A stretch of 64,000 nucleotides of DNA, taken from positions 975,385 to 1,039,384 of the forward strand of contig OZ220470.1 in assembly GCA_965115855.1 (NCBI GenBank), in the 5' to 3' direction. The first letter of the stretch is position 1. The number at the start of each line of letters is the position of its first letter. Below, piece by piece: positions 1-64,000 of this stretch. A model generated the notes under the pieces. It was not told where the DNA came from. It searched no databases and saw only the letters and a list, made by a program, of their open reading frames with translations. This DNA comes from Vicinamibacteria bacterium (GTDB taxonomy: Bacteria; Acidobacteriota; Vicinamibacteria; Marinacidobacterales; Marinacidobacteraceae). Made by a program: the position numbers and the translations under genes.

Positions 1-10
1 TCTCTTTTGC

Positions 11-259
11 GTGTTTTTAGGCACTTTCGGGGCACATAGGTTCTATATGCGGCAATTTGGTTTGGGGACTGCTTACTTGATCATTTCGACCTTAGGTTTT
101 ATCCTTGTATTCATTCCCACCGTCGTCATGTCCTGCATCGCCTTTGTGGAGATATTCCTGATGACGGGCCGTGTGAAGCAATACAACGCCGAACGCTTGC
201 GTGAAGCCGTCGCAGAAATCAAGCAGATGCGCCAACTCTCAAATGAGCCTGTTGGATAG
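11..259 (+). CDS. TM2 domain-containing membrane protein. It may begin upstream of the window or at the GTG at 11. Lower GC (about 47%) than the rest of the window.
   Basis: The translation MFLGTFGAHRFYMRQFGLGTAYLIISTLGFILVF shows the GxHRFY TM2-domain signature, with two predicted TM helices. No in-frame stop lies between position 2 and 11. Confidence 0.55.
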   Translation: MFLGTFGAHRFYMRQFGLGTAYLIISTLGFILVFIPTVVMSCIAFVEIFLMTGRVKQYNAERLREAVAEIKQMRQLSNEPVG

Positions 260-533
260 CTACAGCGGAATCTGGGTGGATCCGATTGGCGGAAGTCGTT
301 TCCGAGCTCGATCACGGGATTTTCCGCCATTCCGCATGTGCAGTCGCTCGCCCGAAACCGAGACCGCCAGTGCTCAGTGGGCATGCCGACACACGCACTT
401 TTCCGAAGCGATACATCGTGACGCTTGGGGCGTCACCTCCCTCGTGCCGAAGCTGGTGCGTGTGTGTGTGTTGGTCCGGGTCGGCTTTCGACCGGTCGGC
501 GCCAGGGAGGTCGTCCGGTTCGGACTGACCCTT

Positions 534-555
534 CCGTGACCGGCGCCGGTCACGG
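534..555. terminator. Perfect 22-bp palindrome (ccgtgaccggcgccggtcacgg) followed by further GC-rich inverted repeats. It is probably a bidirectional terminator between the convergent TM2 gene and the thiolase gene.
   Basis: Seen directly in the sequence, in a convergent intergenic position (259..650). Confidence 0.35.
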
Positions 556-649
556 GGGGCCGCCCGGCTTCCTCCACCCCGGCGGGGGCGTCACGGCGGA
601 CCAAGCCGCCCCCGCGGGTGGCGATGCCCCCCCGGACGACGGGCGGCGG

Positions 650-1831
650 TCAGGCGCCGAGGTTCTCGAACAACGCCGCGACCCCCATCCCGCCGCTCAC
701 GCACAACGTTGCGATCCCGTAGCGTACCGACCGGCGGTGCATCTCGGCGAGCAGGGTCACCACGATCCGTGCTCCGCTCGCCCCGATGGGATGTCCGAGG
801 GCGATCGCGCCGCCGTTCACGTTGAGGCGCTCCCCATCCAGATCGAGATCCCGCGCGCAAGCGAGCACCTGCGGGGCGAACGCCTCGTTCAGTTCCACGA
901 GCGCCACCTCCCGCAGGGGGACTCCGCTCCGTTGCACCAGGCGCCGCACGGCCGGAACCGGGCCGATTCCCATCACCCGCGGGTCCACTCCGGCGACCGC
1001 GTGCGCCACCAGCCTCGCCGACGGACGAACGCCGCGCGTTCGCGCCGCTTCGCCGGACAGCACCACCATCGCCGCCGCGCCGTCGGTGATGCCGCAGGAA
1101 TTGCCGGCGTGCACCACGCCGCCCTTGCGAAACGACGGAGGGAGCGAAGCCAGCTTCTCCGCCGTAACCCCGTCGCGCGGGTGTTCGTCGCGCACCAGCT
1201 CCGTCCCGCCAACGCGCACCGGAACCAGCTCGGTGTCGAATCGGCCCGCCTGGCGGGCGGCTTCCGCCCGCTGCTGGCTCCGAGCCGCGTACCGGTCGCA
1301 CTCCGGACGCCCGAGGGCATACCGGTCGGCAAGTGTTTCGGCGGTTCCCCCCATGAGCTCATCGGCGAGCGGACAGTGGAATCCGTCCCGAACCATGCCG
1401 TCGAGCAGCTTCCGGCTCCCGAACCCGCCGCCAAAACGAACGTCGGGCAGCAGGTAGGGAGTGTTGCTCATGCTCTCCACCCCTCCCGCGAGCACCACTT
1501 CCGCTTCGCCGAGCCGGATGGAGGCTGCCGCATCAAGGATGGCGCGGAGACCCGAGGCGCAGGCCTGGTTGACCGTCCGCGCCGGAACCTCGTCGGGAGT
1601 TCCGGCCTGTCGTCCGATCTGGCGGGCCGGATTCGGGCCGACTCCGGCCTGACGGGCGTTTCCGAAGATGACCTCGTCCACTTCCCCGGCGCCGATGCCA
1701 GCGGCGTCGAGCGCGGCGCGGCCGGCGATCCCGCCGAGTTCGGGTGCGGTGAGCGGCGCGAGCGCTCCGCCGAAACGGCCGATGGGAGTGCGCCGGGCGC
1801 CGGCGAGCACCACCTCAGGCGCGGCGGACAT
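650..1831 (-). CDS. Acetyl-CoA C-acyltransferase (thiolase II family). It is likely the beta-ketoadipyl-CoA/3-oxoacyl-CoA thiolase of the box pathway.
   Basis: The 393-aa product carries thiolase motifs (NQACASGL, GNSCGITDGAAA, NVNGGAIALGHPIGASG). It lies immediately downstream of boxB on the same strand. Confidence 0.9.
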   Translation of the reverse strand: MSAAPEVVLAGARRTPIGRFGGALAPLTAPELGGIAGRAALDAAGIGAGEVDEVIFGNARQAGVGPNPARQIGRQAGTPDEVPARTVNQACASGLRAILDAAASIRLGEAEVVLAGGVESMSNTPYLLPDVRFGGGFGSRKLLDGMVRDGFHCPLADELMGGTAETLADRYALGRPECDRYAARSQQRAEAARQAGRFDTELVPVRVGGTELVRDEHPRDGVTAEKLASLPPSFRKGGVVHAGNSCGITDGAAAMVVLSGEAARTRGVRPSARLVAHAVAGVDPRVMGIGPVPAVRRLVQRSGVPLREVALVELNEAFAPQVLACARDLDLDGERLNVNGGAIALGHPIGASGARIVVTLLAEMHRRSVRYGIATLCVSGGMGVAALFENLGA

Positions 1832-3242
1832 ACTCGAAGTCCACCGGCTTCCCGTGGACTCCCTGGTTCGGTGCGGCGATCCAGCTCGCCATCTCGCCCG
1901 GCCCGGTCGCCGGAACCATGAGGCGCCTCGTGTACGCGCGGTCCGCCCCGGTGGGCAACCACTCGTTCTGCTTCCGATCCCATTCGGCGGCGGTCAGCAT
2001 CCGGCCGACCGGGTCGAAGGGAACCCCCGCATACACGCCGATCCGGCGATGGAACCGGCGGCTGGGAAGACGAAGCCGATCCGGCAGTCCGGCCTTCTCC
2101 AGGATCCGGTTCCAGCGCGCCACTCCGCGCTCGCAGTCCCGGATGTAGTCGTCGCGGAGCACCTCGTTCATGGCGTTCCAAAGGGGCGTCTCCCGATCCA
2201 CCAGCCGATCCCCCTCCGGCACCGGGATGATGCGAACCCCATCGGCAGCCGCCGGATCGTCGCGGGTGGCCTCCCGCGCCCGCCCCTTCAGCCCGTTCGC
2301 ATGGTAGTTCGCGGCATTCGATGATATTTCGGCGCCGAAGAGGTCGAGCGAGGCACTGAACCAGAAGTTGATGTGCCGCTGCAACAGCTCCAGATCGAAG
2401 GCGCCCGACGCCCGCGGATCCCGCCCCTCGGCGAGCAGGTCCACGATGCGCTGGACGACCCGGGCGATCCCCCGCTCGCCCACCGACATGTGGAACGCCT
2501 CCTCGGTCAGCATGAACCGGGTGGTGCGGGACAGCGGATCGAAGGCGCTCTCGGCCAGCGCCAACAGCTGATACTTCCCGTCGCGGTCGGTGAACATCGT
2601 GAACAGGAAGAAGTTGAGCCAGTCGTCGCACGGCTCGTTGAAAGCCTGCAGGATGCGGGGACGGTCCGGGTCGCCGCTCGTCCGCTCGAGCAGCGCCTCC
2701 GCCTCCTCACGCCCGTCCCGCCCGAAATGGGAGTGGAGCAGGTAGACCATCGCCCACAGGTGCCGGCCCTCCTCGACGTTCACCTGGAACAGGTTGCGGA
2801 GGTCGTACTGGCTGGGCGCGGTCTTCCCGAGCTGGCGCTGCTGCTCGACGCTCGCGGGTTCGGTGTCCCCCTGGGTCACGATCAGCCGCCGGAGGTTGGT
2901 GCGGAACTCCCCGGGGACTTCCTGCCATACCGGCTCGCCGGCGAAGTCGCCGAAGCCGATCCGCCGGTCCGGCTCCGAAGGCGCCAGGAAGATGCCCCAC
3001 CGGTATTCCGGCATCCGCACGAAGTCGAAGTGCGCCCATCCGGAAGGCTCCACCGAGACCGCGGTGCGCAGGTACACGTCGTCGGAGCGGAAGCCGTCCG
3101 GACCCATCTTCCTCCACCAGTCGAGAAAGGCGGGGCGCCAATGCATCAGGGCGCGCTTGAGGCGCCGGTCGGCCGACAGGGCGACGTTGTTGGGGATGCG
3201 CTCGTCGAGTTCGGACACGGGAGACTCCTCAGCAGGTGGCAA
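1815..3242 (-). CDS. boxB: Benzoyl-CoA 2,3-epoxidase (oxygenase) subunit B.
   Basis: The 475-aa diiron-oxygenase-like protein has high apparent similarity to BoxB (e.g. ALMHWRPAFLDWWRKMGPDGF, TEEAFHMSVGERG). It is adjacent to boxC. Confidence 0.8.
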   Translation of the reverse strand: MPPAEESPVSELDERIPNNVALSADRRLKRALMHWRPAFLDWWRKMGPDGFRSDDVYLRTAVSVEPSGWAHFDFVRMPEYRWGIFLAPSEPDRRIGFGDFAGEPVWQEVPGEFRTNLRRLIVTQGDTEPASVEQQRQLGKTAPSQYDLRNLFQVNVEEGRHLWAMVYLLHSHFGRDGREEAEALLERTSGDPDRPRILQAFNEPCDDWLNFFLFTMFTDRDGKYQLLALAESAFDPLSRTTRFMLTEEAFHMSVGERGIARVVQRIVDLLAEGRDPRASGAFDLELLQRHINFWFSASLDLFGAEISSNAANYHANGLKGRAREATRDDPAAADGVRIIPVPEGDRLVDRETPLWNAMNEVLRDDYIRDCERGVARWNRILEKAGLPDRLRLPSRRFHRRIGVYAGVPFDPVGRMLTAAEWDRKQNEWLPTGADRAYTRRLMVPATGPGEMASWIAAPNQGVHGKPVDFEYVRRA

Positions 3243-3248
3243 ACGCCA

Positions 3249-4889
3249 TCAGGTTCTTTCCCAATCGAAGCGCGCGGCAGTCGGCTTTCCATACCCGGTG
3301 AGCGCCCCGCGCTCGCCGGTGGCGTTCGGGCGCTGGAAGATCCAGTTCTGCCACGCGGAGAGTCGTCCGAAGATCTTGGTTTCCAGGGTCTCCGGCCCGA
3401 CAAACCGCAGCGAGGATTCCATCCCGGTGAGGGCGTCGGGAGAGAGGGCCGCCCGCTCCTCGACGGCCACCCGGATCTCCTCCTCCCAGTCCAGATCATC
3501 GGGAGCGAAGGTGGCGAGTCCTTCGCGCTCGGCCTCGCCGGCAACGAGGCGCCCGGTTTTCCGAAGCGCTGCCACCCGCTCCGGCGCCCCGAGGAACCGG
3601 CTGGCCAGCCGACTGAGGCCGTTCCCCATCGGATAGGCGCCGAAGTTGACGCCTGTCAGTTCCACTCCCGCCGGATCGTCGGGGTCGTCGCACAGGTACG
3701 TGCGGTCCGCGGCCAACAGCAACTCGGCGAGCGTGCCGCAAAAGACCGCACCGGAGGCGGCGACGGCGAAAAAACTGCGCGCCGTCTGATCCAGTCGGCG
3801 AAACGTTCGGGCCAGCCTCCACCGGGCCTCGTCCGCAAGCCACGCGCCCTCGAGCGCCGCCAGGCGGGAATCGGCCTCCCGAACCGCATCGGGATCGCCG
3901 GCGGGCTTGACCCGGATGACGCCGATCTCCGGCTGGTGGAAACGCAGGCGCAACAGCGCGTCGTCCAGTTCACGCGCCATGCGCAGATGCCAGAGCCCGG
4001 CGCCGGCGGCGCGGAGCGCCTCCGAAGAATCCGGCTGGGGATCCTCGGGCGCCCGAATGACGAGATCGGCGGTGCGCGCGGTCCGATCCCATTCGAGGTC
4101 CACATGGCGGTAGCGGACGCGCCCCTCGGACTCCTCGGGGTCCAACGGTTCGAGCCGAATGCCGACATCGGCGCGCGCCGGGGACGCCGCGGCCAGCGCC
4201 GCCGCCCGCTCGCCGACGAGACGGTCGAAGGAGCTTCGCGATGCCACGTGGTCCACCAGGCCCCAGCGCAGCGCGCGACGGCCCCGCACCCCCTCGGCGA
4301 GGGTGGCGAACGCGTCCGCCCGATCACGCCGCACCTTCCGCTTGTCCACCAGACGGGTCAGGCCGCCGGTTCCGGGAAGCACGCCGAGGAGCGGCACTTC
4401 GGGGAGCGAGACGCCGGAACTGCCGTCGTCAACCAGCAGGATCTCGTCGGCGGCAAGCGCCAGCTCGTATCCTCCGCCGGCGGTGACCCCGGAGAGGGCG
4501 GCGAGATACCGCTGGCCACTTCGTGCGCTCGCATCCTCGATGCCGAGTCGGGTCTCGTTGGTGAACTTGCAGAAATTGACCTTGAACCCGTGCGAGGCTC
4601 CGGCGAGCATGAAAATGTTGGCGCCCGAAGAGAAGATGCGCGGCATGCGGCTCTTGAGAACGACCGCCCGGACCTTCGGGTGCTCGAAGCGCAGCCGTTC
4701 GACCGCATCCGCGAGTTCGATGTCCACGCCAAGGTCGTAGCTGTTGAGCTTCAGCCGGTAACCGGGACGAAGCCCGCCGTCCTCGTCCACCAGCAACCCC
4801 AGTTCGGCCACCGGCCCCCGAACGTCGAGGGTCCAGTGCCGGTACCGGGAGGGTTCGGTCTCGAACCGGATCGGGGAAAGCGCGGACAT
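3249..4889 (-). CDS. boxC: 2,3-epoxybenzoyl-CoA dihydrolase (benzoyl-CoA-dihydrodiol lyase), crotonase-fold.
   Basis: About 547 aa, starting at MSALSPIRFE. The upstream ORF extension is Arg/Ala-rich junk. The crotonase-family motifs and overall length are typical of BoxC. Confidence 0.75.
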   Translation of the reverse strand: MSALSPIRFETEPSRYRHWTLDVRGPVAELGLLVDEDGGLRPGYRLKLNSYDLGVDIELADAVERLRFEHPKVRAVVLKSRMPRIFSSGANIFMLAGASHGFKVNFCKFTNETRLGIEDASARSGQRYLAALSGVTAGGGYELALAADEILLVDDGSSGVSLPEVPLLGVLPGTGGLTRLVDKRKVRRDRADAFATLAEGVRGRRALRWGLVDHVASRSSFDRLVGERAAALAAASPARADVGIRLEPLDPEESEGRVRYRHVDLEWDRTARTADLVIRAPEDPQPDSSEALRAAGAGLWHLRMARELDDALLRLRFHQPEIGVIRVKPAGDPDAVREADSRLAALEGAWLADEARWRLARTFRRLDQTARSFFAVAASGAVFCGTLAELLLAADRTYLCDDPDDPAGVELTGVNFGAYPMGNGLSRLASRFLGAPERVAALRKTGRLVAGEAEREGLATFAPDDLDWEEEIRVAVEERAALSPDALTGMESSLRFVGPETLETKIFGRLSAWQNWIFQRPNATGERGALTGYGKPTAARFDWERT

Positions 4890-4950
4890 TGCGGAATTAT
4901 GGCGTTTCGGGGTTTCGAGGCCGGCCGGCTCACGGTGGAATAATCGGCGG

Positions 4951-6906
4951 ATGCCGGAAGTCGCGCGGAGACGGACCGGCAACCGGTGGGCGCGCGCCGG
5001 CGCCCTCGCTCTCGCCGCCCTCCTGATTGCCGCACAGCCGCCGAACCAGTTCATCGAGCCCGATGCGCGGCTGGAGCTCGGGACGGCCCTCGCCCTCCCG
5101 CGAACGCTCGACTACGACATCGCGCCGGACGGACGGCGGGTGGTGCTCTCGGTGGCGATGCGGAACCGGGCGGTGCTGTTCCTGACCGCTCCCGGCGCCA
5201 CTCCCGGAATTCTGACCGGAGGGCGGCGGTGGGACACATCTCCCCGCTTCCTGCCCGACGGGACCACGGTGGTGTTCGTCGCCGGACGCCGTCCGCGGGG
5301 AGACGATCCGGCGGTCGGGGCGCTCCATCGGATGCCGCTCGGCGGGACTCCGGAGCGACTGACGCCGGAGGGGCTCGAGGCCCGGGAACCGGCAGTGGCC
5401 CCGGACGGCGAACGGGTGGCGTTTCTCGGCCGCGACCGGGAGACCCGACCCGAAGCCGGGTTCGATGTCTGGATCACGGGCGGGGGAGAGACCCGGCGAC
5501 TCACCGGGGCGCCGGGGGACGAGGGCGCCCCTGTCTGGTCGCCCGACGGGTCCCGCATCGCCACGGCGATGGAGACCGACGAGCACCGGATGCTCGCCGT
5601 GGTTCCGGCGGCGGGCGGCGACCCGGTGTTTCTCGCCGAAGATCCCAGCGGGCCGGCCGCCTGGACCCCGGACGGGAACAGCTTGGTCTGGGCCGGTCCG
5701 TGGGACGGTTTCGACGCTCTCCTCCAACGGGACGCGCAAGCGGTCGGTCCGATCCGGCCGCTGGTCACGGAGGACCGGGACCTCGGACAACCCGCCTTTC
5801 GCCCGACCGGCGCGGAACCGGAGCTGGCCTGGATCGAAGCGGATCGGGGCGACTATCGGATCCACCGTTCCCCGGTCGAACCGCACCCCGACGGCGGATG
5901 GCGAATCACCGGACGCGCCCGCCCCCTGCATCGGGGAGGCGGGGTCCATGACCGCCTCCGGTGGACCAACGACGGCGAGGCCCTGGCGGCGCTCTTCGAG
6001 TCTTCCGCCTTCCCGCGGGACGTGTGGGTGTTTCCCCGGGCCGGCGGACGGGAACGCATGAGTGACACCATCTTTCCCGATCTCGACGTCCGGGCCTTCG
6101 CGCGGCCGGAACGGATCGAGGGGGCGGAGGCCGACGGGTTCCTCCACCGGCCGGTGGGAATGGATGCCGAGGCGCCGCTCGTCGTCTACCTGACCGGAAC
6201 CGACGGCGTGGCCTCCCGGAACGGATTTTCGCCCCTGATCCAGCTACTCGCGGTAGAGGGGTACGCCGTCCTCGCCCCCACCCTCCCCGGCGGCGACGGG
6301 CGCGGGCAGCGGTTCCGCGACCGGAACGACCGGGACTGGGGAGGCGCCGATCGGGATGCGCTGGCAGCGATGACCCGGCTCGTCCTCGAACAGCCCGGAA
6401 TCGCCGACCGCGCCTGCGTGTTCGGCGTTCACTATGGCGGATTCCTCGCGCTCGCGGCGCTTTCCCGCCATCCGGATCTTTTCGCCTGCGGCATCGAGGC
6501 CATGGGATTCGCCGACCTGCCCGAGCTGTACCGCAACCTCGACCCCGGGCGGCGACAACTGCTCGAACGGGAATTGGGGCCGCTCCGGGGGAATCTGGAG
6601 CTCTACCGGCGACTGTCCCTCCGGGGAGGTGGAGAAACGGTCACCGCGCCGCTGTTGTCATTCCACGGAGAGGAAGTCCCCGAAGCACCGCTCGAGGCGA
6701 AACGCGGATTCCTCGAAGAGCTGCGAAGGCGGCCGCAGTATCCCCTGCTCGACATGTTCTTCCGTCACGACCGGGGTCGCGCGCTCTTTCGATTCGAAAC
6801 CGACCGGATCGCGTACCACGCCTTCCTCGACCGGGTTCTGGAATTCCTCTCCCTCCACTTGCCGAAGTCCCCCGGCGCACAGAACCCGGCCGACGCAGTC
6901 CGGTAG
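4951..6906 (+). CDS. Secreted S9 family serine peptidase (acylaminoacyl-peptidase-like) with an N-terminal TolB/WD40-like beta-propeller.
   Basis: Signal peptide ALALAALLIAAQPP. Propeller repeats of the DG..vvF form. C-terminal alpha/beta hydrolase with GVHYGGFLA (GxSxGG nucleophile elbow). Confidence 0.8.
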   Translation: MPEVARRRTGNRWARAGALALAALLIAAQPPNQFIEPDARLELGTALALPRTLDYDIAPDGRRVVLSVAMRNRAVLFLTAPGATPGILTGGRRWDTSPRFLPDGTTVVFVAGRRPRGDDPAVGALHRMPLGGTPERLTPEGLEAREPAVAPDGERVAFLGRDRETRPEAGFDVWITGGGETRRLTGAPGDEGAPVWSPDGSRIATAMETDEHRMLAVVPAAGGDPVFLAEDPSGPAAWTPDGNSLVWAGPWDGFDALLQRDAQAVGPIRPLVTEDRDLGQPAFRPTGAEPELAWIEADRGDYRIHRSPVEPHPDGGWRITGRARPLHRGGGVHDRLRWTNDGEALAALFESSAFPRDVWVFPRAGGRERMSDTIFPDLDVRAFARPERIEGAEADGFLHRPVGMDAEAPLVVYLTGTDGVASRNGFSPLIQLLAVEGYAVLAPTLPGGDGRGQRFRDRNDRDWGGADRDALAAMTRLVLEQPGIADRACVFGVHYGGFLALAALSRHPDLFACGIEAMGFADLPELYRNLDPGRRQLLERELGPLRGNLELYRRLSLRGGGETVTAPLLSFHGEEVPEAPLEAKRGFLEELRRRPQYPLLDMFFRHDRGRALFRFETDRIAYHAFLDRVLEFLSLHLPKSPGAQNPADAVR

Positions 6907-7071
6907 CGGCGCCCGGGCGCCTTCGCGACGGAGTGATGTGTGGATTGGCGGAGGAATGGCAGGAAGGGCCCGAACCGGGCGCGGTTCCGCGATCAGTTCC
7001 GGGTCCCGGCTCACTCATCCGCCGCCGTGACGGCCGACCGTAGCAACGGCGAAACGAGAAGCAGCTCCCGT

Positions 7072-7742
7072 CCGCGGCGGCGCTCCACAGCTTCGGCGCT
7101 CCGCAACTTCGACACTCCACAACGTCGGCACTCCACAACGTCGGCGCTCCATAGCGGCGGCACTCCGCAGCGGCGGTGCTCCACAGCTTCGGCGCTCCGC
7201 AACGGCGGTGCTCCACAGCTTCGGCGCTCCGCAGCGGCGGCGCTCCACAGCGGCGGCACTCCACAGCGGCGGCACTCCACAGCGGCGGCACTCCGCAGCG
7301 GCGGCGCTCCGCAGCGGCGGCGCTCCGCAGCTTCGGCGCTCCGCAGCGGCGGCACTCCACAGCGGCGGCACTCCGCAGCGGCGGCACTCCACAGCGGCGG
7401 CACTCCACAGCGGCGGCACTCCACAGCGGCGGCACTCCACAGCGGCGGCACTCCGCAGCGGCGGCGCTCCGCAGCGGCGGCGCTCCGCAGCTTCGGCGCT
7501 CCGCAGCGGCGGCACTCCACAGCGGCGGCACTCCGCAGCGGCGGCACTCCACAGCGGCGGCACTCCACAGCGGCGGCACTCCACAGCGGCGGCACTCCAC
7601 AGCGGCGGCACTCCGCAGCGGCGGCACTCCGCAGCGGCGGCGCTCCGCAGCTTCGGCGCTCCGCAGCTTCGGCGCTCCGCTGCGGCGGCGCTCCGCTGCG
7701 GCGGCGCTCCGCAGCTTCGGCGCTCCGCTGCGTCGGCGCCAC
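7072..7742. repeat. Tandem array of about 42 copies of a 16-bp unit (consensus CAGCGGCGGCACTCCR). The minority variants are CAGCTTCGGCGCTCCG and CAACGTCGGCACTCCA.
   Basis: Direct reading of the sequence. The array sits in the convergent intergenic region between the S9 peptidase gene and lipA. It is why all six frames stay open across 6.6-8.8 kb. Confidence 0.9.
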
Positions 7743-7811
7743 ACCTCCCACCGATCCGATCGACCCGCCTGCCGGAGGGCGGTCTCCCCGATACGAACGG
7801 CTTCCCGCTCG

Positions 7812-8720
7812 TCAGCCCCCGTCCGCTTGCGCGGGGATCTGGTTCGCGGCGTGGTACGAGCTGCGGACCAGCGGTCCGGCCTCGACATGCCGCAGTCCCA
7901 TCGCCCGACCCCGCCGCGCCAGCGCGTCGAACTCGGGAGGCGGGACGAACCGCGCCACCGGCAGGTGCTTCCGCGTCGGCTGGAGATACTGCCCGGCGGT
8001 CAGGATGTCCACCCGGATGTCCACCAGGTCGCGCATCACCTCGTCGAGCTCGCTCTCGGTCTCTCCGAGGCCCAGCATGACACCGGTCTTGGTGATGACA
8101 CCGGAAGACCGACCCTTGGCCCGCGCCAGCAATTCGAGCGAACGCCGGTAGCGGGCGCCGGGTCGGACCCGACGGTAGAGCCGGGGGACGGTCTCGACGT
8201 TGTGGTTCAGGATCTCCGGAGCCTCGTCCATGACCCGGTCGAGGGCCTCGTCGACGCCCTGGAAGTCCGGGATCAGCACCTCGATGGTGGTTCCCGGACA
8301 CCGGGCCCGCACCGCCCGGATGGTGGCCGCGAAGATTCCCGCGCCTCCGTCGGGGAGGTCGTCGCGGTTCACCGAGGTGATCACGGCGTGGCGGAGACCC
8401 ATGACTTCCACCGCCCGGGCGACACGCTCCGGCTCCCCGTGATCGAGCCCCTCCGGCAGACCGGTGGTGACCGCGCAAAAGCCGCACGCCCGGGTGCAAA
8501 CGTCGCCGAGGATCATGAAGGTGGCAGTCCCCTCCCCCCAACACTCGGCCATGTTGGGACAGCGGGCCTCCTCGCAGACGGTATGGAGTTCCTGCTCCCG
8601 GAGCAGCTGCCGGAGCCGCGACCAGGTACCCCCGGAGGGGAGCCGCACCCGCAGCCAGGGAGGACGACGCTCGCTCCCGGACGGATCGGCCGGGACGACC
8701 GGGAGCGGAAGCTCGCTCAA
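7812..8720 (-). CDS. lipA: Lipoyl synthase.
   Basis: Radical-SAM CxxxCxxC motif (CTRACGFC) plus the N-terminal cysteine motif (CEEARCPNMAEC). Typical length of 302 aa. Confidence 0.9.
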   Translation of the reverse strand: MSELPLPVVPADPSGSERRPPWLRVRLPSGGTWSRLRQLLREQELHTVCEEARCPNMAECWGEGTATFMILGDVCTRACGFCAVTTGLPEGLDHGEPERVARAVEVMGLRHAVITSVNRDDLPDGGAGIFAATIRAVRARCPGTTIEVLIPDFQGVDEALDRVMDEAPEILNHNVETVPRLYRRVRPGARYRRSLELLARAKGRSSGVITKTGVMLGLGETESELDEVMRDLVDIRVDILTAGQYLQPTRKHLPVARFVPPPEFDALARRGRAMGLRHVEAGPLVRSSYHAANQIPAQADGG

Positions 8721-11014
8721 GAGTCCCCGGAAGGCCAGTTCTCCAGGCGTTCCCTGACCCGGCCCATGAACTGGTCGGCGACCGCGCCGTCAATCAGGCG
8801 GTGATCAAAGGAAAGCGCCAAGAAGACCATCGACCGTACCGCAATGGCGTCGGACTCCACCACCACCGCCCGCTTGTGGACCCCGCCGATCCCGAGAATG
8901 GCCGACTGGGGCTGGGCGATGATGGGGGTTCCGAAGAGCGACCCGTACGGACCGGGATTGGTGATGGTGAACGTGCCGCCCTCCAGATCGGAGAGTTCGA
9001 TCTCCCCCTTCCGGGCGCGCCCCGAAAGGTCGGCGATGCCCCGCGCGATCCCCGTGAAGTTGCGTTCGTCGGCGCGCTCCAGGACCGGAACCACCAGGCC
9101 GTCCGGCAGGGCGACCGCGATGCCGAGGTGCACCGAGGAGTGATACACGATCCGGTCGTCCCGGAGCGACGCGTTCAGGATCGGAAACTCGGAAAGGGCC
9201 TCGATGGCGGCCGCGGCGAAATACGGCATCAGGGTGAGCCGGATGCCGTAGCGCCGCTCCATGTCCCCGCGCCGGGCGGCGCGCGCCGCAACCACCCGCG
9301 ACATGTCCACCTCGAACACCGTGGTGACGTGCGCGGAAGTGCGCCGCGAACGGACCATGTGTTCGGCAATGGCGCGGCGCATCGGCGTGAGCGGTTCGGT
9401 GCGGACGCCTTCCGGCAGTGCCGGCGGCGGTTCGGAGGGCGGCGATTCGGCAACCGGATCCGGGGCCTGCGGCTCCGGCTTCCCGGGTTCGGATTCCTTC
9501 CCCGCTGTTTCGATGTAGTCCTGGATGTCCTGTCGGGTAACCCGGCCCCCTTCCCCGGATCCGTGGACATCGGCGAGATCCACCCCGTGCTCGCGCGCGA
9601 TGCGACGGACGAGCGGCGAGCTCCGTGGACGACGGCGATCCTTCGCTCCGGACGAATCGGCGGCCGGGGGCTCGGGTTCCGCCGGGGCTCCCTCCGGCGT
9701 GGCTTCCCCGGACGACGCGCCGTCGCCGGGGGACCAGTCCTCGCCTTCGGCAGCGATCCGGCCCACCACCGTGTTCACTTCCACGGTGTTGCCTTCGGGC
9801 ACGAGGATCTCCACCAGGCGGCCGGACAGGGCGGCCGGAACCTCGGTGTCCACCTTGTCGGTGGCGATGTCGAAGAGGGGATCGTCACGGGCGACCGTCT
9901 CACCGACCGGGATGCGCCACTTGGTGATGGTTCCCTCGGTGATGCTCTCGCCCATCTGCGGCATGACCACGTCTGTTGGCACGGTGCGGGAATAGTACTC
10001 GGAGCGCCTGCGCCGATCGCGCACCAGTTCCCGCGCCGCCGCCAGCACCTCGGCGTGCGAAGGCAGGTGTTCCGCCTCCAGCCGGGGGGCGTAGGGAACC
10101 GGAGTGTCGCGGGCGGCGATCCGGCGGACCGGCGCCACCAGCTGCTTCCACCCATGTTCCGCGACCTGGGCGACGACCTCGCCGCCGAATCCACCGGTCC
10201 GGTTCGCCTCGTGTGCAACCAGCAATCGGCCGGTGCGCTCCACCGAATCGAGAATCGCCTTCAGGTCGAGGGGCGCGAGGCTGCGGAGGTCCAGAACATC
10301 CGCGTTGATCCCCTCGGCGGCCAGATCGACGGCCGCCTGTTCGACGAGCTGCATCGCGCCGCCCCAGGCCACGAGGGAAATGTCGGAGCCGTTCCGCACC
10401 CGCCGCGCCTGCCCGAGCGGTACGCACTCGGGCCCGGCCTCCCACTCCGACTCGGCAAGGCGAAGGCTGCGGTAGAGGCGCTTGTGTTCCAGGTAGAGCA
10501 CCGGATCGTCGTCGCGAATCGCGGTGCGCAGCAGGCCGGCCGCATCCGACACCGTCGCTGGCGCCACCACCCGGAGGCCGGGAGTGTGGAGGAAGAAGGC
10601 CTCGGGATTCGCCGAGTGGAACGGTCCGGCGCCCACCCCGGCGCCCGCCGGGCCGCGCAGCACCATCGGGACCGCCATGCCCGTGCGGTAGCGGCTCTTG
10701 GCGGCGAAGTTGGTGATCATGTTGAAGGCGCTGGCGATGAAGTCCATGAACTGGAACTCCACCACGGGGCGGAAACCCTCGAATGCGAGCCCCACCGCGA
10801 TGCCGGTGAATCCCTCCTCGCTGATCGGGGTGTCCATCACCCGGGACGGACCGAAGTCGGCGAGAAACCCCTCGGTGAGGCGGAAGGCGCCCCCGTAGGC
10901 GCCGATGTCCTCGCCCAGCAGCAACACCCGTTCGTCCCGCTCCATCTCCGACCGGAGCGCCCGCCGAATCGCTTCCAGATAGGTCACTCCCGGGCGTACC
11001 GGCGCGTCAGACAT
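8717..11014 (-). CDS. 2-oxoacid dehydrogenase E1 beta subunit fused in frame to the E2 dihydrolipoyl acyltransferase (lipoyl domain, E3-binding domain and catalytic domain).
   Basis: A single ORF with no stop between them. The E1beta part is residues MSDAPVRPGVTYLEAI..AAARELV. An RRRRSEYYSRT linker follows. Then comes a lipoyl domain (MPQMGESITEGTITKW..DKVD), the PSBD (SSPLVRRIAREHGVDLADVHGSGEGGRVTRQDI), and the catalytic DHRLIDGA motif. A GGAAGGAG Shine-Dalgarno sequence sits 9 nt before the ATG at 11014. The first 63 codons of the tracked ORF are treated as a non-coding extension. Confidence 0.7.
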   Translation of the reverse strand: MSDAPVRPGVTYLEAIRRALRSEMERDERVLLLGEDIGAYGGAFRLTEGFLADFGPSRVMDTPISEEGFTGIAVGLAFEGFRPVVEFQFMDFIASAFNMITNFAAKSRYRTGMAVPMVLRGPAGAGVGAGPFHSANPEAFFLHTPGLRVVAPATVSDAAGLLRTAIRDDDPVLYLEHKRLYRSLRLAESEWEAGPECVPLGQARRVRNGSDISLVAWGGAMQLVEQAAVDLAAEGINADVLDLRSLAPLDLKAILDSVERTGRLLVAHEANRTGGFGGEVVAQVAEHGWKQLVAPVRRIAARDTPVPYAPRLEAEHLPSHAEVLAAARELVRDRRRRSEYYSRTVPTDVVMPQMGESITEGTITKWRIPVGETVARDDPLFDIATDKVDTEVPAALSGRLVEILVPEGNTVEVNTVVGRIAAEGEDWSPGDGASSGEATPEGAPAEPEPPAADSSGAKDRRRPRSSPLVRRIAREHGVDLADVHGSGEGGRVTRQDIQDYIETAGKESEPGKPEPQAPDPVAESPPSEPPPALPEGVRTEPLTPMRRAIAEHMVRSRRTSAHVTTVFEVDMSRVVAARAARRGDMERRYGIRLTLMPYFAAAAIEALSEFPILNASLRDDRIVYHSSVHLGIAVALPDGLVVPVLERADERNFTGIARGIADLSGRARKGEIELSDLEGGTFTITNPGPYGSLFGTPIIAQPQSAILGIGGVHKRAVVVESDAIAVRSMVFLALSFDHRLIDGAVADQFMGRVRERLENWPSGDS

Positions 11015-11735
11015 CGGGCAGCGCTCCTTCCGGGGCGGGGAGCAGCCGACGACCGAACACCCGGGCAATCGAGGCGGCGAGGCGGTCGGTGAACCGGTCG
11101 AGTGACGGGCGGCGCCCGGTCTCCGCTTCCAGCGACGTGATCCGGCAGCCGCTGATACCGCAGGGCACGATCCGGTCGAACCAGCGGAGGTCGCACCCCA
11201 CATTCACCGCGACGCCGTGGCTCGTGACCCACCGCGCCACCCGCACGCCGATCGCCGCCAGCTTGCGGGAATCGGCCTCCGCGCCCCCGCACCAGACCCC
11301 GGTGCATCCGGGCCGGCGCCCGGCAGCAACCCCGTAACCGGACACCGCCTCAATCACCGCCTGCTCGAGGGCCCGGAGATAGGCGCGGACATCCTTCCTC
11401 CAGTGGCGAAGGTCGAGGATCGGATAGGCCACCAGCTGACCGGGGCCATGGAAGGTCACATCCCCGCCCCGGTCGGTCTCGCACACCTCGGCACCCATCC
11501 GTTCCGGAGCAAGGAGCAGATGGCGGGGGTCGGCCACCGTGCCGAGCGTGTATACCGGCGGATGTTCGGTGAGCAGCAGGACATCCGGGATCTCGTCACG
11601 CTGGCGCCGGGCGACCAGCTCGCGCTGGGTCTTCACCCCGTCCCGGTAGGGGAGCGGTTTGCGGTCCAGCCGCCAGAGCGCCGGGCGGGGATCGGTCGCC
11701 CGGCGGGCGCCGTCACCCGAAGCGAACGGGGACAC
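11007..11735 (-). CDS. lipB: Octanoyl-[ACP]:protein N-octanoyltransferase.
   Basis: LipB family motifs (LLLTEHPPVYTLG, KLAAIGVRV, GCDLRWFDRIVPCG). Its stop lies 2 nt before the E1beta-E2 start. Confidence 0.85.
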   Translation of the reverse strand: MSPFASGDGARRATDPRPALWRLDRKPLPYRDGVKTQRELVARRQRDEIPDVLLLTEHPPVYTLGTVADPRHLLLAPERMGAEVCETDRGGDVTFHGPGQLVAYPILDLRHWRKDVRAYLRALEQAVIEAVSGYGVAAGRRPGCTGVWCGGAEADSRKLAAIGVRVARWVTSHGVAVNVGCDLRWFDRIVPCGISGCRITSLEAETGRRPSLDRFTDRLAASIARVFGRRLLPAPEGALPDV

Positions 11736-11746
11736 CTGGACGCCGC

Positions 11747-13171
11747 TTAGGCGTGGAGCGGCGACCCCAGCGCGGCGAGGGCCGCCTCGGCGAGCGCTTC
11801 AGAAAGCGTCGGATGGGCGTGGACACTTCGCGCCAGCGATTCGAGAGTAGCCTCGTGCTCCAGCGCCACCACCGCCTCGGCAATGAGATCGGTGGCGTGC
11901 GGGCCGACGATATGCACCCCCAGAACCTCCCCGTAGCGCGCCTCCGCGACGACCTTCACGAAGCCGGTCAGATCTCCAAGGATGTTGGCCTTGCTGTTCG
12001 CCGCAAAGGGGAACTTCCCGACCTTGATCTCCTGCCCGGTCTCGCGGGCGGCCGCTTCGGTCAGGCCGACCGAACCGACCTCGGGAAAGCAGTAGGTGGC
12101 AGCGGGAATCCGCTCCCGCGCGAGCGGCTCGCCCGGTTCGCCGGCGAGGCAGCGCACCGCCGCTTCCGCCTCGGCGGAGGCGAGGTGGGCGAGCTGTGCG
12201 GTCGCGACCACGTCCCCGATGGCAAGGACTCCGGGAGCGGAAGTCCGGCCGAAGCCGTCCACCGGGATGAAGCCACCCTTGCCGGTGGTGATCCCGACGG
12301 TCTCGAGACCGATGTCCGCCGTCCGGGGCGCCCGGCCCACCGCCACCAGCAACCGGTCGTAGCGGGCGACCGAGGTCGCATCCGCGCCGGCCTCCCGAAC
12401 CCGCACCGAGACGCCCCCCTCCGTCACCTCCACGGATTCCACCGCCGCCCCGGTGCGGACCCCGATCCGCTGCTTGCGGAGGGACTTGCCCACGACGTCG
12501 GAGACTTCCTCGTCCTCGAGCGGGAGAACCCGGGGCATCACCTCGAACAGGTCCACATCGCTGCCGTAGCTCCGAAACATCGTGGCGAACTCGGTTCCCA
12601 CCGCTCCGGCGCCGATGATTCCGAGCCGCCCGGGACATTCGGGCAGACGGAACATCTCGGCGTTGGTCAGGATGCGTTCCCCGTCGAGGGGCAGGAACGG
12701 GCGGGTTCGCGCCGTCGAACCGGTGGCGACGAGCACGCTCCCGGCCTCGTATTCCCGAACGCCTGCCCCGGTGGTGACCGTCACCCTTCCCGGGCCGGCG
12801 AGCCGTCCGTACCCCTTGAGCGCGACCACCCCGTTTCGCTTCAGGAGCAATCCGACCCCGCCCGCCAGCTTGCGAATGACCCGGTCGGCGCGGCGGTTGA
12901 GCGCCTTCCAGTCGAGGACCGGCTCGCCGATCTCGACTCCGTGCCCCTTCGCGGCACGCATGTCGTTGAGCAGGGAGGCGGTATGCAGGTACACCTTGCT
13001 GGGAATGCACCCAACGTGCAAGCAGGTTCCTCCGAAATGCGCATCCTTTTCGATGATCGCGGTGCGGAGCCCCCGGGAAGCCGCCTTGATCGCGGCCACG
13101 TATCCGCCGGGCCCACTCCCGATCACGACAACGTCAAACGTGGAACGGGGCGCCTCCGGCGAATCGGGCAT
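11747..13171 (-). CDS. lpdA: Dihydrolipoyl dehydrogenase (E3).
   Basis: FAD motif GSGPGGYVAAIKAA, redox-active disulfide GTCLHVGCIPSK, and a C-terminal HAHPTLSE interface motif. Confidence 0.9.
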   Translation of the reverse strand: MPDSPEAPRSTFDVVVIGSGPGGYVAAIKAASRGLRTAIIEKDAHFGGTCLHVGCIPSKVYLHTASLLNDMRAAKGHGVEIGEPVLDWKALNRRADRVIRKLAGGVGLLLKRNGVVALKGYGRLAGPGRVTVTTGAGVREYEAGSVLVATGSTARTRPFLPLDGERILTNAEMFRLPECPGRLGIIGAGAVGTEFATMFRSYGSDVDLFEVMPRVLPLEDEEVSDVVGKSLRKQRIGVRTGAAVESVEVTEGGVSVRVREAGADATSVARYDRLLVAVGRAPRTADIGLETVGITTGKGGFIPVDGFGRTSAPGVLAIGDVVATAQLAHLASAEAEAAVRCLAGEPGEPLARERIPAATYCFPEVGSVGLTEAAARETGQEIKVGKFPFAANSKANILGDLTGFVKVVAEARYGEVLGVHIVGPHATDLIAEAVVALEHEATLESLARSVHAHPTLSEALAEAALAALGSPLHA

Positions 13172-13309
13172 GACAGTCGGCGGAGAATGGTATGTCGCCC
13201 GGTGTGCCCGGGATCATGATAGAATGGACAGATTCCGCGTTTCCGCGTCAGGGCGGATTCCAATCAGGGTTATCCCGATCCCGGCCGTCGGTGCGACGGG
13301 GCACCCCAC

Positions 13310-13918
13310 ATGACTGAATCGGAGCGGCGCGAGGCAGCCCGAAGCGGCCTCGGTGGAACCACCCCGGTTCGTCGCGCCGGGCGCAACGAACCGTTTCTGG
13401 CGCATCGGCGGGGCGGCCCGCCAGCAACCCGAACCGAGCGGGAACCCGAGCCGGAGCGCGAATTCGAGACTGTTGCCCTGAAGGAAGGGGGAGACGCGGC
13501 GACGACGCCGTCGACCGATCGCGAAAGCCGGCGGGAGCGAAAGCAGCGGGAACTGGATTCGTTTCCCATCGCGCGCATGCTGGGGCTTCGCCTTGATTAC
13601 GCCGAAAACGGCGTATCGCGTATCCACCTGCCAGCCGGTCGCCAGGACACGACCCACGGACCGATGGAGGGAAGCGTGGCGGGAACGATGGTGGTTGCCG
13701 CCGGACACTTCGCGGCTTCGTCGGTGGCGCCGAACGCGGCGCTGCCGCTCGTCGAGTTCAAGCTGAACCTGCTTTCGGTGGTGCAGGGCGAGCTGTTGGC
13801 GATCGGGGAGGTCGTCCGCAAGGGACGTACGCTCATCAGCTGCCGCATCGAGATCGTCGAGGACAATGACCGCACCATCGCGGTGGGCCTCGCGACCTAC
13901 CTGAACCAGGTCCCCTGA
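13310..13918 (+). CDS. PaaI/YbgC-like hotdog-fold thioesterase with a charged, low-complexity N-terminal extension. The true start may be internal.
   Basis: C-terminal 120 aa (FPIARMLGLRLDYAENGVSRIHLP...GRTLISCRIEIVEDNDRTIAVGLATY) is typical of PaaI-type 4HBT thioesterases. Confidence 0.55.
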   Translation: MTESERREAARSGLGGTTPVRRAGRNEPFLAHRRGGPPATRTEREPEPEREFETVALKEGGDAATTPSTDRESRRERKQRELDSFPIARMLGLRLDYAENGVSRIHLPAGRQDTTHGPMEGSVAGTMVVAAGHFAASSVAPNAALPLVEFKLNLLSVVQGELLAIGEVVRKGRTLISCRIEIVEDNDRTIAVGLATYLNQVP

Positions 13919-14040
13919 GGGACCGGTTCGTCATCCCGCCAGCAACATTCCCACCGGGGCCCGATCAGTCGTCCCCCGGGGAATCCGTCGCCTCGCCCGC
14001 CGAGGGTTTCGGTTCCGCCCTTCCCCCTGCCGGGCGCCGG

Positions 14041-14910
14041 TCACTCCGCCCGCCACCACCGGTCGCCGGGGGTCACCGGTCCGCGACGCTTGTGCTCGGT
14101 ACCCCGATGGAGCCGTTCGATCCGGAGCGCCACCGCTTCCGGCACCGGGCGACCCTCGAGATAGTCGTCGAGCGCGGCATAGGTCACGCCGAGCGCCTCC
14201 TCGTCGGGAAGTCCGGGCCGCAAATCCTCGAGGTCGGCAGTGGGTTCCTTCGCCACGGTTTCCGGCGGGGCGCCGAGATGGGCGGCGAGCGCGCGCACCC
14301 GGCGCTTGGTGAGGCCGAAGAGCGGGATCACATCGGCGGCGCCGTCGCCGAACTTGGTGAAGAAGCCGACGAGCGCCTCGGCGGCATGATCGGTCCCGAC
14401 CACCAGCCCGCCTCCGAGACCGGCGAGGTGGTACTGCACCGCCATCCGCATCCGGGCCTTGGTGTTGCCGCGAACGAAATCGCGGTCGATTTCGGTCCCC
14501 GGCGGCCACTGCGCCGGCACCGCATCGCCGATCGCCCGATCCAGCAGCCGCACGGCCGGCTCGATGTCCACCGTCACCACCGTGGTGGGGCGGATCCATG
14601 CGAGCGCCCGGCAGGCATCCTCCTCGTCCTGCTGGACGCCACACGGCAAGCGGATTGCCACCGCGGCGCAATCGCTGCGGCCGGCCTCCCGGAGACGCTC
14701 CACCGCCAGCACCGCAAGACGACCGGCAAGCGCCGAATCCACCCCGCCGGACACGCCCACCAGCAGCCGTTTCTGTCCGCTGGCGCGGAGATAGTCGGCA
14801 AGGAAGCCCACCCGCCGGCGCGCTTCGGCAGCGGGATCGAACCCGGCTTGAACCTCGAGGAGATCGCGTAGCGCGGGGCTGGACGTCCTTCGGGCCATCG
14901 GCGGCGTCAT
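14041..14910 (-). CDS. nadE: NH3-dependent NAD+ synthetase.
   Basis: SGGVDS P-loop, and motifs close to E. coli NadE (FVRGNTKARMRM, GTDHAAEALVGFFTKFGDG, KEPTADLED, GVTYAALDDYLEG, TEHKR). Start chosen at MTPPMARR. Confidence 0.85.
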   Translation of the reverse strand: MTPPMARRTSSPALRDLLEVQAGFDPAAEARRRVGFLADYLRASGQKRLLVGVSGGVDSALAGRLAVLAVERLREAGRSDCAAVAIRLPCGVQQDEEDACRALAWIRPTTVVTVDIEPAVRLLDRAIGDAVPAQWPPGTEIDRDFVRGNTKARMRMAVQYHLAGLGGGLVVGTDHAAEALVGFFTKFGDGAADVIPLFGLTKRRVRALAAHLGAPPETVAKEPTADLEDLRPGLPDEEALGVTYAALDDYLEGRPVPEAVALRIERLHRGTEHKRRGPVTPGDRWWRAE

Positions 14911-15257
14911 TATGGATTGCCGCCGAATCCGAAGCGGATGCCGCAGTCCGCTCCCACCGCCCGGATTCACCCGTCCGGCGCGGGCCTCCTGCCAGCCACC
15001 GGGGCCGGCTCCATGGAGTTGGGCCGCCCCTCTCCCGCCTTCCCGCGGGTCGGAACGCGGGACCGGACCGGCCTGCAGCGCGAGGGTGTCGAGGCGGCCA
15101 TGGTCACGGCGGGGCGCCGCGGCGACTCCCGGAGTGATCGGGCGGGTCCGGCGGCCACGGACGCGCAGGGACGGCGCGAACTGCTCCCGACGATCAACAG
15201 GGCGCCAAGGCCGGGCCGCCGCGATCCCGCTGGCGACTCCCCCGTCACGCCGGATGA

Positions 15258-17171
15258 CTACCCGCCCCCGGCTTCGTCGTTCTCGGTGACCGTCACCGTC
15301 ACGCTGCCGATCGTCACCGAGTCGTAACCGCCGCCGCTCGCCCCATGCGTCAACACCACATCGGGGTCCGCCGTTGCGTCCTCGTCCTCCGCCGCCGATA
15401 CCGTCACCGTCTGTGGCGTGGCGTAGTTTGCGGGCGTGAAGGTCAGCGGCGAACCCGCCACCGTCACGTCACCCGAAGCGCCACCCACCGTCACCGACAC
15501 GTCCGCCGACGGTTCCGCGTTCAGCGCCACGGTGTACGTGCCGGCACCGCCTTCCACCACGGTCAGCGTGGGCGTCGAGATCGTCACTCCAGCGACAGCG
15601 GCCTCAATGGCCTCGACCGGTGTTGCGGTCACCTCGTCGGAAGCCGCCCCGATGCCGCCCGTCGCATCCGCCCGCGCCCGAATCCGGAAGCCGTGGACCG
15701 TGTCGTTTCCCAGATTCGTGATCGTGTGCGTCGTCGTCGGCGCACCGGACCCGTCGATGACCGTCCACGACCCGTAGCTGCCGCTACCGATTTTCTGCTG
15801 GACCTCCCAGCCCGTGACCTTTTCCACGGCGGCGGCGGCATTCCAGCCCAGGGTGACCGACCCGTCGCCCGCGGTGGCGGCAAGGCCCGTCGGCTTGCCC
15901 GGCGGACCGATCCAGACCCCGGTCGCATCGGACGGCGGGCCGGCCGCATCGCCGTTCAACGCCCGGATGCGCAATTCCCTGAGACCCACGACGGACTCGG
16001 GAAGAACCAGGCTGCCCGGCTGATCCCCGGCTTCGTCAGGGTCGTCGGGACGCGCCGGTATCGGTTCGGTTGGAGCCCACTCCCCATCACCCCATGTCCC
16101 GTCTGCGGTTTTCATCTGGTATTCCAATGCGTCCAGATCCCCGCAGCCGATCGGAATTCCTGCGTGGACTGTCAAGGCCCGGGGGCTGGAATCGGAGGAG
16201 GGGCCGGTGGCGTCCACGATCTCGATCTGGCACGGTGGCACATCCGGGGTCGCCTTCACTTCCACCGAATCCGCGCCCGGAATGGCGCCGTTCCTTGCCC
16301 GCACCTGGAACGCATGGGCCAATCCGTTCGTCAGGCCGGTGACCACATGGCGAGACGTGGACATACCCGATTCGGGGATAACGGTCCAGTCCCCGTAATC
16401 GTCCGCGCCCGTCTGCTGCCGGACCTGCCAGCTGGTGATGCTGGCATTCACCGATTCGTCCCAGGCAAGCGTCACCTGGCGATCTCCCGCAGCGGCAGCG
16501 AGCCCGGCGGGCGCGGCGGGAGCGCCGTCGTCGTCGACAACCGTCACGGTGATCGTTCCCGCGGTCCACGACTCGACCTCGGCCGCGTCGTTCGGAAGGG
16601 CCTTGAACGTCAGCGTCACGTCGCTCCCGTCGTCCGTGTCGCCGAGGATGCCGAAGGTGAACGTCGCGGTTGTCTCGCCAGGGGCAATCGTGACCGTGGT
16701 CCCCTTCGGCCAGCACATGTCGGCGCCCGTCGGATCCGGAGTGTCGCAACCGCCGGCGATCCCGATCACGCCGAATGTTCCCGTGCTGCTTTCCGCGACC
16801 GGTTCCATGTTCACCACCAGGCCACCATCCACCGCTTCCCCGAGCGTGACCGTGATGGCGATCTCGGTCACGCCGGAGTCCCCCTCGGTGAACGACGTCG
16901 TGGAGGCCGACAGCGTGATGGTCTTGCCACCGGCGTCCTGGGCCGCCGCCGTATTCGGCGATTCCGCAGCTGCAACCGGTGCTGGCGCCCGGGCCGGCGC
17001 GCGAGCCGCGGCGGGAACCCTCGGAATGGAGGGCGTGGTGGGACCGGACGACCCGCAGCCCCCCGACCCGAAAAGGCCCACGATGGCAAGCGCCAGGCCA
17101 CCGCGCCCGATCCGCCGTTCCGGCACCCGCGCTCCGCAGCAAAAGAAAGACCGGATGTACCTGTGATTCAT
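15258..17171 (-). CDS. Large surface lipoprotein with a Calx-beta-like N-terminal domain, three fibronectin type III domains and a conserved C-terminal beta-domain (paralog A).
   Basis: Lipobox LALAIVGLFGSGGCGSS at the start MNHRYIRS. FN3 signatures (WQVRQQTG..WTVI..TSRHVVTGLTNG..HAFQVRARN). N- and C-terminal blocks are shared with the 29514..33755 gene. Confidence 0.75.
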   Translation of the reverse strand: MNHRYIRSFFCCGARVPERRIGRGGLALAIVGLFGSGGCGSSGPTTPSIPRVPAAARAPARAPAPVAAAESPNTAAAQDAGGKTITLSASTTSFTEGDSGVTEIAITVTLGEAVDGGLVVNMEPVAESSTGTFGVIGIAGGCDTPDPTGADMCWPKGTTVTIAPGETTATFTFGILGDTDDGSDVTLTFKALPNDAAEVESWTAGTITVTVVDDDGAPAAPAGLAAAAGDRQVTLAWDESVNASITSWQVRQQTGADDYGDWTVIPESGMSTSRHVVTGLTNGLAHAFQVRARNGAIPGADSVEVKATPDVPPCQIEIVDATGPSSDSSPRALTVHAGIPIGCGDLDALEYQMKTADGTWGDGEWAPTEPIPARPDDPDEAGDQPGSLVLPESVVGLRELRIRALNGDAAGPPSDATGVWIGPPGKPTGLAATAGDGSVTLGWNAAAAVEKVTGWEVQQKIGSGSYGSWTVIDGSGAPTTTHTITNLGNDTVHGFRIRARADATGGIGAASDEVTATPVEAIEAAVAGVTISTPTLTVVEGGAGTYTVALNAEPSADVSVTVGGASGDVTVAGSPLTFTPANYATPQTVTVSAAEDEDATADPDVVLTHGASGGGYDSVTIGSVTVTVTENDEAGGG

Positions 17172-17334
17172 GGTTTTCTTTCGCGCCCCCGCAACCCGCA
17201 TCCGAAGGCCCGCCAGACACGAACGGATTCAACGGGGCCATCCGAAATGTATCGCACGACGCAATTTCGAGTGACCGCGACCAGCTGTCTGCAAAGGACG
17301 GCGCAAGAATCGGACGACTCCGATTCGTTCGGAC

Positions 17335-18090
17335 CTACTCCCGCAGCTTGCAACCGTCGGCAGTGCACACCGCTTCCGGATCTCCCGAACAGGCATCAGA
17401 TGTGGACCGAAAGCGGAATTCCAAATCGGGATAGCCCTTCCAACCTGTACCCCATTCAACCTCGAGGTTGTGTCGCACTCCAGTTCCTGTCGGCTCGAAA
17501 GACCAAAGTGACACATCCTGGTGCAGACGGCGTTGCCACACGTACGGACCAAGCCATTCAAGAACAACGTCCGCCGACGTCGCGTCCACTTCGAGAGTCA
17601 GCGATACCATTTCGGTGCCACCACGAATCAAGCTACGAAAGTCATTCGGTATCAGTCTTCCCGACAGAAAGACTCCTTCGCAGGGACGGACTCCCCCGTC
17701 CTCGATAACAATCCGATGAGTTTCATCACCGAAAGAAAGAAGAAGAAATTCGTTGTCTTCGGCGAACTGGGTATCCTCAACCGCATCCACCTCAAAGGTC
17801 ATCTCGCCGGAACCCGCTTCACCCACTGGAATCTTCAGGCTTTTCGTGGAAATTTTGTAGTCATCCTCGCTGACATCGCCTCCCACAGCCAACAACATTT
17901 CCATCGGATAATCCACTCGCCCGGTGACTGAATACGCGACGTTAACGAGCGCGGTATTTCCCTCCCGAACCGTTTGCTCCGCTTCCTGGAAGACCACAGC
18001 GACCAACGGCTGCGACCCGGGAGTGGGTGATACAGACGGGGAATCAGAGCCCCCACAACCGATCTCGACAAGAAGAAAAAACAACAGCAT
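17335..18090 (-). CDS. Small lipoprotein with a Calx-beta domain. Low GC (about 50%).
   Basis: Lipobox LLVEIGCGGS. Calx-beta pattern (VAVVFQEAEQTVREGNTALVNVAYSVTG..DYKISTKSLKIP..EMTFEVDAVEDTQFAEDNEFLLLSF). GC content is atypical. Confidence 0.6.
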   Translation of the reverse strand: MLLFFLLVEIGCGGSDSPSVSPTPGSQPLVAVVFQEAEQTVREGNTALVNVAYSVTGRVDYPMEMLLAVGGDVSEDDYKISTKSLKIPVGEAGSGEMTFEVDAVEDTQFAEDNEFLLLSFGDETHRIVIEDGGVRPCEGVFLSGRLIPNDFRSLIRGGTEMVSLTLEVDATSADVVLEWLGPYVWQRRLHQDVSLWSFEPTGTGVRHNLEVEWGTGWKGYPDLEFRFRSTSDACSGDPEAVCTADGCKLRE

Positions 18091-18491
18091 CGACGCATAT
18101 TTGACGCGTGCGTGGCGGAACAAGGGAATCACGGGTGCTTGAATCGATCTTTGCGTATCTCTATGGACTCGGTTTGGGTTGTCGAGCCCGCCTCCACTCG
18201 CACTGGATAGGGTAGCATTGTCTCCACGACAACCATCGGGCCCAATAAACTGCGCTGACCATAATGTGCGTTTGGCTCGGTAAGTGGAGATACCCAGAGA
18301 ACGTACGCCTCAACTCAATTTCGAGTGGGTACGGGCTGGAAGCTCGCCGGGGGGCCGGGTGTCAAGGGCGGGCGTAGCCCGGCGCAGCGAACCCTTGACG
18401 CTCGGCCCCCCGGCGGGCATGCTCGGTTCCGGGGTCGAAAAGCGGCAGAATGCTGTTTTTCGGCCCCATCCCTGCATTGGAGAAGCATCTC

Positions 18492-19295
18492 ATGACAAAC
18501 ATCCACCAGATCTTCGCAACCGCGCTTGGCCTCATCGAACCATGGTTCGTCGAAAGCGTGAAGTTTGTCGAACCTGACCGCAAGCTGATCATCCGAGTCG
18601 ACTTCCAGCGTGGCGCCCGCTTTCCTCACAAGGACCATGAAGGTACACACCCCATCCATGACACCAGGACCAAGTGCTATCGCCACCTCAACTTCTTCCA
18701 GTATAAATGTGAAGTGGTCGCAAGGGTTCCGAGGGTCCGTCTGCCCGACGGACGGGTCGCGCTGGTCACCACGCCCTGGACGGGTCAGGTCTCCGGATTC
18801 ACTGCACTCTTCGAAGCGTTGGTGATCGTCATGAGTCGGGAAATGCCCTTCGCCGCAGTCGCACGGTTGAACAAGGTTTCCCCACACCGGGTCCAAGCCA
18901 TCTGCAACCACTACGTGGAACTCGCCTCCGCTGAGGACGACCAGGGCGCCGTTCGCGCCGTCACCATCGACGAGACCTCCCGGGCCCGGGGGCACGACTA
19001 TGTCACCGTTGCCGCCGACGCCCGCAAACGCCGGGTGCTGTTTGTCGGAGAGGGCCGGGGGGCCGACACGGTCGGGCAATTCGCCCGGAATCTGGTGATG
19101 CGGGGTGGCGCCCCCGAAGCGATCCAGTTCGTCTCGATCGACATGTCCCCCGCTTTCATAAAGGGGGTTGCGAAGCATTTGCCCCATGCCCGGATCACCT
19201 TCGACAAGTTCCATGTCGTCGCCCATGCCTCGAGGGCCCTCGACGAGACCAGACGCCTCGAGCAGCGAGTGGAGCCGGGGATCAAGGGCATGCGC
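18492..19295 (+). pseudogene. ISL3-family transposase, N-terminal two thirds. It is interrupted by the IS256-family insertion.
   Basis: Zn-finger/HTH N-terminus and DDE core of ISL3 transposases. The reading frame changes to IS256 terminal sequence after ..EPGIKGMRG. Confidence 0.8.
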
Positions 19296-20781
19296 GGCCC
19301 TGTAAGAAATTTTGTGTGTTGAGTGATTTTGACTGGGTTCATGGGATCGGCGCCACTTGGCGTTCTGGGCCGGATGGAGGGAGCGGAGCGACCGGAGGCC
19401 GGACCAGAACGCGCGCCCCGGCGAGCACCCACCTTCCCCTCGCGGGAGCTTCGCAGCGCCTTCGGGGATGGCGTGTCCGTTCATCTTCCTTCCTCAGGCG
19501 GTGGGCGCAAACCGCTCGCCGAACTGGATGGCGAACTGCGCCTTGGCAGCTTGCCACACTTGGGGCGGTCTCTTCCACTTCGCCGTGATGTTGCGCAGTG
19601 CCAAGTACATCAGCTTCGTCGCCGCCTCGTCACTTGGGAAGTGCCCCTTGTTCCGGATCGCCTTCCGAAGCTGGCTGTGCAGGCTCTCGATCGCGTTCGT
19701 CGTGTAGAGAATCCGCCGCACCTCCGGTGAAAACGCCAGAAACGGGATCACCTCATCCCATCGGCGCCGCCAACTCCGCGCCACCGCACCAAAGCGCTTC
19801 CCGTACGGACCCGACTCGAAACGATCCAGTTCCACCCCGGCGGCCTCCGCCGACGGCGCCGTGTAGATCCCTTGCAGCGCCTTCGCCAGCGAACCCCGTT
19901 CCTTCCACGATGCGAACTGCAGGGAATACCGAATGAGATGAACCACGCAGGTTTGCACCACGCACGCCGGATACTCCGCCCGGATCGCCTCCGGGAACCC
20001 CCTCAAACCATCCACCACCGCGATCAGCAAGTCCTTGACACCCCGTGCCTTGAGCTCGTTCATCACCCGTAGCCAGAACTTCGCGCCCTCTGTCTGCTGG
20101 ATCCACAGCCCCAGAACCTCCTTCTGACCGTCGCAGGTGTACCCGATCGCAAGGTATGCCGCCTTGTTCCGCACAAGCCCCTCGTCCCGGATCTTCACCC
20201 GCAGCGCATCAAAGTACACCACCGCGTACGTCGCTTCCAGTGGACGGCTCTGCCACTCCGTCACCTCCTCCAAAACCCCGTCGGTGACCGCCGAGATCAG
20301 CGCCGGGGAAACCCCCATCCCGTACAACTCCTCGATGTGCGCCTGGATGTCCCGCGTGCTCATCCCCCGCGCGTACATCGCAATGATCTTCTCATCAAAC
20401 CCCGGAAGACGACGCTGGTACTTGGCCACCAGAACCGGGTCGAAGCGCCCCTGCCGATCCCGCGGGATGTCCAAAACGATCCGCTCGTCGCCCGTGTCCA
20501 CCGTCTTCCGCGACGTCCCGTTGCGGTGGTTCCCCGTCCGTCGTTCCCCCGAATCCGCCAAGTGGGCCTCCATCTCAGCCAGCAGCATCCGCTCGGCCAA
20601 GGCCTTCTTCAAGTCCCCCGCCAAGGACTCGAAACCCGCAGCCCCGGAGGCGCCCCGCATGGCGATCAGTTCATCCAGCAGCTCGCGTGAGATGCCGTCG
20701 TTGTGCTTCTTGGCCATTTCTTCGACTCCTTCCGAAAAAAGTCATGGTAGGCCTCGAACACACAAAATTCTGAACAGCCTC
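19296..20781. mobile_element. IS256-family insertion sequence (about 1.49 kb). It is flanked by an 8-bp target-site duplication GCATGCGC, at 19288-19295 and 20782-20789.
   Basis: Terminal inverted repeats are GGCCCTGTAAGAAATTTTGTGTGTT and (reverse complement) GAGGCTGTTCAGAATTTTGTGTGTT. Deleting the element and one TSD copy restores the ISL3 transposase motif IKGMRWTLLKNP. Confidence 0.85.
19494..20717 (-). CDS. IS256-family (mutator-type) transposase.
   Basis: 407 aa with IS256/Mutator hallmarks ([46 protein letters not shown]). Confidence 0.9.
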
Positions 20782-20783
20782 GC

Positions 20784-21218
20784 ATGCGCTGGACCTTGCT
20801 CAAGAATCCGGCACACCTCAGCCGCAACCAACGCTCCGCTCTCAACGCACTGATCGCACAGGCCGCGGGCAAGCGCACCACTCGATCCTGGCAGTACCGG
20901 GAGCAACTCCGGGCCATCCTCAACCGCAAACAGGTCCATGTCATGCGGGCCATGCTCCAACAGTGGTGCACCAGTGTGAATCGATCCCGGATCGAACCCA
21001 TGAAAGCCGTAGCCCGGATGATCCGAAGACACTTCGACGGCATCACCGCGTGGGCCCAAACCCGCCAGACCAACGGGTTCATCGAAGCACTCAATGGCCT
21101 CTTCCAATCCGCCAAACGGAAAGCCAGGGGCTATCGTTCCTTCCGTACCATCCGCACCGTTTTCTTTCTCATTGCCGGAAAACTCGACTTCTCCAAGCTC
21201 AACCCTTACCTCGCATAA
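20784..21218 (+). pseudogene. ISL3-family transposase, C-terminal fragment.
   Basis: MRWTLLKNPAHLSRNQ...FIEALNGLFQSAKRKARGYRSFRTIRTVFFLIAGKLDF is the conserved ISL3 C-terminus. Confidence 0.8.
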
Positions 21219-21619
21219 CCCACTCGAAATTCAAAAGAGCCCAAAAAACCGCATCGGAAACTGGTCCGGTGCGCGTTCGTTATGACCCGGTTCTCATGGA
21301 TGGTGCGGTGGCCCACCGACCGGGTCACCACCGGAACGGCGCGTTTCCGCCTGGGGTCTTCCCATCAAAAACCCTCGACTCCCTTGGGCGCAATTCCCGG
21401 CGCGTCGCAAGAATCGGATCATCTCCTTTCCCCTTCCGGGGAGGGTGACCATGCCGGACGCGGCGCCTTGATCGGTCGCGTTGCCGATCAGGGACCGTAT
21501 GTTTCGGGTGGCGCCCATCGAACCATGTGATTCTGCGTGACATTTCCGCTATGAAAGCAGCGGCGACTGTTCCTGATCGCAACAATGAGCGAGCCGGGGC
21601 GTCGGTCTTCGGGGTCGGT

Positions 21620-21913
21620 TCAGGGCCAGCGTCCGCGGGTGGACGGCTTGAGGATCTGCCCCGAGCTGTCCATCACTCCCACGGTCTTGCCCTCGGTGTA
21701 CTCCCGGGCAAGCGGGATGTCCCGGTCGTTGGCGCAGGCGATGTATACCGGCCCGCGATAGCCCCGGAGCCTTCCGGCGGCGGTGTCCATGGTGCGTGCA
21801 GTCTCAACGTTGATCGTCAGCTCACCGGTCCGGATATCGGGACCCCGGAACCGGTTGTACTTGACACCGAGGCGGGCGGCCAGCGCCCGAGCCACCTGAA
21901 CCCTGGTCGCCAC
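21620..21913 (-). CDS. Hypothetical 97-aa protein. It lies 17 nt downstream of the glycosidase-like gene and is probably co-transcribed with it.
   Basis: High GC3 codon bias consistent with genuine coding. No recognised family. Confidence 0.35.
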   Translation of the reverse strand: MATRVQVARALAARLGVKYNRFRGPDIRTGELTINVETARTMDTAAGRLRGYRGPVYIACANDRDIPLAREYTEGKTVGVMDSSGQILKPSTRGRWP

Positions 21914-21930
21914 CTTGGCCGTCCTTCCGG

Positions 21931-24921
21931 TCAGCGGGAGGCCACTCCGGCGGCCGCCATGCGTTCGAGCAGGTCGTCGAGCTGGGCGCGAAGCTCCCCG
22001 TAGCGCTCCCGGGCGTCCGCTCCGGGCGGCTGGTCGGCGGTGTCGAGGTTCCCGGCGAGATAGCGGATCTGGTCGCGGAGCATCGGCCGCGAATACCGGA
22101 TCGGGCGGGTAATGAGCTCCTCGTGCATGGCGCGGACCTCGGCATCACCGCTCCCCAGCGCCGCCTTCAGATGGGCGGCCGCCTCGTTGGCCTCGCTCAG
22201 GGCGTCCCGGGCGAGGAGGGCGAGCGCGACCTGTTCCCGGACCTGCTCGGCGGTAACCCAGCCTTCCCGAGTCACCCTCGGGTCCATCCGCAGACGGAAA
22301 TCACGGGTTGCGCGGAAGTCGCCGGCAGCAACCTCGACCGTATAGCGGCCGGGAGCCGCCAGGACACCACGGCCCGACGGGACGCCACTCTCATCCCGGG
22401 CGCCCTCGTGGCGCATGTCCCAGATAAAGCGGTGGATTCCCGCGCTGGTGGGCACGGTGGGTGTTCCCCGGGTGAAGGGTCCGGGCGCGCGCATCCCCTG
22501 CCCGGTCCCGGAGCGGGTTCCGGCCCCGTCGCTGCGGAAGCTCCGCACCACCTCGCCGGCCTCATCCCGAACCGTGATGGAGGCGTCCTCCACGTCCGCC
22601 GGCACGCGCCAGGTGAAACGGGGTCCGGGCGTCGGGTATTCGGGATCGGCCGGCGAGGCCATGCCACCGAAGCCGCCCGAAGTGCGCAAGCGGATCGCGT
22701 CGCGCACCGGAAACAGATGGGCGCCAGGCCCCGGGCTCTCGTGGAGCGGGGTCAGGTCGTCGAGGATCCAGAACCCCCGTCCCATCGTCGAGAGCACGAG
22801 GTCCTGCCGGATCACCTTGACGTCGGTGATCGGCGTCACCGGCAGGTTCTGCTGGAACGGGGCCCAGCTGGCGCCGTCGTCGAAGGAGACGAACATCCCC
22901 CACTCGCTGCCGAGATAAAGCAGCCCCTCCCGGTCCGGGTCCTCGCGCACCACCCGCACCGGATGGTCGTTCGGCACCCCGTTGGTCCCGTCGGTGATCC
23001 GGGTCCAGGTGGCGCCGTAGTCGGTGGTCTTGTACGCATGGGGGGTGAAGTCGCCGAGCTGGTAACGCAGGATCGCCGCGTAGGCCTTCGCCGGATCGTG
23101 CGGCGAGACCTCGATGTTCTGCACCCGTCCGTAGGGGCCGATCCCCGGCGGGGTCACCTCGGTCCAGCTCTGCCCACCGTCCCGGGTTACATGGATCGGC
23201 CCGTCGTTGGCGCCGGCCCACAGGACACCCTCCTCGTGGGGGGATTCCTGAACGTCGTAGAGCACCGCGAAGTGCTCCTCGCCGGTGACATCGAGCGTGA
23301 TCGGATCTCCGGAAACCACCTGGGTCTCCTCGGTGAAGGCGGTGAGATCGGGAGAGATGGTGCGCCAGGTCCTTCCGCCGTTCTCGGTCACATGCACGTA
23401 TTGTGAGGCGTGGTAGACCCGGTTCGGGTCGTGCGGCGAGACATGGATCGGAACCGTGCGCTGGAAGCGGTACCCAAGGTCCTTCGGGTTGTGCCCGTAG
23501 ATGTTCCAGAATCCGACGTAGTACTGCTCCTCCTGCCCGGTCCGGGTGTTGTAAAGGCCGAAGCGCCCCTTGCAGTTGGCGTAGACCACATCCGGGTCGC
23601 CGGGCTTCGGGACCACCGGGCCGGTCTCGCACCCACCGATCGCCTCCCAGTGCGCGGTGGGCCCGCCGGGACGGTAGTGCGACGGATAGCTCGGCACCGA
23701 GATCGTGGAGTTGTCCTGTTGTCCGGCGTAGAGCCGGTACGGGAAGTCGTCGCTCACGTCCACCTGGTACAGCTCGGCGGTGGGCTGGTTCTCCTGGGTG
23801 GACCAGGTCTCGCCGCCGTCGAGGGTGACGTTCGCGCCACCATCGTTGGCCTGGATCTGGATGTCGGGATTGTCCGGATTGATCCACAGGTCATGGTTGT
23901 CGCCATGGGGAGTGAATTTCCGCTCCCAGTTCACGCCGCCATCGGTGGACTTCCAGTAGCCCTCGGCCATCCCCCAGAGCGTGTCCGGGTCGGTCGGGTG
24001 GGCATGCAGGTTGGTGTAGTAGAAGGGCCGATTCCGGATCGGCTGGAAGTCGGTCACCTGCCGCCAGCTGTCGCCTTCGTCGTCCGAGCGATACACCCCG
24101 CCGTCGTTCCCGGGGGCCTCGATGAGCACATAGACCCGGGAGGGGTCCGCCGCCGAGACGGCGAGGTCGGACTTGCCGCGCAGGCCGGTGGGGAGCCCGT
24201 TCTCCAGCTTCTCCCAGGTCTCCCCGCCGTCCCGGGAACGGTGGACGCCGCCTTCCCTGCCCCCCGACCGAATGGTCCACGGCTTCCGTTCGGCCTCCCA
24301 GCTGGACGCATAGATGGTCTCGGGGTCGCCCGGCTTGAATTCGAGGTCCACGGCTCCGGTCTGCTCGGAAATGAAGAGCACCCGATCCCAGGAACCGCCG
24401 CCGTCGGTGGTCTTGTAGACACCGCGCTCCGGGTTGGCGATGAAGGGGTTGCCGATCGCCGCCACCCAAGCGGTGTCCGGATCCTCCGGATGGATCAGCA
24501 CCGCCCCGCTGTTTCCGGTGTTCCCGAGGCCGAGGTGCCGCCACGACTTCCCGGCATCATCGGAGCGGTACACCCCCTTGCCGATGATGACATTGCTGCG
24601 CAGGCCGTCGGATCCGGTGGAGACGTACACGATGTCGGGGTTGCTCCCGGCAACCGCGATGGCCCCGATCGACGGGCTGGCGAACGTCCCGTCGGAAACC
24701 GGATGCCAATTGTGCCCGTAGTCGGTCGTCTTGAAGACTCCACCCCCGGTCGCCCCCATATAGAAGGTTCCGGGGTGCGCGCGGTGGCCGGCGACCGCGG
24801 TCACCCGGCCGCCGCGCGAGGGACCGACATAGCGGTACCGCATGGCGTCCCGAAGGTCCGATTCCGGCTGGGCGCCCGCCGGAAGGGCGAGCAGGACAAG
24901 AAACGGCAGCAGCTTGCGCAT
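21931..24921 (-). CDS. Secreted BNR/Asp-box repeat protein of the sortilin/VPS10 (GH74-like) beta-propeller type. It is a putative glycoside hydrolase.
   Basis: Signal peptide MRKLLPFLVLLALPAGAQP. Numerous S/T-x-D-x-G-x-T/S-W Asp-box repeats (YRSDDAGKSW, YKTTDGGGSW, HRSRDGGETW, YRSDDEGDSW, WKSTDGGVNW, TLDGGETW, VTENGGRTW, VTRDGGQSW, YKTTDYGATW, VSFDDGASW). Confidence 0.7.
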   Translation of the reverse strand: MRKLLPFLVLLALPAGAQPESDLRDAMRYRYVGPSRGGRVTAVAGHRAHPGTFYMGATGGGVFKTTDYGHNWHPVSDGTFASPSIGAIAVAGSNPDIVYVSTGSDGLRSNVIIGKGVYRSDDAGKSWRHLGLGNTGNSGAVLIHPEDPDTAWVAAIGNPFIANPERGVYKTTDGGGSWDRVLFISEQTGAVDLEFKPGDPETIYASSWEAERKPWTIRSGGREGGVHRSRDGGETWEKLENGLPTGLRGKSDLAVSAADPSRVYVLIEAPGNDGGVYRSDDEGDSWRQVTDFQPIRNRPFYYTNLHAHPTDPDTLWGMAEGYWKSTDGGVNWERKFTPHGDNHDLWINPDNPDIQIQANDGGANVTLDGGETWSTQENQPTAELYQVDVSDDFPYRLYAGQQDNSTISVPSYPSHYRPGGPTAHWEAIGGCETGPVVPKPGDPDVVYANCKGRFGLYNTRTGQEEQYYVGFWNIYGHNPKDLGYRFQRTVPIHVSPHDPNRVYHASQYVHVTENGGRTWRTISPDLTAFTEETQVVSGDPITLDVTGEEHFAVLYDVQESPHEEGVLWAGANDGPIHVTRDGGQSWTEVTPPGIGPYGRVQNIEVSPHDPAKAYAAILRYQLGDFTPHAYKTTDYGATWTRITDGTNGVPNDHPVRVVREDPDREGLLYLGSEWGMFVSFDDGASWAPFQQNLPVTPITDVKVIRQDLVLSTMGRGFWILDDLTPLHESPGPGAHLFPVRDAIRLRTSGGFGGMASPADPEYPTPGPRFTWRVPADVEDASITVRDEAGEVVRSFRSDGAGTRSGTGQGMRAPGPFTRGTPTVPTSAGIHRFIWDMRHEGARDESGVPSGRGVLAAPGRYTVEVAAGDFRATRDFRLRMDPRVTREGWVTAEQVREQVALALLARDALSEANEAAAHLKAALGSGDAEVRAMHEELITRPIRYSRPMLRDQIRYLAGNLDTADQPPGADARERYGELRAQLDDLLERMAAAGVASR

Positions 24922-24982
24922 CAAGGATTCTCCGGACAGGAAGTTGCTTGGGCGGCCACCGGCGGTGGCCGGGCGGGGAATC

Positions 24983-25405
24983 CTACCGGAGCGGCTTTCG
25001 CGGGATGCGAACACGAGCCGGCGGACGGCGCGAAAGGGCCGGGCGGCGCGACCCCGGCCCCCGGGGCCGGACCCCGGCTTCCCGGGGAACGCGCTCCCGG
25101 GCGATCCCCGGCTGCGCCCCCATCCGGGACCCGACCCGCCGGGCAACGCGGCGTTCGAACCGCCGCATGCGGGGCGCCGGAGCGACCAGCCCCGCAACCA
25201 GTGGCGCCAACCGGTATCGGGTGGCGCCGAGATCGCCAGGATCCAGGATCGCCTCGTTCCGGGCGTCCCATCCGGTCAGGAAGTCCAGATGGTCGTCGTC
25301 CAGGTCGGAAACGGTGACCACCAGCACGCGCGGCTGGGAGTTGCCGGAAACGGGGCCGACCGCAACCATCAGGAGAAGGGCGGCAACCGATCCTGATCGC
25401 AGCAT
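24983..25405 (-). CDS. Possible small secreted protein. A signal peptide is followed by about 60 aa and an Arg-rich tail. Existence is uncertain.
   Basis: ORF with MLRSGSVAALLLMVAVGPVSG signal-like N-terminus and good GC3 bias for the first about 75 codons. It sits in the 550-bp divergent intergenic region. The C-terminal half looks like high-GC noise. Confidence 0.25.
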   Translation of the reverse strand: MLRSGSVAALLLMVAVGPVSGNSQPRVLVVTVSDLDDDHLDFLTGWDARNEAILDPGDLGATRYRLAPLVAGLVAPAPRMRRFERRVARRVGSRMGAQPGIARERVPREAGVRPRGPGSRRPALSRRPPARVRIPRKPLR

Positions 25406-25474
25406 GGCTTCACACCCACCATAGCAAACCGCGTTCCGGTCCGACTACGCTTGTGCGCTCCCGGAGGCCGTCCC

Positions 25475-26476
25475 ATGATCCCGAATTTCCACCGATCGCG
25501 CCGAATGGCGGCGCTTTTTCTTGCCATGGCGCCGGTCGCTTCGGCGCAGATCGGTTCCGAGAGTCGTCTCGAAGCCGAATGGGCCCGGATCGAACCGCTG
25601 TCGGGTGGAAAAATGGGCCTCGCCGCCATCCACGTCGAGACCGGTCGGACCGCGTTCCTCAACGCTGACGAACCGTTCCCGATGGCCAGCACCTACAAGG
25701 TGCCGATCGCGGTGGAACTCCTGCGCCGGGTGGACGAAGGCGAGTTCGGGCTCGACCACATGATCGAGCTGGACCGATCGGACCTCTCGCCGGGCAGCGG
25801 CGTCCTGAGTCGGCTCTTCGACGATCCCGGCGTTTCCCTCTCCATCCACAACCTGATGGAACTGATGCTGCTCATCAGCGACAACTCGGCGACCGACCTG
25901 TGCCTGCGGGCTGCTGGCGGCGGGGAGCGGGTCACCGCCCGGATGGCCGAGCTGGGAGTGGAGGGCGTCCGGGTGGCTCGCTCGACCGCGGATCTGATCA
26001 CCGACTGGGTGGGAGCGGAAGGGTTGCCGCCGCGGGGCGAGCGGACCCGCGCCACCTACACCGAGTACTACGATCGCGTCTCCGACGAGGCGCGGGGGCA
26101 GGCGCGGGACGACTTCGAGACGGACGCCCGCGATACCGCCACCCCGCGCGGGATGGCCGACCTGCTGGCAAAGATATGGGCGGGAGAGGGCCTTTCCCGG
26201 AAGAGCCGGGATCTTCTGATCGATGTCATGGAGCGGTGCGAGACCGGGGCGGGAAGGATCAAGGGACGCCTTCCCGAGGGCACGACGGTCGCCCACAAGA
26301 CCGGAACCATCGGGCGCACCACCAACGATGTGGGGATCATCACCCTGCCCGGCGCGGCCGGCCATGTGGTGCTGGTCGCGTTCGTGAAGGAATCGGATGA
26401 CCCGGTTCCGGAGCGGGAACGGGCCATCGCCGAAGCCGCCCGCGCCGCCTACGACTACTTCCTGTTCGTGCCCTGA
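25475..26476 (+). CDS. Class A beta-lactamase-like serine hydrolase. The omega loop is non-canonical: no Glu166 or Asn170 equivalents.
   Basis: GGAGG sits 7 nt upstream of the ATG. The signal peptide is present. SxxK (ASTYK), SDN and KTG motifs are present. Where TEM-1 has RWEPELN, this protein reads ARSTADLIT. Confidence 0.8.
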   Translation: MIPNFHRSRRMAALFLAMAPVASAQIGSESRLEAEWARIEPLSGGKMGLAAIHVETGRTAFLNADEPFPMASTYKVPIAVELLRRVDEGEFGLDHMIELDRSDLSPGSGVLSRLFDDPGVSLSIHNLMELMLLISDNSATDLCLRAAGGGERVTARMAELGVEGVRVARSTADLITDWVGAEGLPPRGERTRATYTEYYDRVSDEARGQARDDFETDARDTATPRGMADLLAKIWAGEGLSRKSRDLLIDVMERCETGAGRIKGRLPEGTTVAHKTGTIGRTTNDVGIITLPGAAGHVVLVAFVKESDDPVPERERAIAEAARAAYDYFLFVP

Positions 26477-26488
26477 GTTCCTCCCGGT

Positions 26489-27142
26489 CTATTCGGGGCG
26501 CTCGGCCAGCCGCTCCTCCAGTTCCCGGAGACGGGTCTCGAGGTCGGCCAGCCGCTCGTCGAGCGCGTCCGTGCCGGCTTCGTCCATGCGCTCGCGCAGA
26601 TGCTCGAAATGGGTCCTCAGGCCGGAGAAATCCAGATCCTCCATGCTCTCGAGCACATTTTCCCGAAGCTCTTCGGGGTCGATCTCGACATGGAAGTCCC
26701 TCCCGGCGTCGTGGGAGAACCACTGGTGACCCTCGCGCTCGCCGATGGTCGCGGTGATCACCGCCGGCGCGCGTTCGCGCACGAAGCCGACCTCGGTCGC
26801 CTCGCCGGGATCGAGGGCCATCACCGCCCGGCGCAGATCGCGGGTGCTCCCGATTTCGTGGTCCCCGATCCGGGTGACCACGTCACCGACCCTCAGCCCG
26901 GCCGCCTCGGCCGGACCGTCTTCGGTCACTTCGCCGATCAGAACCCCCGAGTCCTTCCCGGCGCCATAGAACTCCTGGAGCTCGGCGGTGAGGTTCATCG
27001 CGCTCACCCCGAGGAAACTCCCCCCGGAAAACGCGACCATCACGCGTGGCCGAACCTTCACGGCGCGCTCCGGCGGCTGGGCGGCAACCACCGCCGGCAG
27101 GATCACGAGCGCCAGCGCGGGCGCCATCATCCGTCGGATCAT
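26489..27142 (-). CDS. Periplasmic PDZ domain protein.
   Basis: Signal peptide MMAPALALVILPAVVAAQP. PDZ core (GVLIGEVTEDGPAEAAGLRVGDVVTRIGDHEI). It is the last gene of the sigma/anti-sigma operon. Confidence 0.7.
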   Translation of the reverse strand: MIRRMMAPALALVILPAVVAAQPPERAVKVRPRVMVAFSGGSFLGVSAMNLTAELQEFYGAGKDSGVLIGEVTEDGPAEAAGLRVGDVVTRIGDHEIGSTRDLRRAVMALDPGEATEVGFVRERAPAVITATIGEREGHQWFSHDAGRDFHVEIDPEELRENVLESMEDLDFSGLRTHFEHLRERMDEAGTDALDERLADLETRLRELEERLAERPE

Positions 27143-27166
27143 CTTCTTTCTCCCTGCTTGTCGCAG

Positions 27167-27649
27167 TCAGCGTTCCCGCCGGGAAACCGGGATCACCCGT
27201 TCCCCGGAAAAGGACGGGGGTGGGTGTTCCCAGAGCGACTGGACGTCCAGGAACAGATCAAGATCGTCGTGGACCCCGAAGGGCACCATCGGCTCGTTCG
27301 AGAGCATCCGGGTGCGTTCGAGATCCCGTAGCAGCAGCCGGTATTCCTCCCGGAGCGCCTCCAGCTCCCGGAGATCATCCCGGGCCGGGATCCGGCCTGA
27401 ATCCCCGGCCGGCGCCGATTCACGCGCTACCCGCGGCGCCTCGACTTCCGGAGGAGGAGACCATGCGGCCCGGAGGACGACCGCAGTGACGACCACGGCC
27501 GCGGCCGCCGCCAGCAGCAGCCAGGGCGGACGGCGTCGCTCGCGCCGCACCCGGGCCATCACCTGGTCGGCGAAGCCGGCGGGCAGCTCCCACTCGGTTT
27601 TCTTCATCCCGGCAAGGGCCTTCTTCAGGTCGTCGTCGCCAATCTTCAT
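27167..27649 (-). CDS. Membrane-anchored anti-sigma factor.
   Basis: A short cytoplasmic N-terminus, a single TM helix (WLLLAAAAAVVVTAVVL) and a periplasmic tail. Its start overlaps the sigma factor stop. Confidence 0.6.
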   Translation of the reverse strand: MKIGDDDLKKALAGMKKTEWELPAGFADQVMARVRRERRRPPWLLLAAAAAVVVTAVVLRAAWSPPPEVEAPRVARESAPAGDSGRIPARDDLRELEALREEYRLLLRDLERTRMLSNEPMVPFGVHDDLDLFLDVQSLWEHPPPSFSGERVIPVSRRER

Positions 27650-28284
27650 GGCAGGGCCCCTTCGAAGCGCGGGCCAAGCAGGAGGCGCAACCGCTGGAGT
27701 CCTCGGTGGGCGCGCGACTTGGCGGTGCCCACCTCGATCCCGAGCCGACCGGCGATCTCCCGGTACGACCAGCCTTCGACGTACCGCAACATCACCGCTT
27801 CCCGAAACGCCTGCGGAAGCCGCGGCAGCGCCTCCCGGAGCGCGAGGCGCAGTTCCCCATGGAAAGCCTCCTCGTCAGGCGGCACGGCGTCGTCCCGGAC
27901 GATCTCCCGAACCGCTTCACTGTCCACCGAGGCGGGAATGCCGCGGCGCATCCGCCGACGCAGTTCGCTGCGGACCAGGTTCCCGGCAATCCGGAACAGC
28001 CACGACTCGAAACGCCCGGATTCCCGGTAGCGCGAGGCCGCCCGAAACGCTCGGACGAAGGTCTCCTGGGCCAGATCGGCGGCGGTGTCCGGCTCCCCGA
28101 GCTGGCTCAGGACGAACCCGAACAACCGGCGCTCATACCGCTTGACCAGCGGCGCGAAGGCCTCCACCTCGCCCCCGCGCACCCGTTCCATGAGTTCGGC
28201 GTCGGTGCGCTCGCCGGGAGCGCCCGGGCGTTCCAGCCGGAAGGGGGTCGCGGAGGCGACTTCGGAAACCATCATCGGGCGCAC
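27646..28284 (-). CDS. RNA polymerase sigma-70 factor, ECF subfamily.
   Basis: Sigma-2 region (FAPLVKRYERRLFGFVLSQLG..DLAQETFVRAF) and sigma-4 region (REAVMLRYVEGWSYREIAGRLGIEVGTAKSRAHRGLQRLR). Confidence 0.85.
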   Translation of the reverse strand: MRPMMVSEVASATPFRLERPGAPGERTDAELMERVRGGEVEAFAPLVKRYERRLFGFVLSQLGEPDTAADLAQETFVRAFRAASRYRESGRFESWLFRIAGNLVRSELRRRMRRGIPASVDSEAVREIVRDDAVPPDEEAFHGELRLALREALPRLPQAFREAVMLRYVEGWSYREIAGRLGIEVGTAKSRAHRGLQRLRLLLGPRFEGALP

Positions 28285-28335
28285 CAGGGAAAACGCCGCC
28301 CGGCGCCGATGGTTCCCGCCGAAGCGAACCGGGGG

Positions 28336-28902
28336 TCAGGACCCGAGCGTCGCCTCGTAGGCCACTCCGGCCCAGGAGAAGCGGATCACCCTCGCCGCCA
28401 GCTCGATCGCAAAGACATCCCCGCCGGATGCGCTCCCCGATTCCCGAAGCGGAATGCGGGCGGCCTCGTCCGACTTGATTGCCGCGTACCCGTCGAGCCG
28501 GGGCCACATCGCGGCGCGGCGCGCCTCGGGCGCCTCCGACCAGAGCTCGCCGAGCGGGATGCCCTGGTTTCGGTTGACCAGCAGCGACCACGCCCCCTCC
28601 TCGGGAATGTGGAGGTAGAGGCTGTACCGGCCAGCGGGGATCATCCGGCCGCCGATCAGCAGGTCGGCCGAGGTTTCCAGAATGGTCACCTCGTTTTCAC
28701 CGGCCCGCCACACCCGCTCCTCCGGGAGCATGGCGAAGAGTTCGTCGAGATCCCGGCCGCCGAGGTCGGGGCGGCCGTAGTCCACGCTCACGCTCGCCGA
28801 TCCCACGGCGGTCTTGACGGTTCCGCGCGGCAGCGCGTCCTGCGCGGCGGCGAGGAGGGGAAACCCGAGAAGGGTGGCGGCAAGGAGAATGCGCTTGATC
28901 AT
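28336..28902 (-). CDS. Secreted hypothetical protein (DUF2911-like).
   Basis: Signal peptide MIKRILLAATLLGFPLLAAAQ. About 165-aa mature domain. The family assignment is tentative. Confidence 0.5.
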   Translation of the reverse strand: MIKRILLAATLLGFPLLAAAQDALPRGTVKTAVGSASVSVDYGRPDLGGRDLDELFAMLPEERVWRAGENEVTILETSADLLIGGRMIPAGRYSLYLHIPEEGAWSLLVNRNQGIPLGELWSEAPEARRAAMWPRLDGYAAIKSDEAARIPLRESGSASGGDVFAIELAARVIRFSWAGVAYEATLGS

Positions 28903-28926
28903 GATGAGGCTCCGTGGGAGGGCCGC

Positions 28927-29454
28927 TCAGCCGTGGAGCATGGCGTACACCACAAGTCCGCTGAGCGAGACATAGACCCACACCGGCGCGGCGACCCGCG
29001 CCCAGCGCCGGTGGGTGGAGAACCGCCGGTTCACCGCCAGCAGGGCGGTGGTCAGAACCAGCGGAAGCGCCACCGCCGAGGCGACGATGTGGGTGATGAG
29101 AACGGTGAAGTAGACGGGACGAAGGAGACCTTCGCCGGGGTACGGCGTGTCCCCCTGGAAGTAATGGTAGACCGCGTAGCTCACGAGGAACGAGGCCCCG
29201 ACGGCGAGCGCCGCCCCAAGCAGCCCGATGTGGACGTTCCGCCGCCCGCTCCGGATCGCCAAAACCCCGAGTGAGACGAGGGTGAGAGTGGCCGCATTCA
29301 GCGAAGCGTTCACCCCGGGAAGCGACGCCGTCCACATGGGAACGACCGCCGGAGCCGCCCGCAGGTAGAGCAGCCACATCAGGGCGGCGAACACGACCCC
29401 GCTGACCAGAAAGGCCGAGCGCACCACCCGACGATCCGATTCCGTGCCCGACAT
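28927..29454 (-). CDS. DUF420-family integral membrane protein.
   Basis: Four predicted TM helices and a conserved YHYF motif region, typical of DUF420 proteins of about 170 aa. Confidence 0.55.
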   Translation of the reverse strand: MSGTESDRRVVRSAFLVSGVVFAALMWLLYLRAAPAVVPMWTASLPGVNASLNAATLTLVSLGVLAIRSGRRNVHIGLLGAALAVGASFLVSYAVYHYFQGDTPYPGEGLLRPVYFTVLITHIVASAVALPLVLTTALLAVNRRFSTHRRWARVAAPVWVYVSLSGLVVYAMLHG

Positions 29455-29513
29455 CGACCGGAAGCATAGGCCGGGCGGCCCGGCTTCCCCGGGAGCCCGG
29501 CCGCGCCTCCCTA

Positions 29514-32500
29514 CTATCCGCCGCTCCCGTCGTTTTCGGCGACCGTGACCGTGACGCTGTCAATCGTCACCGAGTCATACCCGCCGCCGCTCGCCCCGTG
29601 CGTCAACACCACGGCTGGATCCGCTGTCGCGTCCTCGTCCTCGTCCGCCGAAACCGTCACCATCTGCGGCGCCCCGTAGTTCGTGCTCGTGAAGGTCAGA
29701 CTCGCCGGAACAACGCGGACGTCGCCGGAGGCCCCAGCCACTGTCACCGTCACATCACCGCCCGCAGGCCGCGAATCCAGATGCACCGTATAACTCCCGC
29801 TGCCGCCTTCGGCCACTGTCAGCGCGGAATCCGAAACCGTCACCCCGGCCGTGTCGTCATCCATGATCGTGCCAGTGGCTTCGAGCCTCTTCTTCCCGCC
29901 CTCGAAGACCACGCGCCTGTCGCTCGTACGGATGTTGTTCAGGCGCAGGGTGAACGTCTCGTCGTCCTCATCCACCTCATCGCCCAGAACCCGCACGGTC
30001 ACCATCTTGGTCAGATCTCGACCGGTAGCATTGGCCGCGAACACCAGATTCTGGTCCCGGAACCCGACAAAGTCCCGCCCAGCGCCTCGCCCCCCCTTGG
30101 CCGTGCCCGGCCGAGCCCACGCCGTCGCCCGAATCTCCACATCGTGGCTCGGGGAACCACTCAACGTAACGGTGAATTCCATGTCGGTCTCGCCCGAATC
30201 CCCCTCGTCAACGGTCACATCCGAAACCGAAATCTCATGGCCGGTCGACTTGGCGGCATCGTCATCCATGATCGTCCCGATGACTTCGAGCCTCTTCCTT
30301 CCGTTCTCGAAGGCCACTAGCGGGTCGCCCGTTCGGATGTTGTTCAAACGCAGGACAAGCGTCTCGTCGTTTTCTTCCACCTCGTCACCCAACACCTTGA
30401 CCGTCACTATTTTGGTCAGGTCCGCCCCGGTCGCATTCGCTGGAAACACCAGATTCCGATCTCGGAACCCGATGAAATCCCGACCGGCCCCTTTGCCACC
30501 CTTGGCGATATCAATGGCGTCCCTGCTCCATGCCGTCGCCCGAATCTCCACATCGTGGCTCGGCGAGTCACTCAGCGTGACCGTGAAGTCCATGTTCGTT
30601 TCGCCCGAATCCCCTTCGTCAACTGTCACATCAGACGCCGATATCAGCGGCCGAATCGGCTCCGGCTCCGGCCCCGGAACCGGCGCGCGAATCAGCACTT
30701 CCAGTGTGTCGGACACCTCACTGTAGCCGTTAGGATTCACGGCGCGGATTTGGATTCCAAGCGTTTCGCCCTGACTTAGTGTGAAATTTCGATAATCGAT
30801 ATAGCACGGGAGTTCGGTGTCAAGGTGCAAAAGATCGGACCAAGGACTCCACTGACCCTGCCAGCTACGATGTCTGATTCGACTTTGCCACTTAGTAATG
30901 CTGGAGTCCTTCGGATCATCCCAATTGACTGTAACACAATCGGGCAAATGTGCATATCCTTGAAACGCTATAAGACCCGTCGGTTTCGCTGGTACAGCAT
31001 TGCCATACTCGATTACCGACACCACAACAGAGTCAATCGTTATCGAGTCATAGCCACCTCCGCTGGCGCTATGCGTCAGCGTCACATCGGGATCCGTAGT
31101 GGTGTCCATGTCGTATTTCGCGAAAACCGTCACAACTTGTTCGGTGGTCCAATTCCCCCGCGTAAAGGTGAGTGATGATTTATCTACTGTCACATCCCCT
31201 GATTCACCACCCACGGTGATCGTCACGGTCCCTGACGGCGCTTGATTCAATTTTATCGTGTAGCTTTCGCTCCCACCCTCGCGCACCGTCAATTCGGACT
31301 CCGAGACCGTCACTCCCGCGGGAGTCGCTCGCGGCGTCGCCATCACTACAACAGAAGGTTCGCTAAATCCATTGGCGTTCACTGCGCGTACTTGATATTT
31401 ATAAGAAGTTCCAGGAGGACCTCCTCTCTCGTTCCAATATGTCTTGAATTGACCTGATGTTTCCACATATATCTCGGACCACTCATCGCATAATTCAAAT
31501 ATCTCATTGAAACACGCTAAGTCATCCCTTTTCTCCCAACGAATAATACTGGAATCCATGGGGTCATCCCAAGTCAGAACGATTCGTCTGCCGTGTACTG
31601 AGGCCTGAACGCCGGTCGGCTTGGCCGGCACAGCGCTCACTATATCGGAGACCGGGCCGCGCCCATTGGCATTTACTGCCCGCACTTGGAATTCGTAATA
31701 TTCTACATTTTGGAGGTCATGACTGTTGATGATCAATATATCTATCTTGCCGCTACTTCGTTGCCAAGACTCCCAATCCGACCCTTGAATTCTGAGCCGA
31801 TACTCCATAGCAACAATGTTCGAATTGTCCATAGAATCATACTTCAATCTGATATGCCATCCCATTATGGTTGCCGTTAGACGTGTTGGCTTTGCCGGCA
31901 CTCCTCCAGATGACTCCATGGGGACCGCAGTCACAACATCGGAAGCCAAACCGGCACCGTGAATATTCACCGCACGTACTTGAAATACGTAGACAATTCC
32001 GTTCGTCAGATCAATAACCGTGTGATTGCCATGGGAACCGGATTCGCGGATGTCCTTCCATCTCTTGTTTGCCAAACCCTCTTCCTGTGGCGCACTCCGC
32101 ACTTGCCATCCAACGATATTGGCATCGAATAAACCCTCGCCGATGATCGGGCCACTCCAGAACAAACCAACGCGCGAATCACCGGCTTCCGCCGTAAAAT
32201 GCAACGGCTTGCCAGGAGTCGGCGTCCGTGTAGGCACTGCCGAGACTACGTCCGACGCCGGACCAACACCGTAAATGTTCCTGGCACGCACTTGAAATAC
32301 ATAGCTTGTTCCGTTCGTCAGGCCGGTAACGTTGTAGTTGCTGGGAGCGTAATCGGTACGATCAAAATTCAAATCTTGCCAGCTTTTGCTTGTCACGCCT
32401 TCCGCTTGAGACGCCATCCGAATCTGCCACGTTGCATCTCTTTCTCTTAAAATGGGGTTCCAGGTCAACACTACCGAACCATCACGTGGCGCGGCGGTAA

Positions 32501-33755
32501 ATCCTGTCGGCTTGGACGGTGGCTTTCCTTCTGACAGAAATGGCGTGGCGGCAACAACATCCGAGGCCACGCCCGCACCGTTGGCGTTCACAGCGCGTAC
32601 CTGAAAAACAAGCAGCATACCGACTTCCCTACTGAAATCGTAGGGGGCTGTGCCGTAAGATGTTATATCGGACCTGACATTCCACCATTCCTGAGAACTC
32701 AAATTTTCGTTCTCCTGAAATGCCCACCTCATCTGCCATCCGGTTATGCTGGGATCCTTTGGGTCGTCCCAAGTCACCACTATAGTTCCACCCCGGCTGG
32801 CGGTAACAGCGACGCCCTTCGGCTTGCCAGGAGTTGGCGCAAGCATCGGGGTCACGATCACTTCGTCCGAAGCGGCACTTGAAGTATTACCTTTCATCGC
32901 CCGAATTTTGAATCCGTATGCCGTACCGTTCGCCAAGTTGGTTATCGTGTGACTGGACGTGGATGCACTCGATCCCGCAATGTCGGTCCAATCGCCGTAA
33001 TTGCTGTTTCCGGACTTCATTTGATACTGCCAACCAGTGATGCTGGCATTTACCGATTCGTCCCAGTTCAGGGTTGTCTGTCGATCTCCTGCGACGGCGA
33101 CGAGACCCATAGGAGCGCCGGGAGCGCCGTCGTCGTCGACGATAGTCAAGGTGATGGTTCCGGCGGTCCACATCGTGGCTTGGACCGAGTTGTTCGGAAT
33201 GGCCTTGAATGTGAGAGTCTCGTCACGTTCGTCTTCCGCGTCACCGAGGACACTGAATTGGAACGTGGCAGTCCTTTCGCCGCTGCTGATCGTGGCAACA
33301 GCGCCATTGGGCCAACACATGTCGGCACCCGAGGGAGCCGGACTGCTGCAGCCACTGGCGGTCATGGTCTCGTTGAATGTTCCCGTGCTCTCAGCAGCAA
33401 CTGGTTCCATCTTGACATCAAAACTGCCGTCTGCCGCGTCGCCAAGCATTACGGTGATGGCGATATCGGTCCTTTCCGAGTCCCCCTCCGTGAACGACGT
33501 TATCCCAGATGAAAGCGTGATGATCTTGCCCGCGATACCCTGAGCCGCGATGGCGACCGGCCCGTCGGGAGATGCTCCCGGTGCAGAAGGAGTGGCCGGA
33601 GCGGGAGTGACACGAGGCGATGACGGCGTAGTGGGATTGGAAGACCCGCAACCGCTCACTCCGAGCAGGACGGCGATGCCAAGCGCAATTCCTACATAGC
33701 CAAGATGCCGATCAAATCGAACGCAAGCGCTAACGGGAGTAGTATGGATTTTCAT
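29514..33755 (-). CDS. Giant surface lipoprotein (about 1413 aa, paralog B). It has a Calx-beta-like N-terminal domain, at least 8 fibronectin type III domains, two Calx-beta domains and a conserved C-terminal beta-domain. Its central third has only about 50% GC.
   Basis: Start at MKIHTTPVSA with lipobox LLGVSGCGSS. Repeated FN3 signatures (W..R.......W......YxFQVRAVN). Calx-beta motifs (VTVDEGDSGETxMxFTVTLS..DETLVLRLNNIRT). N- and C-terminal blocks are near-identical in architecture to the 15258..17171 protein. Confidence 0.8.
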   Translation of the reverse strand: MKIHTTPVSACVRFDRHLGYVGIALGIAVLLGVSGCGSSNPTTPSSPRVTPAPATPSAPGASPDGPVAIAAQGIAGKIITLSSGITSFTEGDSERTDIAITVMLGDAADGSFDVKMEPVAAESTGTFNETMTASGCSSPAPSGADMCWPNGAVATISSGERTATFQFSVLGDAEDERDETLTFKAIPNNSVQATMWTAGTITLTIVDDDGAPGAPMGLVAVAGDRQTTLNWDESVNASITGWQYQMKSGNSNYGDWTDIAGSSASTSSHTITNLANGTAYGFKIRAMKGNTSSAASDEVIVTPMLAPTPGKPKGVAVTASRGGTIVVTWDDPKDPSITGWQMRWAFQENENLSSQEWWNVRSDITSYGTAPYDFSREVGMLLVFQVRAVNANGAGVASDVVAATPFLSEGKPPSKPTGFTAAPRDGSVVLTWNPILRERDATWQIRMASQAEGVTSKSWQDLNFDRTDYAPSNYNVTGLTNGTSYVFQVRARNIYGVGPASDVVSAVPTRTPTPGKPLHFTAEAGDSRVGLFWSGPIIGEGLFDANIVGWQVRSAPQEEGLANKRWKDIRESGSHGNHTVIDLTNGIVYVFQVRAVNIHGAGLASDVVTAVPMESSGGVPAKPTRLTATIMGWHIRLKYDSMDNSNIVAMEYRLRIQGSDWESWQRSSGKIDILIINSHDLQNVEYYEFQVRAVNANGRGPVSDIVSAVPAKPTGVQASVHGRRIVLTWDDPMDSSIIRWEKRDDLACFNEIFELCDEWSEIYVETSGQFKTYWNERGGPPGTSYKYQVRAVNANGFSEPSVVVMATPRATPAGVTVSESELTVREGGSESYTIKLNQAPSGTVTITVGGESGDVTVDKSSLTFTRGNWTTEQVVTVFAKYDMDTTTDPDVTLTHSASGGGYDSITIDSVVVSVIEYGNAVPAKPTGLIAFQGYAHLPDCVTVNWDDPKDSSITKWQSRIRHRSWQGQWSPWSDLLHLDTELPCYIDYRNFTLSQGETLGIQIRAVNPNGYSEVSDTLEVLIRAPVPGPEPEPIRPLISASDVTVDEGDSGETNMDFTVTLSDSPSHDVEIRATAWSRDAIDIAKGGKGAGRDFIGFRDRNLVFPANATGADLTKIVTVKVLGDEVEENDETLVLRLNNIRTGDPLVAFENGRKRLEVIGTIMDDDAAKSTGHEISVSDVTVDEGDSGETDMEFTVTLSGSPSHDVEIRATAWARPGTAKGGRGAGRDFVGFRDQNLVFAANATGRDLTKMVTVRVLGDEVDEDDETFTLRLNNIRTSDRRVVFEGGKKRLEATGTIMDDDTAGVTVSDSALTVAEGGSGSYTVHLDSRPAGGDVTVTVAGASGDVRVVPASLTFTSTNYGAPQMVTVSADEDEDATADPAVVLTHGASGGGYDSVTIDSVTVTVAENDGSGG

Positions 33756-34295
33756 AGATAGAGATGGCCTTTCGGGCGGAACTTCGGGAGGAGAGTGCAG
33801 TATCGGCGAGTGGATTCCGGCGATAAAACCAAGGAATTCCAACGCATTGAGTGTAGTCACCCAGAATGTCAGTTCTGACATTAATCGCATCATTTTTCGG
33901 CGCACGCGCTGCGAACAAAAGGTGACAACCGCTCGATTGGTGGATCGGCGCAGTGGTCGCGCCTGGTCCACGCAGGCGCCAGTGATCGCGGTGTTCACCG
34001 ATTCCGACTTTTCGGTTATCCCAAGTACGACGAACCGTGATCTCCGGAAACTCGGCGCCCGGACGGTCGAGGGGGGCACTACCGGATCGGTTCGACCGAA
34101 CGAGCTCGATTCATGGCTTGCGGACGCGGGCGAAAGCCCCGGTTCCCCCGGGCCGAACACTCTGCTCTTCGGGCGGCGCGGTAGCGGCGATGCGACCTCA
34201 ACTACCGCGGTCCGTCGTTGGGGGTCGCGGAGAGCGCCACCCCAGGGACGGCGGCGCGCTAGCTAACGGTTACCGCTTCCGCTTGGTGTGATAAT

Positions 34296-34772
34296 ATGTC
34301 GCATACTATGCAGAACCGGGGCGGCGGCCATGCGGAGCGGCGGGGGGCGCTGCGGCGGTTGCTGGCGGAGCGGCGGCTGGCGACGCAGGCCGAGGTGATC
34401 GCGGCGCTGGCCGAGGACGGGTTTCCGGTGACGCAGCCGGCGGTGAGCCGGGATCTCCGGGAACTCGGCGCCCGCAAGGTGGAAGGGCGGTACCGGATCG
34501 GACCGACCGAATGGTCGCGGTTTATGGGTCTCGGCGCCCTCGTGGAGGCGCTGGTTCCCGCGGGGCCGAACATCCTCGTCATTCGGACGGCTCCCGGCGG
34601 GGCGCAGCGGGCGGGCCATGCCCTCGACAACGCCGGATGGCAGGAAATCGCCGGCACGGTCGCGGGCGACGACACCGTGTTCGTCGCCAGCCGGAGCGCC
34701 GCCGACCAGAACCGGCTGCTGGAGCGGCTGCGGAAAGCCCTCTCCAGCGAAAGCGAGAAGGTCCCGGCATGA
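34296..34772 (+). CDS. argR: Arginine repressor.
   Basis: N-terminal winged helix (LATQAEVIAALAEDGFPVTQPAVSRDLRELG) and C-terminal oligomerisation domain with GTVAGDDTVFV. Its stop overlaps the argC start (ATGA). Confidence 0.85.
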   Translation: MSHTMQNRGGGHAERRGALRRLLAERRLATQAEVIAALAEDGFPVTQPAVSRDLRELGARKVEGRYRIGPTEWSRFMGLGALVEALVPAGPNILVIRTAPGGAQRAGHALDNAGWQEIAGTVAGDDTVFVASRSAADQNRLLERLRKALSSESEKVPA

Positions 34773-35845
34773 CCGGACGCGAATCCCCTGCCCCTTCCGT
34801 CCTGGCGGTCGTCCTTGGCGCGTCCGGCTATGTGGCGGGAGAGATGCTCCGCTGGATCGCTTTGCACCCCGGCATCGGACTCGGCGCGGCGGTGTCCTCG
34901 AGTCATGCAGGGGGAGCGCTGGCGGACTCCTTCCCCAACCTCGGCGCCGCCTTTCCCGTCGAGCGGTTTCTCGCGCCCGGGGAACTGGCCGGATGGCTTC
35001 GGAACGCATCGGGAGAGGCGGAACGGGTGGTCGCCTTCTCGGCGGCGCCGCATACCCGGTCGGCGCCGCAAATCCGCGACCTACTGGAGATGACCGAGCG
35101 GCTCGGACTCCGGGTTCCGGTGGTGGATCTCTCGGCGGACTTCCGCCACCGGGATCCCGAGGTCTACAAGGCCATCTACGGCGTCCCCCATCCGGCTCCG
35201 GAACTTCTGTCCGGGTTCGTCTGCGGTCTTCCGGAGCGGATTTCCGGGACGCCGTCGGAACGCATCGCCCATCCGGGGTGCTTTGCGACCGCGGTGGCGC
35301 TTGCCGCGTGGCCGCTCCGCCGGGCGGGGGTCATCGGGCCCGAAATCCAGGTCGCCGCGATCACCGGCAGCACCGGATCGGGCGGCGCTCCGAAACCCAC
35401 CACCCACCACCCCGAACGCCACGCCAACCTCTTCGCCTACAAGCCGCTGGCCCATCGGCACGCGCCGGAGATGGAGAACCTGATCGGCGACGCCCGGGAA
35501 CCGGTCCGGGTTCGTTTCGTGCCCCACTCCGGGCCGTTCGCCCGGGGCATCCACGCCACCCTGTTCGCGGAACGACGGGACGGGGCCGACGTGGAGGCGA
35601 CCCTCGCCGCGTGCTACCGCGACCAGCCGCTGATCCGGGTGACCGGCGCTCCGAAGCTGAAGGAAGTCGTGGGTTCGGCCTCCACCGTCGTCGGGGGATG
35701 CGCGGAGGGGAACACCGCAGTGGCCTTCGCCGCACTCGACAACTTGGGAAAGGGCGCCGCCAGCGGCGGGATGCAGTGGATGAACCGCATCCTCGGCCTT
35801 CCCGACGAAACCGGCCTGACCGCACCGGCGGCCTCGTGGCTCTGA
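34769..35845 (+). CDS. argC: N-acetyl-gamma-glutamyl-phosphate reductase.
   Basis: NAD-binding GASGYVAGE. Catalytic Cys motif PGCFATA. Typical ArgC length (358 aa). Confidence 0.9.
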   Translation: MTGRESPAPSVLAVVLGASGYVAGEMLRWIALHPGIGLGAAVSSSHAGGALADSFPNLGAAFPVERFLAPGELAGWLRNASGEAERVVAFSAAPHTRSAPQIRDLLEMTERLGLRVPVVDLSADFRHRDPEVYKAIYGVPHPAPELLSGFVCGLPERISGTPSERIAHPGCFATAVALAAWPLRRAGVIGPEIQVAAITGSTGSGGAPKPTTHHPERHANLFAYKPLAHRHAPEMENLIGDAREPVRVRFVPHSGPFARGIHATLFAERRDGADVEATLAACYRDQPLIRVTGAPKLKEVVGSASTVVGGCAEGNTAVAFAALDNLGKGAASGGMQWMNRILGLPDETGLTAPAASWL

Positions 35846-36586
35846 TCCGCCCGGAGCGGCGCCGGAACACCCTGCGGAAACAGCCGGCCGGCGCCTTGGG
35901 CACGGAAACGGTGCCCACGCTCTTCGAGCCTGCGAAGCCCCGGCGGAAACGGTGGGCCCGCGCCCGGTCCGGCTGGTTGGCCACCGGGAAGGTGTTGTGG
36001 CTCGCGGAGTCGGTGTAATGCATGTTCACGGCGCGGAGATCGAACCGGTTCCGATCGGTGATCGGAAAACGGGCGCCCGCGAACCCGCAGACCGCCCTCA
36101 TGCCGATCCGGAGCATGTTCGGTGCAACCTGGCTCTCGATCCCGCCGAAAGCGGCGGGTTTCCCGGTGGCGACCGCCCGACGGAAAGGGGCGGACACCAC
36201 CGGAAACAGAGATTGCCCGGGAATGGCAGTGCTCCTGGATCCCGCGCTTTCCCCGGTCCCATCGTCTTCGGCGTCGCCTCCGTCGAACCGGGCGCAGGGC
36301 CTACTGGCGGTGACCAGGCGGAACGGACCGTGGTTCTTGAAGTTCGGCCCGGAGCGGCGGCGCCAAACGCCGGAAGCACCGTCAGCACCGCGGCGGGACG
36401 TGGCGCAGCAAGAAACAGGCGGCGGACCGGCTCGGGAGCGGATCGAATCATGAGCGCCATGCCTGGTGGCGTCGCCCTCCGTGAGGGGATCCCGGCGCGC
36501 CGGGCGTTATCCGCCAATCGACAGGCATCCACCGCGGCAAGCGAACCCGCGCCGAAACTCCCGCATCCCGGTCCCGGAGGCACGCC

Positions 36587-37732
36587 TTGACCGCCGAATC
36601 CCCCCATCTGTTTCCGGTCTACGCCCAGCTCCCGGTCCGCATCGCCCGGGGAGACGGCGTGACCCTCACCACCGACACCGGCCGGACCCTGCTGGACTTC
36701 TACGGCGGACACGCGGTTGCCGGTCTCGGATACGGACACCCGGCGGTGCTGGCCGCGCTCCGGGAGTCGGCGGAACAACTCCTCTTCCAGACCAATGCAG
36801 TCCCGAGCGCCCGCCGGGCGGCGGCGGCGGCGGCGCTGGCCGGATTCGCTCCGGACGGACTCGACCGGGTCTTCTTCGTGAACAGCGGCGCCGAAGCCAA
36901 CGAGAACGCCCTCCGACTGGCGTTCCGAAAGCGCCCCGAACGCGACACGGTGGTGGTCGCAAGCGGCGGGTTCCACGGACGCACGGCGGCAGCCGCTGCC
37001 GCCACCGCCGGTTCGGAGCGATGGTACGGGTTCCCGCGGACGCCCTTCGAGACGCGAACGGTGGCGCGCGACGATCCGGGCGCGCTCGCCGAAGCGGTGG
37101 ACGAGCGGGTCGCCGCGGTGCTGCTGGAGCCGGTGCAGGGGATGGCGGGCGCCATCGTGCTCGGCCACGATTTCCTCCGGACGGCGCGCGAGGCATGCGA
37201 CCGGACCGGAGCGCTGCTGATCTTCGACGAGGTGCAGTGCGGCATGGGCCGGAGCGGCAAGCCCTTCGCGTGCGACTGGCCGGGAGTGCGGCCCGACCTG
37301 CTGACGACCGCCAAGGCGGTCGCCGCCGGGTTTCCTGCGGGAGCGGTGCTTGCCACCGAAGCGGTGGCCGGCAACCTTCCGGTGGGGGCGCTCGGCACCA
37401 CGTTCGGAGGAGGCCCGGTCGCCGCGGCGCTGGTGGTCGCGGTGATCGAGACCATCCTGCGCGAACGGCTGCTCCCCGAAGTGGTGCGGCTTTCCGAGCG
37501 GATCCGCGCCGAAGCTCCCGGCGGGGTGGTGGAAGCGGTCCAGGGTCGAGGATTCCTGTTGGGCCTCCGGTGCTCCCGCCCGGCGCGCGAGGTGCGGGAT
37601 TGGCTGCTCGAGCGGGGCATTCTCGCCGGAACCTCGACCGACCCCGCAGTCCTGCGGCTGCTTCCCCCGCTGGTGCTGCGCGACGAACATGTGGACCGAC
37701 TGCTGACCGAACTTCGGGAGATCGAGCGGTGA
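36587..37732 (+). CDS. argD: Acetylornithine aminotransferase (class III PLP).
   Basis: Class-III aminotransferase motifs (FDEVQCGMGRSGKPFA, TTAKAVAAGFP). Non-ATG start as given in the ORF track. Confidence 0.9.
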   Translation: MTAESPHLFPVYAQLPVRIARGDGVTLTTDTGRTLLDFYGGHAVAGLGYGHPAVLAALRESAEQLLFQTNAVPSARRAAAAAALAGFAPDGLDRVFFVNSGAEANENALRLAFRKRPERDTVVVASGGFHGRTAAAAAATAGSERWYGFPRTPFETRTVARDDPGALAEAVDERVAAVLLEPVQGMAGAIVLGHDFLRTAREACDRTGALLIFDEVQCGMGRSGKPFACDWPGVRPDLLTTAKAVAAGFPAGAVLATEAVAGNLPVGALGTTFGGGPVAAALVVAVIETILRERLLPEVVRLSERIRAEAPGGVVEAVQGRGFLLGLRCSRPAREVRDWLLERGILAGTSTDPAVLRLLPPLVLRDEHVDRLLTELREIER

Positions 37733-38771
37733 GTGGTCCGGAAATCCAGCGGACGGGGGATCGGGGCGCCGATGCGTCCCGGCACGGCGCGGGCCCTGCC
37801 CTCCGGCTGCCGATCACGCACCGCAACCGGAACTGCTGGCCGGGCTCTGGGGGATCGCAGCGCATCGTCCCCGAATCCATCGGCCGGGAGGCCCGGGTAC
37901 CGACGGATCCCGTCGCAGCGCGGCCCTTGCCCCCTGGCCGCCGATCACGCGACACGGCCGGCGCTGCCGCGCGGGCTTCAAGAGATCGCGCGGTGAGGCG
38001 TCCCGAAATCCATCAGCTGCAAGACCGGGGCACCGACGGATCCCGGTACGGTGTGGCCCTTCCCCTCCGGCTACCGATCACGCAGCGCGAACGGAACGGC
38101 CGCCCGGCTTCGGGGGATCGGACAGGGCAGGCTCCCGAATTCACCGGCCAGAGGACGGGAGCACCAACAATTCCCGATACAGCGCGGCCTTCCCGCCGGC
38201 ACCCGATCACGCAGTGCGAACGAACGGCCGCCCGGGCTTTGGAGGATCGGACGGGACAGACTCCCCGAATCCGCCAGCGGGCAACCGGCGCCGACGAACC
38301 CGGGTACGGCGCGGCCCTTCCTCTCCGCTACCGATCACACAGCGCGAACGGAACGGCCACCCGGACTTCGGAGGATCGGACGGGACAGACTCCCCGAGTC
38401 CGCCAGCGGGCAACCGGCGCCGACGAACCCGGGTACGGCGCGGCCCTTCCTCTGCGCTACCAATCACACAACGCGAACGGAACGGCCACCCGGACTTCGG
38501 AGGATCGGACGGGACAGACTCCCCGAGTCCGCCAGCGGGCAACCGGCGCCGACGAATCCGGGTACGGCGCGGCCCTTCCTCTCCGCTACCGATCACACAG
38601 CGCGAACGGAACGGCCGCCCGGGCTTCGGGGGATCGGACGGGGCAGACTCCCAAATCCACCGGCCGGAGGACGGGAGCGCCCACAGACCCCGGTACAGCG
38701 CGGCCCTCCCCAACGGCTGCCGATCGCACGGCAAGACCAGCGCTGCCGCGCGGGCTTCGGGAGGTCGGGCG
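37733..38771. repeat. Tandem array of about 8.5 degenerate copies of a 120-125 bp unit. It fills the entire argD-argF' intergenic space. Both terminal copies run into the gene ends.
   Basis: The recurring core is CGATCACACAGCGCGAACGGAACGGCCRCCCGGRCTTCGGRGGATCGGACGGGACAGACTCCCCGAGTCCGCCAGCGGGCAACCGGCGCCGACGAAYCCGGGTACGGCGCGGCCCTTCCTCTCCGCTAC. The first and second copies contain GAGATCGMGCGGTGAGKSGTCCSGAAATCCA. This resembles both the argD stop junction and the argF' GTG start region. Confidence 0.85.
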
Positions 38772-39800
38772 GTGAGGCTTTCCGAAATCCACCAGTTGGA
38801 GGACCTCGGCGCCGACGGGCTCGGCCGGATCGCCTCCCTCGCCCGCCGATTGCGGGAACGACCCGAACCGGATGCCCTGCGCGGGCGGGTGCTGGGCCTG
38901 CTGCTGCTGAACCCGTCGCTCCGGACCCAGGCGTCGTTCCAGGCGGCCATGGCCCGGCTCGGCGGCGCGAGCTTCGTCATCGCCCCCGACCGGTTCATCC
39001 ACCACCTCGAGTTGGACCCCGACGCGATCATGGATGGTGAAGCCGCCGAGAACATCGCCGAGGCGATTCCGGTGCTCGCCAGCTATGTCGACGTCCTCGG
39101 CGTCCGGGCGTTCGGCCGACAACGAAGCCTCGCGGAGGATATGGACGATCCGGTCATCGAGCGCATCCGTGCGCTGACCGGCAAGCCGTTCCTGAACCTG
39201 GAGTCGGCGATGCGGCATCCCTGCCAAGCGATCTCGGACTGGCTCTCGCTGGATGACTTCGGGGTGCGGCCGGGCGCGAAGTTCACGCTGGCGTGGGCGA
39301 ACCATCCGGCCCCCCTGCCCCTCGCGGTGCCGGCGGACACCCTGCGGATGGCCACGATGCGCGGGATGCGGGTGACGGTGCTTCGCCCCCGAGGGTACGC
39401 CCTGCCGCCGGCGGTGATGGAGGAGGCGCGGGCCCTTGCAGCCGCGGCCGGCGGATCGCTTCGGGAAACCGAAGACATCAACGAAGGCATGGACAGAGCG
39501 CGGGTTCTCTACGCGAAGTCCTGGGCTTCAACCGTCCACTACGGGGATCAGAAGGCGGATATCGGTATCCGGCGAATGCTTGGTGACTGGACGGTGGACG
39601 ATCCCTGGTTCGAGGGAGCGGATCCCGCCTGCGACTTCCTTCACTGCCTGCCGGTCCGACGGGGCGTGGTCGCCACCCGGAAGGTTCTGGAAGGCCCCCG
39701 GTCCCGGATCGTGCGCCAGGCGGAAAACCGGATGTGGGCCCAGATGGCGATCCTCCACCGCCTGCTGGCCCGAACCTCGAGCGGAGGGCCGACGGGATGA
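38772..39800 (+). CDS. Ornithine-type carbamoyltransferase. It is likely the N-acetyl/N-succinyl-ornithine carbamoyltransferase type (ArgF').
   Basis: It has the carbamoyltransferase fold with SLRTQ where canonical STRTR occurs. There is a C-terminal HCLP motif. The GTG start is read off the last repeat copy. Its stop overlaps the argB start. Confidence 0.75.
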   Translation: MRLSEIHQLEDLGADGLGRIASLARRLRERPEPDALRGRVLGLLLLNPSLRTQASFQAAMARLGGASFVIAPDRFIHHLELDPDAIMDGEAAENIAEAIPVLASYVDVLGVRAFGRQRSLAEDMDDPVIERIRALTGKPFLNLESAMRHPCQAISDWLSLDDFGVRPGAKFTLAWANHPAPLPLAVPADTLRMATMRGMRVTVLRPRGYALPPAVMEEARALAAAAGGSLRETEDINEGMDRARVLYAKSWASTVHYGDQKADIGIRRMLGDWTVDDPWFEGADPACDFLHCLPVRRGVVATRKVLEGPRSRIVRQAENRMWAQMAILHRLLARTSSGGPTG

Positions 39801-40750
39801 TCGAACGGCTCACCGCCGAAGAACGCGCCACCCGGGTGCGCGCGCTCAAGCATGCGGCGCCCTACCTGAAGCGCTACCGGGGGCGGACCCTGCTCATCAA
39901 GGCCGGGGGCGCCACCCTCGAGAGCGACCGGGGCATCGCCGGCATCGTGGAGCAGATCGCCCTGCTCCACCGGCTGGGTATCCACATCGTCTTCGTCCAC
40001 GGCGGTGGTCCCCAGGGCACCGAACTCGCTCGCGCACTCGGGCGGGAAACCCGGTTCGTCGCCGGGCGGCGGGTCACCGACGCCGACGGGATCCGGGTGA
40101 TGGCGATGGCCATGAACGGCGCGATCAACACCCGGATCCTTGCCGCCTGTCGGGCCTGGGACCTTCCCGCGGTCGGGTTTTCCGGGGTCTCCGCCGGGCT
40201 GATCGAAGCGCACCGGCGGCCGCCGGTCGAGGTGGACGGAACGACGGTGGACTACGGGCTGGTCGGCGACATCCACCGGGTGCGGGCGGAAGTGCTCGCC
40301 GAACAACTCCGCCTGGGAGTCATTCCGGTGATCAGCCCGCTGTCCGCCGACGATGCCGGCCAGCTGCTGAACATCAACGCCGACACGGTGGCGGCCGCCC
40401 TGGCCGCGGCGATCAAGGCCGAAAAACTGATCCTGCTCGGCGAGACCCCGGGGCTGCTCGGCGATCCGGATGACCCCGGAAGCGTCATCTCCTTCCTGGA
40501 TATCGAGGAGCTGGGCCGGATGACCGGATCCGGGGCGATCCGCAGCGGGATGCTCCCGAAGGCCCGCTGCATCCGGGAGGCGCTCGGCGGCGGAGTCGCC
40601 CGGGCGCATCTGATTCCGCTGGGCGTTCCCGACAGCCTGCTCCTCGAGATCTTCACCCCGGAGGGGATCGGCACGCTGGTGGTGCCGAAACTGGATGACC
40701 TGTCGTCCGCCGAGCGGGCGCGGCGCATGAGCGGCGCCGGGGGAAACTGA
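39797..40750 (+). CDS. argB: Acetylglutamate kinase.
   Basis: AAK-family motifs (LIKAGGA, VFVHGGGPQ, NINADTVAAALA). Typical length (317 aa). Confidence 0.9.
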   Translation: MIERLTAEERATRVRALKHAAPYLKRYRGRTLLIKAGGATLESDRGIAGIVEQIALLHRLGIHIVFVHGGGPQGTELARALGRETRFVAGRRVTDADGIRVMAMAMNGAINTRILAACRAWDLPAVGFSGVSAGLIEAHRRPPVEVDGTTVDYGLVGDIHRVRAEVLAEQLRLGVIPVISPLSADDAGQLLNINADTVAAALAAAIKAEKLILLGETPGLLGDPDDPGSVISFLDIEELGRMTGSGAIRSGMLPKARCIREALGGGVARAHLIPLGVPDSLLLEIFTPEGIGTLVVPKLDDLSSAERARRMSGAGGN

Positions 40751-41440
40751 TCAGCGCCCCGGAGCGGACGCAACCCGACGCCGGCACCGGGGGAAACACC
40801 CGAATCGCACGCCGGAAGGACCCGGAAATGGCGCCGGGGGAACCGATCAGCGCCCCGGAGCGGACGCAACCCGACGCCGGCACCGGGGGAAACACCCGAA
40901 TCGCACGCCGGAGGGACCCCGCAACGGCGCCGGGAAAACCGATCAGCGCCCCGGAGCGGACGCAACCCGGCGCCGGCACCGGGGGAAACACCCGAATCGC
41001 ACGCCGGAGGGACCCCGCAACGGCGCCGGGAAAACCGATCAGCGCCCCGGAGCGGACGCAACCCGACGCCGGCACCGGGGGAAACACCCGAATCGCACGC
41101 CGGAGGGACCCCGCAACGGCGCCGGGAAAACCGATCAGCGCCCCGGAGCGGACGCAACCCGGCGCCGGCACCGGGCGAACCACCCGAATCGCACGCCGGA
41201 GGGACCCCGCAACGGCGCCGGGAAAACCGATCAGCGCCCCGGAGCGGACGCAACCCGACGCCGGCACCGGGGGAAACACCCGAATCGCACGCCGGAGGGA
41301 CCCCGCAACGGCGCCGGGAAAACCGATCAGCGCCCCGGAGCGGACGCAACCCGACGCCAGCAACGGGGGAACCACCCGAATCGCCCGCCGGAGGGACCCC
41401 GCAACGGCGCCGGGGGGACCGATCAGCGCCCGCCGAACCG
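40730..41440. repeat. Tandem array of 7 copies of a 96-bp unit, with partial copies at both ends. Each unit carries the palindromic stop-stop junction motif GGCGCCGGGRRAACYGATCAGCGCC.
   Basis: The GATCAGCGCC motif recurs at exact 96-bp spacing, 8 times. The first copy encodes the argB C-terminus and stop (..GGN TGA). The last copy encodes the C-terminus and stop of the convergent minus-strand phosphatase-like gene. Confidence 0.85.
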
Positions 41441-41950
41441 CGCCTCGGCGGCCGCGATGAAACGCGGCCATTGGGCATATTCCGGATCGGCGGCCGGATC
41501 CCAGACCTTCAGAAGATCTTTCCGGGCCTCCGATGCGGGGACCCCCTTATGCAGGGTGCGGTAGAGGTACACGAACACCGAGACCCGCATGTTGGCGAAG
41601 CAGTGCACGTGGACCGAGCGATCCCCGGTGCTGTCCATCACCCGGAAGAACAGGTCGAGATCGTCCAGGGAGGGGTTCTCCCAGTCCACCGGGATCTGGA
41701 AATAGGCCATGCCCGCCTCGGTGACCCGGAAGCCCTCCTCCAGGTTCCGCTCGCGGCGGGCCGGGGCGAGATTCACCACCACATCGAACCCGGCGGCGCC
41801 CACGGCGGCGATTTCCGCGTCGTTGATCTGGCCGGAGGTTGCCAGCCGGTCCGAAATCCGGACGTAATTATGGATGCCGGCGAGATCCGCATCCTGCGCG
41901 AACGCGGTCCCGGCGAGGAGGGCGGCGACCGGCAGGAACGCGAGCCTCAT
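41423..41950 (-). CDS. Secreted DUF442 / dual-specificity-phosphatase-like protein.
   Basis: Signal peptide MRLAFLPVAALLAGTAFAQ. HC(x)nR active-site-like motif VHVHCFANMRVS. The start ATG overlaps the ggt stop. Confidence 0.55.
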   Translation of the reverse strand: MRLAFLPVAALLAGTAFAQDADLAGIHNYVRISDRLATSGQINDAEIAAVGAAGFDVVVNLAPARRERNLEEGFRVTEAGMAYFQIPVDWENPSLDDLDLFFRVMDSTGDRSVHVHCFANMRVSVFVYLYRTLHKGVPASEARKDLLKVWDPAADPEYAQWPRFIAAAEARFGGR

Positions 41951-43716
41951 TGCCGATTCTCCCCGCGCTCGTCGTGGACCCCGGCGCCGCCATCGGGCGC
42001 CCGCCGGTCCACCCCCCCCTCGAGGACCCCCTCGTCCCGCAAGTGGACAATCACCTCGGCCGCCCCCTGGGCTTCCCGGCCGCTCAGCGTGTGGCCCCAG
42101 GACTCGAGCCGGGTGAGGGTGTCCGGGGAGAACTTCTGCTCCTCGTAGGTGATCCGGTCGGGCAGCCACTGATGGTGGATGCGCCCGGCATCCACCGCCT
42201 CCTGGGCGTTCATGCCGTGGTCGATCACATTCAGGATCGTCTGCATCACGGTATTGATGATCGTGCGCCCTCCCGGAGTGCCGGTCACCATGAACAGCTC
42301 GCCGTCCCGGGCGACGATCGTCGGGGTCATGCTCGACAGCATCCGCTTGCCGGGGGCCGCCAGGTTCGGGTCGGTACCGATCAGCCCCTGCTCGTTGGTC
42401 AACCCGGGCGCCGCATTGAAGTCCCCCATCTCGTTGTTCAGGAGGAAGCCGGTCCCGGGCGCGATGATCCCCGATCCGTACCCGAACTCGAGGGTATAGG
42501 TCAGCGAAACTGCGTTCCGGTCCTTGTCCACCACCGAGAAGTGGGTGGTCTCCTCGCTCTGGTTGGTCCATTCGAAGCTCGTCGGACTGGAAACCGAGGC
42601 TCGCCGGTCCTGGATCGTCGTCCGGATTTCGTTGGCGTACTGCTTCGAAGTGAGGCGGGAGATCGGCATGTCCGGGTTGAAGTCGGGATCGCCGAGATAG
42701 CGTGCCCGGTCGGAGTACGCCCGGCGCATGGCCTCCGCCATGTGGTGCAGGTTCTCGGCGGAACCGAAACCGGCGCCGGCGACGTCCCGGGCCTCGAGAA
42801 CGTTGAGCATCTGGACCAGCACAACGCCTCCGGAACTCGGCGGCGGCATCGAGATGATCTCGAATCCCCGATAGGTTCCCCGGATCGGCTCGCGCACGTG
42901 GGCCCGGTAGTTCCTCAAATCCTCGAGCGTGATGAGCCCGCCGTTCTTCTCCATCTCCCGGACGAGCATTTCAGCGGTATCCCCCTCGTAGAAGCCGGCG
43001 GCCCCGTTTTCGAGGATCCGTTCGAGACTCGCTGCGAGGTCCGGCTGGCGCAGGGTGTCCCCGGCCTTGTAGGGCGTTCCGTTCCGGGAGAACTGCGCGA
43101 GGGACGCCGGATACTGCCGCATCCGGTCGAGCACCCGCGCCAGTGAGCCGGCGAGACCGTGCGAGACCTCGAACCCGTCCCGGGCGAGTTCGACCGCGGG
43201 CCGGACCAGGCGTTCCCAGGGCAGCGATCCCTGCTGCTCCCACGCCAACCGGAGGCCAGCGACCGTTCCCGGCACCCCCACCGCCCGGTGGCTCAGGTGG
43301 TGGATCTCGAAGCTGTATTCGCCGTTCCCATCAAGCCACATGTCCGGAGTCGCCGCCGCCGGAGCCATTTCCCGGAAGTCGTAGGCCAGCGGCGCCCCGC
43401 CGCCGGAAGGCCGCCACACCAGGAATCCGCCGCCACCGATGTTTCCGGCGGTGGGATGGGTGACCGCGAGGGCGAAGGCGGTCGCCACTGCGGCATCGAC
43501 CGCGTTTCCGCCCTCGCGCAACACCGCGGCGCCCACCTCGGAAGCGAGCGCGTTCTGCGACACCACCATGCCTTGGCGGGCGCGAACCGCAACGCTTCGC
43601 GCCTCGGCCGGGAGAACGAACGCTAACGTAGATGATGCCGCGAGCGCGGCGGGGAAAACCGCCGCGAGCGCGCGCCGGGCCAACCGGCGCCACACGCCGG
43701 CAAGGGAGAAGAACAT
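41947..43716 (-). CDS. ggt: Gamma-glutamyltranspeptidase.
   Basis: Signal peptide. Catalytic Thr motif (GTDPNLAAPGKRMLSSMTPTIV). Conserved GGG motif (TGTPGG). Typical length of about 589 aa. Confidence 0.9.
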   Translation of the reverse strand: MFFSLAGVWRRLARRALAAVFPAALAASSTLAFVLPAEARSVAVRARQGMVVSQNALASEVGAAVLREGGNAVDAAVATAFALAVTHPTAGNIGGGGFLVWRPSGGGAPLAYDFREMAPAAATPDMWLDGNGEYSFEIHHLSHRAVGVPGTVAGLRLAWEQQGSLPWERLVRPAVELARDGFEVSHGLAGSLARVLDRMRQYPASLAQFSRNGTPYKAGDTLRQPDLAASLERILENGAAGFYEGDTAEMLVREMEKNGGLITLEDLRNYRAHVREPIRGTYRGFEIISMPPPSSGGVVLVQMLNVLEARDVAGAGFGSAENLHHMAEAMRRAYSDRARYLGDPDFNPDMPISRLTSKQYANEIRTTIQDRRASVSSPTSFEWTNQSEETTHFSVVDKDRNAVSLTYTLEFGYGSGIIAPGTGFLLNNEMGDFNAAPGLTNEQGLIGTDPNLAAPGKRMLSSMTPTIVARDGELFMVTGTPGGRTIINTVMQTILNVIDHGMNAQEAVDAGRIHHQWLPDRITYEEQKFSPDTLTRLESWGHTLSGREAQGAAEVIVHLRDEGVLEGGVDRRAPDGGAGVHDERGENRQ

Positions 43717-43813
43717 GGGATCGACCCTCCGGGGAGCCATGGATGCTAGCAGCGGCCGGGACCCGGAACGGGATGGTCGCTTCGGGCGCCGCACGCGGGG
43801 TCGGGGTACCCGC

Positions 43814-45577
43814 ATGCGCCGTTTCCCGCGGCTTGCGGCGGCAGGCGCGCTCCTTGCGGCGCTGACCGCCCTTCCGGCAACGGCCGGCGCCCAGGCGCGC
43901 GTTCCGGTCGAGGAATTCCGGCTGGAAAACGGGATGCGATTCCTCACCGTGGTCCGCGAGGACATGACCACCGTGAGCGCCGGGTGGGTGGCCCACGTCG
44001 GGTCGGCCAACGAGCGACCGGGGATCACCGGATTGAGCCACTTCTTCGAACACATGATGTTCAAGGGCTCGCCGCGGATCGGAACTTCGGCCCCCGAACG
44101 CGACGCGGCGATCATCGAGGAGCAGGAAGCTGTCCAGGAACGGATCCGCGCCATCCACCGCGAGCGGCGCGAGCAATACCGGCTCGGCGTGATCGACGAT
44201 CCGTTCGGCGAAGCGGACCGGCCTCCGGAGCTGATCGAGCTGGAAACGGAGTTCGAGCGGCTGGCCGGGGAACAGCGGGACCTGATCGTCAAGGACGAGT
44301 TCGACCGCATCTACACCGAGGCGGGCGGCACCGGAATGAACGCCTTCACCTCCCATGACAACACGGTGTACTTCATCACGGTCCCGCAAAACCGGCTGGA
44401 ACTATGGTTCTGGATGGAATCGGAGCGGCTGCTGCGACCGGTCTTCCGCGAGTTCTACTCCGAGCGCGACGTGGTGCACGAGGAGCGGCGGCTCCGGACC
44501 GAATCCACCCCCACCGGGGAGTTTGACGAGGCGTTCAACGCCATGTTCTGGCAGTCCCACCCCTACTCGTGGCCGGTCGTGGGCTGGCCCTCGGACCTCC
44601 GGTCCTACAGCCTCGCGCAGGCCAACGAGTACTACGACACTTGGTACGCGCCCGGGAACCTGACCGCCGCGCTGGTGGGAAACTTCGACCCCGCCGAGGC
44701 CAGGACGCTTGCCGAGCGCTACTTCGGCCGGCTGGAGACAGGTGCGGAGGCGCCCGACGTGGTCACGCTGGAGATGGAACAGAACGCCGAGAAGCGGATG
44801 ATCGCGGAGTGCGACTGCCAGCCCCAGGTGAAGGTGCGCCATCACACCGTCCCGTTCCGCCACCGGGACATGTACGCGCTGGATGTGCTGGCCGGACTCC
44901 TCAACGGGCGCACCGGACGGCTCTATCGCTCGATGGTGCTCGGAAGCGAGATCGCAAGCTCCGCAGGCGCCTTCCAGGACAACCGCAAGTTTGCCGGACT
45001 CTTCGAGTTCAACGCGGAAGCGCGCGGGGAAACGACCCCCGCCGAACTCGAGACGGCGATCGAGGCCGAGATCCGGCGGCTTCAGGAGGAACCGATCCCG
45101 GCCGATGAAATCCGGAAGGTCAAGAACCAGATCACCGCAGCCGCCTTCGAGCGGCTGGAGAATCCGCTCTTCCTGCTCATCCAGCTGCTGGTGTTCGATT
45201 CGCTCGGGGACTGGAATTACCTGAACACCTGGACGACGGACGCCCTGGCGGTCACCGAGGAGGACATCCGGAGGGTGGCGGCGCAGTATCTGGTTCCGGA
45301 AAACCGGTCGGTCGCACACTACTTCCGCAAGGCGGGCTCCGCCGCCGAAGCGTTACCCCCCGAACTCGAAGGCCTCCCCGCGGAGATGCGGGGCCCGATC
45401 CAGACCCAGATCCGCCAGATCCGGGCAAGCGACAACCGGGCGGCGCTGGAAGGGGCACTGGCCCAGTTCGAGGGCGGCCTCGCACAGGCGCCGGCGCCCA
45501 TGCGGCCGGCGCTGGAATACGTAATTCGGGTGATCCGGGAGCGGCTCGCCGAACTGGAACCGGGAGGCCCGGCATGA
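43814..45577 (+). CDS. M16 family zinc peptidase (pitrilysin-like), active subunit.
   Basis: Signal peptide MRRFPRLAAAGALLAALTALPATAGAQA. Inverted zinc motif HFFEH (HxxEH) plus the downstream E. Confidence 0.85.
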   Translation: MRRFPRLAAAGALLAALTALPATAGAQARVPVEEFRLENGMRFLTVVREDMTTVSAGWVAHVGSANERPGITGLSHFFEHMMFKGSPRIGTSAPERDAAIIEEQEAVQERIRAIHRERREQYRLGVIDDPFGEADRPPELIELETEFERLAGEQRDLIVKDEFDRIYTEAGGTGMNAFTSHDNTVYFITVPQNRLELWFWMESERLLRPVFREFYSERDVVHEERRLRTESTPTGEFDEAFNAMFWQSHPYSWPVVGWPSDLRSYSLAQANEYYDTWYAPGNLTAALVGNFDPAEARTLAERYFGRLETGAEAPDVVTLEMEQNAEKRMIAECDCQPQVKVRHHTVPFRHRDMYALDVLAGLLNGRTGRLYRSMVLGSEIASSAGAFQDNRKFAGLFEFNAEARGETTPAELETAIEAEIRRLQEEPIPADEIRKVKNQITAAAFERLENPLFLLIQLLVFDSLGDWNYLNTWTTDALAVTEEDIRRVAAQYLVPENRSVAHYFRKAGSAAEALPPELEGLPAEMRGPIQTQIRQIRASDNRAALEGALAQFEGGLAQAPAPMRPALEYVIRVIRERLAELEPGGPA

Positions 45578-47106
45578 GGACACAGATCACCAACCCGCGG
45601 CGAGCGGCGGCTTTCGGCTGCCTTCTCCTCGTCGCCGCCGTTCCGGGCGCGGCGCAGGACGGGATCCCCGATCGGCCGGAGGATCTGACCTTTCCGGAAT
45701 TCGCGTTCGAGGTTCCGGACGGCGCCGAGGCGGTCCACCGGATCCCGCACCCGGATGTCCGGGGCGGCATCCCGGTGGTGGTGGTGGAGGACCATGCCCT
45801 GCCCCTCATCCGCATCGGCATCACGCTCCGGATCGGGTCCTTCCTCGACCCGCGGGACCAAGTGGGTCTCGCATCGCTGACGGCAGGCATGATGCGGACC
45901 GGCGGCGCCGGCACGCGTTCCCCCGACGAACTTGACGAGCGGATCGAATTCCTCGCCGCCTCGATCGGCGTCTCCTCCTCCGGCGCCGAATCGAACGCCT
46001 CGCTGCGGACGATCACGCCGGTTTTCGACGAGAGCCTCGATCTCTTCTTCGACGTGCTGCGGCGGCCCCGTTTCGACGAGGCCCGCCTCGATATCCGCAA
46101 GGGCAACATGCGGGAGGACATGAAGCAACGCAACGATGACGGGGACCAGCTTCTCGGCCGCGAGTGGGACATGCTCCTTTACGGCGACGGGCACCACCGG
46201 GGCCGCAAGATGACCGTCACCCACCTCGACGCGATCGAGTCCGGTGACCTCCGCGAATTCCACCGCAAGTACTGGCGTCCCGAGCACATGGTGATCGCGG
46301 TTTCCGGGGACGTGGAGACCGCGGATATCCTCGAAACGCTCGGCGTCCGGCTGGCGGAGTGGCCAGCGGCCCCGGCCGACGCCGCGGTCTCCTGGCCGCC
46401 GGCGGATGCACCGGCTACCCCGGCACCCGGCATCTACTTCGTGGAGAAGGACATCCCGCAGGGCAAGGTCCGCATCGGGCACCTCGGCCCCCGCTGGACC
46501 AACTGGGAGACCTCCGAGCGCGCCGCCATCCAGGTCATGGACCATATCCTCGGCGCCAGCGGCTTCACCTCCCGCATCATGCAGCGGGTGCGGTCCGACG
46601 AAGGGCTCGCGTACGGCGCCGGCGGCCGGTACCGCATGAATCCCCTCGGCCCGAGCGGCTACTCGCTCGGCTACCAGTCGCAGAGCCCCACGGTGGCGCT
46701 CGCCGCCGCGATTTGCCTCGAGGAGGTGCGCCGGATGCGGGAAGAACTGGTATCCGGCGAAGAACTCGCCGTCGCCAAGCGGGCGCTGGTGGACAGCTTC
46801 CCGCGTCGGTTCGAGAGTGCTTCGGCGCGCAGCGGTCTCTTTTCCACCGACCTCCTGTTCGAGCGGGACCATTCCTACTGGGTCCGCTGGCGCGGGCAGG
46901 TCGAGACCGTCACTGCCGAGGATGTCCGGAACGCAGCCCGCAAATTCCTCCGGCCCGACGACATGGTGATGCTGGTGGTGGGGGTGTTCGACGACATCGC
47001 TCCCGGCGATCCGGAGGGCCGCAGCCGCCTCGATGCACTCCTCGACGGCAGGATCACCCGACTTCCGGCGCGCGACCCGCTCACCCTTGAGCCGGTCCGC
47101 GAGTAG
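45574..47106 (+). CDS. M16 family peptidase, non-catalytic partner subunit.
   Basis: M16 fold without HxxEH. It is translationally coupled (ATGA overlap) to the upstream M16 gene. Signal peptide present. Confidence 0.8.
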   Translation: MRTQITNPRRAAAFGCLLLVAAVPGAAQDGIPDRPEDLTFPEFAFEVPDGAEAVHRIPHPDVRGGIPVVVVEDHALPLIRIGITLRIGSFLDPRDQVGLASLTAGMMRTGGAGTRSPDELDERIEFLAASIGVSSSGAESNASLRTITPVFDESLDLFFDVLRRPRFDEARLDIRKGNMREDMKQRNDDGDQLLGREWDMLLYGDGHHRGRKMTVTHLDAIESGDLREFHRKYWRPEHMVIAVSGDVETADILETLGVRLAEWPAAPADAAVSWPPADAPATPAPGIYFVEKDIPQGKVRIGHLGPRWTNWETSERAAIQVMDHILGASGFTSRIMQRVRSDEGLAYGAGGRYRMNPLGPSGYSLGYQSQSPTVALAAAICLEEVRRMREELVSGEELAVAKRALVDSFPRRFESASARSGLFSTDLLFERDHSYWVRWRGQVETVTAEDVRNAARKFLRPDDMVMLVVGVFDDIAPGDPEGRSRLDALLDGRITRLPARDPLTLEPVRE

Positions 47107-47173
47107 GGCGTTGGGGCGCGCCGGCCAGGGAGCGGAACCGTCCGGCAGCAGACGTGATCCGGGAAGCGGCGCC

Positions 47174-49312
47174 ATGCGGGTCTCGCTCGCGTCGGGGTCG
47201 CTGGCGCTGGCCCTGTTCGCCGGGTGCGACGGTGACGGTCTCGACTATCCATATACGGACAAGGGGGATGTCATCGAGGAAATGCACGGAGTCGCCATCG
47301 AGGACCCGTACCGCTGGCTGGAAGACGACCACGATCCCGCAGTAGCGGACTGGGTGGACGCCCAGAACGAAGTCACCCGGGAATATCTGGACGCGCTTGC
47401 GGGGCGCGACGCGCTGCTCGCCCGGTTGACCGAACTCCATGACCACGCCCGGAAGGGCGCGCCCTTCCGGTGGGGCGGCCACTGGTTCCTTCGCGCCAAC
47501 GACGGCCTCCAGGACCAGGACGTGCTGTATCGGCTGACCGATCCGGACCAGCCGGAGGCCGAATGGCAGGTGCTGCTCGACCCGAACCGGCTCTCGGAGG
47601 ATGGCGCCGTCAGCCTCGAGACCACCGCCTTTGCCGAGGATGGATCGCTGCTCGCCTACGGGCTCGGGACCTCCGGCTCGGACTGGCGCGAATTCCATGT
47701 CATGGACGTCGGCACCGGCGAGACGTTCGACGACCACCTCCGCTGGATCAAGTTCTCCGATGCCGCATGGACCCGGGACAATGCCGGATTCCTGTACAGC
47801 CGGTATCCCGAACCGGACCCGGAAGCCGCCCAGGGAGGGGTGAACCGGAACCAGACGGTCTGGTACCACCGGATCGGCACCCCGCAGGACAGCGACCAGG
47901 TGGTGTACGCCCGCCCCGACCAGCCGGATTGGCTGACCGCGGCCCGGGTCTCCGATGACGGGCGATACGCCATCTTCGACATCCGCGAGGGAACCGACGA
48001 GCGGAGCCGCATCCATGTGATGGACCTCCGCGACCCGATGCATCCGGATTTCGGCGGCGAGGTGATCCGGATGCTTGACGACTTTGATGCCGCCTACGAC
48101 TTCCTCGGCAACGACGGTCCGATCTTCTACCTCCTGACCAACCGGGACGCCCCGCGCTACCGGGTGATCGCGGTGGACCTGCGTCAGCCCCAACCGGAGA
48201 ACTTCCGGGAGGTGATTCCCGAGGGCCGGGACCGGCTGCTGGGCGCCCGACTGCTCGGCAACCGTTTCGTGCTGTCCTACCTGACCGACGCGAGCACCTC
48301 GCTCCGGGTGCATGCCATGGACGGCGCCTTCGAACGGGACATCCCGCTGCCCGGACTCGGCTCGGTGGACCAGATCAGCGGCCGGCGGTCGGACCCGGTG
48401 ATGCACTTCGTCTTTTCCTCCTTCGTGTTCCCGCCGTCCGTCTTTCGCCACGACCTGGAGTCCGGCGAGACGGCGCTGACCTGGGAGCCGGACATCCCCT
48501 TCGACCGGGAGCAATTCGAGACGGTCCAGATCTTCTACGCCTCCGCCGACGGGACCGGGGTGCCGATGTTCCTGACCCACCGGAAGGACATGTCGAGGGA
48601 TGGCGACAACCCCGTCCTGCTCCATGGGTACGGCGGGTTCAACATCAGCCTCACCCCCGGGTTCAACCCGTCAAACCTGGTGTTCCTGGAGCACGGCGGG
48701 GTATACGCCCAGGCCAACCTGCGGGGCGGAGGCGAATACGGCGAGGAGTGGCACGAAGGCGGCCGGCTCGGGAACAAGCAGAACGTCTTCGACGACTTCA
48801 TCGCCGCCGCCGAGTTCCTTATCCACGACTCGGTAACCCAGCCCTCCCGTCTCGCCATCGTCGGCGGCTCGAACGGGGGCCTGCTGGTGGGGGCCGTGCT
48901 GAACCAGCGCCCCGAGCTCTTCGGGACGGCGCTGCCGGCGGTCGGAGTCATGGACATGCTCCGCTTTCACAAGTTCACCATCGGCCGGGCGTGGATCCCG
49001 GATTACGGCGACCCCGACGATCCGGAGATGTTCCCGGTACTGCGGGCGTACTCGCCGTACCACAATATCGCTCCGTCCGAGACGTTCCCGCCCACTCTCG
49101 TGACCACCGCCGACCATGACGACCGGGTGGCTCCCGGGCACTCGTTCAAGTACGCGGCCCGGCTCCAGGAAGTGCACGGCGGCGGGAGGGCGCCGATGCT
49201 GATCCGGATCCAGAAAGGCGCCGGACACGGTGCCGGGATGCCGGTCTCGATGCGGCTGGAATTGGACGCCGACCGGCTCGCGTTCCTGTTCCACCACCTC
49301 CGGATGGAGTGA
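47174..49312 (+). CDS. Prolyl oligopeptidase (S9A).
   Basis: Lipoprotein-type signal (LALALFAGCDG). N-terminal beta-propeller, then catalytic domain with GGSNGGLLVGA (GxSxGG) and a C-terminal His region. Confidence 0.9.
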   Translation: MRVSLASGSLALALFAGCDGDGLDYPYTDKGDVIEEMHGVAIEDPYRWLEDDHDPAVADWVDAQNEVTREYLDALAGRDALLARLTELHDHARKGAPFRWGGHWFLRANDGLQDQDVLYRLTDPDQPEAEWQVLLDPNRLSEDGAVSLETTAFAEDGSLLAYGLGTSGSDWREFHVMDVGTGETFDDHLRWIKFSDAAWTRDNAGFLYSRYPEPDPEAAQGGVNRNQTVWYHRIGTPQDSDQVVYARPDQPDWLTAARVSDDGRYAIFDIREGTDERSRIHVMDLRDPMHPDFGGEVIRMLDDFDAAYDFLGNDGPIFYLLTNRDAPRYRVIAVDLRQPQPENFREVIPEGRDRLLGARLLGNRFVLSYLTDASTSLRVHAMDGAFERDIPLPGLGSVDQISGRRSDPVMHFVFSSFVFPPSVFRHDLESGETALTWEPDIPFDREQFETVQIFYASADGTGVPMFLTHRKDMSRDGDNPVLLHGYGGFNISLTPGFNPSNLVFLEHGGVYAQANLRGGGEYGEEWHEGGRLGNKQNVFDDFIAAAEFLIHDSVTQPSRLAIVGGSNGGLLVGAVLNQRPELFGTALPAVGVMDMLRFHKFTIGRAWIPDYGDPDDPEMFPVLRAYSPYHNIAPSETFPPTLVTTADHDDRVAPGHSFKYAARLQEVHGGGRAPMLIRIQKGAGHGAGMPVSMRLELDADRLAFLFHHLRME

Positions 49313-49496
49313 GGGGCCCCGCGCCGGGAGACCGACCGCCCCAACACCCCGGCACCCGGGGGGATTCCGGCGTCCTCCGGTCGCCGAAGCCGGAAAACCC
49401 GGCTGGCACGGCGTCTTTTTCGACTCAAACATCAATATCTATGTTGACTCGACTCATATAAAGTTAGAAGAGTCGCGCCATATCGTGTTTTTCGGC

Positions 49497-49525
49497 TTGA
49501 CACGGGCAGACAGACGCCTTAATGT
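49497..49525 (+). promoter_or_regulatory. Candidate sigma70-type promoter of groES-groEL: TTGACA, a 17-nt spacer, then TAATGT. It sits in a locally AT-rich region. An inverted repeat CGACTC-N14-GAGTCG at about 49448-49476 may be an operator.
   Basis: Seen directly in the sequence. The 5'UTR would be about 138 nt long. Confidence 0.4.
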
Positions 49526-49669
49526 TCCGGCGTCCGGGGCCCGGGCTTCACCCTCAAGGGTTGAAACGGGCACGCGGCCCTCTCCATCGGAGAGGCCGTT
49601 CCGGACGGTTCGGTTTGACCCCATGTGCGCCGGTGGCGCGCATTTCGAGAAAGAGGAGATCCTTTCCCG

Positions 49670-49957
49670 ATGAAAATCACACCCCTGCGGGACAACGTCG
49701 TGCTCCGCCGCCTCGAGGCGGAAGAGGAGCGCGTCGGTTCGATCATCATCCCCGACTCCGCCAAGGAGAAGCCGATGACCGCCGAGGTCATCGCCGTTGG
49801 CAACGGCAAGGTCCTGAAGGACGGAAGCCGTCAGCCGGTGGAGGTGGAGGCCGGCCAGCGCGTGCTGGTTGGCAAGTACTCCGGCTCCGAGGTCAAGCTC
49901 GAGGGTGACGACTTCCTCATCGTCCGCGAGGACGAGATCCTGGGCATCATCGCGTAG
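49670..49957 (+). CDS. groES: Co-chaperonin GroES.
   Basis: MKITPLRDNVVLRR..GSIIIPDSAKEKP..GKYSG is the canonical Cpn10. Confidence 0.95.
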   Translation: MKITPLRDNVVLRRLEAEEERVGSIIIPDSAKEKPMTAEVIAVGNGKVLKDGSRQPVEVEAGQRVLVGKYSGSEVKLEGDDFLIVREDEILGIIA

Positions 49958-51643
<1,686 letters not shown>

Positions 51644-51663
51644 GTCCGACCGTCACCTCCACG

Positions 51664-51698
51664 GCCCCCCGGGCGGCGACGTCCGGGGGGCTTTTTGC
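51664..51698 (+). terminator. Rho-independent terminator after groEL: a GC-rich hairpin (CCCCCGGG..CCCGGGGGG) followed by a T run.
   Basis: Seen directly in the sequence. Confidence 0.5.
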
Positions 51699-51764
51699 GA
51701 ACGCGCCGCCTACAATTACCGGGGGAGGCGCCCTCCCCGGCTCGACTGCCCAATCGGCGATCCG

Positions 51765-52991
51765 ATGAACAAGCACGCCGTGCTCCGCCATCTCCGGCTC
51801 GGCGAGGATGGACGCGTGGAGTTCAAGGAAGCAAGGGTAAGCGGAACCAGGGTCAAGGCGCCGAAACGCGATGATCTCGCCGACGAACTCGCCGCGTTCG
51901 CCAACGCCGACGGCGGCTTCGTCCTGCTGGGTGTCGAGGACCGGCCGATCAAGGTGGTCGGCGTGCCCCGGCCCGGCCTCGACGCCCTCGAGGAGCTGGT
52001 TCGCGGAATTTGCAACGACGCCATCCAGCCGCCTCTCCCGGCCGACATCCGGCGCATGGAACTCCCTGATGCGGCAGGCGTGGCCCAACCGGTGCTGCTG
52101 GTCGGCGTGCCGCGGAGCCTGTTCGTCCATGCGAGCCGGGGACGCTATCTTCGACGCATCGGAAGCTCGAAGCGGAGGCTCGATCCGATGGCGCTCCAGC
52201 GCCTGATGATGCTTCGCACGCAGTCCGGCGTGATTTCCTTCGATGAATCGCCGGTTCCCAGGACGACTCCGGATGACCTCGACCGGTCCGCCGCCGAGCG
52301 ATGCGTCAGCGGGGAAGCCGACTTCGACCTGGCGGTGCGCAAGCTGGCCCTGATCGTCAAGGACCCTGACGGGGCCGACCGGCTCTCGGTCGCGGGCGCT
52401 CTGATGTGCACGCCGGAACCGCAGCAATGGCTGCCGGCTGCCTATATCCAGGCCGTCTTCTATGTGGGCAACCGCATCGACCGCGACTATCAGACCGATG
52501 CCGCCGACCTCGGCGGACCGCTGGACGTGCAGATCCGGGAGGCGTGCCACTTCGTCCGCCGCAACATGCGAACCGCCGCGGTCAAGGACCTCGGACGCAT
52601 CGACGTGCCGCAATACAGCGAGCGGGCGGTTTTCGAGGCGGTGGTGAACGCGGTGGCGCACCGCGACTACTCGATGGGCAGCAGCCGCATCCGCCTGCAC
52701 CTGTTCGCGGACCGGCTGGAACTGATGGTTCCCGGAGAACTCGCCAACTCGTTGACCCCGGACGCCCTCCATCTGCGCCAGGCATCCCGGAACCAATTGA
52801 TCGCGTCGCTTCTCGCCCGGTTCCCTGGTCCGGGCGCGGTCGGCAGACAGAAGCTCATGGATCAGCGTGGCGACGGCGTTCCCCGCATTCGGGAGGAAAC
52901 CCGGACCCTCAGCGGTCGCCTCCCGGAGTACGCGATCGTGGCGCCCGGCGAGCTGCGCCTCGTGATTCCCGCCGCTAACCCGTTCGGGTAA
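51765..52991 (+). CDS. AlbA_2 (divergent AAA / Schlafen-like) domain fused to a HATPase_c_4 domain. It is a putative ATP-dependent DNA-binding regulator of the class often mis-annotated as RecG-like.
   Basis: N-terminal EFKEA...ELAAFANADGGFVLLGVED pattern, typical of AlbA_2/Schlafen core. C-terminal NAVAHRDY, a HATPase_c_4 hallmark. About 408 aa. Confidence 0.65.
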   Translation: MNKHAVLRHLRLGEDGRVEFKEARVSGTRVKAPKRDDLADELAAFANADGGFVLLGVEDRPIKVVGVPRPGLDALEELVRGICNDAIQPPLPADIRRMELPDAAGVAQPVLLVGVPRSLFVHASRGRYLRRIGSSKRRLDPMALQRLMMLRTQSGVISFDESPVPRTTPDDLDRSAAERCVSGEADFDLAVRKLALIVKDPDGADRLSVAGALMCTPEPQQWLPAAYIQAVFYVGNRIDRDYQTDAADLGGPLDVQIREACHFVRRNMRTAAVKDLGRIDVPQYSERAVFEAVVNAVAHRDYSMGSSRIRLHLFADRLELMVPGELANSLTPDALHLRQASRNQLIASLLARFPGPGAVGRQKLMDQRGDGVPRIREETRTLSGRLPEYAIVAPGELRLVIPAANPFG

Positions 52992-53289
52992 CGATCCAGG
53001 CCCCGAGGCCCGGTCCACCGGACGGGCGCGCTCCGGACGGATGGCGTGTTTGCTTCGGTCGTCCTGTGATCCGAATCCACGCGCTGGGCGCAACGGTCGG
53101 GTCGGAGCATCTCCCGACGGTCATCCACCGGGCCCGCTCGCGCGCGTCGAGGGCGCTAGTTGCCGGACGACGCCGAAACCAATTTCCAAGTCCTCTCGCT
53201 GGCCGGCGAAGCGCCGTCCGCCGGGATCCGTGGTCGGCGCTCCGTTCGGAATAGGCCGCGTTCGGCGCCCCGTGGGGCAGAATGCGCCG

Positions 53290-54630
53290 ATGCGCTTCGA
53301 CGGCGTCGGGAAGACCTTGGACCGACTTCTCGCCTGGGCGGACGAAAACGGGTGGTCCACCCGGCACGCGGAGCTCGCGGAAGCGCACCTGGCGGGATCG
53401 ACCAGGGCGCTCGGACTGTCCCCGGAGGAGATCATGCGCCGCCTCGGCCCGGCCGCGAGGCCGGTTGAACTCTTCGTACTGGATGCGTATCTCGCGGCTC
53501 GGTTCGGCAAGGTCGGAGACAAGAACGTGGTGGATGCCTATCTCGAAAAACGGGCGTGGAGGGAGAAACCGGGGGCCGTGGCGTTCCTCCGCGAGGTCCG
53601 CGACTCCGACCCTGCGCTCTACCAGGTGGAGCGGCGCGCTCCGGGGCGCCTGACCGTGACCGACCTCCTTCACGATCGGGATTCGATCCACGTGCGGGAC
53701 TGGAACGCTTCCGAAGTGTTGCGACCGGGACATTGCTTCGCCGGTCGGATCATCCACATCGGCAAGACGCTCGGCTTCTCGCTCGGCCTGCTGGCGCTTT
53801 CTCCCCGGGCGGTCGGACAATGCGTCGAGCGGATGAAGGGGGCGATCCGGGATGTCCACCGCCATTCCCCTGAATCCGTCCGGTCTCCTGGCGACGCGAT
53901 CGACGATTCGACGTTCATGCAGCTGGTGCTCAGAAGCGGCCTCGGCAGCGTCGCCTTCGTCGATGCGTTCATCCAGCATGCCTTGACCCCGCCGAAGCCC
54001 CCCGAGCTGGTCAACCACGACGGGGAAACCCTCGCTCCGACCACGATCCGTTTTCCCGTCCGGGGAAGCGAGGACGATGTGATCGAAGTGCTCGACGATA
54101 TGAGCGAACTCGAGCGCCACGAGGGACCGCACTGGGTTTGGCCCGGTACCAGCTCCGAGACCGACTACGAAGGGAAGACAGTCGAAACCAGAGTCGTGCT
54201 GGGGCGCGCGGAAATCGTGGACGGGGCGCTGACCCTCCAAGCGAACTCCGCTGAACGCGGCGAGCGCGGGCGGGAGCTGCTGGCCGGACGGCTGGGCAAG
54301 CTGGTGGGCACTCCCCTCACCTCCCACCAGACCCTCGAGGAGACGCGGAAGCAAGTCAAGCAGAAACCTCCTCCGGAGACCTCACCGGAGACCGACGCGC
54401 TCATCCTCGACCAGATCAGGGAGCACTACCGGCGCACGCTCGACGAGTCCGTTCCCGCGCTCGGAAACCGCACTCCCCGGAAGGCGGCGCGGACCCGGCA
54501 GGGGCGCGCCCGGGTAGAGGAGTGGATCCGGGGGATCGAAATCGCGGAAGCGCGGCGCGCCCACGCCGGCGGTCCGCCGGCGATGGACGCCGGCTGGATC
54601 CGCGAGGAGCTGAAGCTCCCGAAGCCGTAG
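53290..54630 (+). CDS. Hypothetical 446-aa protein with no recognisable family. It is the middle gene of the putative defence island.
   Basis: Coding-like GC3 bias and a defined start (MRFDGVGKTL). The upstream part of the tracked ORF is junk. Confidence 0.5.
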   Translation: MRFDGVGKTLDRLLAWADENGWSTRHAELAEAHLAGSTRALGLSPEEIMRRLGPAARPVELFVLDAYLAARFGKVGDKNVVDAYLEKRAWREKPGAVAFLREVRDSDPALYQVERRAPGRLTVTDLLHDRDSIHVRDWNASEVLRPGHCFAGRIIHIGKTLGFSLGLLALSPRAVGQCVERMKGAIRDVHRHSPESVRSPGDAIDDSTFMQLVLRSGLGSVAFVDAFIQHALTPPKPPELVNHDGETLAPTTIRFPVRGSEDDVIEVLDDMSELERHEGPHWVWPGTSSETDYEGKTVETRVVLGRAEIVDGALTLQANSAERGERGRELLAGRLGKLVGTPLTSHQTLEETRKQVKQKPPPETSPETDALILDQIREHYRRTLDESVPALGNRTPRKAARTRQGRARVEEWIRGIEIAEARRAHAGGPPAMDAGWIREELKLPKP

Positions 54631-55586
54631 CTTCCCGAAACCGGGGAGGGAATCAGGCGCGTACTGGTGGACGGCGTCGACAAGGCGACGGCAGATATTT
54701 TCCGGGTGAACCGCCGAACCATCGGGGGAAAATGCCACTTGGAGGCGCCGGCGCGGGCCCTCCGGCGGACGCCCGGAGGAGTCCTCAATCGCCTCGGACC
54801 GGAAGAGGGCCGGACACTCCCACTCATTTCATCCGGAAGACGTTCCTCGCAACCCGTTTCGGCGCGGACAAGCACGACACCGTGGTGAACGCATGCAACC
54901 CGTTCTTGCTGCTTGCCTGCGGTTACGGCGTCCGGGGGGACCTCAAGAAAATCCGCGGCGCAACGCTTTCGCCCTGCCAGGCAAGGGTAACCGACCACGA
55001 AAAACACCTGACGGTGATCGATCTCCTTCGGGGGGACGATCCGATTCGGGCGGAGGACCGCCAACTCGCCAGTTCCGTCCTCGTGGGGGGATTATTTGGC
55101 CGGCCGGCTCTTCCCTTGCGGCGGCTGGCCCGGTTTCGCTTCCACCGTGCTGCCTTTTCCCGGGAACCGGAAGGTGGAGTGCATGGAGCTTGTCTCCGTC
55201 ACCATCGTGCATCGCCGCGACGTCGCGCACCGAACCACCGGAAAGTGGCTCCGCTTGCCGTTTCTGATGAGGCTGCTTCTTTCGAGTGGAATCGGAAGCG
55301 GCATGTTCGCCTGGAAGTCCACCCGGCAGGTTCTGGAGCCGCGGGGAAGGACGGCGTATCGTGGCCCGAGCGGGAGGAGTTCCTGCTCGAGCAGAACGTG
55401 GCGCGCCTCTGCCGCGCTGGGACCGAGTCGCCGCTGGCGCCGGAAGACCGCGCGCGAAGGAAGGAATCGCGGCGGAGACCGTCGCTCCGGGATTCACTGA
55501 AGCCCCGGGGAGACTGATCCGGAGCAGGGAAGCGCGCGGCGCGTCAAGGCGCTGACGCAAGGTATCCTCGACTTGCTGCGCCGCCC

Positions 55587-57311
55587 ATGCTGACCCGCCT
55601 GACCATCCGCAACTTCAAGCGATTCAAGGAAGCCGTCATCGACCTCGACGACCCGGTTCTCCTCATCGGCCCCAACAACTCGGGGAAGACAACGCTTCTC
55701 CAGGCGCTGGCGCTCTGGGACCTCGGCATGCGGCGGTGGCGCGAGAAACGGGAGATCGGCGAAGCTTCGGCCCGGCGCCCCGGCGTGGCGATCGGCCGGG
55801 GCGACCTGATTACGGTCCCCCTCCGGGACGCGAAGCACCTCTGGCGGAATCGGCGCGTTCGGCAAGGCATCCCGGTCGAAGGCCGGATGCGAACCGACAA
55901 CATTCACATCGAGATCGTGGTCGAGGGCCTGTCGCGGGGACAGGACTGGAAGGCCGGGCTGGAGTTCGACTACGCCAACGAGGAATCGTTCCATTGCCGA
56001 CCGCTCCGCACCCGGCCGGACGGAAGCGAACGGATGCCGATCCCCGGGGAAGCGGCCTCGGTGCGGGTGGCGTATCTGCCCCCGATGTCGGGACTCGCGG
56101 CCCACGAGACCCGCCTCGAGCCGGGCGCGATTGCCGTCCGCATGGGAGAGGGACGAACCGCCGAGGTGTTGCGAAACCTGTGCCTTCGGATCAACACCGA
56201 GTTGCCGGAGGAGTGGGAGCGCCTCGAACGCCGGATCAGGGACCGGTTCGGCGTCCGCCTCGATCCTCCGAAGCATGTTGCCGAGCGCGGCGAGATCACC
56301 ATGTCCTACCGGGAGCACAAGGAGCGGCTGGACCTCACTGCCGCCGGCCGGGGCCTCCAGCAGACCATGCTGCTGCTGGCGCACCTCGTTCTGAACCCGC
56401 GGTCGGTCCTGATCCTCGATGAACCGGACGCCCACCTGGAAGTGATCCGCCAGCGGGAGACGTGCCAGCTTCTGCGAGAGACGGCGTCGGAGACCGGCGC
56501 CCAGATCATCGCCGCGAGCCACTCGGAAGTGCTGCTGCATGAGTTCGCAGCCAAGCGGGACGCCATCGTCGCGCTTCTCGGCGATCCCCACCGGGTCGAC
56601 AGCAAGAGCCAGGTCCTCAAGGCCCTCCGGGACATCGGATACGCCGACTACGAGCAAGCCCGCGGCGCGGGCTTCGTTCTCTATCTCGAGGGAACCACCG
56701 ACCTCGACATCCTGAGGGCCTTCGCTCGGCGCCTCGGACACGATGCGGCATCAACGGCGCTTGACGGCGCCTTCTTCAAACCCGTCGGCAACCAGCCCCA
56801 GGAGGCGATCCGGCACTTCCACGGACTGCGCGAAGCCGTCCCGGCGCTGCGGGGATGCGCGCTCTTCGACAAACTCGAAAAGGCACTGCCAGACATGCAC
56901 GGGATTCCGGGAGTGATGTGGAAACGCCGCGAGATCGAGAACTATCTGTGCTCCGACGCCACGCTGCTGGCCTGGGCCGAAGCGCCACGCACGCCCGGAG
57001 AGAAGCGCGACCTCTTCTCGCCGCGTCCGTTCTCTCCGACCGAGCGCCGGGACGCGATGGAAGAGGCGATCCGTAAGGTCCGGGAAGCGGTGAGTTTGCT
57101 CCGGCCCGGTACCGACCCGGCGTTGTCCAGGGTCAAGGCGGGCAACGAATACCTGGAGCCGGTATTCCGCGCTTACTTCGACCGGTTGGGCGAGAAGAAC
57201 CGGATGGGGAAGAACCGCTTTCACGAGCTGGTTCCCCACATCCCGGATGGGGATATGGACCCGGAAGTCGGAGACAAGCTGGACTTCATCACCGCCGCGG
57301 CAAACGACTGA
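55587..57311 (+). CDS. OLD-family ABC-type ATPase fused to a C-terminal TOPRIM/DUF4435-like domain. It resembles class 1 OLD nucleases and fused PARIS AriA-AriB proteins.
   Basis: Walker A LLIGPNNSGKTTLLQAL. A long insertion follows. Walker B is VLILDEPDAHLE and the H-loop is IAASHSEV. C-terminal motif FVLYLEGTTDLDILRAF, which is a TOPRIM-type conserved Glu. Confidence 0.7.
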   Translation: MLTRLTIRNFKRFKEAVIDLDDPVLLIGPNNSGKTTLLQALALWDLGMRRWREKREIGEASARRPGVAIGRGDLITVPLRDAKHLWRNRRVRQGIPVEGRMRTDNIHIEIVVEGLSRGQDWKAGLEFDYANEESFHCRPLRTRPDGSERMPIPGEAASVRVAYLPPMSGLAAHETRLEPGAIAVRMGEGRTAEVLRNLCLRINTELPEEWERLERRIRDRFGVRLDPPKHVAERGEITMSYREHKERLDLTAAGRGLQQTMLLLAHLVLNPRSVLILDEPDAHLEVIRQRETCQLLRETASETGAQIIAASHSEVLLHEFAAKRDAIVALLGDPHRVDSKSQVLKALRDIGYADYEQARGAGFVLYLEGTTDLDILRAFARRLGHDAASTALDGAFFKPVGNQPQEAIRHFHGLREAVPALRGCALFDKLEKALPDMHGIPGVMWKRREIENYLCSDATLLAWAEAPRTPGEKRDLFSPRPFSPTERRDAMEEAIRKVREAVSLLRPGTDPALSRVKAGNEYLEPVFRAYFDRLGEKNRMGKNRFHELVPHIPDGDMDPEVGDKLDFITAAAND

Positions 57312-57560
57312 CACGAGCTCCCGGTCCAATGACATGAGTTCAGCCGGCAATGACATGAGCTCCCGGCCGTTGGGCGTACGAAGCGCGGCATCCCCGGTCA
57401 GAACGGGGAATCCGCCTCGGAATTCCACCAGAAAGACACTGATATTGACCGCTTGGCGCCGGTTCCGGACTGCGCCAATGACACGAGCTCCGGCTCAAGG
57501 AACACGAGCTCGGCCCGGAATTGACACCAGATCGACCGGGCCCCGGGTGGGCTCCTGTCA
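57300..57560. repeat. Five or six direct copies of an about 21-bp motif CAATGACAYGAGCTCCSGGYC. The first copy overlaps the stop of the OLD-family gene.
   Basis: Direct reading of the sequence. It lies in the convergent intergenic region between the OLD-family gene and the PadR-associated membrane protein gene. Confidence 0.5.
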
Positions 57561-57589
57561 TGGCGCCAGCGGGTCGCGGCCGACCCTGA

Positions 57590-58936
57590 CTACCGGAAAC
57601 CGAAGAGCGGCGGGAACGCCGTCACCACCAATGCCGCCCACCCGGCATAGACCAGCAACCAGGACGTCTGCCAGCGCTCCAGGGCGGCGAAGCCGACGCC
57701 AGTATGCAGAAACCGGGCGTAGTGGAACGCCGAACCGGCCAGACTCGTGAGCAGGATGAGGTTCTCCCCGAGAGCCGCCACCCGGTTGGGCGTGAAGCCG
57801 AACTCGCCGATGCGGCCGAGCATCGCCCCGAGCGCAAGAAGGTCCACCACCAGCGCGCTGACCGCGAGCAAAAGCGCCAGTCCGTCGAAGAGACCGGGAG
57901 GCGCTTGCGGATCGCGGGCCGAAACGTTGTAGAGCAGCAGTCCCGCGACCAGCACCAGCAGCAGGTCGAAGAGGATCAGCACTTCGCGCTCGACGTCGAT
58001 CGGGTTTCCGGTCCCGATCATGGCCGCGAGGAAGACCAGCAGGGCTGCCGAGAGCAGCGGCGTGAAGATCCACGCCAGCACCGGCGCCATGTTCTCGATG
58101 ACGCTCTTCTTGAGCTCGACGAGGCCCGACGCCACCACCAGCGCCCCGGCGATCCCGCACGGAACCACGAAGCGCCCGACCACCCATTCGGCGTTGATGC
58201 CGATAGCAGCGAAACTCAGCACGGTGAGCGCGGTCACCACCACGCCGCCGAGTGCAATCAGCACCAGATAGAGGAACAGTTCGCCGGAGAAGCGGACGAA
58301 GTCCATGCGCGCCCCGCCGGCGAACCAGCGCCCGCCGGAATAGGCGAAACCCACCACGAGCCAGGTCGCGATGGGAAGGTGAAGGGCGACCAGCGCCTCG
58401 GTATCGGCGCCCTCGACGAAAGGATGAATGTTGGCCGCCACCGCCGCAGCCGTGAACCCGCCCACGATTCCGAGGAGGGCGACCCGGTCCAGATTCCGCT
58501 TCCAGGCAAAATACGCCGCCACCATGGGAAACGCGAACAGGCTGAAGTTCCGGGCGTAGAACGGTGCGCCGGCGTCGTCGAGACGCATGCCGAAGAGCTC
58601 CGGAATCTTGATCAGGATCGCGCCGGCGACGGCACATCCCAGGACCACCAAGGCCTCCCGGCGCGCCGCCTCCGCCTCCGGAGGCGCCACCAGCTGCTTC
58701 CACAGCCGCTCGGAGTGCTCGCGGGCGAACTCGCGCGAAATCCCGTCGAGACTGCCCATCCGCTTGATCGCCACCAGAAACGCCTCGTCGGATGCGAGCC
58801 CCGACTCCACCAATTCCGCCATCCGATCGCGCAGATGGCCTTCGAGCTCCTCGACATCCGGGCCGTCCACCGCCGGACGGCCCCGAAGGTAGGCGCGCCA
58901 CCGGGCAATGAGGTTCTCGACCGACGCTTCGTTCAT
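57590..58936 (-). CDS. PadR-associated polytopic membrane protein. It has a DUF1700-like cytoplasmic N-terminal domain followed by about 10 TM helices.
   Basis: Start MNEASVENLIARW overlaps the PadR stop (ATGA). The N-terminal approximately 80 aa are not hydrophobic. The remainder is strongly hydrophobic. Confidence 0.6.
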   Translation of the reverse strand: MNEASVENLIARWRAYLRGRPAVDGPDVEELEGHLRDRMAELVESGLASDEAFLVAIKRMGSLDGISREFAREHSERLWKQLVAPPEAEAARREALVVLGCAVAGAILIKIPELFGMRLDDAGAPFYARNFSLFAFPMVAAYFAWKRNLDRVALLGIVGGFTAAAVAANIHPFVEGADTEALVALHLPIATWLVVGFAYSGGRWFAGGARMDFVRFSGELFLYLVLIALGGVVVTALTVLSFAAIGINAEWVVGRFVVPCGIAGALVVASGLVELKKSVIENMAPVLAWIFTPLLSAALLVFLAAMIGTGNPIDVEREVLILFDLLLVLVAGLLLYNVSARDPQAPPGLFDGLALLLAVSALVVDLLALGAMLGRIGEFGFTPNRVAALGENLILLTSLAGSAFHYARFLHTGVGFAALERWQTSWLLVYAGWAALVVTAFPPLFGFR

Positions 58937-59316
58937 GCCGACGCCATGGACATTTCCGACCAGGCGCCGCGCAGGGCATCCGCGACCACCCGCCACTGGC
59001 GCCGCTCGGCGGCGAGCTGCGCCCGGCCCCGGGGGGTGATCCGGTAGTACTTGCGGCGGCGTCCGCTCTCCGCCCGCTCCCACCGCGCCACCACGTGGCC
59101 GAGCCGCTCGAGCCGGTGCAGGATCGGATACAGCATGCCGTCGGTCCACTGAAGCTCGCCGTTCGAAAGCTCGGCCACCCGCTTCAGGATGGCGTAGCCG
59201 TAACTGTCCGCCTCGGCGAGGATGGCGAGCACGAGCGGCGTGGCGGAAGCCGCCACCAGGTCCTTGCCGATCTGCATGCCTTGAGGCATTATGCCTTGAT
59301 CTGCTATGTATGTCAA
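58933..59316 (-). CDS. PadR-family transcriptional regulator. The true start is probably at MPQGMQ (about 59289).
   Basis: Winged-helix pattern LVLAILAEADSYGYAILKRVAELSNGELQWTDGMLYPILHRLERLGHV. Confidence 0.8.
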   Translation of the reverse strand: MTYIADQGIMPQGMQIGKDLVAASATPLVLAILAEADSYGYAILKRVAELSNGELQWTDGMLYPILHRLERLGHVVARWERAESGRRRKYYRITPRGRAQLAAERRQWRVVADALRGAWSEMSMASA

Positions 59317-59371
59317 TTCCGGGTCACCAAACCCGGAGAAGACGCGCGGACTTCCCGGTCCGCGTCCTCGC

Positions 59372-60211
59372 TCAACCCCCCGTTTCGTACTTGACCTGGG
59401 CGGGCACCGGTCGGAGATCCCGGATGAGTCCGAGCCAGCTCATCACCACCAGCACATACCAGGTCACGTCGATCTCCCACCAGAAGAATCCCTGCCGGGT
59501 CGCCGCCGGGTAACGATGATGGTTGTTGTGCCAGCCTTCGCCGAGAGTCAGCAGCGCGAGGAGCAGGCTGTTGCGGCTGTCATCCCGGGTCCGGTAGCGG
59601 CGCCGCCCCATGCGATGGGCAGCCGAATTGATCAGGGAGGTGGCGTGGAAGAGCGCCACCGTGGAGATGAAGAACCCCCACACCAGCATCTGCGGGCCGC
59701 TGGTGTCCACCCCTGCCCCCTGGAGCAGCGTCCCGAGGCCGAAGAGTCCCGTTGCCAGCAGGATCGGCACCACCGTGTCGAAGCGGTCCAGCAGGCGCAG
59801 CTCCGGGTAGCGGGCCAGGTCCGGCACCACGTCGAGCCGGGTGGGGAAGTTGGCCGGGGCGGTGATCCAACCCATATGGCTCCACCAGAAGCCGTGCTGA
59901 AGCGGCGAATGGACATCCCCCGGACCGTCGGAGTGGCGGTGGTGGAGCCGGTGGTGCGCCGCCCACCAGAGCGGCCCCCGCTGGACCGCGGAAGCTCCGC
60001 AGAGGGCGAAGACGAACTGCATCGCCCGCGATGTGCGGTAGGTCCGGTGGGAGAAGTAGCGGTGATAGAACGCAGTGATGGCGAACGCCCGGAGCCAGTA
60101 CAGCGCGAGCGCCACGCCGACCGCAGCCCAGCTCCATCCGACGAGGATCGGCGCCAGGCACATGAGATGGACGGCGAGGAAGGGGGCCACCCGGCCCCAC
60201 TCCACCTGCAT
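59372..60211 (-). CDS. Acyl-CoA (stearoyl-CoA delta-9-type) fatty acid desaturase.
   Basis: Three histidine boxes (HRYFSHR, HRLHHRHSD, HNNHHRYP) and 4 TM segments. Start chosen at MQVEWGRV. Confidence 0.8.
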   Translation of the reverse strand: MQVEWGRVAPFLAVHLMCLAPILVGWSWAAVGVALALYWLRAFAITAFYHRYFSHRTYRTSRAMQFVFALCGASAVQRGPLWWAAHHRLHHRHSDGPGDVHSPLQHGFWWSHMGWITAPANFPTRLDVVPDLARYPELRLLDRFDTVVPILLATGLFGLGTLLQGAGVDTSGPQMLVWGFFISTVALFHATSLINSAAHRMGRRRYRTRDDSRNSLLLALLTLGEGWHNNHHRYPAATRQGFFWWEIDVTWYVLVVMSWLGLIRDLRPVPAQVKYETGG

Positions 60212-61202
60212 CGCGCGGCCATCCGCGACCGGCTGGTAGGACCAGCTGTCCAGCCAGACCAGCACCGTCCGGAGCGGATGGCGTGGCGACCTGGCCCTCG
60301 CGGGCGCTACCGGCACGCGAACGCCCGCCACGATCCGACCAGGGGAAAAGGAGTCATGGGCGCGGGACGGTACAACGGCCGGGCTTCCGAAGCGAGCGGC
60401 GCGAACCGGAACTGCCGTCCGGCCGCCGCCGGGATCCCCTGCCAGCGTTCGCGCCGGGACGCGGACGTCCCTACGGCGGCAACCCCCCGGGGTGGCGTCA
60501 CCTCGTCGGAGACCGGGCCGCGGCCACTGCGAAATTCCCCGCCCGGATGTTGAAGGTGCAGAGCACGCCGTTGGTCGGTCGGCGCGCCGTGGTGGTCGGC
60601 GCGATCCTGCGGTTGCGACTCGGGGCGCCGTCGCTCGCCGCCGGATCGTCCGTCAGGCAGGACGCTGGACGGCGGGGACAGGATTCCCGCGCCGGGTGGC
60701 CGGCTCCCCGAGATGGGGAAGAGTCCGGTCCGCTGGCCTGGTGGACCGAACCAGGCCAGCCACGGATCCGGCGGAGGACCGGGAACGTCTTCGGTCAGGG
60801 CCCGGACCAGGACCGAAAGCGGAACGCCGCCCCGGCCTGATTCCGGACGGGCGTTTTCGAAGGGTTGTCGATCACCTCCCATGCTTCGTCACTCCAGGTC
60901 TCGTCGGGACTCCCGGTCCCGGCCTCGGTGCTCGTTGCCTCCCCGACACACTCTCGGGATCAGGCGACAAGCGCGGCGTCGGGACACTCCGGCGGATTCT
61001 TCGATCTTCCGGGGCGGCTCATGGAGTGTCCGCCGCCTTTCGAACCCGCGCCCCGGCCGCTGCGATACGAGACCGGAGACCAGAACGCGAAGGGGCGCCG
61101 TCATCGCCAAATCCGGAAGCCTCCGTTCGTTCCGTTGATCGGACCGTTCCCCGGGTCGTGGGTGGTGGAGGCTCCTGAACCCTCGATGCGCCACCGGCCG
61201 CT

Positions 61203-61268
61203 GACGACAACATCGCCCGTATTGACGACAACATCGTCCGTATTGACGACAACATCGTCCGTATACAG
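61203..61268. repeat. Three tandem direct repeats of about 21 bp (GACGACAACATCGYCCGTATT) in a 1.3-kb gene-free region.
   Basis: Direct reading. It lies downstream of the threonine dehydratase gene and about 0.9 kb upstream of the desaturase gene. Confidence 0.5.
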
Positions 61269-61626
61269 GTCATACCGTCAGCCGGTGATGCCGGCATCCG
61301 GGAACTCGTCCGGGGGGATTCCCCTGCCGGACGGCTTCGAGGCCGGTGGAACGTTCGATTTCCGGGCGCCCCAGGGCGAAACCGGCGCCGGAACGGAAGG
61401 CATCCTGCGCGCCGAAGGCCTGGCGGGACCGCTCGACCCGAAACGAGGAAAGGGCGCCGATCTCGATTCCGGTGCGGCCCCGTGTTCGAACCGGCGCCTC
61501 CCGGAGGCGCCCTCGACGACGAGACACTCGGGAGATCCACCGTACGGGGAGGGCAACCCCTTCCCCACATCCCGGGGGGCCGGGTCGTCAGGGAAGGTGA
61601 TGCCGGCGGGGATTGCGACCGCTTGC

Positions 61627-62667
61627 TCAGGGACCCGACGCGCCCCGGGGCGGCGGATTCCGCGCCAGCATCCGCAGGCCGGCGGCGGAGATGCCGGCGC
61701 CGCTGAGCACCAGGACCGTCTCGCCAGCGGCCGGCGCCAGATGCGGAAGGGCCGCGATGGGGAGCGCACCCGAACCTTCGACCAGCGCGAAGCGCCGGGC
61801 GAGGAAGAGCCGCATCGCTTCGGCGATCTCCGCCTCCTCGAGCAACACCCACTGGTCCACTCGGCGGCACGGATCGAAGGTGATGGCGCCGGCTTCGACG
61901 CCACCCGCCACGCCGTCGGCGAGGGTCGGCAGGAACGGGACCTCGGTCCCCGAATCGAGGATGCGGCCGGCGGAGACCGAGGCGGCCATCACCGCCGACG
62001 CCCGGGGCTGACACCCGACGATCCGCACTCCGGACCGCACCTCCTGGAGAAACGCCGCGATTCCTCCGATCAAACCGCCACCGCCAACCGGAACCACCAC
62101 CTGGCCGAGTTCGGCGTCGCCCATCGCCTCGTGGATCTCGACGCCGATACTCCCCTGCCCGGCGATGACCTCGGGATCGTTGTAGGGGGAGATGAAGGGG
62201 CGGCCACTCCGCTCCGACTCGGCGCGCGCCGCCGCTTCCGATTCCACCGCGTCCTCCCCGGCCAACCGCACCTCCACCACCTCTCCGTACTGCCGCAGCG
62301 CCTCCCGCTTCGCATCCGCAACCGTTTCGGGGAGATAGACGATGCCCCGGCCGCCCAGCCGCGCCAGCGCCCAGGCGGTCGCCCGTCCGTGGTTTCCGGA
62401 GGAGGCGGTGACCACACCGTCCCGGAGCACCCGCTCCCCGGCCGTTTCCCGAAGGACCAGCAACCGGTTCAAGGCTCCCCGCGCCTTGAACGAGCCGGTG
62501 GCCTGAAAGCACTCCAGTTTCCAGCGCACGCGCGATCCCCCCGGCGCCCGGAAGCCGGCAGCGATTTCGAGGGGGGTCCGATCGAGGAAGGCAGCGATCC
62601 GGGAGGCCGCCCGGCGAATCCGTTCGGCCCCGACCCCGCCGCTGTGCATAGAATTCGTGGCCGCCAT
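61627..62667 (-). CDS. Threonine/serine dehydratase (PLP fold type II).
   Basis: PLP-lysine motif (ATGSFKARGA), glycine-rich loop (VVPVGGGGLIGG). 346 aa, so no ACT regulatory domain. Confidence 0.8.
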   Translation of the reverse strand: MAATNSMHSGGVGAERIRRAASRIAAFLDRTPLEIAAGFRAPGGSRVRWKLECFQATGSFKARGALNRLLVLRETAGERVLRDGVVTASSGNHGRATAWALARLGGRGIVYLPETVADAKREALRQYGEVVEVRLAGEDAVESEAAARAESERSGRPFISPYNDPEVIAGQGSIGVEIHEAMGDAELGQVVVPVGGGGLIGGIAAFLQEVRSGVRIVGCQPRASAVMAASVSAGRILDSGTEVPFLPTLADGVAGGVEAGAITFDPCRRVDQWVLLEEAEIAEAMRLFLARRFALVEGSGALPIAALPHLAPAAGETVLVLSGAGISAAGLRMLARNPPPRGASGP

Positions 62668-62693
62668 TACGTCCGGCGAAAGAGAGTAGCAAC

Positions 62694-64000
62694 ATGGTTC
62701 AAGGCATCGAAGCCGTCCCCCAACCGAAGAATGAACCGGTCCGCGAGTACCTTCCGGGAAGCCCCGAGCGGGCCGTGCTCGAGGCCGAACTGGAGCGCCA
62801 GTCCGACGAAGTCGTGGAGATCCCGATCATCATCGGCGGGAAGGAAATCCGCACCGGCCGCATCGGCGAGGTTCGCTGCCCCCACGACCACCGGAAGGTC
62901 CTGGCCCGGTACCACGAGGCCGGGGAGGAGCAGGTGCGGGATGCGGTCGAGGCGGCGGCAAGCGCCTGGCAGTCCTGGTCCGAGCTCCCAGCCGGGAGCC
63001 GAATCCGGATATATCAGCGGATGGCGAACCTGGTCGCCGGCCCCTGGCGGCAACGGATGAACGCCTCAACCATGCTGGGCCAGTCCAAAACCTGCCATCA
63101 GGCGGAGATCGAGGCCGCCTGCGAGTTCGCCGACATGCTCCGCTTCAATGCCTACTTCCTCGACCAGCTGAGCCGGGACCAGCCCACCATCAACGACGAT
63201 CCTTCCATCTGGAACGGCATCGAGTACCGCGCCCTCGAAGGATTCATCTTCGCGGTGAGCCCATTCAACTTCACGGCGCTCGGCGGCAACCTGGCAACGG
63301 CGCCGGCGATCATGGGCAACACCATCCTGTGGAAACCGGCGGAAACCCAGATGCTGTCCGCCTGGCAATTGATGAACCTGTATCGGGAGGCCGGCCTTCC
63401 CGACGGAGTCATCAACATGCTCCCCGGCTACGGTCCCCCGATCGGAGCCGCTGCCCTCGCCCAGGAAACCCTCGGCGGGGTGCACTTCACCGGCTCCACC
63501 CCCACCTTCCAGCAGCTATGGAAAACGGTGGGCGAAAATATCGCGCACTACCGCAGTTACCCGCGGATCGTCGGCGAGACCGGCGGAAAGAACTTCGTGG
63601 TCGTCCACCAGAGCGCGGACCTGCCTTCCCTCGTCGCCGGGTTGATCCGCGGCGCCTACGAGTATCAGGGCCAGAAGTGTTCGGCGGCTTCCCGGGCCTA
63701 TCTTCCGAACAGCATGCGGGAAGCCTTCCTCGAGCGCTTCCTGGCGGAACACGGGCAGGTCACGATGGGGGACCCGACCGACTTCTCCCATTTCATGGGT
63801 GCGGTGATCGACGAACGGGCCTTCAACAAGATCTCAGGGTATCTGGATTTTGCCAGGGACGACCCGCAACACCGGATCATCGCCGGTGGCAACGCCGACC
63901 GATCGGTGGGATGGTTCGTCGAGCCGACAGCCATCGAGACCGACGACCCGACCAGCAAGCTGATGACCGAGGAGATCTTCGGGCCGGTGCTGACCCTCTA
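62694..64000 (+). CDS. L-glutamate gamma-semialdehyde (1-pyrroline-5-carboxylate) dehydrogenase. It is 3'-truncated by the window edge.
   Basis: ALDH superfamily motifs (FTGSTPTF, GETGGKNF, GQKCSAASR catalytic Cys). The N-terminus is typical of PruA/RocA-type P5CDH. The ORF runs off the window end, so it is absent from the ORF track. Confidence 0.8.
   Translation, partial: MVQGIEAVPQPKNEPVREYLPGSPERAVLEAELERQSDEVVEIPIIIGGKEIRTGRIGEVRCPHDHRKVLARYHEAGEEQVRDAVEAAASAWQSWSELPAGSRIRIYQRMANLVAGPWRQRMNASTMLGQSKTCHQAEIEAACEFADMLRFNAYFLDQLSRDQPTINDDPSIWNGIEYRALEGFIFAVSPFNFTALGGNLATAPAIMGNTILWKPAETQMLSAWQLMNLYREAGLPDGVINMLPGYGPPIGAAALAQETLGGVHFTGSTPTFQQLWKTVGENIAHYRSYPRIVGETGGKNFVVVHQSADLPSLVAGLIRGAYEYQGQKCSAASRAYLPNSMREAFLERFLAEHGQVTMGDPTDFSHFMGAVIDERAFNKISGYLDFARDDPQHRIIAGGNADRSVGWFVEPTAIETDDPTSKLMTEEIFGPVLTL

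Follow-up and report, generated by a model that had tools for sequence, protein, structure and literature searches.

The window, i.e., the whole stretch of 64,000 nucleotides analysed here, carries on its minus strand the translationally coupled operon lpdA-lipB-[E1b-E2]-lipA. Its first gene, lpdA (11747-13171), encodes dihydrolipoyl dehydrogenase (E3; Pfam Pyr_redox_2/Pyr_redox_dim; TIGR01350 with 505 bits, cut-off 408.8). It is followed by lipB for lipoyl(octanoyl) transferase (11007-11735; LplA-B_cat; NF010925 with 197 bits, cut-off 155), by a fused E1-beta/E2 gene (8717-11014), and by lipA for lipoyl synthase (7812-8720; Radical_SAM and LIAS_N; TIGR00510 with 382 bits, cut-off 310). The assignments of LpdA, LipB and LipA were based on curated NCBIfam cut-offs, which all three proteins passed, and the flanking genes named in an earlier note on this DNA were thus the right ones. 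The fused gene starts with ATG at 11014-11012, encodes 765 amino acids plus a stop codon and is preceded, 9 nt upstream of the ATG, by a Shine-Dalgarno sequence (GGAAGGAG, 11024-11031, read off the sequence). The earlier note gave no strand and had placed a gap of 2 nt between lipB and the start of the fusion; actually, lipB with its TGA at 11009-11007 overlaps the fusion ATG by 8 nt (ATGTCTGA). At the other end the TTG start of lipA overlaps the TGA of the fusion (TTGA). A generic scan of positions 7600-13500 for promoters and terminators yielded no hits. There is also a longer ORF of 828 amino acids from position 11203; it overlaps lipB, and its additional N-terminus was without any match. 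The GC content of the fusion ORF (GC3 0.85 versus GC2 0.53) identified it as a real coding sequence.

ORF list, translation and Pfam agreed with the first description of one ORF in which E1-beta is joined to a complete E2. The E1-beta module (amino acids 1-332; 10019-11014) consists of PYR and C-terminal domains (Transket_pyr 10-182, 2.4e-39; Transketolase_C 201-322, 1.1e-34). In isolation it passed NCBIfam model NF006667 (323.9 bits, cut-off 321), and it matched 1um9_B (2.8e-85) and 1w85_B (1.4e-82) in the PDB. Glu66 (TPISE) and His133 (PFHS) align with Glu59-beta and His128-beta of the Geobacillus stearothermophilus E1p (1w85_B), which we take to be the catalytic glutamate contacting N1' of ThDP and the proton donor histidine, respectively. 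For H128-beta the function of a proton donor was described (PMC2663715). A linker of 12 residues (333-344; DRRRRSEYYSRT; 9983-10018) leads to the lipoyl domain (345-422; 9749-9982; Biotin_lipoyl 348-420, 2.9e-17), whose extent was derived from Pfam and the alignment to unfused E2 N-termini and which carries the lipoyl-lysine K387 in ATDKVD (384-389) with the TDK motif present. The PSBD (464-498; 9521-9625; E3_binding, 1e-15) and the E2 acyltransferase catalytic domain (537-765; 8720-9406; 2-oxoacid_dh 537-760, 6.7e-75) follow, the latter with the DHRxxDG motif as DHRLIDG at 737-743 (FDHRLIDG 736-743). All Pfam families of an E1-beta (PF02779 and PF02780) and of an E2 (PF00364, PF02817 and PF00198) are represented. 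The best PDB match of the E2 part was 9y7v_D (353 bits). In the AF2 model of the whole protein E1-beta (pLDDT mostly 80-97, last helix 320-332), lipoyl domain and PSBD (helices 467-475 and 494-507, pLDDT 76-92) were confident. Residues 336-344 between the confident E1-beta and lipoyl domain showed a pLDDT below 50 and no secondary structure, and the linker is accordingly predicted to be disordered and flexible. As the pLDDT of the catalytic domain was 25-50, we refrained from fold searches and oligomer inference with this model.

The protein is identical (100 %) to P0001, whose source contig comprises 3,016,700 bp. The same in-frame fusion within the same operon was found on two other large contigs of 2.91 and 2.86 Mb (P0002, P0003; proteins 78-79 % identical), so that the question of the earlier note whether orthologues are also fused can be answered with yes. 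Synteny around the fusion was identical on these three independent contigs of about 3 Mb, with intact neighbouring genes. The codons of the linker have diverged among the three fused genomes, one of which (L002) carries an in-frame GGG insertion, i.e., an indel of 3 nt, and the reading frame was kept throughout. At a dS of 0.4-0.8 between the fused genomes, dN/dS was 0.13-0.27 for E1-beta, 0.06-0.13 for the lipoyl domain, 0.12 for the PSBD and 0.15-0.18 for the catalytic domain, while the linkers gave 0.16-1.24 and the E1-beta to lipoyl domain linker 0.69-1.24. By this measure purifying selection acts on every domain (0.06-0.27). Together with the retained motifs and catalytic residues this predicts that E1-beta as well as the lipoyl, PSBD and catalytic domains are functional.

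The origin of the linker became visible in comparison with unfused relatives. Their E1-beta ends with ...RLxRY*, and their E2 begins at GTG (VPTDVIMPQMGES); this ancestral E2 start is retained in the fusion (9982-9980) as the first codon of the lipoyl domain. In L003, L004, L006, L007 and L009 the 5' flanking DNA of E2 can be aligned to the 18 nt at the 3' end of the linker, including a TA[GC]N[AC]T box. Of the clade members, 8 of 8 possess a TAGAAT-like box at a distance of 7-9 nt before their E2 GTG, with TAnnnT and GTG kept in the fused genes. The outgroup L021 has a colinear unfused operon with a spacer of 39 nt. From this alignment the linker can be read as the former non-coding 5' flank of E2, and stop-codon loss of E1-beta with read-through of the roughly 40-nt spacer is therefore the most likely origin of the fusion. 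An ancestor of the order lpdA-lipB-E1b-(~40 nt)-E2-lipA would have lost the terminal Tyr codon and the stop codon of E1-beta; the spacer, which contained a -10-like element shortly before the E2 GTG, would then have been read through into a flexible linker of 12-13 residues. The GAG TAC TAT TCC codons (10000-9989), whose unusual AT-richness had been pointed out before, indeed appear in the DNA alignment of the 8 clade members as a relic of the -10-like, non-coding element that preceded the E2 start of the ancestor (TACTAT, 9992-9997). An origin via inversion of E2-lipA, inferred from L003 and L004, was considered less likely given the colinear unfused operons of L006 and the outgroup L021; the inversion more probably is derived in the sister lineage.

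The conserved box and start would also allow for a dual output, in which a retained internal promoter or start (TACTAT, 9 nt, GTG345) yields free E2 from a leaderless transcript next to the 82-kDa fusion, and the core is a mixture of E1-beta-bearing and plain E2 chains. This reading is compatible with our main explanation, draws on the conservation described above and on the low synonymous change in the linker (pS 0.19-0.33), and we nevertheless regard it as rather unlikely. The generic sigma-70 scan found no promoter, a -35 box was not recognisable, neither GTG345 nor ATG351 is preceded by a Shine-Dalgarno sequence, and the box itself has drifted from TAGAAT to TACTAT or TACCAT. Moreover, constraint at the protein level on Tyr-Tyr/His-Ser-Arg could explain the conservation in this very small sample.

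The earlier claim that no E1-alpha gene lies nearby was found to hold for the complete 64-kb window, in which tblastn with an E1-alpha query gave nothing at E<1 and Pfam scans of the ORFs detected neither E1_dh nor other proteins with thiamine-diphosphate (PP) domains. In L001-L004, L006, L009 and L021 no E1-alpha was present at a distance of up to 10 kb from the cluster, and tblastn with the E1-alpha query against all loci found none for the clade of the fusion. A protein search with a Vicinamibacteria E1-alpha returned only Vicinamibacteria matches of 78 % identity or more. As E1-alpha is likewise missing from the surroundings of the cluster in relatives whose genes are not fused, the operon without E1-alpha predates the fusion and characterises the lineage; it was not brought about by the fusion. 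Because E1-beta retains the catalytic Glu and His, we presume that E1-alpha (PF00676), the partner contributing the diphosphate-binding domain, is encoded at another place in the genome. The 14 other Terriglobia and Gemmatimonadota loci with E1-beta and no adjacent E1-alpha indicate that E1 genes are commonly scattered in these phyla. The consistent absence of E1-alpha near the cluster in all members of the wider clade, as well as the loss of the conserved C-terminal aromatic residue, would also fit a real fusion whose E1-beta module is no decarboxylase subunit at all: E1-alpha would be gone from the genome, and the module would be vestigial or structural on an E2 serving another E1. We consider this improbable, since purifying selection acts on E1-beta in the fused genes and its catalytic residues are kept, since scattered E1 genes are common, and since E1-beta is the best conserved protein of the cluster compared to distant relatives (56-58 % identity; lipA is close with 56-61 %, lpdA and E2 reach 45-51 %).

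The earlier note had left the choice between a genuine fusion and an indel artefact; the former stood and the latter did not, since fused orthologues with diverged junction codons and a conserved frame settle the question for a genuine fusion. That a sequencing or assembly indel erased the E1-beta stop codon of two really separate genes might seem plausible from the tiny E1-beta/E2 gaps of most relatives (11 nt in L089, 39 nt in L021) and from the false fusions of this gene pair produced by long-read indels (L005/P0118; P0416), but is hardly credible for three different genomes from different samples, one of them with about 170x coverage according to the label of its contig, in which sense codons replace the terminal Tyr codon and stop of E1-beta in 3 of 3 cases, the linkers vary in numerous codons and through an indel of one whole codon with all remaining in frame, adjacent genes are intact and no junk sequence follows the junction. 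The false fusions themselves were recognised as follows. P0118 (526 amino acids; E1-beta, lipoyl domain and PSBD), a candidate for a second fused lineage, results from a long-read frameshift on a contig with fragmented lpdA and E2, and P0416 (532 amino acids) is an E1-beta with a junk tail. The clean Vicinamibacteria contig L089 carries separate genes for E1-beta (324 amino acids) and E2 (433 amino acids). Overall, the fusion is genuine and vertically inherited in the lineage of an uncultured, soil-type bacterium of the Acidobacteriota, and we consider it probable, from comparative sequence data, that it arose by spacer read-through and functions by recruiting E1-alpha.

The complete architecture of E1-beta, lipoyl domain, PSBD and catalytic domain was represented by 1 cluster among 1.84 billion representative proteins, in agreement with its previous description as non-standard, and literature searches for E1-beta-E2 fusions found no relevant report. 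The complex as such is known, while its architecture here is a real and new variant. The pyruvate dehydrogenase of G. stearothermophilus and the 2-oxoacid dehydrogenase of Thermus thermophilus (1w85, 3duf, 1um9) share with it the PYR and C-terminal domains of E1-beta, the order LD-PSBD-CAT of E2, the conserved Glu59-beta and His128-beta and an E3 gene in the operon. In these systems, however, E1-beta is a separate protein docking non-covalently with its C-terminal region on the PSBD, with the E1-alpha gene immediately upstream, whereas in the fusion a covalent bond connects E1-beta with the lipoyl domain N-terminus, the aromatic C-terminus is gone and the operon is without E1-alpha. To our knowledge, OdhA/Kgd is the only well-studied natural E1-E2 fusion of this enzyme family. 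In this protein of the Actinobacteria the E2o catalytic domain is fused to E1o (PMC8740704; bioRxiv 10.1101/2020.07.24.212647). OdhA/Kgd resembles our fusion in the non-canonical C-terminal tails of its E2 partners and may also do so in their non-canonical cores; it differs in the reversed order (E2 catalytic domain N-terminal to E1), a homodimeric SucA-type E1, and the lack of lipoyl domain and PSBD, as it uses the lipoyl domains of E2p. With an E1-beta of the heterotetrameric type and 101 bits for model NF008907 (cut-off 878) the fusion is not of the OdhA/Kgd type. Similarly, alphaproteobacterial PdhB (NF008854, a model of 464 residues) carries a lipoyl domain covalently on E1-beta, but N-terminally and as an extra domain, with a separate E2, while in the fusion the lipoyl domain lies C-terminally and leads on into a complete E2. 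The lipoyl domain of the fusion aligned to residues 1-109 and E1-beta to 143-462 of that model, and 369 bits remained below the cut-off of 454, so the fusion does not belong to the lipoyl-E1-beta type. E1-alpha/E1-beta fusions (P0146, 693 amino acids, "2-oxoisovalerate dehydrogenase E1 component"; P0226, P0229, P0255, P0265), whose E1-beta parts are 48-52 % identical to the one studied here, also unite adjacent genes of one operon, but join two E1 subunits and leave E2 separate. Sporadic, putative partial E1-beta-E2 fusions have E2 parts following E1-beta, namely P0228 and P0140 (E1-beta and CAT), P0232 (E1-alpha, E1-beta, PSBD and CAT; 3 cluster members) and P0152 from Streptomyces sp. NPDC057002 (WP_382485037.1; E1-beta, LD and partial CAT in one chain). 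None of them possesses the complete set of LD, PSBD and CAT; with 39-44 % identity they are no close relatives, and most are singletons.

In 2-oxoacid dehydrogenase complexes non-covalent docking to the PSBD alone keeps E1 on the E2 core, and it has long been asked what the stoichiometry of E1 is, how it competes with E3 and how far the swinging lipoyl arm reaches. The fusion represents a natural test of this wiring. The E1-beta modules of two chains would dimerise and recruit two E1-alpha encoded elsewhere, yielding an alpha2-beta2 decarboxylase covalently anchored to the E2 scaffold. Docking of a free E1-beta C-terminus to the PSBD would not be needed, the beta:E2 stoichiometry would be fixed at 1:1, the lipoyl domain would be kept within roughly 12 residues of E1, and the PSBD would be left free for E3 (LpdA). 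The PSBD was reported to bind E1-beta at its C terminus, an end that points towards the core (PMC11754459). In 114 of 115 unfused E1-beta homologues this end is an aromatic residue (Y, F or W), replaced by D, Q or E in the fused proteins, and we infer that the non-covalent docking of E1-beta was lost in the fusion. The lipoyl domain site lies near the N-terminal region of E1-alpha, on a different side of E1 than the C-terminal region of beta (PMC11754459), and a tether of 12 residues is perhaps short for contacts in cis between the lipoyl domain and the E1 active site. The best PDB match of E1-beta is a branched-chain-type enzyme of Thermus; for E2 the top matches resemble SucB or DlaT, with all of them below the NCBIfam cut-offs. 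This difference in type renders the substrate assignment ambiguous; the substrate is probably pyruvate, with a branched-chain 2-oxoacid as an alternative.

The genes for E1-beta and E2 adjoin in thousands of genomes, often only a few nucleotides apart, and the loss of one stop codon could fuse them. That just one cluster with a complete fusion exists among 1.84 billion suggests that such a fusion is normally selected against. In this lineage it was kept across roughly 20 % protein divergence and thereby offers a natural construct with a 1:1 ratio of beta to E2, a lipoyl domain 12 residues from E1 and an E1-free PSBD, useful for models of active-site coupling and the engineering of compact pyruvate dehydrogenase complexes. 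The locus also is a clean example of how an intergenic spacer with a putative promoter became the linker between two domains.

A comparison of E2 tails revealed that the C-terminus of the fusion (...RLENWPSGDS) appears to be without the usual hydrophobic knob and has no aliphatic residues after W. Trimers of E2 are joined into 24- or 60-mers by a C-terminal hydrophobic 3-10 "knob" helix. Among solved structures, the hexameric DlaT of M. tuberculosis is the nearest relative of this E2. The tail resembles the insertion-type tails of Actinobacteria (10.1101/2020.07.24.212647). It is a speculative and doubtful thought that the covalent link and the knobless tail together specify a new, small and closed pyruvate dehydrogenase architecture, possibly with three alpha2-beta2 E1 tetramers, made from the fused beta modules, as bridges between two E2 trimers. 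If true, there would be no exchange of E1 and only E3 would use the PSBD, in a self-scaffolding complex unlike the 24-mer/60-mer paradigm.

The fused gene lies on the minus strand of the window (67 % G+C) and runs from an ATG at 11014 to a TGA at 8719-8717, encoding 765 amino acids. A GC3 of 0.85 showed strong third-position GC bias, and a ribosome-binding site (GGAAGGAG) was found 9 nt 5' of the ATG on the same strand. Pfam placed Transket_pyr at residues 10-182, Transketolase_C at 201-322, Biotin_lipoyl at 348-420, E3_binding at 464-498 and 2-oxoacid_dh at 537-760. The domain order is a whole E1-beta followed by a whole E2, and the single ORF described in the earlier note was borne out by ORF, translation and Pfam order. 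The linker DRRRRSEYYSRT occupies residues 333-344, between the E1-beta module and the lipoyl domain (LD), and the sequence across the junction reads ...ELVRDRRRRSEYYSR/TVPTDVVMPQMGESITEGTITK. Together with lpdA (11747-13171), lipB (11007-11735) and lipA (7812-8720), all on the minus strand and above their NCBIfam cut-offs, the fused gene forms a tightly packed same-strand operon. The end of lipB overlaps the fusion start by 8 nt (ATGTCTGA) and is not separated from it by a 2-nt gap, as had been stated; the fusion stop is overlapped by the TTG start of lipA.

A sequencing indel at the junction had been considered as an alternative to a genuine fusion. In a search for fused orthologues among 5.8 billion proteins, three matched over the full length: the window's own protein P0001 (3,016,700-bp contig), P0002 (79 % identical; 2,909,185-bp contig, ERZ25072448 ctg25120) and P0003 (78 % identical; 2,864,726-bp contig, ERZ25068685 ctg6959). 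The next best were ordinary E2 proteins of 433-457 aa with 64-68 % identity. Both fused relatives stem from separate ENA samples and share the lpdA-lipB-fusion-lipA context with intact neighbours. In the codon alignment dS among the three genes was 0.4-0.8, and the linker held many substitutions, including a whole-codon GGG insertion at one fused locus (L002), with the frame unbroken throughout. The dN/dS values were 0.13-0.27 for the E1-beta module, 0.06-0.13 for the LD, 0.12 for the PSBD (peripheral subunit-binding domain), 0.15-0.18 for the catalytic domain (CAT) and 0.16-1.24 for the interdomain linkers, with 0.69-1.24 for the linker between E1-beta and LD. Purifying selection acts on all the folded domains; the stretches that link them change faster. 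Long-read indel artefacts looked different. An apparent fusion of E1-beta, LD and PSBD (P0118; L005:5286-10255) was rejected as such, as lpdA and E2 were shattered there; on a clean Vicinamibacteria contig E1-beta (324 aa) and E2 (433 aa) are separate genes 11 nt apart. Likewise rejected was P0416, where E1-beta runs into a nonsense Gly/Pro/Arg-rich tail. Since three genomes share the in-frame fusion with diverged linkers, conserved domains and intact neighbours, we conclude that it is genuine and kept by selection.

The earlier note had called the architecture non-standard, and this view was strengthened. When the full protein was scored against 1.84 billion cluster representatives (listing floor 305 bits), the only full-length match was P0003 (1255 bits, query residues 5-764), and the second match (542 bits) covered the E2 alone. 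Proteins carrying both halves should score above this floor. A search with the E1-beta module alone omitted P0001-P0003 despite 80-100 % identity, hence missing from the matches listed does not mean absent. Among the matches listed, other architectures included E1-alpha/E1-beta fusions and a 478-aa protein (P0161) whose E1-beta match begins about 150 residues in, as expected for a lipoyl/E1-beta arrangement judged by position only. Partial fusions of E1-beta and CAT were P0228 (601 aa) and P0140 (594 aa). P0232 (1022 aa; three cluster members, drawn from ENA and Logan) combines E1-alpha, E1-beta, PSBD and CAT without a lipoyl domain. The Streptomyces sp. NPDC057002 singleton P0152 (WP_382485037.1), named 'E2' in RefSeq, carries E1-beta, LD and a truncated CAT, with no PSBD match in the domain scan; a deletion probably created this fusion, within an operon of the bkd type. 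The complete LD-PSBD-CAT set was not found in any of these four proteins. Full-text literature searches gave no description of an E1-beta/E2 fusion. Among studied proteins the nearest precedent is OdhA of Actinobacteria, a fusion of E2o-CAT and E1o that has no lipoyl domain (PMC8740704; 10.1101/2020.07.24.212647). The fusion is a new architectural form of a well-known enzyme complex. In public data it is confined to three genomes, which belong to a single uncultured lineage of Acidobacteriota; organism names were taken from related records.

The origin of the linker was traced by comparison with unfused relatives (66-71 % E1-beta identity), in which E1-beta ends in ...RLxRY-stop and E2 starts with a GTG, encoding VPTDVIMPQMGES. 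The same GTG is codon 345 in the fused genes. Aligning the 75 nt before this GTG in eight clade members, the final 18 nt of the linker were found homologous to the non-coding E2 5' flank of the unfused genomes. The window reads TACTAT TCCCGCACC GTG (9980-9997) and the other fused loci (L001, L002) TACCAT..., while the unfused loci read TACACT TCCGCCGCC GTG (L003:7985-8003), TAGAAT TCCCCGC(C/T)C GTG (L004:7985-8003; L009, on its minus strand), TAGAAT TCGAGTT GTG (L006:9985-10003) and TAGAAT TCGGGTC GTG (L007:9985-10003). A -10-like box (TAGAAT/TACACT/TACTAT) thus precedes the E2 GTG by 7-9 nt in 8/8 members, which suggests a leaderless transcript of E2, with lipA, in the unfused relatives. The AT-rich junction codons, previously noted as unusual, are accounted for as a relic of this box. 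The E2-lipA pair is inverted in L003, L004 and L009. In L006 the genes are colinear with a 1.2-kb insertion separating E1-beta from E2; a 240-aa repeat-rich protein is encoded there (L006:9068-9790; SEERT repeats, C-terminal transmembrane helix), for which no family match was obtained. The outgroup L021 (Acidobacteriota STL-ACI10, 58 % E1-beta identity) showed a plain colinear operon, lpdA-lipB-E1-beta-39 nt-E2-lipA, and its spacer agrees in length with the 12-13 linker codons. The most economical history would be loss of the terminal Tyr codon and stop of E1-beta, after which a spacer of about 40 nt would be read through to give the linker.

The lack of a nearby E1-alpha gene was confirmed: neither tblastn (E<1) nor Pfam scans of the 64-kb window showed a homologue. 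In about 60 of 80 GTDB loci recovered with the E1-beta module, E1-alpha lies directly upstream of E1-beta, in the order lpdA-(lipB)-E1-alpha-E1-beta-E2; in the clade of the fusion, lipB takes this place. In L001-L004, L006, L009 and L021, too, no E1-alpha was detected closer than 10 kb to the cluster. As unfused relatives lack it there, the E1-alpha-less operon is older than the fusion. E1-beta with unrelated neighbours was seen in 14 other Terriglobia and Gemmatimonadota loci. By alignment, Glu66 and His133 correspond to Glu59-beta and His128-beta in the Geobacillus enzyme (PMC2663715), and compared to distant relatives E1-beta is the best-conserved protein of the cluster, with lipA near behind. 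The retained catalytic residues, this conservation and purifying selection indicate that the module still functions as a subunit of a decarboxylase; E1-alpha would then presumably be encoded at another genomic site.

In canonical complexes the E2 PSBD docks onto the C-terminal part of E1-beta, at the core-facing molecular two-fold axis, and the LD engages E1 close to the E1-alpha N-terminal region (PMC2663715, PMC11754459). In 114 of 115 full-length unfused E1-beta homologues (drawn from P0394-P0513) the C-terminal residue was aromatic (Y 105, F 8, W 1), presumably tied to PSBD docking; the commonest ending was ...RLAAY-COOH. All three fused proteins have D, Q or E here, and their chain runs on. 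AlphaFold2 modelled E1-beta confidently with its final helix ending at residue 332, residues 336-344 as unstructured with low confidence, and LD and PSBD both confidently. From the lost aromatic residue and the flexible linker predicted between confident domains we infer that the covalent tether has taken over from non-covalent E1-PSBD docking. Each E2 chain would bear one beta module, paired modules would dimerise and recruit two E1-alpha subunits, and the PSBD would remain free for LpdA. The LD would work from an anchor 12 residues off E1, raising its local concentration at reductive acylation, the rate-limiting step, and may serve its own E1 or a neighbouring one. The isolated E1-beta scored just above the cut-off of the PDH E1-beta subfamily; its best solved relative is a Thermus branched-chain-type enzyme, and the E2 half is nearest to M. 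tuberculosis DlaT. Pyruvate and branched-chain 2-oxoacids are both candidate substrates.

Judged by sequence, the E2 tail of the fused clade (...RLENWPSGDS; window 8720-8750) has no hydrophobic C-terminal knob, the element through which E2 trimers assemble into 24-mers or 60-mers. Related E2s of Acidobacteriota (among P0004-P0120) likewise show no knob helix and terminate in RLENWPEGDLKP or LENWSEDIG. By sequence, these tails resemble those of actinobacterial E2p, with a Phe-containing insertion; such E2p forms trimers or hexamers (10.1101/2020.07.24.212647; PMC12995895). For the E2 half, the top PDB match was 9y7v, a 553-residue PDH acetyltransferase chain; its length and the F547-E548-A549 positions cited in 10.1101/2020.07.24.212647 lead us to regard it as M. 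tuberculosis DlaT. Given the missing knob, the actinobacterial-like tail and this match, the oligomeric state of the fused E2 is uncertain, and one might speculate that a knobless E2 with covalent E1-beta forms an unconventional small complex.

Around the operon, a block at 650-6906 encodes an S9 peptidase (PD40 repeats), an enoyl-CoA hydratase-like protein of about 546 aa, a 467-aa PaaA/PaaC-like protein and a thiolase. It adjoins the cluster in the window, L001, L002, L004, L006 and L007, and stays put across the clade even with E2-lipA inverted. The stretch 18399-20741, some 5 kb upstream from the operon, holds a fragment of an ISL3-family transposase and an intact transposase of the Mutator family; L002 likewise carries ISL3 and IS4 transposases nearby. 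Directly downstream of groES-groEL, the region 51435-57311 may be a defence island, with a Schlafen AlbA_2/HATPase_c_4 protein, a family-less 554-aa protein and an AAA_15/AAA_21 (AbiEii-like) ATPase. Fibronectin-III and Calx-beta domains occur in a 1548-aa protein encoded at 29514-34160 (minus strand), and a second fn3 protein is encoded at 15258-17201.

Follow-up and report, generated by a model that had tools for sequence, protein, structure and literature searches.

Genes for bacterial surface proteins can become mosaics through intragenic recombination and module shuffling, as in the surface proteins of streptococci and pneumococci and in giant adhesins of the Bap/LapA type. The O-antigen and capsule clusters of enterobacteria are surface-structure loci of persistently low GC, and in 1997 Lawrence and Ochman are said to have treated how laterally acquired genes of atypical composition ameliorate.

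The gene described here, gene A, is an intact ORF of 1413 codons on the minus strand (29514-33755 of the window, the whole 64-kb stretch of DNA analysed) and can be set beside each of these. With mosaic surface proteins it shares tandem beta-sandwich modules, a junction at a conserved repeat motif and apparently differing module histories within one ORF; unlike Bap/LapA-type or LPXTG proteins it has no RTX/type-1-secretion signal and no LPXTG, and carries an N-terminal lipobox instead (with Pfam, a LapA domain scored 16.9-17 bits, under the 27-bit cut-off, and no RTX family was found). As with O-antigen and capsule loci, its product would be surface-exposed and variable, its GC lies far under that of the genome and housekeeping genes stand on both sides, whereas it is a single protein-coding gene, known here from one sequence and not from populations. 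Like laterally acquired atypical genes it has deviant GC3 and codon usage, sharp boundaries and no detectable donor; unlike them it lacks an integrase, a tRNA site and flanking repeats, it is deviant in part only, and the deviant part is nearest to a resident paralog.

FN3 and cadherin genes are among the cross-phylum transfers reported in sponge MAGs (Robbins et al. 2021, PMC8163846). Like the ‘eukaryote-like’ adhesion proteins of sponge symbionts (PMC8163846), gene A has an FN3 array whose best solved-structure matches are animal titin, neogenin and RPTPs, combines FN3 with Calx-beta, and has relatives across many phyla, including the sponge symbiont Aphanocapsa feldmannii and MAGs of typically sponge-associated lineages. 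The organism itself may be host-associated, probably with a sponge. Module similarity across phyla is consistent with lateral transfer. Many relatives are giant ORFs, whereas the gene A product is small (1413 aa) and lipid-anchored. In the literature searched we found no report of a sharp GC step inside a single gene.

Results

Translation, Pfam and domain HMMs give gene A the order lipobox, NT, six FN3, CT, FN3-7, two Calx-beta and a final CT, all on the minus strand. The signal peptide and lipobox (33648-33755; aa 1-36, ...LLGVSGC) were recognised by sequence inspection only: GIALGIAVLLGVSGC, with Cys36, agrees with a hydrophobic N-terminal signal and a lipobox [LVI][ASTVI][GAS]C after it, and the segment is homologous to the signal peptide of the paralog (LFGSGGC). 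The deposited gene call (P0001) begins at residue 103 and leaves the signal peptide out. The NT domain (33126-33575; core GC3 0.70) had no Pfam match when scanned alone; hhalign joined its family to the Calx family (probability 98.6%, E 1e-15), which bears out an earlier note on this DNA in calling it Calx-beta-like. FN3-1 to FN3-6 follow at 32832-33125, 32523-32831, 32217-32522, 31902-32216, 31629-31901 and 31323-31628, with FN3-2, FN3-3 and FN3-4 being mutual best matches. Next come an internal CT-type domain, Ci (30996-31322), and a divergent FN3-7 with the motif IQIRAVNPNG (30648-30995). The same note had counted nine FN3 domains; there are seven FN3-like domains, and the CT-type copy lies between the last two. 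The 3′ cassette (29517-30647) consists of Calx-beta X1 (30240-30647) and X2 (29850-30239), 79% identical to each other, and the final CT domain (29517-29849).

Against a gathering cut-off of 25 bits, Pfam fn3 (PF00041) scored 129.2 bits over the whole protein. Scanned singly, FN3-1 (36.7), FN3-3 (39.8), FN3-4 (31.3) and FN3-6 (27.4 bits) passed, FN3-2 (24.0) and FN3-5 (22.7 bits) fell slightly under, and FN3-7 gave no match. Calx-beta (PF03160, cut-off 27 bits) scored 43.6 bits at aa 1178-1301. The product is best explained as a predicted cell-surface lipoprotein of adhesion-type beta-sandwich modules, whose function would probably be adhesion.

GC is ~0.69-0.71 in the flanks, 0.56 across gene A and 0.47-0.55 in its centre, so that the GC dip described in the earlier note is real; it is not confined to the centre, taking in the first three-quarters of the gene and the promoter. 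GC3 is 0.82-0.88 in neighbouring genes and 0.849 ± 0.049 (minimum 0.65) in 230 windows of 100 codons from the 29 other ORFs of the window, as against 0.46-0.67 in 100-codon windows over the first ~1000 codons of gene A. The high/low/high profile that the note implied is not seen. At four-fold sites codons 1-308, which had been taken as high-GC, have a GC of 0.59 and codons 309-1002 one of 0.56, against 0.89 in neighbouring genes. Total GC proved a misleading guide to mosaicism, as amino-acid composition masked the AT shift of the 5′ part; signal peptide, NT and FN3-1 are AT-shifted to the same degree as the centre. The upstream/promoter region (33756-33958, GC 0.527) belongs compositionally with them.

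Change-point analysis of four-fold sites found a single step at codon ~1003, from 0.57 to 0.83 in the 3′ direction (likelihood ratio 53.6); of the two flanks called high-GC, only the 3′ cassette is native-like. Its support interval (codons 992-1026; 30678-30782) spans the conserved FN3 G-strand motif and the beginning of the FN3-7/Calx linker. There was no second step within the 5′ block (permutation p 0.51), and by BIC one step (1849.8) was favoured over a V-shaped gradient (1853.4) and over three blocks with two change points (1855.2). Beyond the gene, composition returns at once to GC3 0.86-0.87, in a DUF420 gene at most 60 bp downstream and, on the other side, directly past the argR relic described below. 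In codons 309-1002 the AGR share of Arg is 34%, the TTR share of Leu 50% and the ATA share of Ile 32%, against 3-4%, 5-6% and 0-2% in native genes; the values resemble those of an FN3 gene in a Treponema MAG of ~49% GC (50/43/28). Codon-position disequilibrium (GC3 leading or lagging GC1/GC2) was examined with just one low-GC calibrator (L019).

The divergent neighbour of gene A is an intact argR (34308-34772, plus strand), identical to the deposited gene call and carrying Pfam Arg_repressor domains; the longer ORF, 34296-34772, has GC3 0.87. Between the two, bordering the low-GC block on its upstream side, lies a frameshifted argR relic (33959-34177, plus strand), recognised by repeat families D6-D8, D10 and D20 at a constant spacing of 411-413 nt, by alignment and by translation. 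It is 73% identical in nucleotides to argR at 34373-34591, with numerous indels, and its local alignment score of 105 compares with a shuffle maximum of 37. Substitutions in the relic number 30 GC-to-AT and 14 AT-to-GC, implying a neutral equilibrium GC of ~0.56 (bootstrap 0.41-0.69). A 413-bp tandem duplication including the argR upstream region was considered and is unsupported outside argR nt ~62-314; to the left of the relic there is no similarity to the argR upstream region or 5′ end (p 0.16-0.25).

Besides the relic, no flanking repeats were found around gene A, which has neither a mobility gene nor a tRNA nor a direct repeat next to it; in the 64-kb window the nearest transposases lie at 18450-21218 and the sole tRNA call at 9618-9692. 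A diversity-generating retroelement was also sought, and 29000-34600 holds no near-identical template/variable repeat pair, its repeats being diverged domain copies of 71-86% identity.

The paralog reported in the earlier note, paralog B (15258-17201, minus strand), was confirmed by domain HMMs, with lipobox, NT, FN3, a degenerate FN3-like domain, FN3 and CT; aa identity is 57-58% for NT, 54-56% for FN3-1 and 72% for the C-terminal domain. Signal peptide, NT and FN3-1 of gene A have no closer relative than this paralog (54-58% aa; 72% nt over 522 nt), which stays at 0.81-0.83 (GC3 0.81). Recent gene conversion between the two was rejected, nucleotide identity being 0.62-0.73 all along with no near-identical tract. 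A second, small Calx-like lipoprotein gene, at 17335-18132, is low-GC too.

Relatives of the 3′ cassette lie in MAGs of other phyla: it aligns contiguously to a Calx-Calx-CT run in giant ORFs of a Pseudohongiella MAG (61.5% aa, 71-73% nt identity), and X1, X2 and CT share 61-76% aa identity with domains of giant adhesins there. ORFs of 4000-5000+ aa made of FN3, Calx and CT modules occur in Pseudohongiella, Thermoanaerobaculia, Pseudomonadales, Acidimicrobiales and other MAGs. Gene A is best explained as belonging to the FN3/Calx/CT modular proteins, a large pool with many giant members in MAGs of many phyla. Separate searches, from which the earlier note expected different sources for centre and flanks, placed the best matches of FN3 2-7 (2,000-7,900 aa, GC-rich amino-acid composition, identity ≤49%) and those of the flanks in one pool of GC-rich giant adhesins; no relative of FN3 2-7 above ~49% was found in about 15 billion proteins. 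Origin from an animal host was rejected, as FN3 2-7 carry the bacterial-pool motif and their best matches are giant proteins of GC-rich composition like the bacterial MAG ORFs.

Gene A had no ortholog in 5.8 billion clustered proteins nor in 1.84 billion representatives read exhaustively, and no match in JGI metagenomes or viral contigs; for ArgR, JGI metagenomes gave one distant 3.7-kb contig. Six neighbouring proteins are singletons in 90%-identity clusters. The source GroEL is nearest to Vicinamibacteria (82%), and a congeneric genome exists whose GroEL is 95% identical and whose DNA is 86% identical across 11.4 kb of syntenic sequence. Its chromosome is absent among the 120 gene A matches listed, and its GroEL-locus sequence ends ~6 kb before the DUF420-argR interval.

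In other genomes, module genes also depart from housekeeping genes in four-fold GC, with 0.70-0.81 against 0.90-0.93 (L001), 0.45 against 0.59-0.65 (L019) and, for one gene (L017 P0076), 0.75 against 0.81-0.86. Within gene A, the more similar a domain is to its nearest external relative, the higher its GC3 tends to be (Spearman 0.86, n=12); there is some circularity in this correlation, since AT-shifted amino-acid usage reduces the identity with GC-rich homologs. Ci is AT-shifted (GC3 0.61) despite 74% identity with one domain of a GC-rich homolog (P0130).

Discussion

We favour, while doubting it about as much as we believe it, the reading that gene A is an adhesin gene made of two blocks, the 5′ one acquired by import or recombination. 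Block 1 (~30750-33958), uniformly AT-shifted, would run from the promoter through signal peptide, NT and FN3 1-7, with the internal CT among them, and would most likely have reached this locus through recombination, from a replicon or genome of lower GC in which this lipoprotein family is also represented. Block 2 would be the Calx-Calx-CT cassette, whose composition resembles both the GC-rich pool and this genome. The junction of the two may lie on or close to the FN3 motif of highest conservation and its linker, and the truncated argR copy at the far end of block 1 could be the scar of an illegitimate join or a local duplication from that time.

Several observations count towards import. The atypical composition and sharp boundaries that mark lateral acquisition are both present (four-fold GC 0.57 against 0.89, with the step at codon ~1003), the step is single and the 5′ block homogeneous, and the low-GC promoter shares its character while neighbours on both sides have native GC3. 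Codon usage in codons 309-1002 is of a low-GC type, the protein databases hold no ortholog, the congener is absent among the matches listed, and the relic stands at the upstream edge of block 1. Modules are shared with giant ORFs of other phyla, and module genes elsewhere likewise stand off housekeeping GC. Against import, block 1 has its closest relative, as regards signal peptide, NT and FN3-1, in the resident paralog B, so a donor must have carried this lipoprotein family too; the searches gave no donor, the matches of FN3 2-7 have GC-rich amino-acid composition, and mobility gene, tRNA and flanking direct repeat are all missing beside gene A. Moreover, the equilibrium GC of the relic equals the four-fold GC of the block (0.56-0.59), and drift in place would lead to the same composition.

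That last point leads to a serious rival, though the less probable of the two, that composition relaxed in place, the different mutational history that the earlier note also allowed. Here A and B would be old paralogs of the lineage, and the hypervariable 5′ block of A would have drifted to an AT-biased mutational equilibrium, escaping whatever upholds high GC in this genome, be it selection on codon usage or the GC-biased gene conversion that goes with homologous recombination, while the conserved 3′ cassette is still recombining or is younger. The kinship of the 5′ part with paralog B fits this, as do the substitution bias of the relic, the partly circular tracking of GC3 with identity, the AT shift of Ci, the low GC of the small Calx-like lipoprotein gene and the AT-shifted module genes of further genomes. 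It would, however, be expected to leave a gradient and not a sharp single step, and a fall from 0.89 to 0.57 would require ~3.5-6.6 times the neutral change of the relic, as calculated from the relic figures. Paralog B, of the same functional class, has stayed at 0.81-0.83, and a congener at 86% nt identity shows no ortholog among the matches listed.

More doubtful still is that the 5′ block is a resident hypervariable adhesin segment freed from the force holding the genome at ~69% GC and now at a neutral equilibrium of ~0.5-0.56, a value that the argR pseudogene gives independently. Were this so, homologous recombination, and GC-biased gene conversion with it, would stop at the sharp step in the conserved FN3 motif, and a single gene would become a natural experiment on the upkeep of high bacterial GC. 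The in-place reading would also supply a paired neutral and coding gauge of the gap between mutational-equilibrium and realised GC in a GC-rich genome.

The earlier note proposed that a resident high-GC gene running from NT to Calx-Calx-CT took in a foreign low-GC FN3 cassette at ~30700-32900, which we consider improbable. Gene A does have extra FN3 domains relative to paralog B, GC3 is 0.45-0.61 from FN3-1 to Ci (30996-33125), and the minimum falls in FN3-5/FN3-6 (total GC 0.47-0.48, GC3 0.45-0.51), NT being somewhat higher (0.59 and 0.63). At four-fold sites, however, the 5′ part is indistinguishable from the centre and far below native genes, BIC favours one change point over two, no further change point appears in the 5′ block, and signal peptide and promoter are likewise low-GC. 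The chimeric appearance thus stands, with a different geometry, a homogeneous AT-shifted 5′ block abutting a native-like 3′ cassette, and homology lends no support to a foreign origin. An assembly artefact, in which a metagenomic chimera joined reads of a lower-GC organism at shared FN3/Calx repeats, might be imagined for a MAG-type 3.0-Mb contig given that co-occurring genomes have repeated modules in common, but it is very improbable, needing two in-frame joins to yield a 1413-codon ORF with intact domain boundaries where ~41 chance stop codons are expected per 1002 codons at block composition (calculated), between modules whose inter-genome DNA identity of only 71-75% is too low to fool a long-read assembler, and with a 5′ part specifically akin to paralog B on the same contig.

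Returning to the two-block reading, the composition points to an old fusion or import, a process already familiar in such genes; gene A is for now an ordinary though clean compositionally atypical surface-protein gene. Symbiont MAGs are rich in modular FN3/Calx adhesin genes, and to these gene A adds a mapped breakpoint and what may be a pseudogene scar. It would thereby offer a well-delimited example of how an FN3/Calx adhesin gene is assembled from parts with different histories.

Results

Gene A, the modular lipoprotein gene on the minus strand at 29514-33755, is an intact ORF running from 33755 to 29514 and encoding 1413 aa. Measured in 300-nt windows, GC drops from 0.69-0.73 on either side of the gene to 0.47-0.57 across most of its length, in a window whose overall GC is 67.5% (68.9% without its two low-GC regions). 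GC3 is 0.46-0.67 in the first ~1000 codons and then 0.71-0.81 (windows of 100 codons), set against a baseline of 0.849 +/- 0.049 with a minimum of 0.65 (230 such windows from the 29 other ORFs of the window), and lies so far under that baseline that the anomaly is both real and large. The earlier note had proposed a compositional mosaic within this gene, and the uneven GC3 bears this out. It had also pictured the outer thirds as high-GC and the centre as low-GC, which four-fold degenerate sites contradict: four-fold GC is 0.59 in codons 1-308, 0.56 in codons 309-1002 and 0.83 in codons 1003-1413, compared with 0.83 in paralog B (15258-17201, minus strand) and 0.89 in neighbouring genes. Much of the outer-high, centre-low hint in total GC and GC3 (0.59/0.63 in the N-terminal domain, 0.48/0.45 in FN3-6, 0.68/0.78 in the C-terminal domain) is due to amino-acid composition. 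Likelihood change-point analysis of four-fold sites located a single step at codon 1002-1003 (likelihood ratio 53.6; support interval codons 992-1026, window 30678-30782) and no second step within the 5' block (permutation p 0.51), with BIC favouring one step over two steps or a V-shape. The non-coding DNA upstream of the start codon (33756-33958) is also low in GC, at 0.527. Given the one step and the low-GC upstream DNA, gene A is a two-block mosaic: block 1 extends from about 30750 to 33958 at GC 0.534, and block 2, the remaining ~410 codons, has a GC of 0.628 and synonymous sites of native-like composition. The mosaic is real and clean; the geometry first ascribed to it was wrong.

Motif-based splitting, together with HMMs built on gene A and paralog B, gave the domain order lipobox, N-terminal domain (NT), FN3-1 to FN3-6, Ci (an internal copy of the C-terminal type), FN3-7, the Calx-beta domains X1 and X2, and the C-terminal domain (Ct). 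The FN3-like domains thus number seven, against nine in the first count. Pfam scores on the whole protein were 129 bits for fn3 and 43.6 bits for Calx-beta; when domains were scanned singly against fn3, FN3-1, 3, 4 and 6 were above threshold, FN3-2 and FN3-5 just under, and FN3-7 unrecognised. Profile comparison relates the NT family to the Calx family (hhalign 98.6%, E 1e-15) and, with a weaker alignment, the CT family as well (93%). The FN3 run has its solved-structure matches in animal proteins, for example titin, neogenin and receptor tyrosine phosphatases. The protein opens with a lipoprotein-type signal, MKIHTT...GIALGIAVLLGVSGC, which the deposited gene call P0001 (1311 aa, starting at residue 103) leaves out together with the lipobox (33450-33755, minus strand). 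Both are conserved with paralog B, and the preferable start codon is the ATG at 33755. From the domain types, the lipobox and what is known of the family, the product is most likely a putative lipid-anchored outer-surface adhesin, which would display divergent-looped FN3 modules and predicted calcium-binding Calx-beta modules as a stalk.

Gene A and paralog B have in common the signal peptide, linker, NT (57-58% aa identity), FN3-1 (54-56%) and C-terminal domain (72%). Recent gene conversion between them is excluded, as nucleotide identity is only 0.62-0.73 and near-identical tracts are absent. The composition of paralog B is native-like, its single domains having GC3 of 0.77-0.86. Directly upstream of it lies a third, small lipoprotein ORF (17335-18132, minus strand; lipobox LLVEIGCGG, a Calx-like motif, no Pfam match), which is low-GC (GC3 0.58, four-fold 0.60). 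Nested insertion sequences adjoin the locus: an ISL3-family transposase gene in two pieces, 18450-19322 and 20784-21218, is split by the insertion of an IS256/Mutator-family transposase gene (19494-20717).

Repeat finding returned five short families with a constant 411-413-nt spacing (33970-34159 versus 34383-34572), and alignment resolved these as a relic: a degenerate, frameshifted copy (33959-34177, plus strand) of argR nt ~78-296, matching 34373-34591 of the intact gene, from which it is offset upstream by 413 nt. On one side it is bordered by gene A's low-GC promoter, on the other by the region upstream of intact argR. The two copies share 73% identity, with a dozen indels and recognisable peptide stretches in two frames; the local alignment score is 105 against a shuffle maximum of 37. 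Mismatches are spread nearly evenly over codon positions (0.27/0.21/0.34), so most of the relic's divergence is neutral decay. Substitutions are AT-biased (30 GC-to-AT versus 14 AT-to-GC), GC is 0.658 against 0.717 in the argR counterpart, and the implied neutral equilibrium GC of 0.56 (bootstrap 0.41-0.69) equals the four-fold GC of block 1. DNA left of the relic has no similarity to the argR upstream region or 5' end. The relic arose either by local duplication or as a fragment carried in with foreign DNA, and under both origins it preserves the trace of an old rearrangement right at the block 1 edge.

Among matches listed from 5.8 billion clustered proteins, the only close one to gene A is gene A itself, P0001 on a contig of 3,016,700 bp; the others are FN3 arrays, which align over long stretches with 26-37% identity. 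Neither JGI metagenomes nor viral contigs yielded a match. When one genome per species was scanned, the three module types of gene A recurred in mixed order, in reading frames of 4000-5000+ aa from MAGs of Pseudohongiella, Thermoanaerobaculia, Pseudomonadales, Acidimicrobiales, Dehalococcoidia, Longimicrobiales and others. Identity to domains of these giant ORFs is 65-76% for X1 and X2 and 60-69% for Ct and Ci, and the X1-X2-Ct run aligns contiguously with the Calx-Calx-CT run of Pseudohongiella ORFs (61.5% aa, 71-73% nt). FN3-2 to FN3-7 have no relative above 49% identity, either among those matches listed or in 1.84 billion representatives read exhaustively, and their best matches have GC-rich amino-acid composition. 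FN3-2, 3 and 4 are mutual best matches, which suggests that they arose by local duplication. Homology searches, proposed earlier for the low-GC part and its flanks separately, thus pointed both to the same protein pool, and no donor can be named.

Composition is unusual elsewhere in this gene class. FN3/Calx genes of an Acidimicrobiales MAG (OZ219783; L007 4960-8484 and L008 5470-7263) are extremely G+T-rich at four-fold sites (T 0.38-0.44, G 0.40-0.44, C 0.12-0.16, A 0.03-0.04), a strand-asymmetric usage absent from flanking genes. On a 3.01-Mb contig (ENA ERZ24894574 ctg6925c; L017, L018), called genes reach 9323 and 12653 residues, and module genes have four-fold GC of 0.75 to 0.93 versus 0.81-0.86 in housekeeping genes, so heterogeneity in the class runs in both directions.

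GroEL (49997-51643) shares 82% identity with named Vicinamibacteria sequences and 94-95% with proteins on contigs of 2.35 and 2.86 Mb. The 2.86-Mb contig (ENA ERZ25068685 ctg6959_18x_c; GC 0.689) shows synteny to window 40.3-53.0 kb, with 86% nt identity, and belongs to a congener. A gene A ortholog there would rank second among the 120 matches listed from the clustered proteins; that contig supplies none of them. Equivalog matches to boxB (benzoyl-CoA 2,3-epoxidase) and boxC (2,3-epoxybenzoyl-CoA dihydrolase) at 1815-5054 (minus strand) indicate a predicted aerobic benzoyl-CoA pathway. ARAGORN called a tRNA-Arg(CCG) at 9618-9692 (plus strand) inside an opposite-strand ORF of 828 aa (8717-11203) that matches both pyruvate dehydrogenase E1-beta and E2; either the tRNA is a false call, or the ORF merges two genes.

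Discussion

We give an even chance to block 1 having been imported or recombined into the gene A locus. Counted for import are the sharp four-fold step, the homogeneity of block 1 with its promoter, the missing congener ortholog among the matches listed, the argR scar at the block edge, the mobility already known for such genes, and a codon fingerprint (AGR 34%, TTR 50%, ATA 32%) that resembles an FN3 gene from a Treponema MAG of ~49% GC rather than native genes. Drift in place, in which a resident block 1 moved to an AT-shifted composition at the locus, is a less likely but serious contender. The 5' frame is most closely related to resident paralog B, the relic's neutral change heads towards block 1 composition, the small lipoprotein gene at 17335-18132 is low-GC too, and FN3-type genes of several other genomes show an AT shift against the housekeeping genes there; per-domain GC3 also follows identity to the nearest relative (Spearman 0.86), a partly circular correlation. 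Against this, drift would require neutral change several-fold greater than the relic records, does not predict the step and leaves paralog B unexplained. An internal low-GC cassette, as first drawn, is improbable given the single step, and an assembly artefact is a very slim prospect.

Named relatives include Aphanocapsa feldmannii, a sponge symbiont, and FN3 and cadherin genes are reported to be enriched in sponge MAGs and to figure among cross-phylum transfers (Robbins et al., PMC8163846); we infer that the source genome is probably sponge-associated. Gene A is a compositionally atypical, modular surface-protein gene that has probably been laterally shuffled. The case belongs to a known kind, and its useful additions are the argR relic and a breakpoint at the level of motifs.

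What the first reader, a model, noticed from the sequence alone, without database searches (positions are those of the whole stretch)
37733..38771. Approximately 123-bp x about 8.5 tandem array occupying the whole argD-argF' intergenic region. It is built from copies of the gene-junction sequence.
The spacer between argD and the next arg gene is not unique sequence but a degenerate tandem array. The first copy begins right at the argD stop (..ATCGAGCGGTGAGTGGTCCGGAAATCCAGC..). The last copy ends with GGTCGGGCGGTGAGGCTTTCCGAAATCCACCAG, which supplies the GTG start and first codons of the carbamoyltransferase. The second copy contains the same stop/start-like GAGATCGCGCGGTGAGGCGTCCCGAAATCCATCAG. 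Thus the array appears to have grown by repeated duplication of the argD-stop/argF'-start junction. Such a 1-kb array inside a biosynthetic operon should affect transcriptional coupling. It creates six-frame open reading, which explains the spurious 769-aa ORF.
Basis: seen in the sequence. Interest (0 to 1): 0.55.

Follow-up and report, generated by a model that had tools for sequence, protein, structure and literature searches.

The report
Tandem repeat grown from a gene junction
The 1-kb gap between two arginine-synthesis genes is a real, old tandem repeat that grew by re-copying the spot where the two genes once overlapped by four bases; it is an instructive oddity of genome evolution, not a new biological system.

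Summary
Positions 37733-38771, the whole argD-argF' spacer, are a degenerate head-to-tail array. It has 8 units of 128-133 bp (not 123), plus a ninth partial copy that is the true argF' ribosome-binding site, GTG start and first ~50 nt.

The genome is an acidobacterial (Vicinamibacteria, 'Ca. Marinacidobacterium'-like) 3.0-Mb chromosome. Its three nearest relatives with the same argR-argC-argD-argF'-argB operon have no array. In them the argD stop and argF' start overlap by 4 nt (GTGA or ATGA).

A profile built only from interior units finds those array-less junctions (E 1.6e-6 and 0.004). So about 70-80 nt of each unit (X) is a copy of the junction. The other 50-60 nt (Y, with a near-invariant CCGATCAC) cannot be traced to either flank or to anything else searched.

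There is no sign of coding selection, RNA structure, promoter, terminator or dispersed copies.

Best reading: a locally born minisatellite, tolerated because the outer copies keep both genes intact.

A 348-codon ORF runs from the pseudo-start at the argD stop to a TGA overlapping the real GTG. This resembles mycobacterial MIRUs, but it is statistically weak. Interest is moderate. It is a new variant of a known kind.

The parts
36587..37732 (+). argD (acetylornithine aminotransferase). It is intact, and its TGA (37730-37732) overlaps a GTG (37729-37731) exactly as at the ancestral junction.
   Evidence: NCBIfam/Pfam hits; 90% identical to the L001 ortholog over all 381 aa.
37708..37838 (+). Unit 1. 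Its first 25 nt are the true argD 3' end (SD-like GGGAG 37716-37720, GTGA 37729-37732). A decayed copy of the argF' N-terminus follows (VSGPEIQRTGDRGADA against the real VRLSEIHQLEDLGADG), then segment Y.
37839..37971 (+). Unit 2, with a degenerate junction motif (GGGGGATCGCAGCGCATCG).
37972..38100 (+). Unit 3. It keeps an intact GTGA (37993-37996), and its X segment is the one most like the real junction (VRRPEIHQLQDRGTDG).
38101..38228 (+). Unit 4. Its X segment is 89% identical to that of unit 8, but its Y segment only 66% (mosaic history).
38229..38617 (+). Units 5, 6 and 7 (starts 38229, 38358, 38487). They are about 95% identical, and the GTGA-equivalent points in this block are 129 nt (43 codons) apart. 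This is the most recent amplification.
38618..38750 (+). Unit 8. Its 3' part runs into the real junction copy.
38751..38822 (+). Ninth, partial copy (X only), which is the functional argF' translation start. It holds SD GGGAGG 38759-38764, a 7-nt spacer, GTG 38772-38774 and the first 51 nt of argF'.
   Evidence: Profile hit 38753-38822, E 3e-7; sequence read directly.
38772..39800 (+). argF' (N-acetylornithine carbamoyltransferase). It is intact.
   Evidence: NF003384 292.6 bits against cut-off 288, with the profile aligned from residue 5; identical 342-aa public gene call P0001.
37729..38775 (+). 'Bridge' ORF of 348 codons. Its GTG overlaps the argD stop, and its TGA (38773-38775) overlaps the real argF' GTG, so there is a -4 overlap at both ends. 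It has no coding-type composition.
   Evidence: stops per frame; GC1/2/3 0.73/0.70/0.73 against 0.75/0.52/0.85 in genes.

Best explanation
The spacer is a locally born, non-coding minisatellite.

**Ancestral state (shown by comparison).** argD and argF' overlapped by 4 nt (GTGA), with the argF' Shine-Dalgarno sequence lying inside the last codons of argD.

**Origin and growth (inferred).** A segment spanning this overlap was duplicated in tandem. It then amplified, shuffled and diverged by unequal recombination or slippage. The result is X(YX)x8. X is about 70-80 nt: the last ~22-34 nt of argD, GTGA and the first ~48-51 nt of argF'. Y is about 50-60 nt of untraceable origin.

**Why it is tolerated (inferred).** A duplication that spans a gene boundary leaves a complete upstream gene at the left end and a complete downstream gene at the right end, with its own RBS and start. 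So it is one of the few ways to insert DNA between overlapping genes without damaging either.

**Age (inferred from divergence).** Old units are 60-77% identical to each other. Neutral (four-fold) sites between this genome and L001 are 61-71% identical. The first duplications are therefore about as old as that split. Units 5-7 (95% identical) are recent.

**Expression (inferred, untested).** The operon is probably still transcribed through the array. argF' is probably translated from the SD and GTG carried by the last copy. Ribosomes finishing argD can restart at the retained pseudo-start and read a 348-codon junk ORF. That ORF ends in a TGA overlapping the true GTG, which may incidentally preserve coupling and shield the RNA from Rho.
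For: - The array and its units are established.
- Flanking gene identities and the argF' start are established.
- The operon is conserved, and the argD/argF' overlap is 4 nt in L001, L040 and L081. Other relatives have spacers of roughly 10-70 nt, and none has an array.
- A profile built only from interior units hits the array-less junctions of L001 (E 1.6e-6) and L040 (E 0.0036) and nothing else in 921 kb. X consensus against the real junctions gives z = 10.3-10.6.
- Units have mosaic X/Y relationships, typical of unequal exchange inside arrays.
- Neutral divergence from L001 at four-fold sites is 0.61-0.71 identity, against 0.60-0.77 between units.
- Non-coding and unstructured: GC by codon position is flat; the 769-aa ORF has no Pfam hit; fold z-scores are -1.3 to +1.4; the covariation term is +0.19; there are no Rfam hits.
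- No terminator-like or sigma-70-like promoter sites lie in 34-42 kb.
- A second array, 2 kb downstream, is likewise anchored on gene ends.
Against: - Y, about 45% of each unit, cannot be derived from either flank (z < 2.3), from X, or from anything in the window or 83 related loci. A simple contiguous-segment duplication predicts Y should match argF' +50..+100 or the argD tail about as well as X matches the junction. It does not, so the first event was more complex (filler DNA, an insertion, or lost intermediates).
- The + strand is depleted of stop codons (1 against 8.6 expected), and the bridge ORF closes exactly on the real start. This hints at some selection on translation, which the neutral reading does not predict.
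- No reads, no conspecific genome and no expression data were available.
- Only 64 kb of a 3.0-Mb genome could be searched for dispersed copies.
Confidence: 0.8

Rival explanations
1. **Selected MIRU-like coupling relay.** The array is kept because its long ORF (GTG overlapping the argD stop, TGA overlapping the argF' start) hands ribosomes from argD to argF' and keeps the 1-kb RNA translated, preventing Rho-dependent polarity. Only frame-preserving expansions survive.
For: - The bridge ORF has -4 overlaps at both ends.
- + strand stops are 1 observed against 8.6 expected, and 5% of shuffles leave that frame open.
- The recently amplified units are 129 nt, which is 43 codons.
- The array has persisted about as long as the split from L001.
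- There is precedent: an ORF within a MIRU becomes coupled to the downstream gene with -4 spacing (PMC12548453, citing Supply et al. 1997).
Against: - Two of the three + frames are open anyway, so an open relay frame is not surprising given the T-poor composition (10.5% T).
- The units share ancestry, so the stop depletion is not an independent observation for each unit.
- The required frame relation has a 1-in-3 prior.
- There is no period-3 signal.
- The real start has its own strong SD (GGGAGG, 7-nt spacer), so it does not need a relay.
Confidence: 0.25
2. **Regulatory uncoupler.** The array separates argF'-argB from argR-argC-argD. It would do this by carrying an internal promoter, as the MIRU-containing senX3-regX3 spacer does, or by partial termination.
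For: - The senX3-regX3 intergenic region, which contains several MIRUs, drives senX3-independent expression of regX3 (PMC4213456).
- A 1-kb spacer inside an otherwise 4-nt-overlapped operon must change the RNA context.
Against: - No sigma-70-like promoter and no intrinsic terminator is predicted anywhere in 34-42 kb. The scan covers only consensus types.
- No conserved structure was found.
- Conservation along the unit is roughly even, X 66% and Y 70%.
Confidence: 0.12
3. **Dispersed mobile or REP/MITE-type element.** An element inserted at the junction and then amplified.
For: - Y has no traceable local origin.
- In L002 and L009 a palindromic MITE-like element sits at this same junction.
- The same CCCCCACCGGGAGAACTGG core occurs elsewhere in L005.
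Against: - No copy of the unit or of Y exists outside the array in the window or in 857 kb of related loci.
- The Y core is absent from JGI metagenome contigs and viral contigs.
- The units contain no inverted repeats.
- X is host gene sequence.
Confidence: 0.06
4. **Assembly artefact.** The repeat was collapsed, expanded or made chimeric by the assembler.
For: Units 5-7 are about 95% identical, so their number could be misjudged. The reads could not be examined.
Against: - Most units differ by 25-40% and are uniquely placeable.
- The source is a single 3,016,700-bp contig, implying reads far longer than 1 kb.
- Both flanking genes are intact and in frame at the array ends.
Confidence: 0.04
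5. **Protein-coding repeat.** The array would be an N-terminal extension of ArgF' from GTG 38214, or a separate repeat protein.
For: There are long open frames (the 528-aa and 769-aa ORFs).
Against: - GC1/2/3 is flat in every phase, including the in-frame 129-nt block.
- There is no Pfam hit.
- Homologs and the public gene call start at 38772.
- Unit lengths of 131 and 133 nt shift the frame.
Confidence: 0.03

Closest known systems
MIRUs (mycobacterial interspersed repetitive units), e.g. the senX3-regX3 spacer of M. tuberculosis (Supply et al. 1997, as summarised in PMC12548453; PMC4213456)
   Same: Both are tandem units lying between two co-oriented operon genes. In both, an ORF inside the repeat is joined to the downstream start with -4 spacing, so the insertion need not abolish coupling. 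Copy number grows in situ.
   Different: MIRUs are 53-77 bp at the senX3-regX3 locus (PMC4213456). They form a family dispersed over many loci and are thought to be mobile (PMC12548453). Here the unit is ~130 bp and was found at a single locus. More than half of it is demonstrably a copy of the local gene junction. Only two of the eight array units keep a GTGA, so any relay would be one long ORF, not one per unit.
Ordinary bacterial intergenic minisatellites / VNTR loci
   Same: Head-to-tail copies, a gradient from old diverged units to young near-identical ones, and mosaic units that imply unequal exchange.
   Different: The unit origin can be read directly: the overlapping stop/start of the flanking genes. 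The array sits inside a biosynthetic operon that is otherwise packed with 4-nt overlaps. Copy-number polymorphism, the practical hallmark of a VNTR, could not be tested.
REP/BIME and MITE-type intergenic elements, such as the palindromic element at the same junction in L002 and L009
   Same: They occupy the same kind of niche, between a stop and the next start in an operon.
   Different: The units here have no inverted repeats or stable hairpin, no dispersed copies were found, and the copies are contiguous, not solitary insertions.

Membership tests
Tandem-repeat array (minisatellite/VNTR) | Contiguous head-to-tail copies of one unit, beyond chance | tested here: met
   TRF score 691-893. Eight profile hits at E 1e-21 to 1e-33 plus a partial ninth.
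Tandem-repeat array (minisatellite/VNTR) | Copy number varies between strains | not testable with these tools
   No conspecific sequence exists in the collections. The next-best ArgF' is 84% identical, exact-protein look-ups found nothing, and the Y core is absent from metagenome contigs.
MIRU-like intergenic repetitive units | Located between co-oriented genes of an operon | tested here: met
   It lies between argD and argF' of a conserved argR-argC-argD-argF'-argB operon.
MIRU-like intergenic repetitive units | An ORF in the repeat overlaps the flanking stop and start codons (-4) | tested here: met
   GTG 37729 overlaps the argD TGA, and TGA 38773 overlaps the argF' GTG. It is one 348-codon ORF, not one ORF per unit, and chance is not excluded (5% of shuffles).
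MIRU-like intergenic repetitive units | The same unit is interspersed at many loci of the genome | tested here: not met
   No other copy exists in the 64-kb window or in 857 kb of related loci. The rest of the 3.0-Mb chromosome could not be searched.
MIRU-like intergenic repetitive units | Sequence similarity to the mycobacterial MIRU consensus | not tested
The host is an acidobacterium, and X is derived from the local genes.
REP/BIME/MITE elements | Terminal or internal inverted repeats forming a stable hairpin | tested here: not met
   No inverted repeat lies inside the array. Fold z-scores are -1.3 to +1.4, and there is no covariation support.
Protein-coding tandem repeat | Period-3 compositional signal and a consistent frame | tested here: not met
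   GC by position is 0.70/0.73/0.73, against 0.75/0.52/0.85 in neighbouring genes. Unit lengths are 129-133 nt. There is no Pfam hit.
Known structured RNA family | A match to an Rfam covariance model | tested here: not met
   There were no matches at gathering thresholds in the whole window.

The most novel reading that the evidence does not exclude
This lineage may make 'junction minisatellites' as a regular process. Overlapping or abutting gene ends would be re-copied into kilobase arrays. This would create intergenic space, and long junk ORFs, in a genome otherwise packed with 4-nt overlaps. At co-oriented junctions the arrays would be kept in a frame that relays ribosomes from the upstream stop to the downstream start. 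Two independent arrays around argF'-argB would be the first examples: 37708-38822 at a co-oriented junction and 40732-41431 at a convergent TGATCA junction.
Probability: 0.15. Interest if true: 0.6.

Novelty: new variant of a known kind. Interest (0 to 1): 0.4.

Why it matters
It is a clean natural example of how a spacer can arise between two genes whose stop and start overlap. A tandem duplication spanning the boundary leaves both genes whole, and it carries the downstream gene's ribosome-binding site along with it.

It also shows that such an array can persist and keep expanding inside an essential amino-acid operon for about as long as two species have been diverging.

If the long ORF that bridges the two genes proves to be translated, this would be a non-mycobacterial, locally derived counterpart of MIRU-type coupling. 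It would also be a ready source of de novo ORF material.

Practically, the array explains a spurious 769-aa ORF and warns annotators against extending argF' upstream.

Tried and rejected
**Origin of Y.**
- I scanned all breakpoints for a composite of argF' head plus argD tail. The score surface was flat from 45 to 115 nt, so the breakpoint is unresolved.
- Shuffle tests of unit middles and of the Y consensus against the window, L001, L040 and L081 flanks gave z no higher than 2.3.
- Y against X, and against reverse-complemented X, gave z of about 0 or below.
- A Y-only HMM run on both strands of the window and 83 loci found nothing outside the array.
- A peptide-level resemblance (RLPITQRERNGRP against RLRERPEP) is suggestive but not significant, so I do not claim it.

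**Conspecific copies for copy-number variation.**
- Exact-protein look-ups of ArgF', ArgD and P0001 found nothing.
- The homolog search shows a single 100% entry on one contig.
- Cluster look-up gave no accession.
- Exact-match scans for a 28-nt Y-core pattern in the metagenome contigs and a 24-nt version of it in the viral contigs both returned 0.

**Function by structure or signals.**
- Rfam, single-sequence folds, the alignment fold and the promoter/terminator scan were all negative.

**Other checks.**
- The array as a coding region was rejected.
- The argC-argD 741-bp spacer as a decayed array was rejected, because it has no repeat structure.
- The L001 argB-downstream spacer as a homologous array was rejected, because it holds two inserted small genes.
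- A literature search for previously described junction-derived arrays found none; only the MIRU analogy turned up. No paper mentions 'Marinacidobacterium'.

Full report

Yes. TRF reports a period-129 array (38033-38729, 5.4 copies, 81% matches) and a 258-nt higher-order period. It misses the older copies.

Anchoring on the recurring CCGATCAC motif (eight sites, 128-133 nt apart) and aligning gives eight full units. They start at 37708, 37839, 37972, 38101, 38229, 38358, 38487 and 38618. A ninth partial copy starts at 38751.

A profile HMM of the unit recovers all eight (E 1e-21 to 1e-33) and the partial ninth (38753-38822, E 3e-7). A 19-nt core of the unit occurs six times with up to 3 mismatches, against 0.13 expected, and only inside the array.

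Units 5-7 are about 95% identical to each other. The others are 57-75% identical.

**2. The flanking genes**

- argC is 34769-35845.
- argD is 36587-37732.
- argF' is 38772-39800. It is N-acetylornithine carbamoyltransferase (NF003384, above its cut-off, with the profile aligned from residue 5).
- argB is 39734-40750.
- argR lies at about 34383-34745.

A public gene call gives exactly the same 342-aa ArgF' on a single 3,016,700-bp contig (P0001). So 37733-38771 is exactly the argD-argF' spacer.

The copy with an intact GTGA is the third, not the second. Only the + strand is nearly free of stops.

**3. Where the array comes from**

The genome belongs to the Acidobacteriota (Vicinamibacteria, 'Candidatus Marinacidobacterium'-like), judging from the titles of its closest relatives. 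The argC-argD-argF'-argB order is conserved in all near relatives, and L081 also shows argR upstream.

The three nearest relatives have no spacer, and the argD stop overlaps the argF' start by 4 nt:

| Locus | ArgF' identity | Junction |
|---|---|---|
| L001 | 84% | ...GAGATCGAGCGGTGAGCCTTTCC... |
| L040 | 76% | ATGA overlap |
| L081 | 72% | GTGA overlap |

More distant relatives have spacers of roughly 10-70 nt. Two of them (L002, L009) carry an unrelated palindromic MITE-like insertion of 200-250 nt. None has the array.

In the window the argD end still reads GAGATCGAGCGGTGA, with a GTG overlapping its TGA. The true argF' start reads GGGAGGTCGGGCGGTGAGG.

A profile built only from interior array sequence hits the array-less junctions of L001 (E 1.6e-6) and L040 (E 0.0036) and nothing else in 921 kb. 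The consensus of that part of the unit scores z of about 10 against both the window's real junction and L001's.

Translated, units 1 and 3 still read VSGPEIQRTGDRGADA and VRRPEIHQLQDRGTDG, against the real VRLSEIHQLEDLGADG. The junction origin of this segment (X) is therefore shown, not just plausible. X comprises the last ~22-34 nt of argD, GTGA and the first ~48-51 nt of argF'.

**4. What is not explained**

The other 50-60 nt of each unit (Y) contains the near-invariant CCGATCAC. If the founding event had been a simple duplication of a contiguous 130-nt block, Y should be the next ~50 nt of argF' and/or more of the argD tail.

- A scan over all possible breakpoints gave a flat score surface.
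- Shuffle tests of Y against those flanks in four genomes gave z no higher than 2.3.
- Y is not a diverged copy of X.
- Y has no match elsewhere in the window, in 83 related loci, in JGI metagenome contigs or in viral contigs.

X and Y are about equally conserved among units, at 66% and 70%. So differential decay does not explain the gap. The array is best written X(YX)x8. The first step was more complex than a clean duplication, or its traces are lost.

**5. History**

X and Y give different unit relationships. X of units 4 and 8 is 89% identical while their Y is 66%. Y of unit 3 is 82-85% identical to units 5-7 while its X is 59%. This mosaic is the signature of unequal exchange or conversion inside an array.

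Four-fold degenerate sites of argD and argF' are 71% and 61% identical between the window and L001. That is similar to the 60-77% identity among old units. So the oldest duplications are roughly as old as the split from L001, and amplification has continued until recently (units 5-7).

**6. Does it do anything?**

- **Coding.** GC content by codon position is flat in every phase (0.70/0.73/0.73), including the in-frame 129-nt block. Neighbouring genes show 0.75/0.52/0.85. The 769-aa ORF has no Pfam match. So the array is not a selected coding region.
- **RNA.** There is no Rfam match, no unusually stable fold (z -1.3 to +1.4) and no covariation support.
- **Signals.** No sigma-70-like promoter and no intrinsic terminator is predicted between 34 and 42 kb.
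- **The argF' start.** The real start has a good SD (GGGAGG 38759-38764, 7-nt spacer), supplied by the duplicated argD tail.
- **The bridge ORF.** The GTG that overlaps the argD stop (37729) opens a 348-codon frame. It crosses the whole array and ends at TGA 38773-38775, overlapping the true GTG. That gives a -4 overlap at both ends.

This last feature is what is described for mycobacterial MIRUs, where an ORF in the repeat becomes coupled to the downstream gene with -4 spacing (PMC12548453, citing Supply et al. 1997). Untranslated RNA is where Rho loads (same review), so translating the spacer could also protect the transcript.

The statistics are weak, however. 5% of dinucleotide shuffles leave that frame open. 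Two of the three + frames are open anyway because the strand is T-poor (10.5% T). The units are also not independent observations. I therefore treat the relay as a possible by-product, with about 0.25 probability that it is selected.

**7. Best explanation and rivals**

Best explanation (0.8): a locally generated minisatellite that started from the 4-nt-overlap junction. It is tolerated because a boundary-spanning duplication keeps an intact argD on the left and an intact argF', with its RBS, on the right.

| Rival | Confidence |
|---|---|
| Selected MIRU-like relay | 0.25 |
| Regulatory uncoupler or internal promoter | 0.12 |
| Dispersed mobile element | 0.06 |
| Assembly artefact | 0.04 |
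| Coding repeat | 0.03 |

The first two rivals overlap with the main account, because they concern function and not origin.

**8. Context noticed on the way**

A second array (40732-41431, 96 bp x 7.3, 95% identity) is anchored on gene ends in the same way. Its first copy contains the argB stop in CTGATCAG (TGA 40748-40750). Its last copy contains the stop (TCA 41423-41425) of the convergent phosphatase-like gene. Its unit is itself a diverged dimer of about 48 nt (z 4.7).

A third array (16 bp x 41.5, 7074-7737) sits in another convergent spacer. Related genomes also carry several long-period intergenic repeats. The lineage is evidently prone to tandem repeats.

**9. Verdict**

It is not a member of the MIRU family, because it is not dispersed as far as could be tested and is locally derived. 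It may work like one. I rate it a new variant of a known kind, with moderate interest (0.4).

Noticed in passing
window 40732-41431: A second tandem array (96 bp x 7.3, 95% identity) fills the convergent argB/phosphatase-like spacer. The first copy holds the argB stop (TGA 40748-40750 in CTGATCAG). The last copy holds the stop of the minus-strand gene (TCA 41423-41425). So it is also anchored on a gene junction, with abutting stops in a palindromic TGATCA. The 96-nt unit is a diverged dimer of about 48 nt (z 4.7).
   Followed up: partly
window 7074-7737: A 16-bp x 41.5 array (GCGGCGGCACTCCGCA, 89% matches) lies in the convergent spacer between a 651-aa ORF I did not scan against any family library (4951-6906, +) and a 302-aa ORF I took from its sequence to be a lipoyl-synthase-like gene (7812-8720, -). 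It is not anchored on either stop codon.
   Followed up: partly
window 35846-36586; L001 4138-4852: A 741-bp non-repetitive spacer lies between argC and argD. L001 shares it (716 bp, 68-73% nt identity, about the neutral rate). It is absent from L081 and most other relatives, which have about 1-90 nt there. No consistent coding frame was seen. Its origin is unknown.
   Followed up: partly
L002 5744-6000; L009 5798-6000; L005 1339-1579: A palindromic MITE-like element sits exactly between the argD stop and the argF' start in two more distant relatives. It has inverted ends of about 15-23 nt (a 23-nt, 87%-complementary pair detected in L009; read by eye in L002) and a perfect 19-nt inverted repeat CCAGTTCTCCCGGTGGGGG / CCCCCACCGGGAGAACTGG. 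The same core occurs in a 100-bp x 2.4 repeat elsewhere in L005. So this junction has been hit independently by a different kind of insertion.
   Followed up: partly
window 29514-34160 (minus strand), GC 50-58%: A low-GC island (about 30-34 kb, against about 70% elsewhere) carries a 1548-aa ORF immediately upstream of argR. It may be horizontally acquired.
   Followed up: no
L001 8082-9273 (minus strand): In the closest relative the argB-phosphatase spacer holds two small inserted ORFs instead of an array. Each has 21-bp coding repeats (WAEQS-type motifs), and the first has a hydrophobic N-terminus.
   Followed up: no
L004 2889-3091: A 104-bp x 2.0 tandem duplication inside argC splits the protein match into two frames. 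It is either a pseudogene or a short-read assembly error.
   Followed up: no
window 61202-61264: A 21-bp x 3.0 near-perfect tandem repeat (TGACGACAACATCGTCCGTAT). Its context was not examined.
   Followed up: no

Follow-up and report, generated by a model that had tools for sequence, protein, structure and literature searches.

A 96-bp tandem array between the convergent ends of argB and a phosphatase-like gene, probably a minisatellite born at a compact gene junction

How does the space between two genes that end facing each other come to be filled by a whole number of repeats, with the stop codons of both genes lying exactly in phase with them? The question is raised by a stretch of 64,000 nucleotides (the window) from an uncultured Acidobacteria-like bacterium, in which argB, the gene that closes the cluster argR-argC-argD-argF-argB, converges on a gene for a secreted phosphatase-like protein, and where the space from one stop codon to the other is 672 bp, that is 7 x 96 bp exactly. 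The initial annotation described this space as a 96-bp tandem array of seven units amplified from the original stop-stop junction, with both gene ends being partial repeat units. As to the host, the GroEL of the window finds its closest named matches in Vicinamibacteria, a class of Acidobacteriota, at 82% identity, and argB has its best match in the GTDB species representatives at 63%, in a MAG from Vicinamibacteria. The argB product is 100% identical to protein P0001 and the GroEL to protein P0140, the nearest argB to that of the window is about 90% identical (the cluster of P0001 and P0121), and the collections hold no conspecific assembly.

The features of the locus are collected in the table below. 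The stop codon of argB is the TGA at 40748-40750, and the 3' end of the gene reads ...GGGGGAAACTGA up to 40750. On the opposite strand the stop codon of the phosphatase-like gene is seen as TCA at 41423-41425, followed by GCGCCCGCCGAA, and the start of this gene overlaps the stop of a gamma-glutamyltranspeptidase gene by 4 nt. Its product matches the Pfam families BLH_phosphatase, Tc-R-P and PTP-NADK with E = 1e-4 to 1e-5, below the gathering score, and the same families, which are of DSP-PTPase type, are also recorded for its orthologues.

Features of the argB/phosphatase junction and of the nearby argD/argF junction, in window coordinates
Feature	Coordinates	Strand	Description or basis
Sister array between argD and argF	37694..38865	+	about 9 units of 128-133 bp; TRF, repeat search, MAFFT with the L006 and L001 junctions
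argB (acetylglutamate kinase)	39797..40750	+	Pfam AA_kinase E = 2e-42; named homologues; synteny
Segment c, last 18 nt of argB	40733..40750	+	GGCGCCGGGGGAAACTGA, encodes GAGGN*; corresponds to the 3' portion of a unit
Seven complete 96-bp units	40751..41422	.	starts 40751, 40847, 40943, 41039, 41135, 41231, 41327
Second half of the first unit	40780..40829	.	degenerate older copy of the first half, in every unit; local alignment
Segment a, last 9 nt of the phosphatase-like gene	41423..41431	-	TCAGCGCCC on the + strand, Gly-Arg-stop on the - strand; equals the start of the repeat unit
Convergent secreted DSP-PTPase-like gene, 175 aa	41423..41950	-	weak Pfam hits and orthologue families

The strict periodicity claimed for the array is confirmed by TRF, which reports it at 40732-41431 with a period of 96, 7.3 copies, 95% matches, 0% indels and a score of 1258. 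The core GATCAGCGCC stands at 40749, 40845, 40941, 41037, 41133, 41229, 41325 and 41421, the spacing always being 96 bp, and for this core the assertion of eight copies in exact phase is borne out. The longer 25-nt motif put forward by the initial annotation gives 7 matches at <=1 mismatch where 0 are expected (100 shuffles); its eighth copy, which is the first one in the array, bears a 1-nt insertion (GGGGGAAACTGA vs GGGGG-AACCGA). The units run head to tail with no spacers, as seen both by TRF and in an in-register listing, and this structure, with units of roughly 10-100+ bp, is the one by which a minisatellite or VNTR is recognised. The claim that the palindrome TGATCA recurs in the units fails, as TGATCA occurs once only, at 40748, and the other seven copies read CGATCA. 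Nor do the two stop codons overlap in TGATCA as had been stated, since the real stops are now 672 bp apart and would abut only in the inferred ancestor. Each unit contains one GATC.

The layout of the array can be written as c-(a b c)x7-a, where c stands for the 18 nt that end argB, a for the 9 nt that end the phosphatase-like gene, and b for a stretch of 70 nt. Each of the two genes thus does end in part of a unit, over 18 nt in argB and over 9 nt in the phosphatase-like gene, and these roughly 27 nt derived from gene ends are joined directly in the unit with the argB end first. The copy of c within argB differs from the internal units by the 1-nt insertion and a C>T substitution. Moreover, the second half of the unit begins GCCGGCACCGGGGGAAAC, a 14/15 match to the argB end, and inside b the stretch GGCACCGGGGGAAAC is identical to GGCGCCGGGGGAAAC at 14/15 positions, while the score of c plus a against b is reached by 0 of about 19,000 random segments of the window. 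In the first unit the two halves (about 47 and 50 nt) align at a score of 15, compared with a null of 7.7 +/- 1.7, and only 0.06% of random 50-mers of the window reach 15; this first-unit test with an empirical null replaced an earlier one on the consensus with harsh gap penalties, which had been marginal (36/500). Since the halves align significantly, and since a weak 43-bp period is also reported by TRF, the 96-bp unit is in turn a dimer, built from an older one of some 48 nt.

The rest of the unit is less readily traced. When the 70 nt of b were compared with candidate sources, the observed score was reached by 88/1000 shuffles for the argB 3' region, 323/1000 for the phosphatase 3' region, and 587/1000 and 788/1000 for the L001 and L006 junctions of related genomes described below. 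Two segments of b, called d and about 20 nt each, make up some 40 nt per unit with no significant match to the gene ends or to the orthologous junctions, and anchored tests of d against the 22-30 nt adjoining the array were also non-significant (empirical p = 0.24-0.98). Over the whole unit, collinearity with the ancestral junction is traceable for the 27 nt and the degenerate second copy of the argB end, and the remaining 40 nt or so are without a match. The view that the intergenic space is an amplified junction therefore stands for the former part and is left without a traceable source for the latter. An unexpanded abutting junction was sought in metagenomes, where the single match, inside an unrelated dehydrogenase-like ORF, was a chance one. 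The sharp border between conserved junction pieces and untraceable sequence is unlike the uniform neutral decay of a simple junction-spanning duplication, and it is the main loose end of the reading given below.

The units differ from one another in an orderly way. In register, their pairwise identity is 87-96 of 96 positions (91-100%); units 2, 4 and 6 are identical to one another, A28G is common to units 3 and 5, and divergence is greatest in the two edge units, which depart from the consensus at 6 and 7 positions. In addition, the argB-like GGGGG is kept in both edge units, and the central units have GGGAAAA. Such a pattern is as would be expected of mid-array growth together with homogenisation, the latest steps probably comprising two units (192 bp) at a time, and the suggestion of recent expansion or homogenisation made in the initial annotation fits it well.

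The comparison of orthologous loci that had been proposed was made with five relatives from the same clade, each with 10-kb flanks, namely L006, L001, L005, L087 and L088, whose argB genes are identical to that of the window at levels of at least 90%, 81%, 80%, 66% and 65%, respectively. All five share the gene order argR-argC-argD-argF-argB facing phosphatase-GGT, then two M16 peptidase genes, and in none of them is the 96-bp unit found at the argB/phosphatase junction. From the argB stop to the phosphatase stop the distance is -35 bp in L001 and -20 bp in L087, where the genes overlap, and +22 bp in L088, where a short spacer lies between them; it is +1251 bp in L006, owing to an unrelated insert with two uncalled small ORFs that contain 21-bp repeats, and +5691 bp in L005, owing to two inserted genes. 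Because the genes overlap or nearly abut in three relatives and the array is present in none, a compact tail-to-tail junction is likely to be ancestral, and because those three junctions are compact the 672-bp array is derived. Judged by these loci, the array is a derived, lineage-specific expansion, and the argB/phosphatase junction is a hotspot for change.

The gene ends themselves point in the same direction. In L006, the closest relative, which has no array, argB ends in GGCGCC, 9 nt and TGA at the same position, the protein ending in SGAATP* as compared with SGAGGN* in the window, and in a third lineage the end is SGAEGG*. Since L006 keeps the same argB end without having the array, segment c belonged to argB from the first and passed by copying into the repeat, and not the reverse. 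The phosphatase genes of the relatives end in ...RFGG* or ...RFGS*, with TCA NNN CCC on the + strand, and that of the window ends in ...RFGGR*, with TCA GCG CCC, which is one Arg codon more than in the relatives. By this comparison segment a sits on the ancestral end of the phosphatase gene, plus one extra codon, and both flanking genes stop at their ancestral positions.

Further light comes from a sister array of the same operon, about 2 kb upstream of the 96-bp array and between argD (36587-37732) and argF (GTG start at 38772). TRF reports it as 129 bp at 38033-38729, and a repeat search extends it to its true span given in the table. In L001 and L006, argD and argF overlap in GTGA, and the MAFFT alignment shows that every sister unit is a degenerate copy collinear with the argD end, the GTGA and the argF start, with local scores against the L006 junction of 20-74 as compared with a null of 12.8 +/- 3.0 and a maximum of 26. 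The real argD end lies in the first unit and the real argF start in the last, and an ORF of 349 codons runs through the array from GTG at 37729 to TGA at 38775, so that its start overlaps the argD stop and its stop overlaps the argF start. With this collinearity, a junction-spanning tandem duplication is fully demonstrated for the sister array. A duplication of this kind leaves one intact copy of each gene, and it can therefore be tolerated in a compact genome; by the same logic it can be understood that the 96-bp array has its borders at gene ends. The sister array, as read from its alignment, shows the junction-amplification route operating in the same operon.

Putting these observations together, we consider it probable that the 96-bp array is a neutral, lineage-specific, non-coding minisatellite, which was seeded at a compact convergent junction and grew stepwise by slippage or unequal recombination with its borders pinned by the gene ends. 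In the scheme that we propose, a short duplication that took in the two abutting gene ends, approximately 27 nt, and some 20 nt of filler would first have given a unit of about 48 nt; this step is a conjecture, because some 40 nt per unit are untraceable. The copies of about 48 nt may then have diverged, after which the 96-bp dimer was amplified, and the latest growth would have proceeded in 192-bp steps, to judge from the identity of units 2, 4 and 6 and from the variant common to units 3 and 5. The growth is likely to have come about through replication slippage or else through unequal recombination among the units, by which the centre would be homogenised and the edges would lag behind. The array borders presumably fall on the gene ends because a variant survives only if its first partial unit still completes argB and its last one the phosphatase gene. 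A further point against the neutral minisatellite is that the array is strikingly poor in T on the + strand (15/672, 2.2%).

The array has probably no function of its own, as argued from the absence of signals in it. It gave no match in Rfam at the gathering threshold or at E <= 1, a fold of two units was no better than shuffles (z = -1.19 on the + strand and z = +0.43 on the - strand), and no promoter-like or terminator-like sites were seen in it. These results bear on the idea that the array is a functional cis element, serving as a spacer or roadblock between convergent transcripts or as a protein-binding array on the GATCAGCGCC core. Such a role is unlikely, though there is something to be said for it: the 27 nt derived from the junction are better conserved between flank and unit than the rest, each unit offers a GATC, and in three relatives, with their overlapping or almost touching genes, the transcripts must collide, which a 672-bp spacer would relieve. 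However, those same three relatives manage with a compact junction and none of the five has the array, TGATCA is not conserved in the units, and the near-identity of the units reflects recent amplification and is uninformative on constraint. As for the TGATCA-recognising factor for which a search had been proposed, nothing points to one. That the array codes for a repeat protein or extends a flanking protein is hardly credible, even though five of the six frames are open across it, with ORFs of 210, 272 and 408 aa, and 96 is a multiple of 3. Open frames are to be expected in T-poor DNA with 75% G+C, and GC over codon positions is flat in every frame of the array (0.69-0.80), whereas it is about 0.74/0.50/0.87 in the neighbouring genes. 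Moreover, the translation of the + strand ORF has no homologue, the - strand ORF, tried as a protein, has only weak low-complexity matches of repeat against repeat at 21-60% identity, and the preserved stop positions of both flanking genes speak against an extension.

It could also be supposed that a dispersed and possibly mobile family of the MIRU, REP or MITE kind was inserted at the junction and then multiplied. With its 96 bp the unit falls in the size range of MIRUs, whose ends overlap those of neighbouring genes (PMC3184786, PMC12548453), about 40 nt of the unit lack a local source, and the window holds three large intergenic arrays. Still, we regard this origin as quite improbable. The units of the three arrays are unrelated to one another, and the sister array derives from its own junction. 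Other copies of the 96-bp unit were found neither in the window nor in 90 loci, where the longest chance matches were 16 nt, a 23-mer of the unit was absent from the GTDB genomes, JGI metagenomes and IMG/VR collections, and blastn of the array against plasmid and phage collections gave no match. Part of the unit is, moreover, ancestral sequence of the flanking genes, the duplication at its flanks would measure 27 nt as compared with 4 nt for MIRUs, and there is no stem-loop and there are no meaningful terminal inverted repeats, the only inverted pairs being 18-nt arms, 78% complementary and both with GGCGCC. Finally, it is very improbable that the array or its copy number is an artefact of assembly: the units carry distinct and orderly substitutions with differing edges, both stop codons fall exactly in phase with the array, a second and independent array of like nature is found 2 kb away, and 700 bp is far below the length of long reads. 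The argB of the window lies, besides, on a 3.02-Mb contig, and the relatives' circular contigs are named in the style of a long-read assembler, as we gather from the names.

Compared with known systems, the array of the proposed minisatellite behaves as an ordinary bacterial minisatellite or VNTR, and no new mechanism is revealed by it. It has in common with these the head-to-tail, non-coding intergenic units of tens of bp with high identity and divergent edges, the presence in one lineage and absence from relatives, and a growth presumably by slippage or unequal recombination. It differs in that VNTRs owe their name to copy-number polymorphism, whereas the array is known here from one assembly, and in that its part-origin from two flanking gene ends, which is not in the definition, can be read directly. 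With a junction-spanning tandem duplication it shares the intact state of both genes and the gene-end sequence inside the unit; a simple duplication of contiguous ancestral sequence, however, leaves the 40 nt or so unexplained, and likewise the order of argB end, phosphatase end and untraced sequence. A CRISPR array also has regularly spaced identical short motifs, and a duplicated segment of about 27 nt flanks inserted sequence, but here all 96 bp recur from unit to unit, the duplicated segment forms no palindrome and Rfam gave no CRISPR-DR match; with no unique spacers between the repeats, that reading was rejected. A resemblance of GGGAAAACCG to the ends of type I-E CRISPR repeats was also set aside, for the palindromic stem is missing. 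From REP, BIME and MITE elements the unit is set apart by having neither a palindromic stem-loop nor terminal inverted repeats.

MIRUs deserve a separate comparison. They are described, after Supply et al. 1997, as one family at about 40-50 loci, whose 40-100-bp units stand in tandem in the spaces between genes, which is thought to transpose in with 4-nt direct repeats between co-oriented genes of operons, and whose unit ORF overlaps the stop and start codons of the neighbours (PMC3184786, PMC12548453). The 96-bp array is like them in unit size, in its tandem arrangement between genes and in ends that overlap those of the neighbouring genes, and the sister array is like them in that its ORF overlaps the argD stop and the argF start. 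The differences are that the 96-bp unit is at one locus as far as the window, the 90 loci and the collections go, and is partly local gene-end sequence; that the genes on its two sides are convergent and the host is Acidobacteria-like, not Mycobacterium; and that array and flank share 18 + 9 nt of gene ends, not 4-nt direct repeats.

A further reading would go beyond the ordinary minisatellite. It supposes that a site-biased process is active in this lineage, by which tandem arrays are seeded exactly at the termini of genes, at stop/stop as well as stop/start junctions, the arrays being tolerated or kept for the preservation of gene ends and, within operons, as relays of translational coupling; template switching, or the repair of staggered breaks where translation or transcription ends, would be a candidate for it. 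We hold this to be speculative and rather unlikely. If it were true, an outcome like that of MIRUs would arise de novo from local sequence and not by transposition, and its footprint would be the three large intergenic arrays in 64 kb, when about 1 Mb of comparable loci has next to none. In fact, the arg loci of 84 other genomes, 923 kb in all, contain one array of comparable score, and the 105 kb from the five clade relatives also contain one, which lies inside an fn3 gene.

The array thus provides a clear worked example of how a minisatellite may be born at a compact gene junction with borders that coincide with gene ends, and the two arrays of one arginine-biosynthesis operon represent successive stages of the same route. 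Should the whole genome prove to be full of junction-seeded arrays, this would suggest either a mutational process peculiar to the lineage or a relaxation of selection in an Acidobacteria-like bacterium that lives with a host, and would at the same time provide a route to MIRU-like structures other than transposition. On the practical side, the array is an annotation hazard because so many of its frames are open from end to end, and the locus is a potential marker for strain typing.

Large intergenic tandem arrays occur three times in the 64 kb of the window, against a single array with a TRF score of at least 300 in the 84 GTDB arg loci used for comparison (923 kb), and against one in the five clade relatives (L001, L005, L006, L087 and L088; 105 kb), which is coding and lies within an fn3 gene. 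The source genome may have an unusual tendency to minisatellite growth.

The 96-bp array at the argB/phosphatase junction (40751-41422) is extremely asymmetric in its base composition: its + strand carries 15 T against 155 A in 672 nt, and owing to this scarcity of T there is no stop codon in any + frame. The array between argD and argF is likewise T-poor (7-14% T per unit), and each of its units repeats the argD-end/GTGA/argF-start junction in degenerate form. Across this array runs a 349-codon ORF, from GTG at 37729 to TGA at 38775, which begins on the argD stop and finishes on the argF start; since it overlaps both of them, it could relay translational coupling from argD to argF, the chance of a coincidental frame match being roughly 1 in 3. 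Such a relay has been proposed for MIRUs (mycobacterial interspersed repetitive units), and the 349-codon ORF is the candidate for it here. As for the 16-bp array, it sits in a 905-bp gap between the convergent genes of an S9 peptidase (4951-6906, +) and lipA (7812-8720, -), and inspection by eye revealed no connection with either gene end.

Judging from the sequences compared, the argB/phosphatase junction is a recurrent insertion site in the clade. In L006, the closest relative, it holds a 1.25-kb insert with two uncalled ORFs, in both of which 21-bp tandem repeats code for a repeated 7-aa motif, AEQS(K/E)AW, while in L005 two genes are inserted there. Within the window itself, the fn3/Calx-beta ORF is likely to be a foreign insertion, because the regional GC is only 0.54-0.56 and the same place is occupied in L005 and L006 by DUF2911/DUF420 genes adjoining argR. 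Another island of lower GC (0.62), at 16000-22000, contains two transposase features.

Features of the window and of the argB/phosphatase junction in two relatives
Feature	Position	Strand	Remarks
16-bp x 41.5 array	7074-7737		unit GCGGCGGCACTCCGCA; 89% matches
ISL3 transposase fragment	18399-19322	+	in 16000-22000 island
IS256/Mutator-family transposase	19494-20741	-	in 16000-22000 island
fn3/Calx-beta ORF	29514-34160	-	1548 aa
argD|argF array	37694-38865		~9 units of 128-133 bp
21-bp x 3 repeat	61202-61264		unit TGACGACAACATCGTCCGTAT; exact phase; 97% matches; intergenic region of ~1 kb
L006 insert	10958-12208		
L006 ORF	11063-11608	-	signal peptide
L006 ORF	about 11655-12190	-	signal peptide
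L005 insert	10970-16660		
L005 gene 1	within insert		88-aa protein
L005 gene 2	within insert		1627-aa fn3/Big_12 protein; internal 312-bp x 2 repeat

The tRNA-Arg(CCG) predicted by ARAGORN at 9618-9692, within a long ORF (8717-11203, -), is probably a false positive, since the Rfam search did not report it. The short 21-bp repeat may represent an operator or a site of the iteron type.
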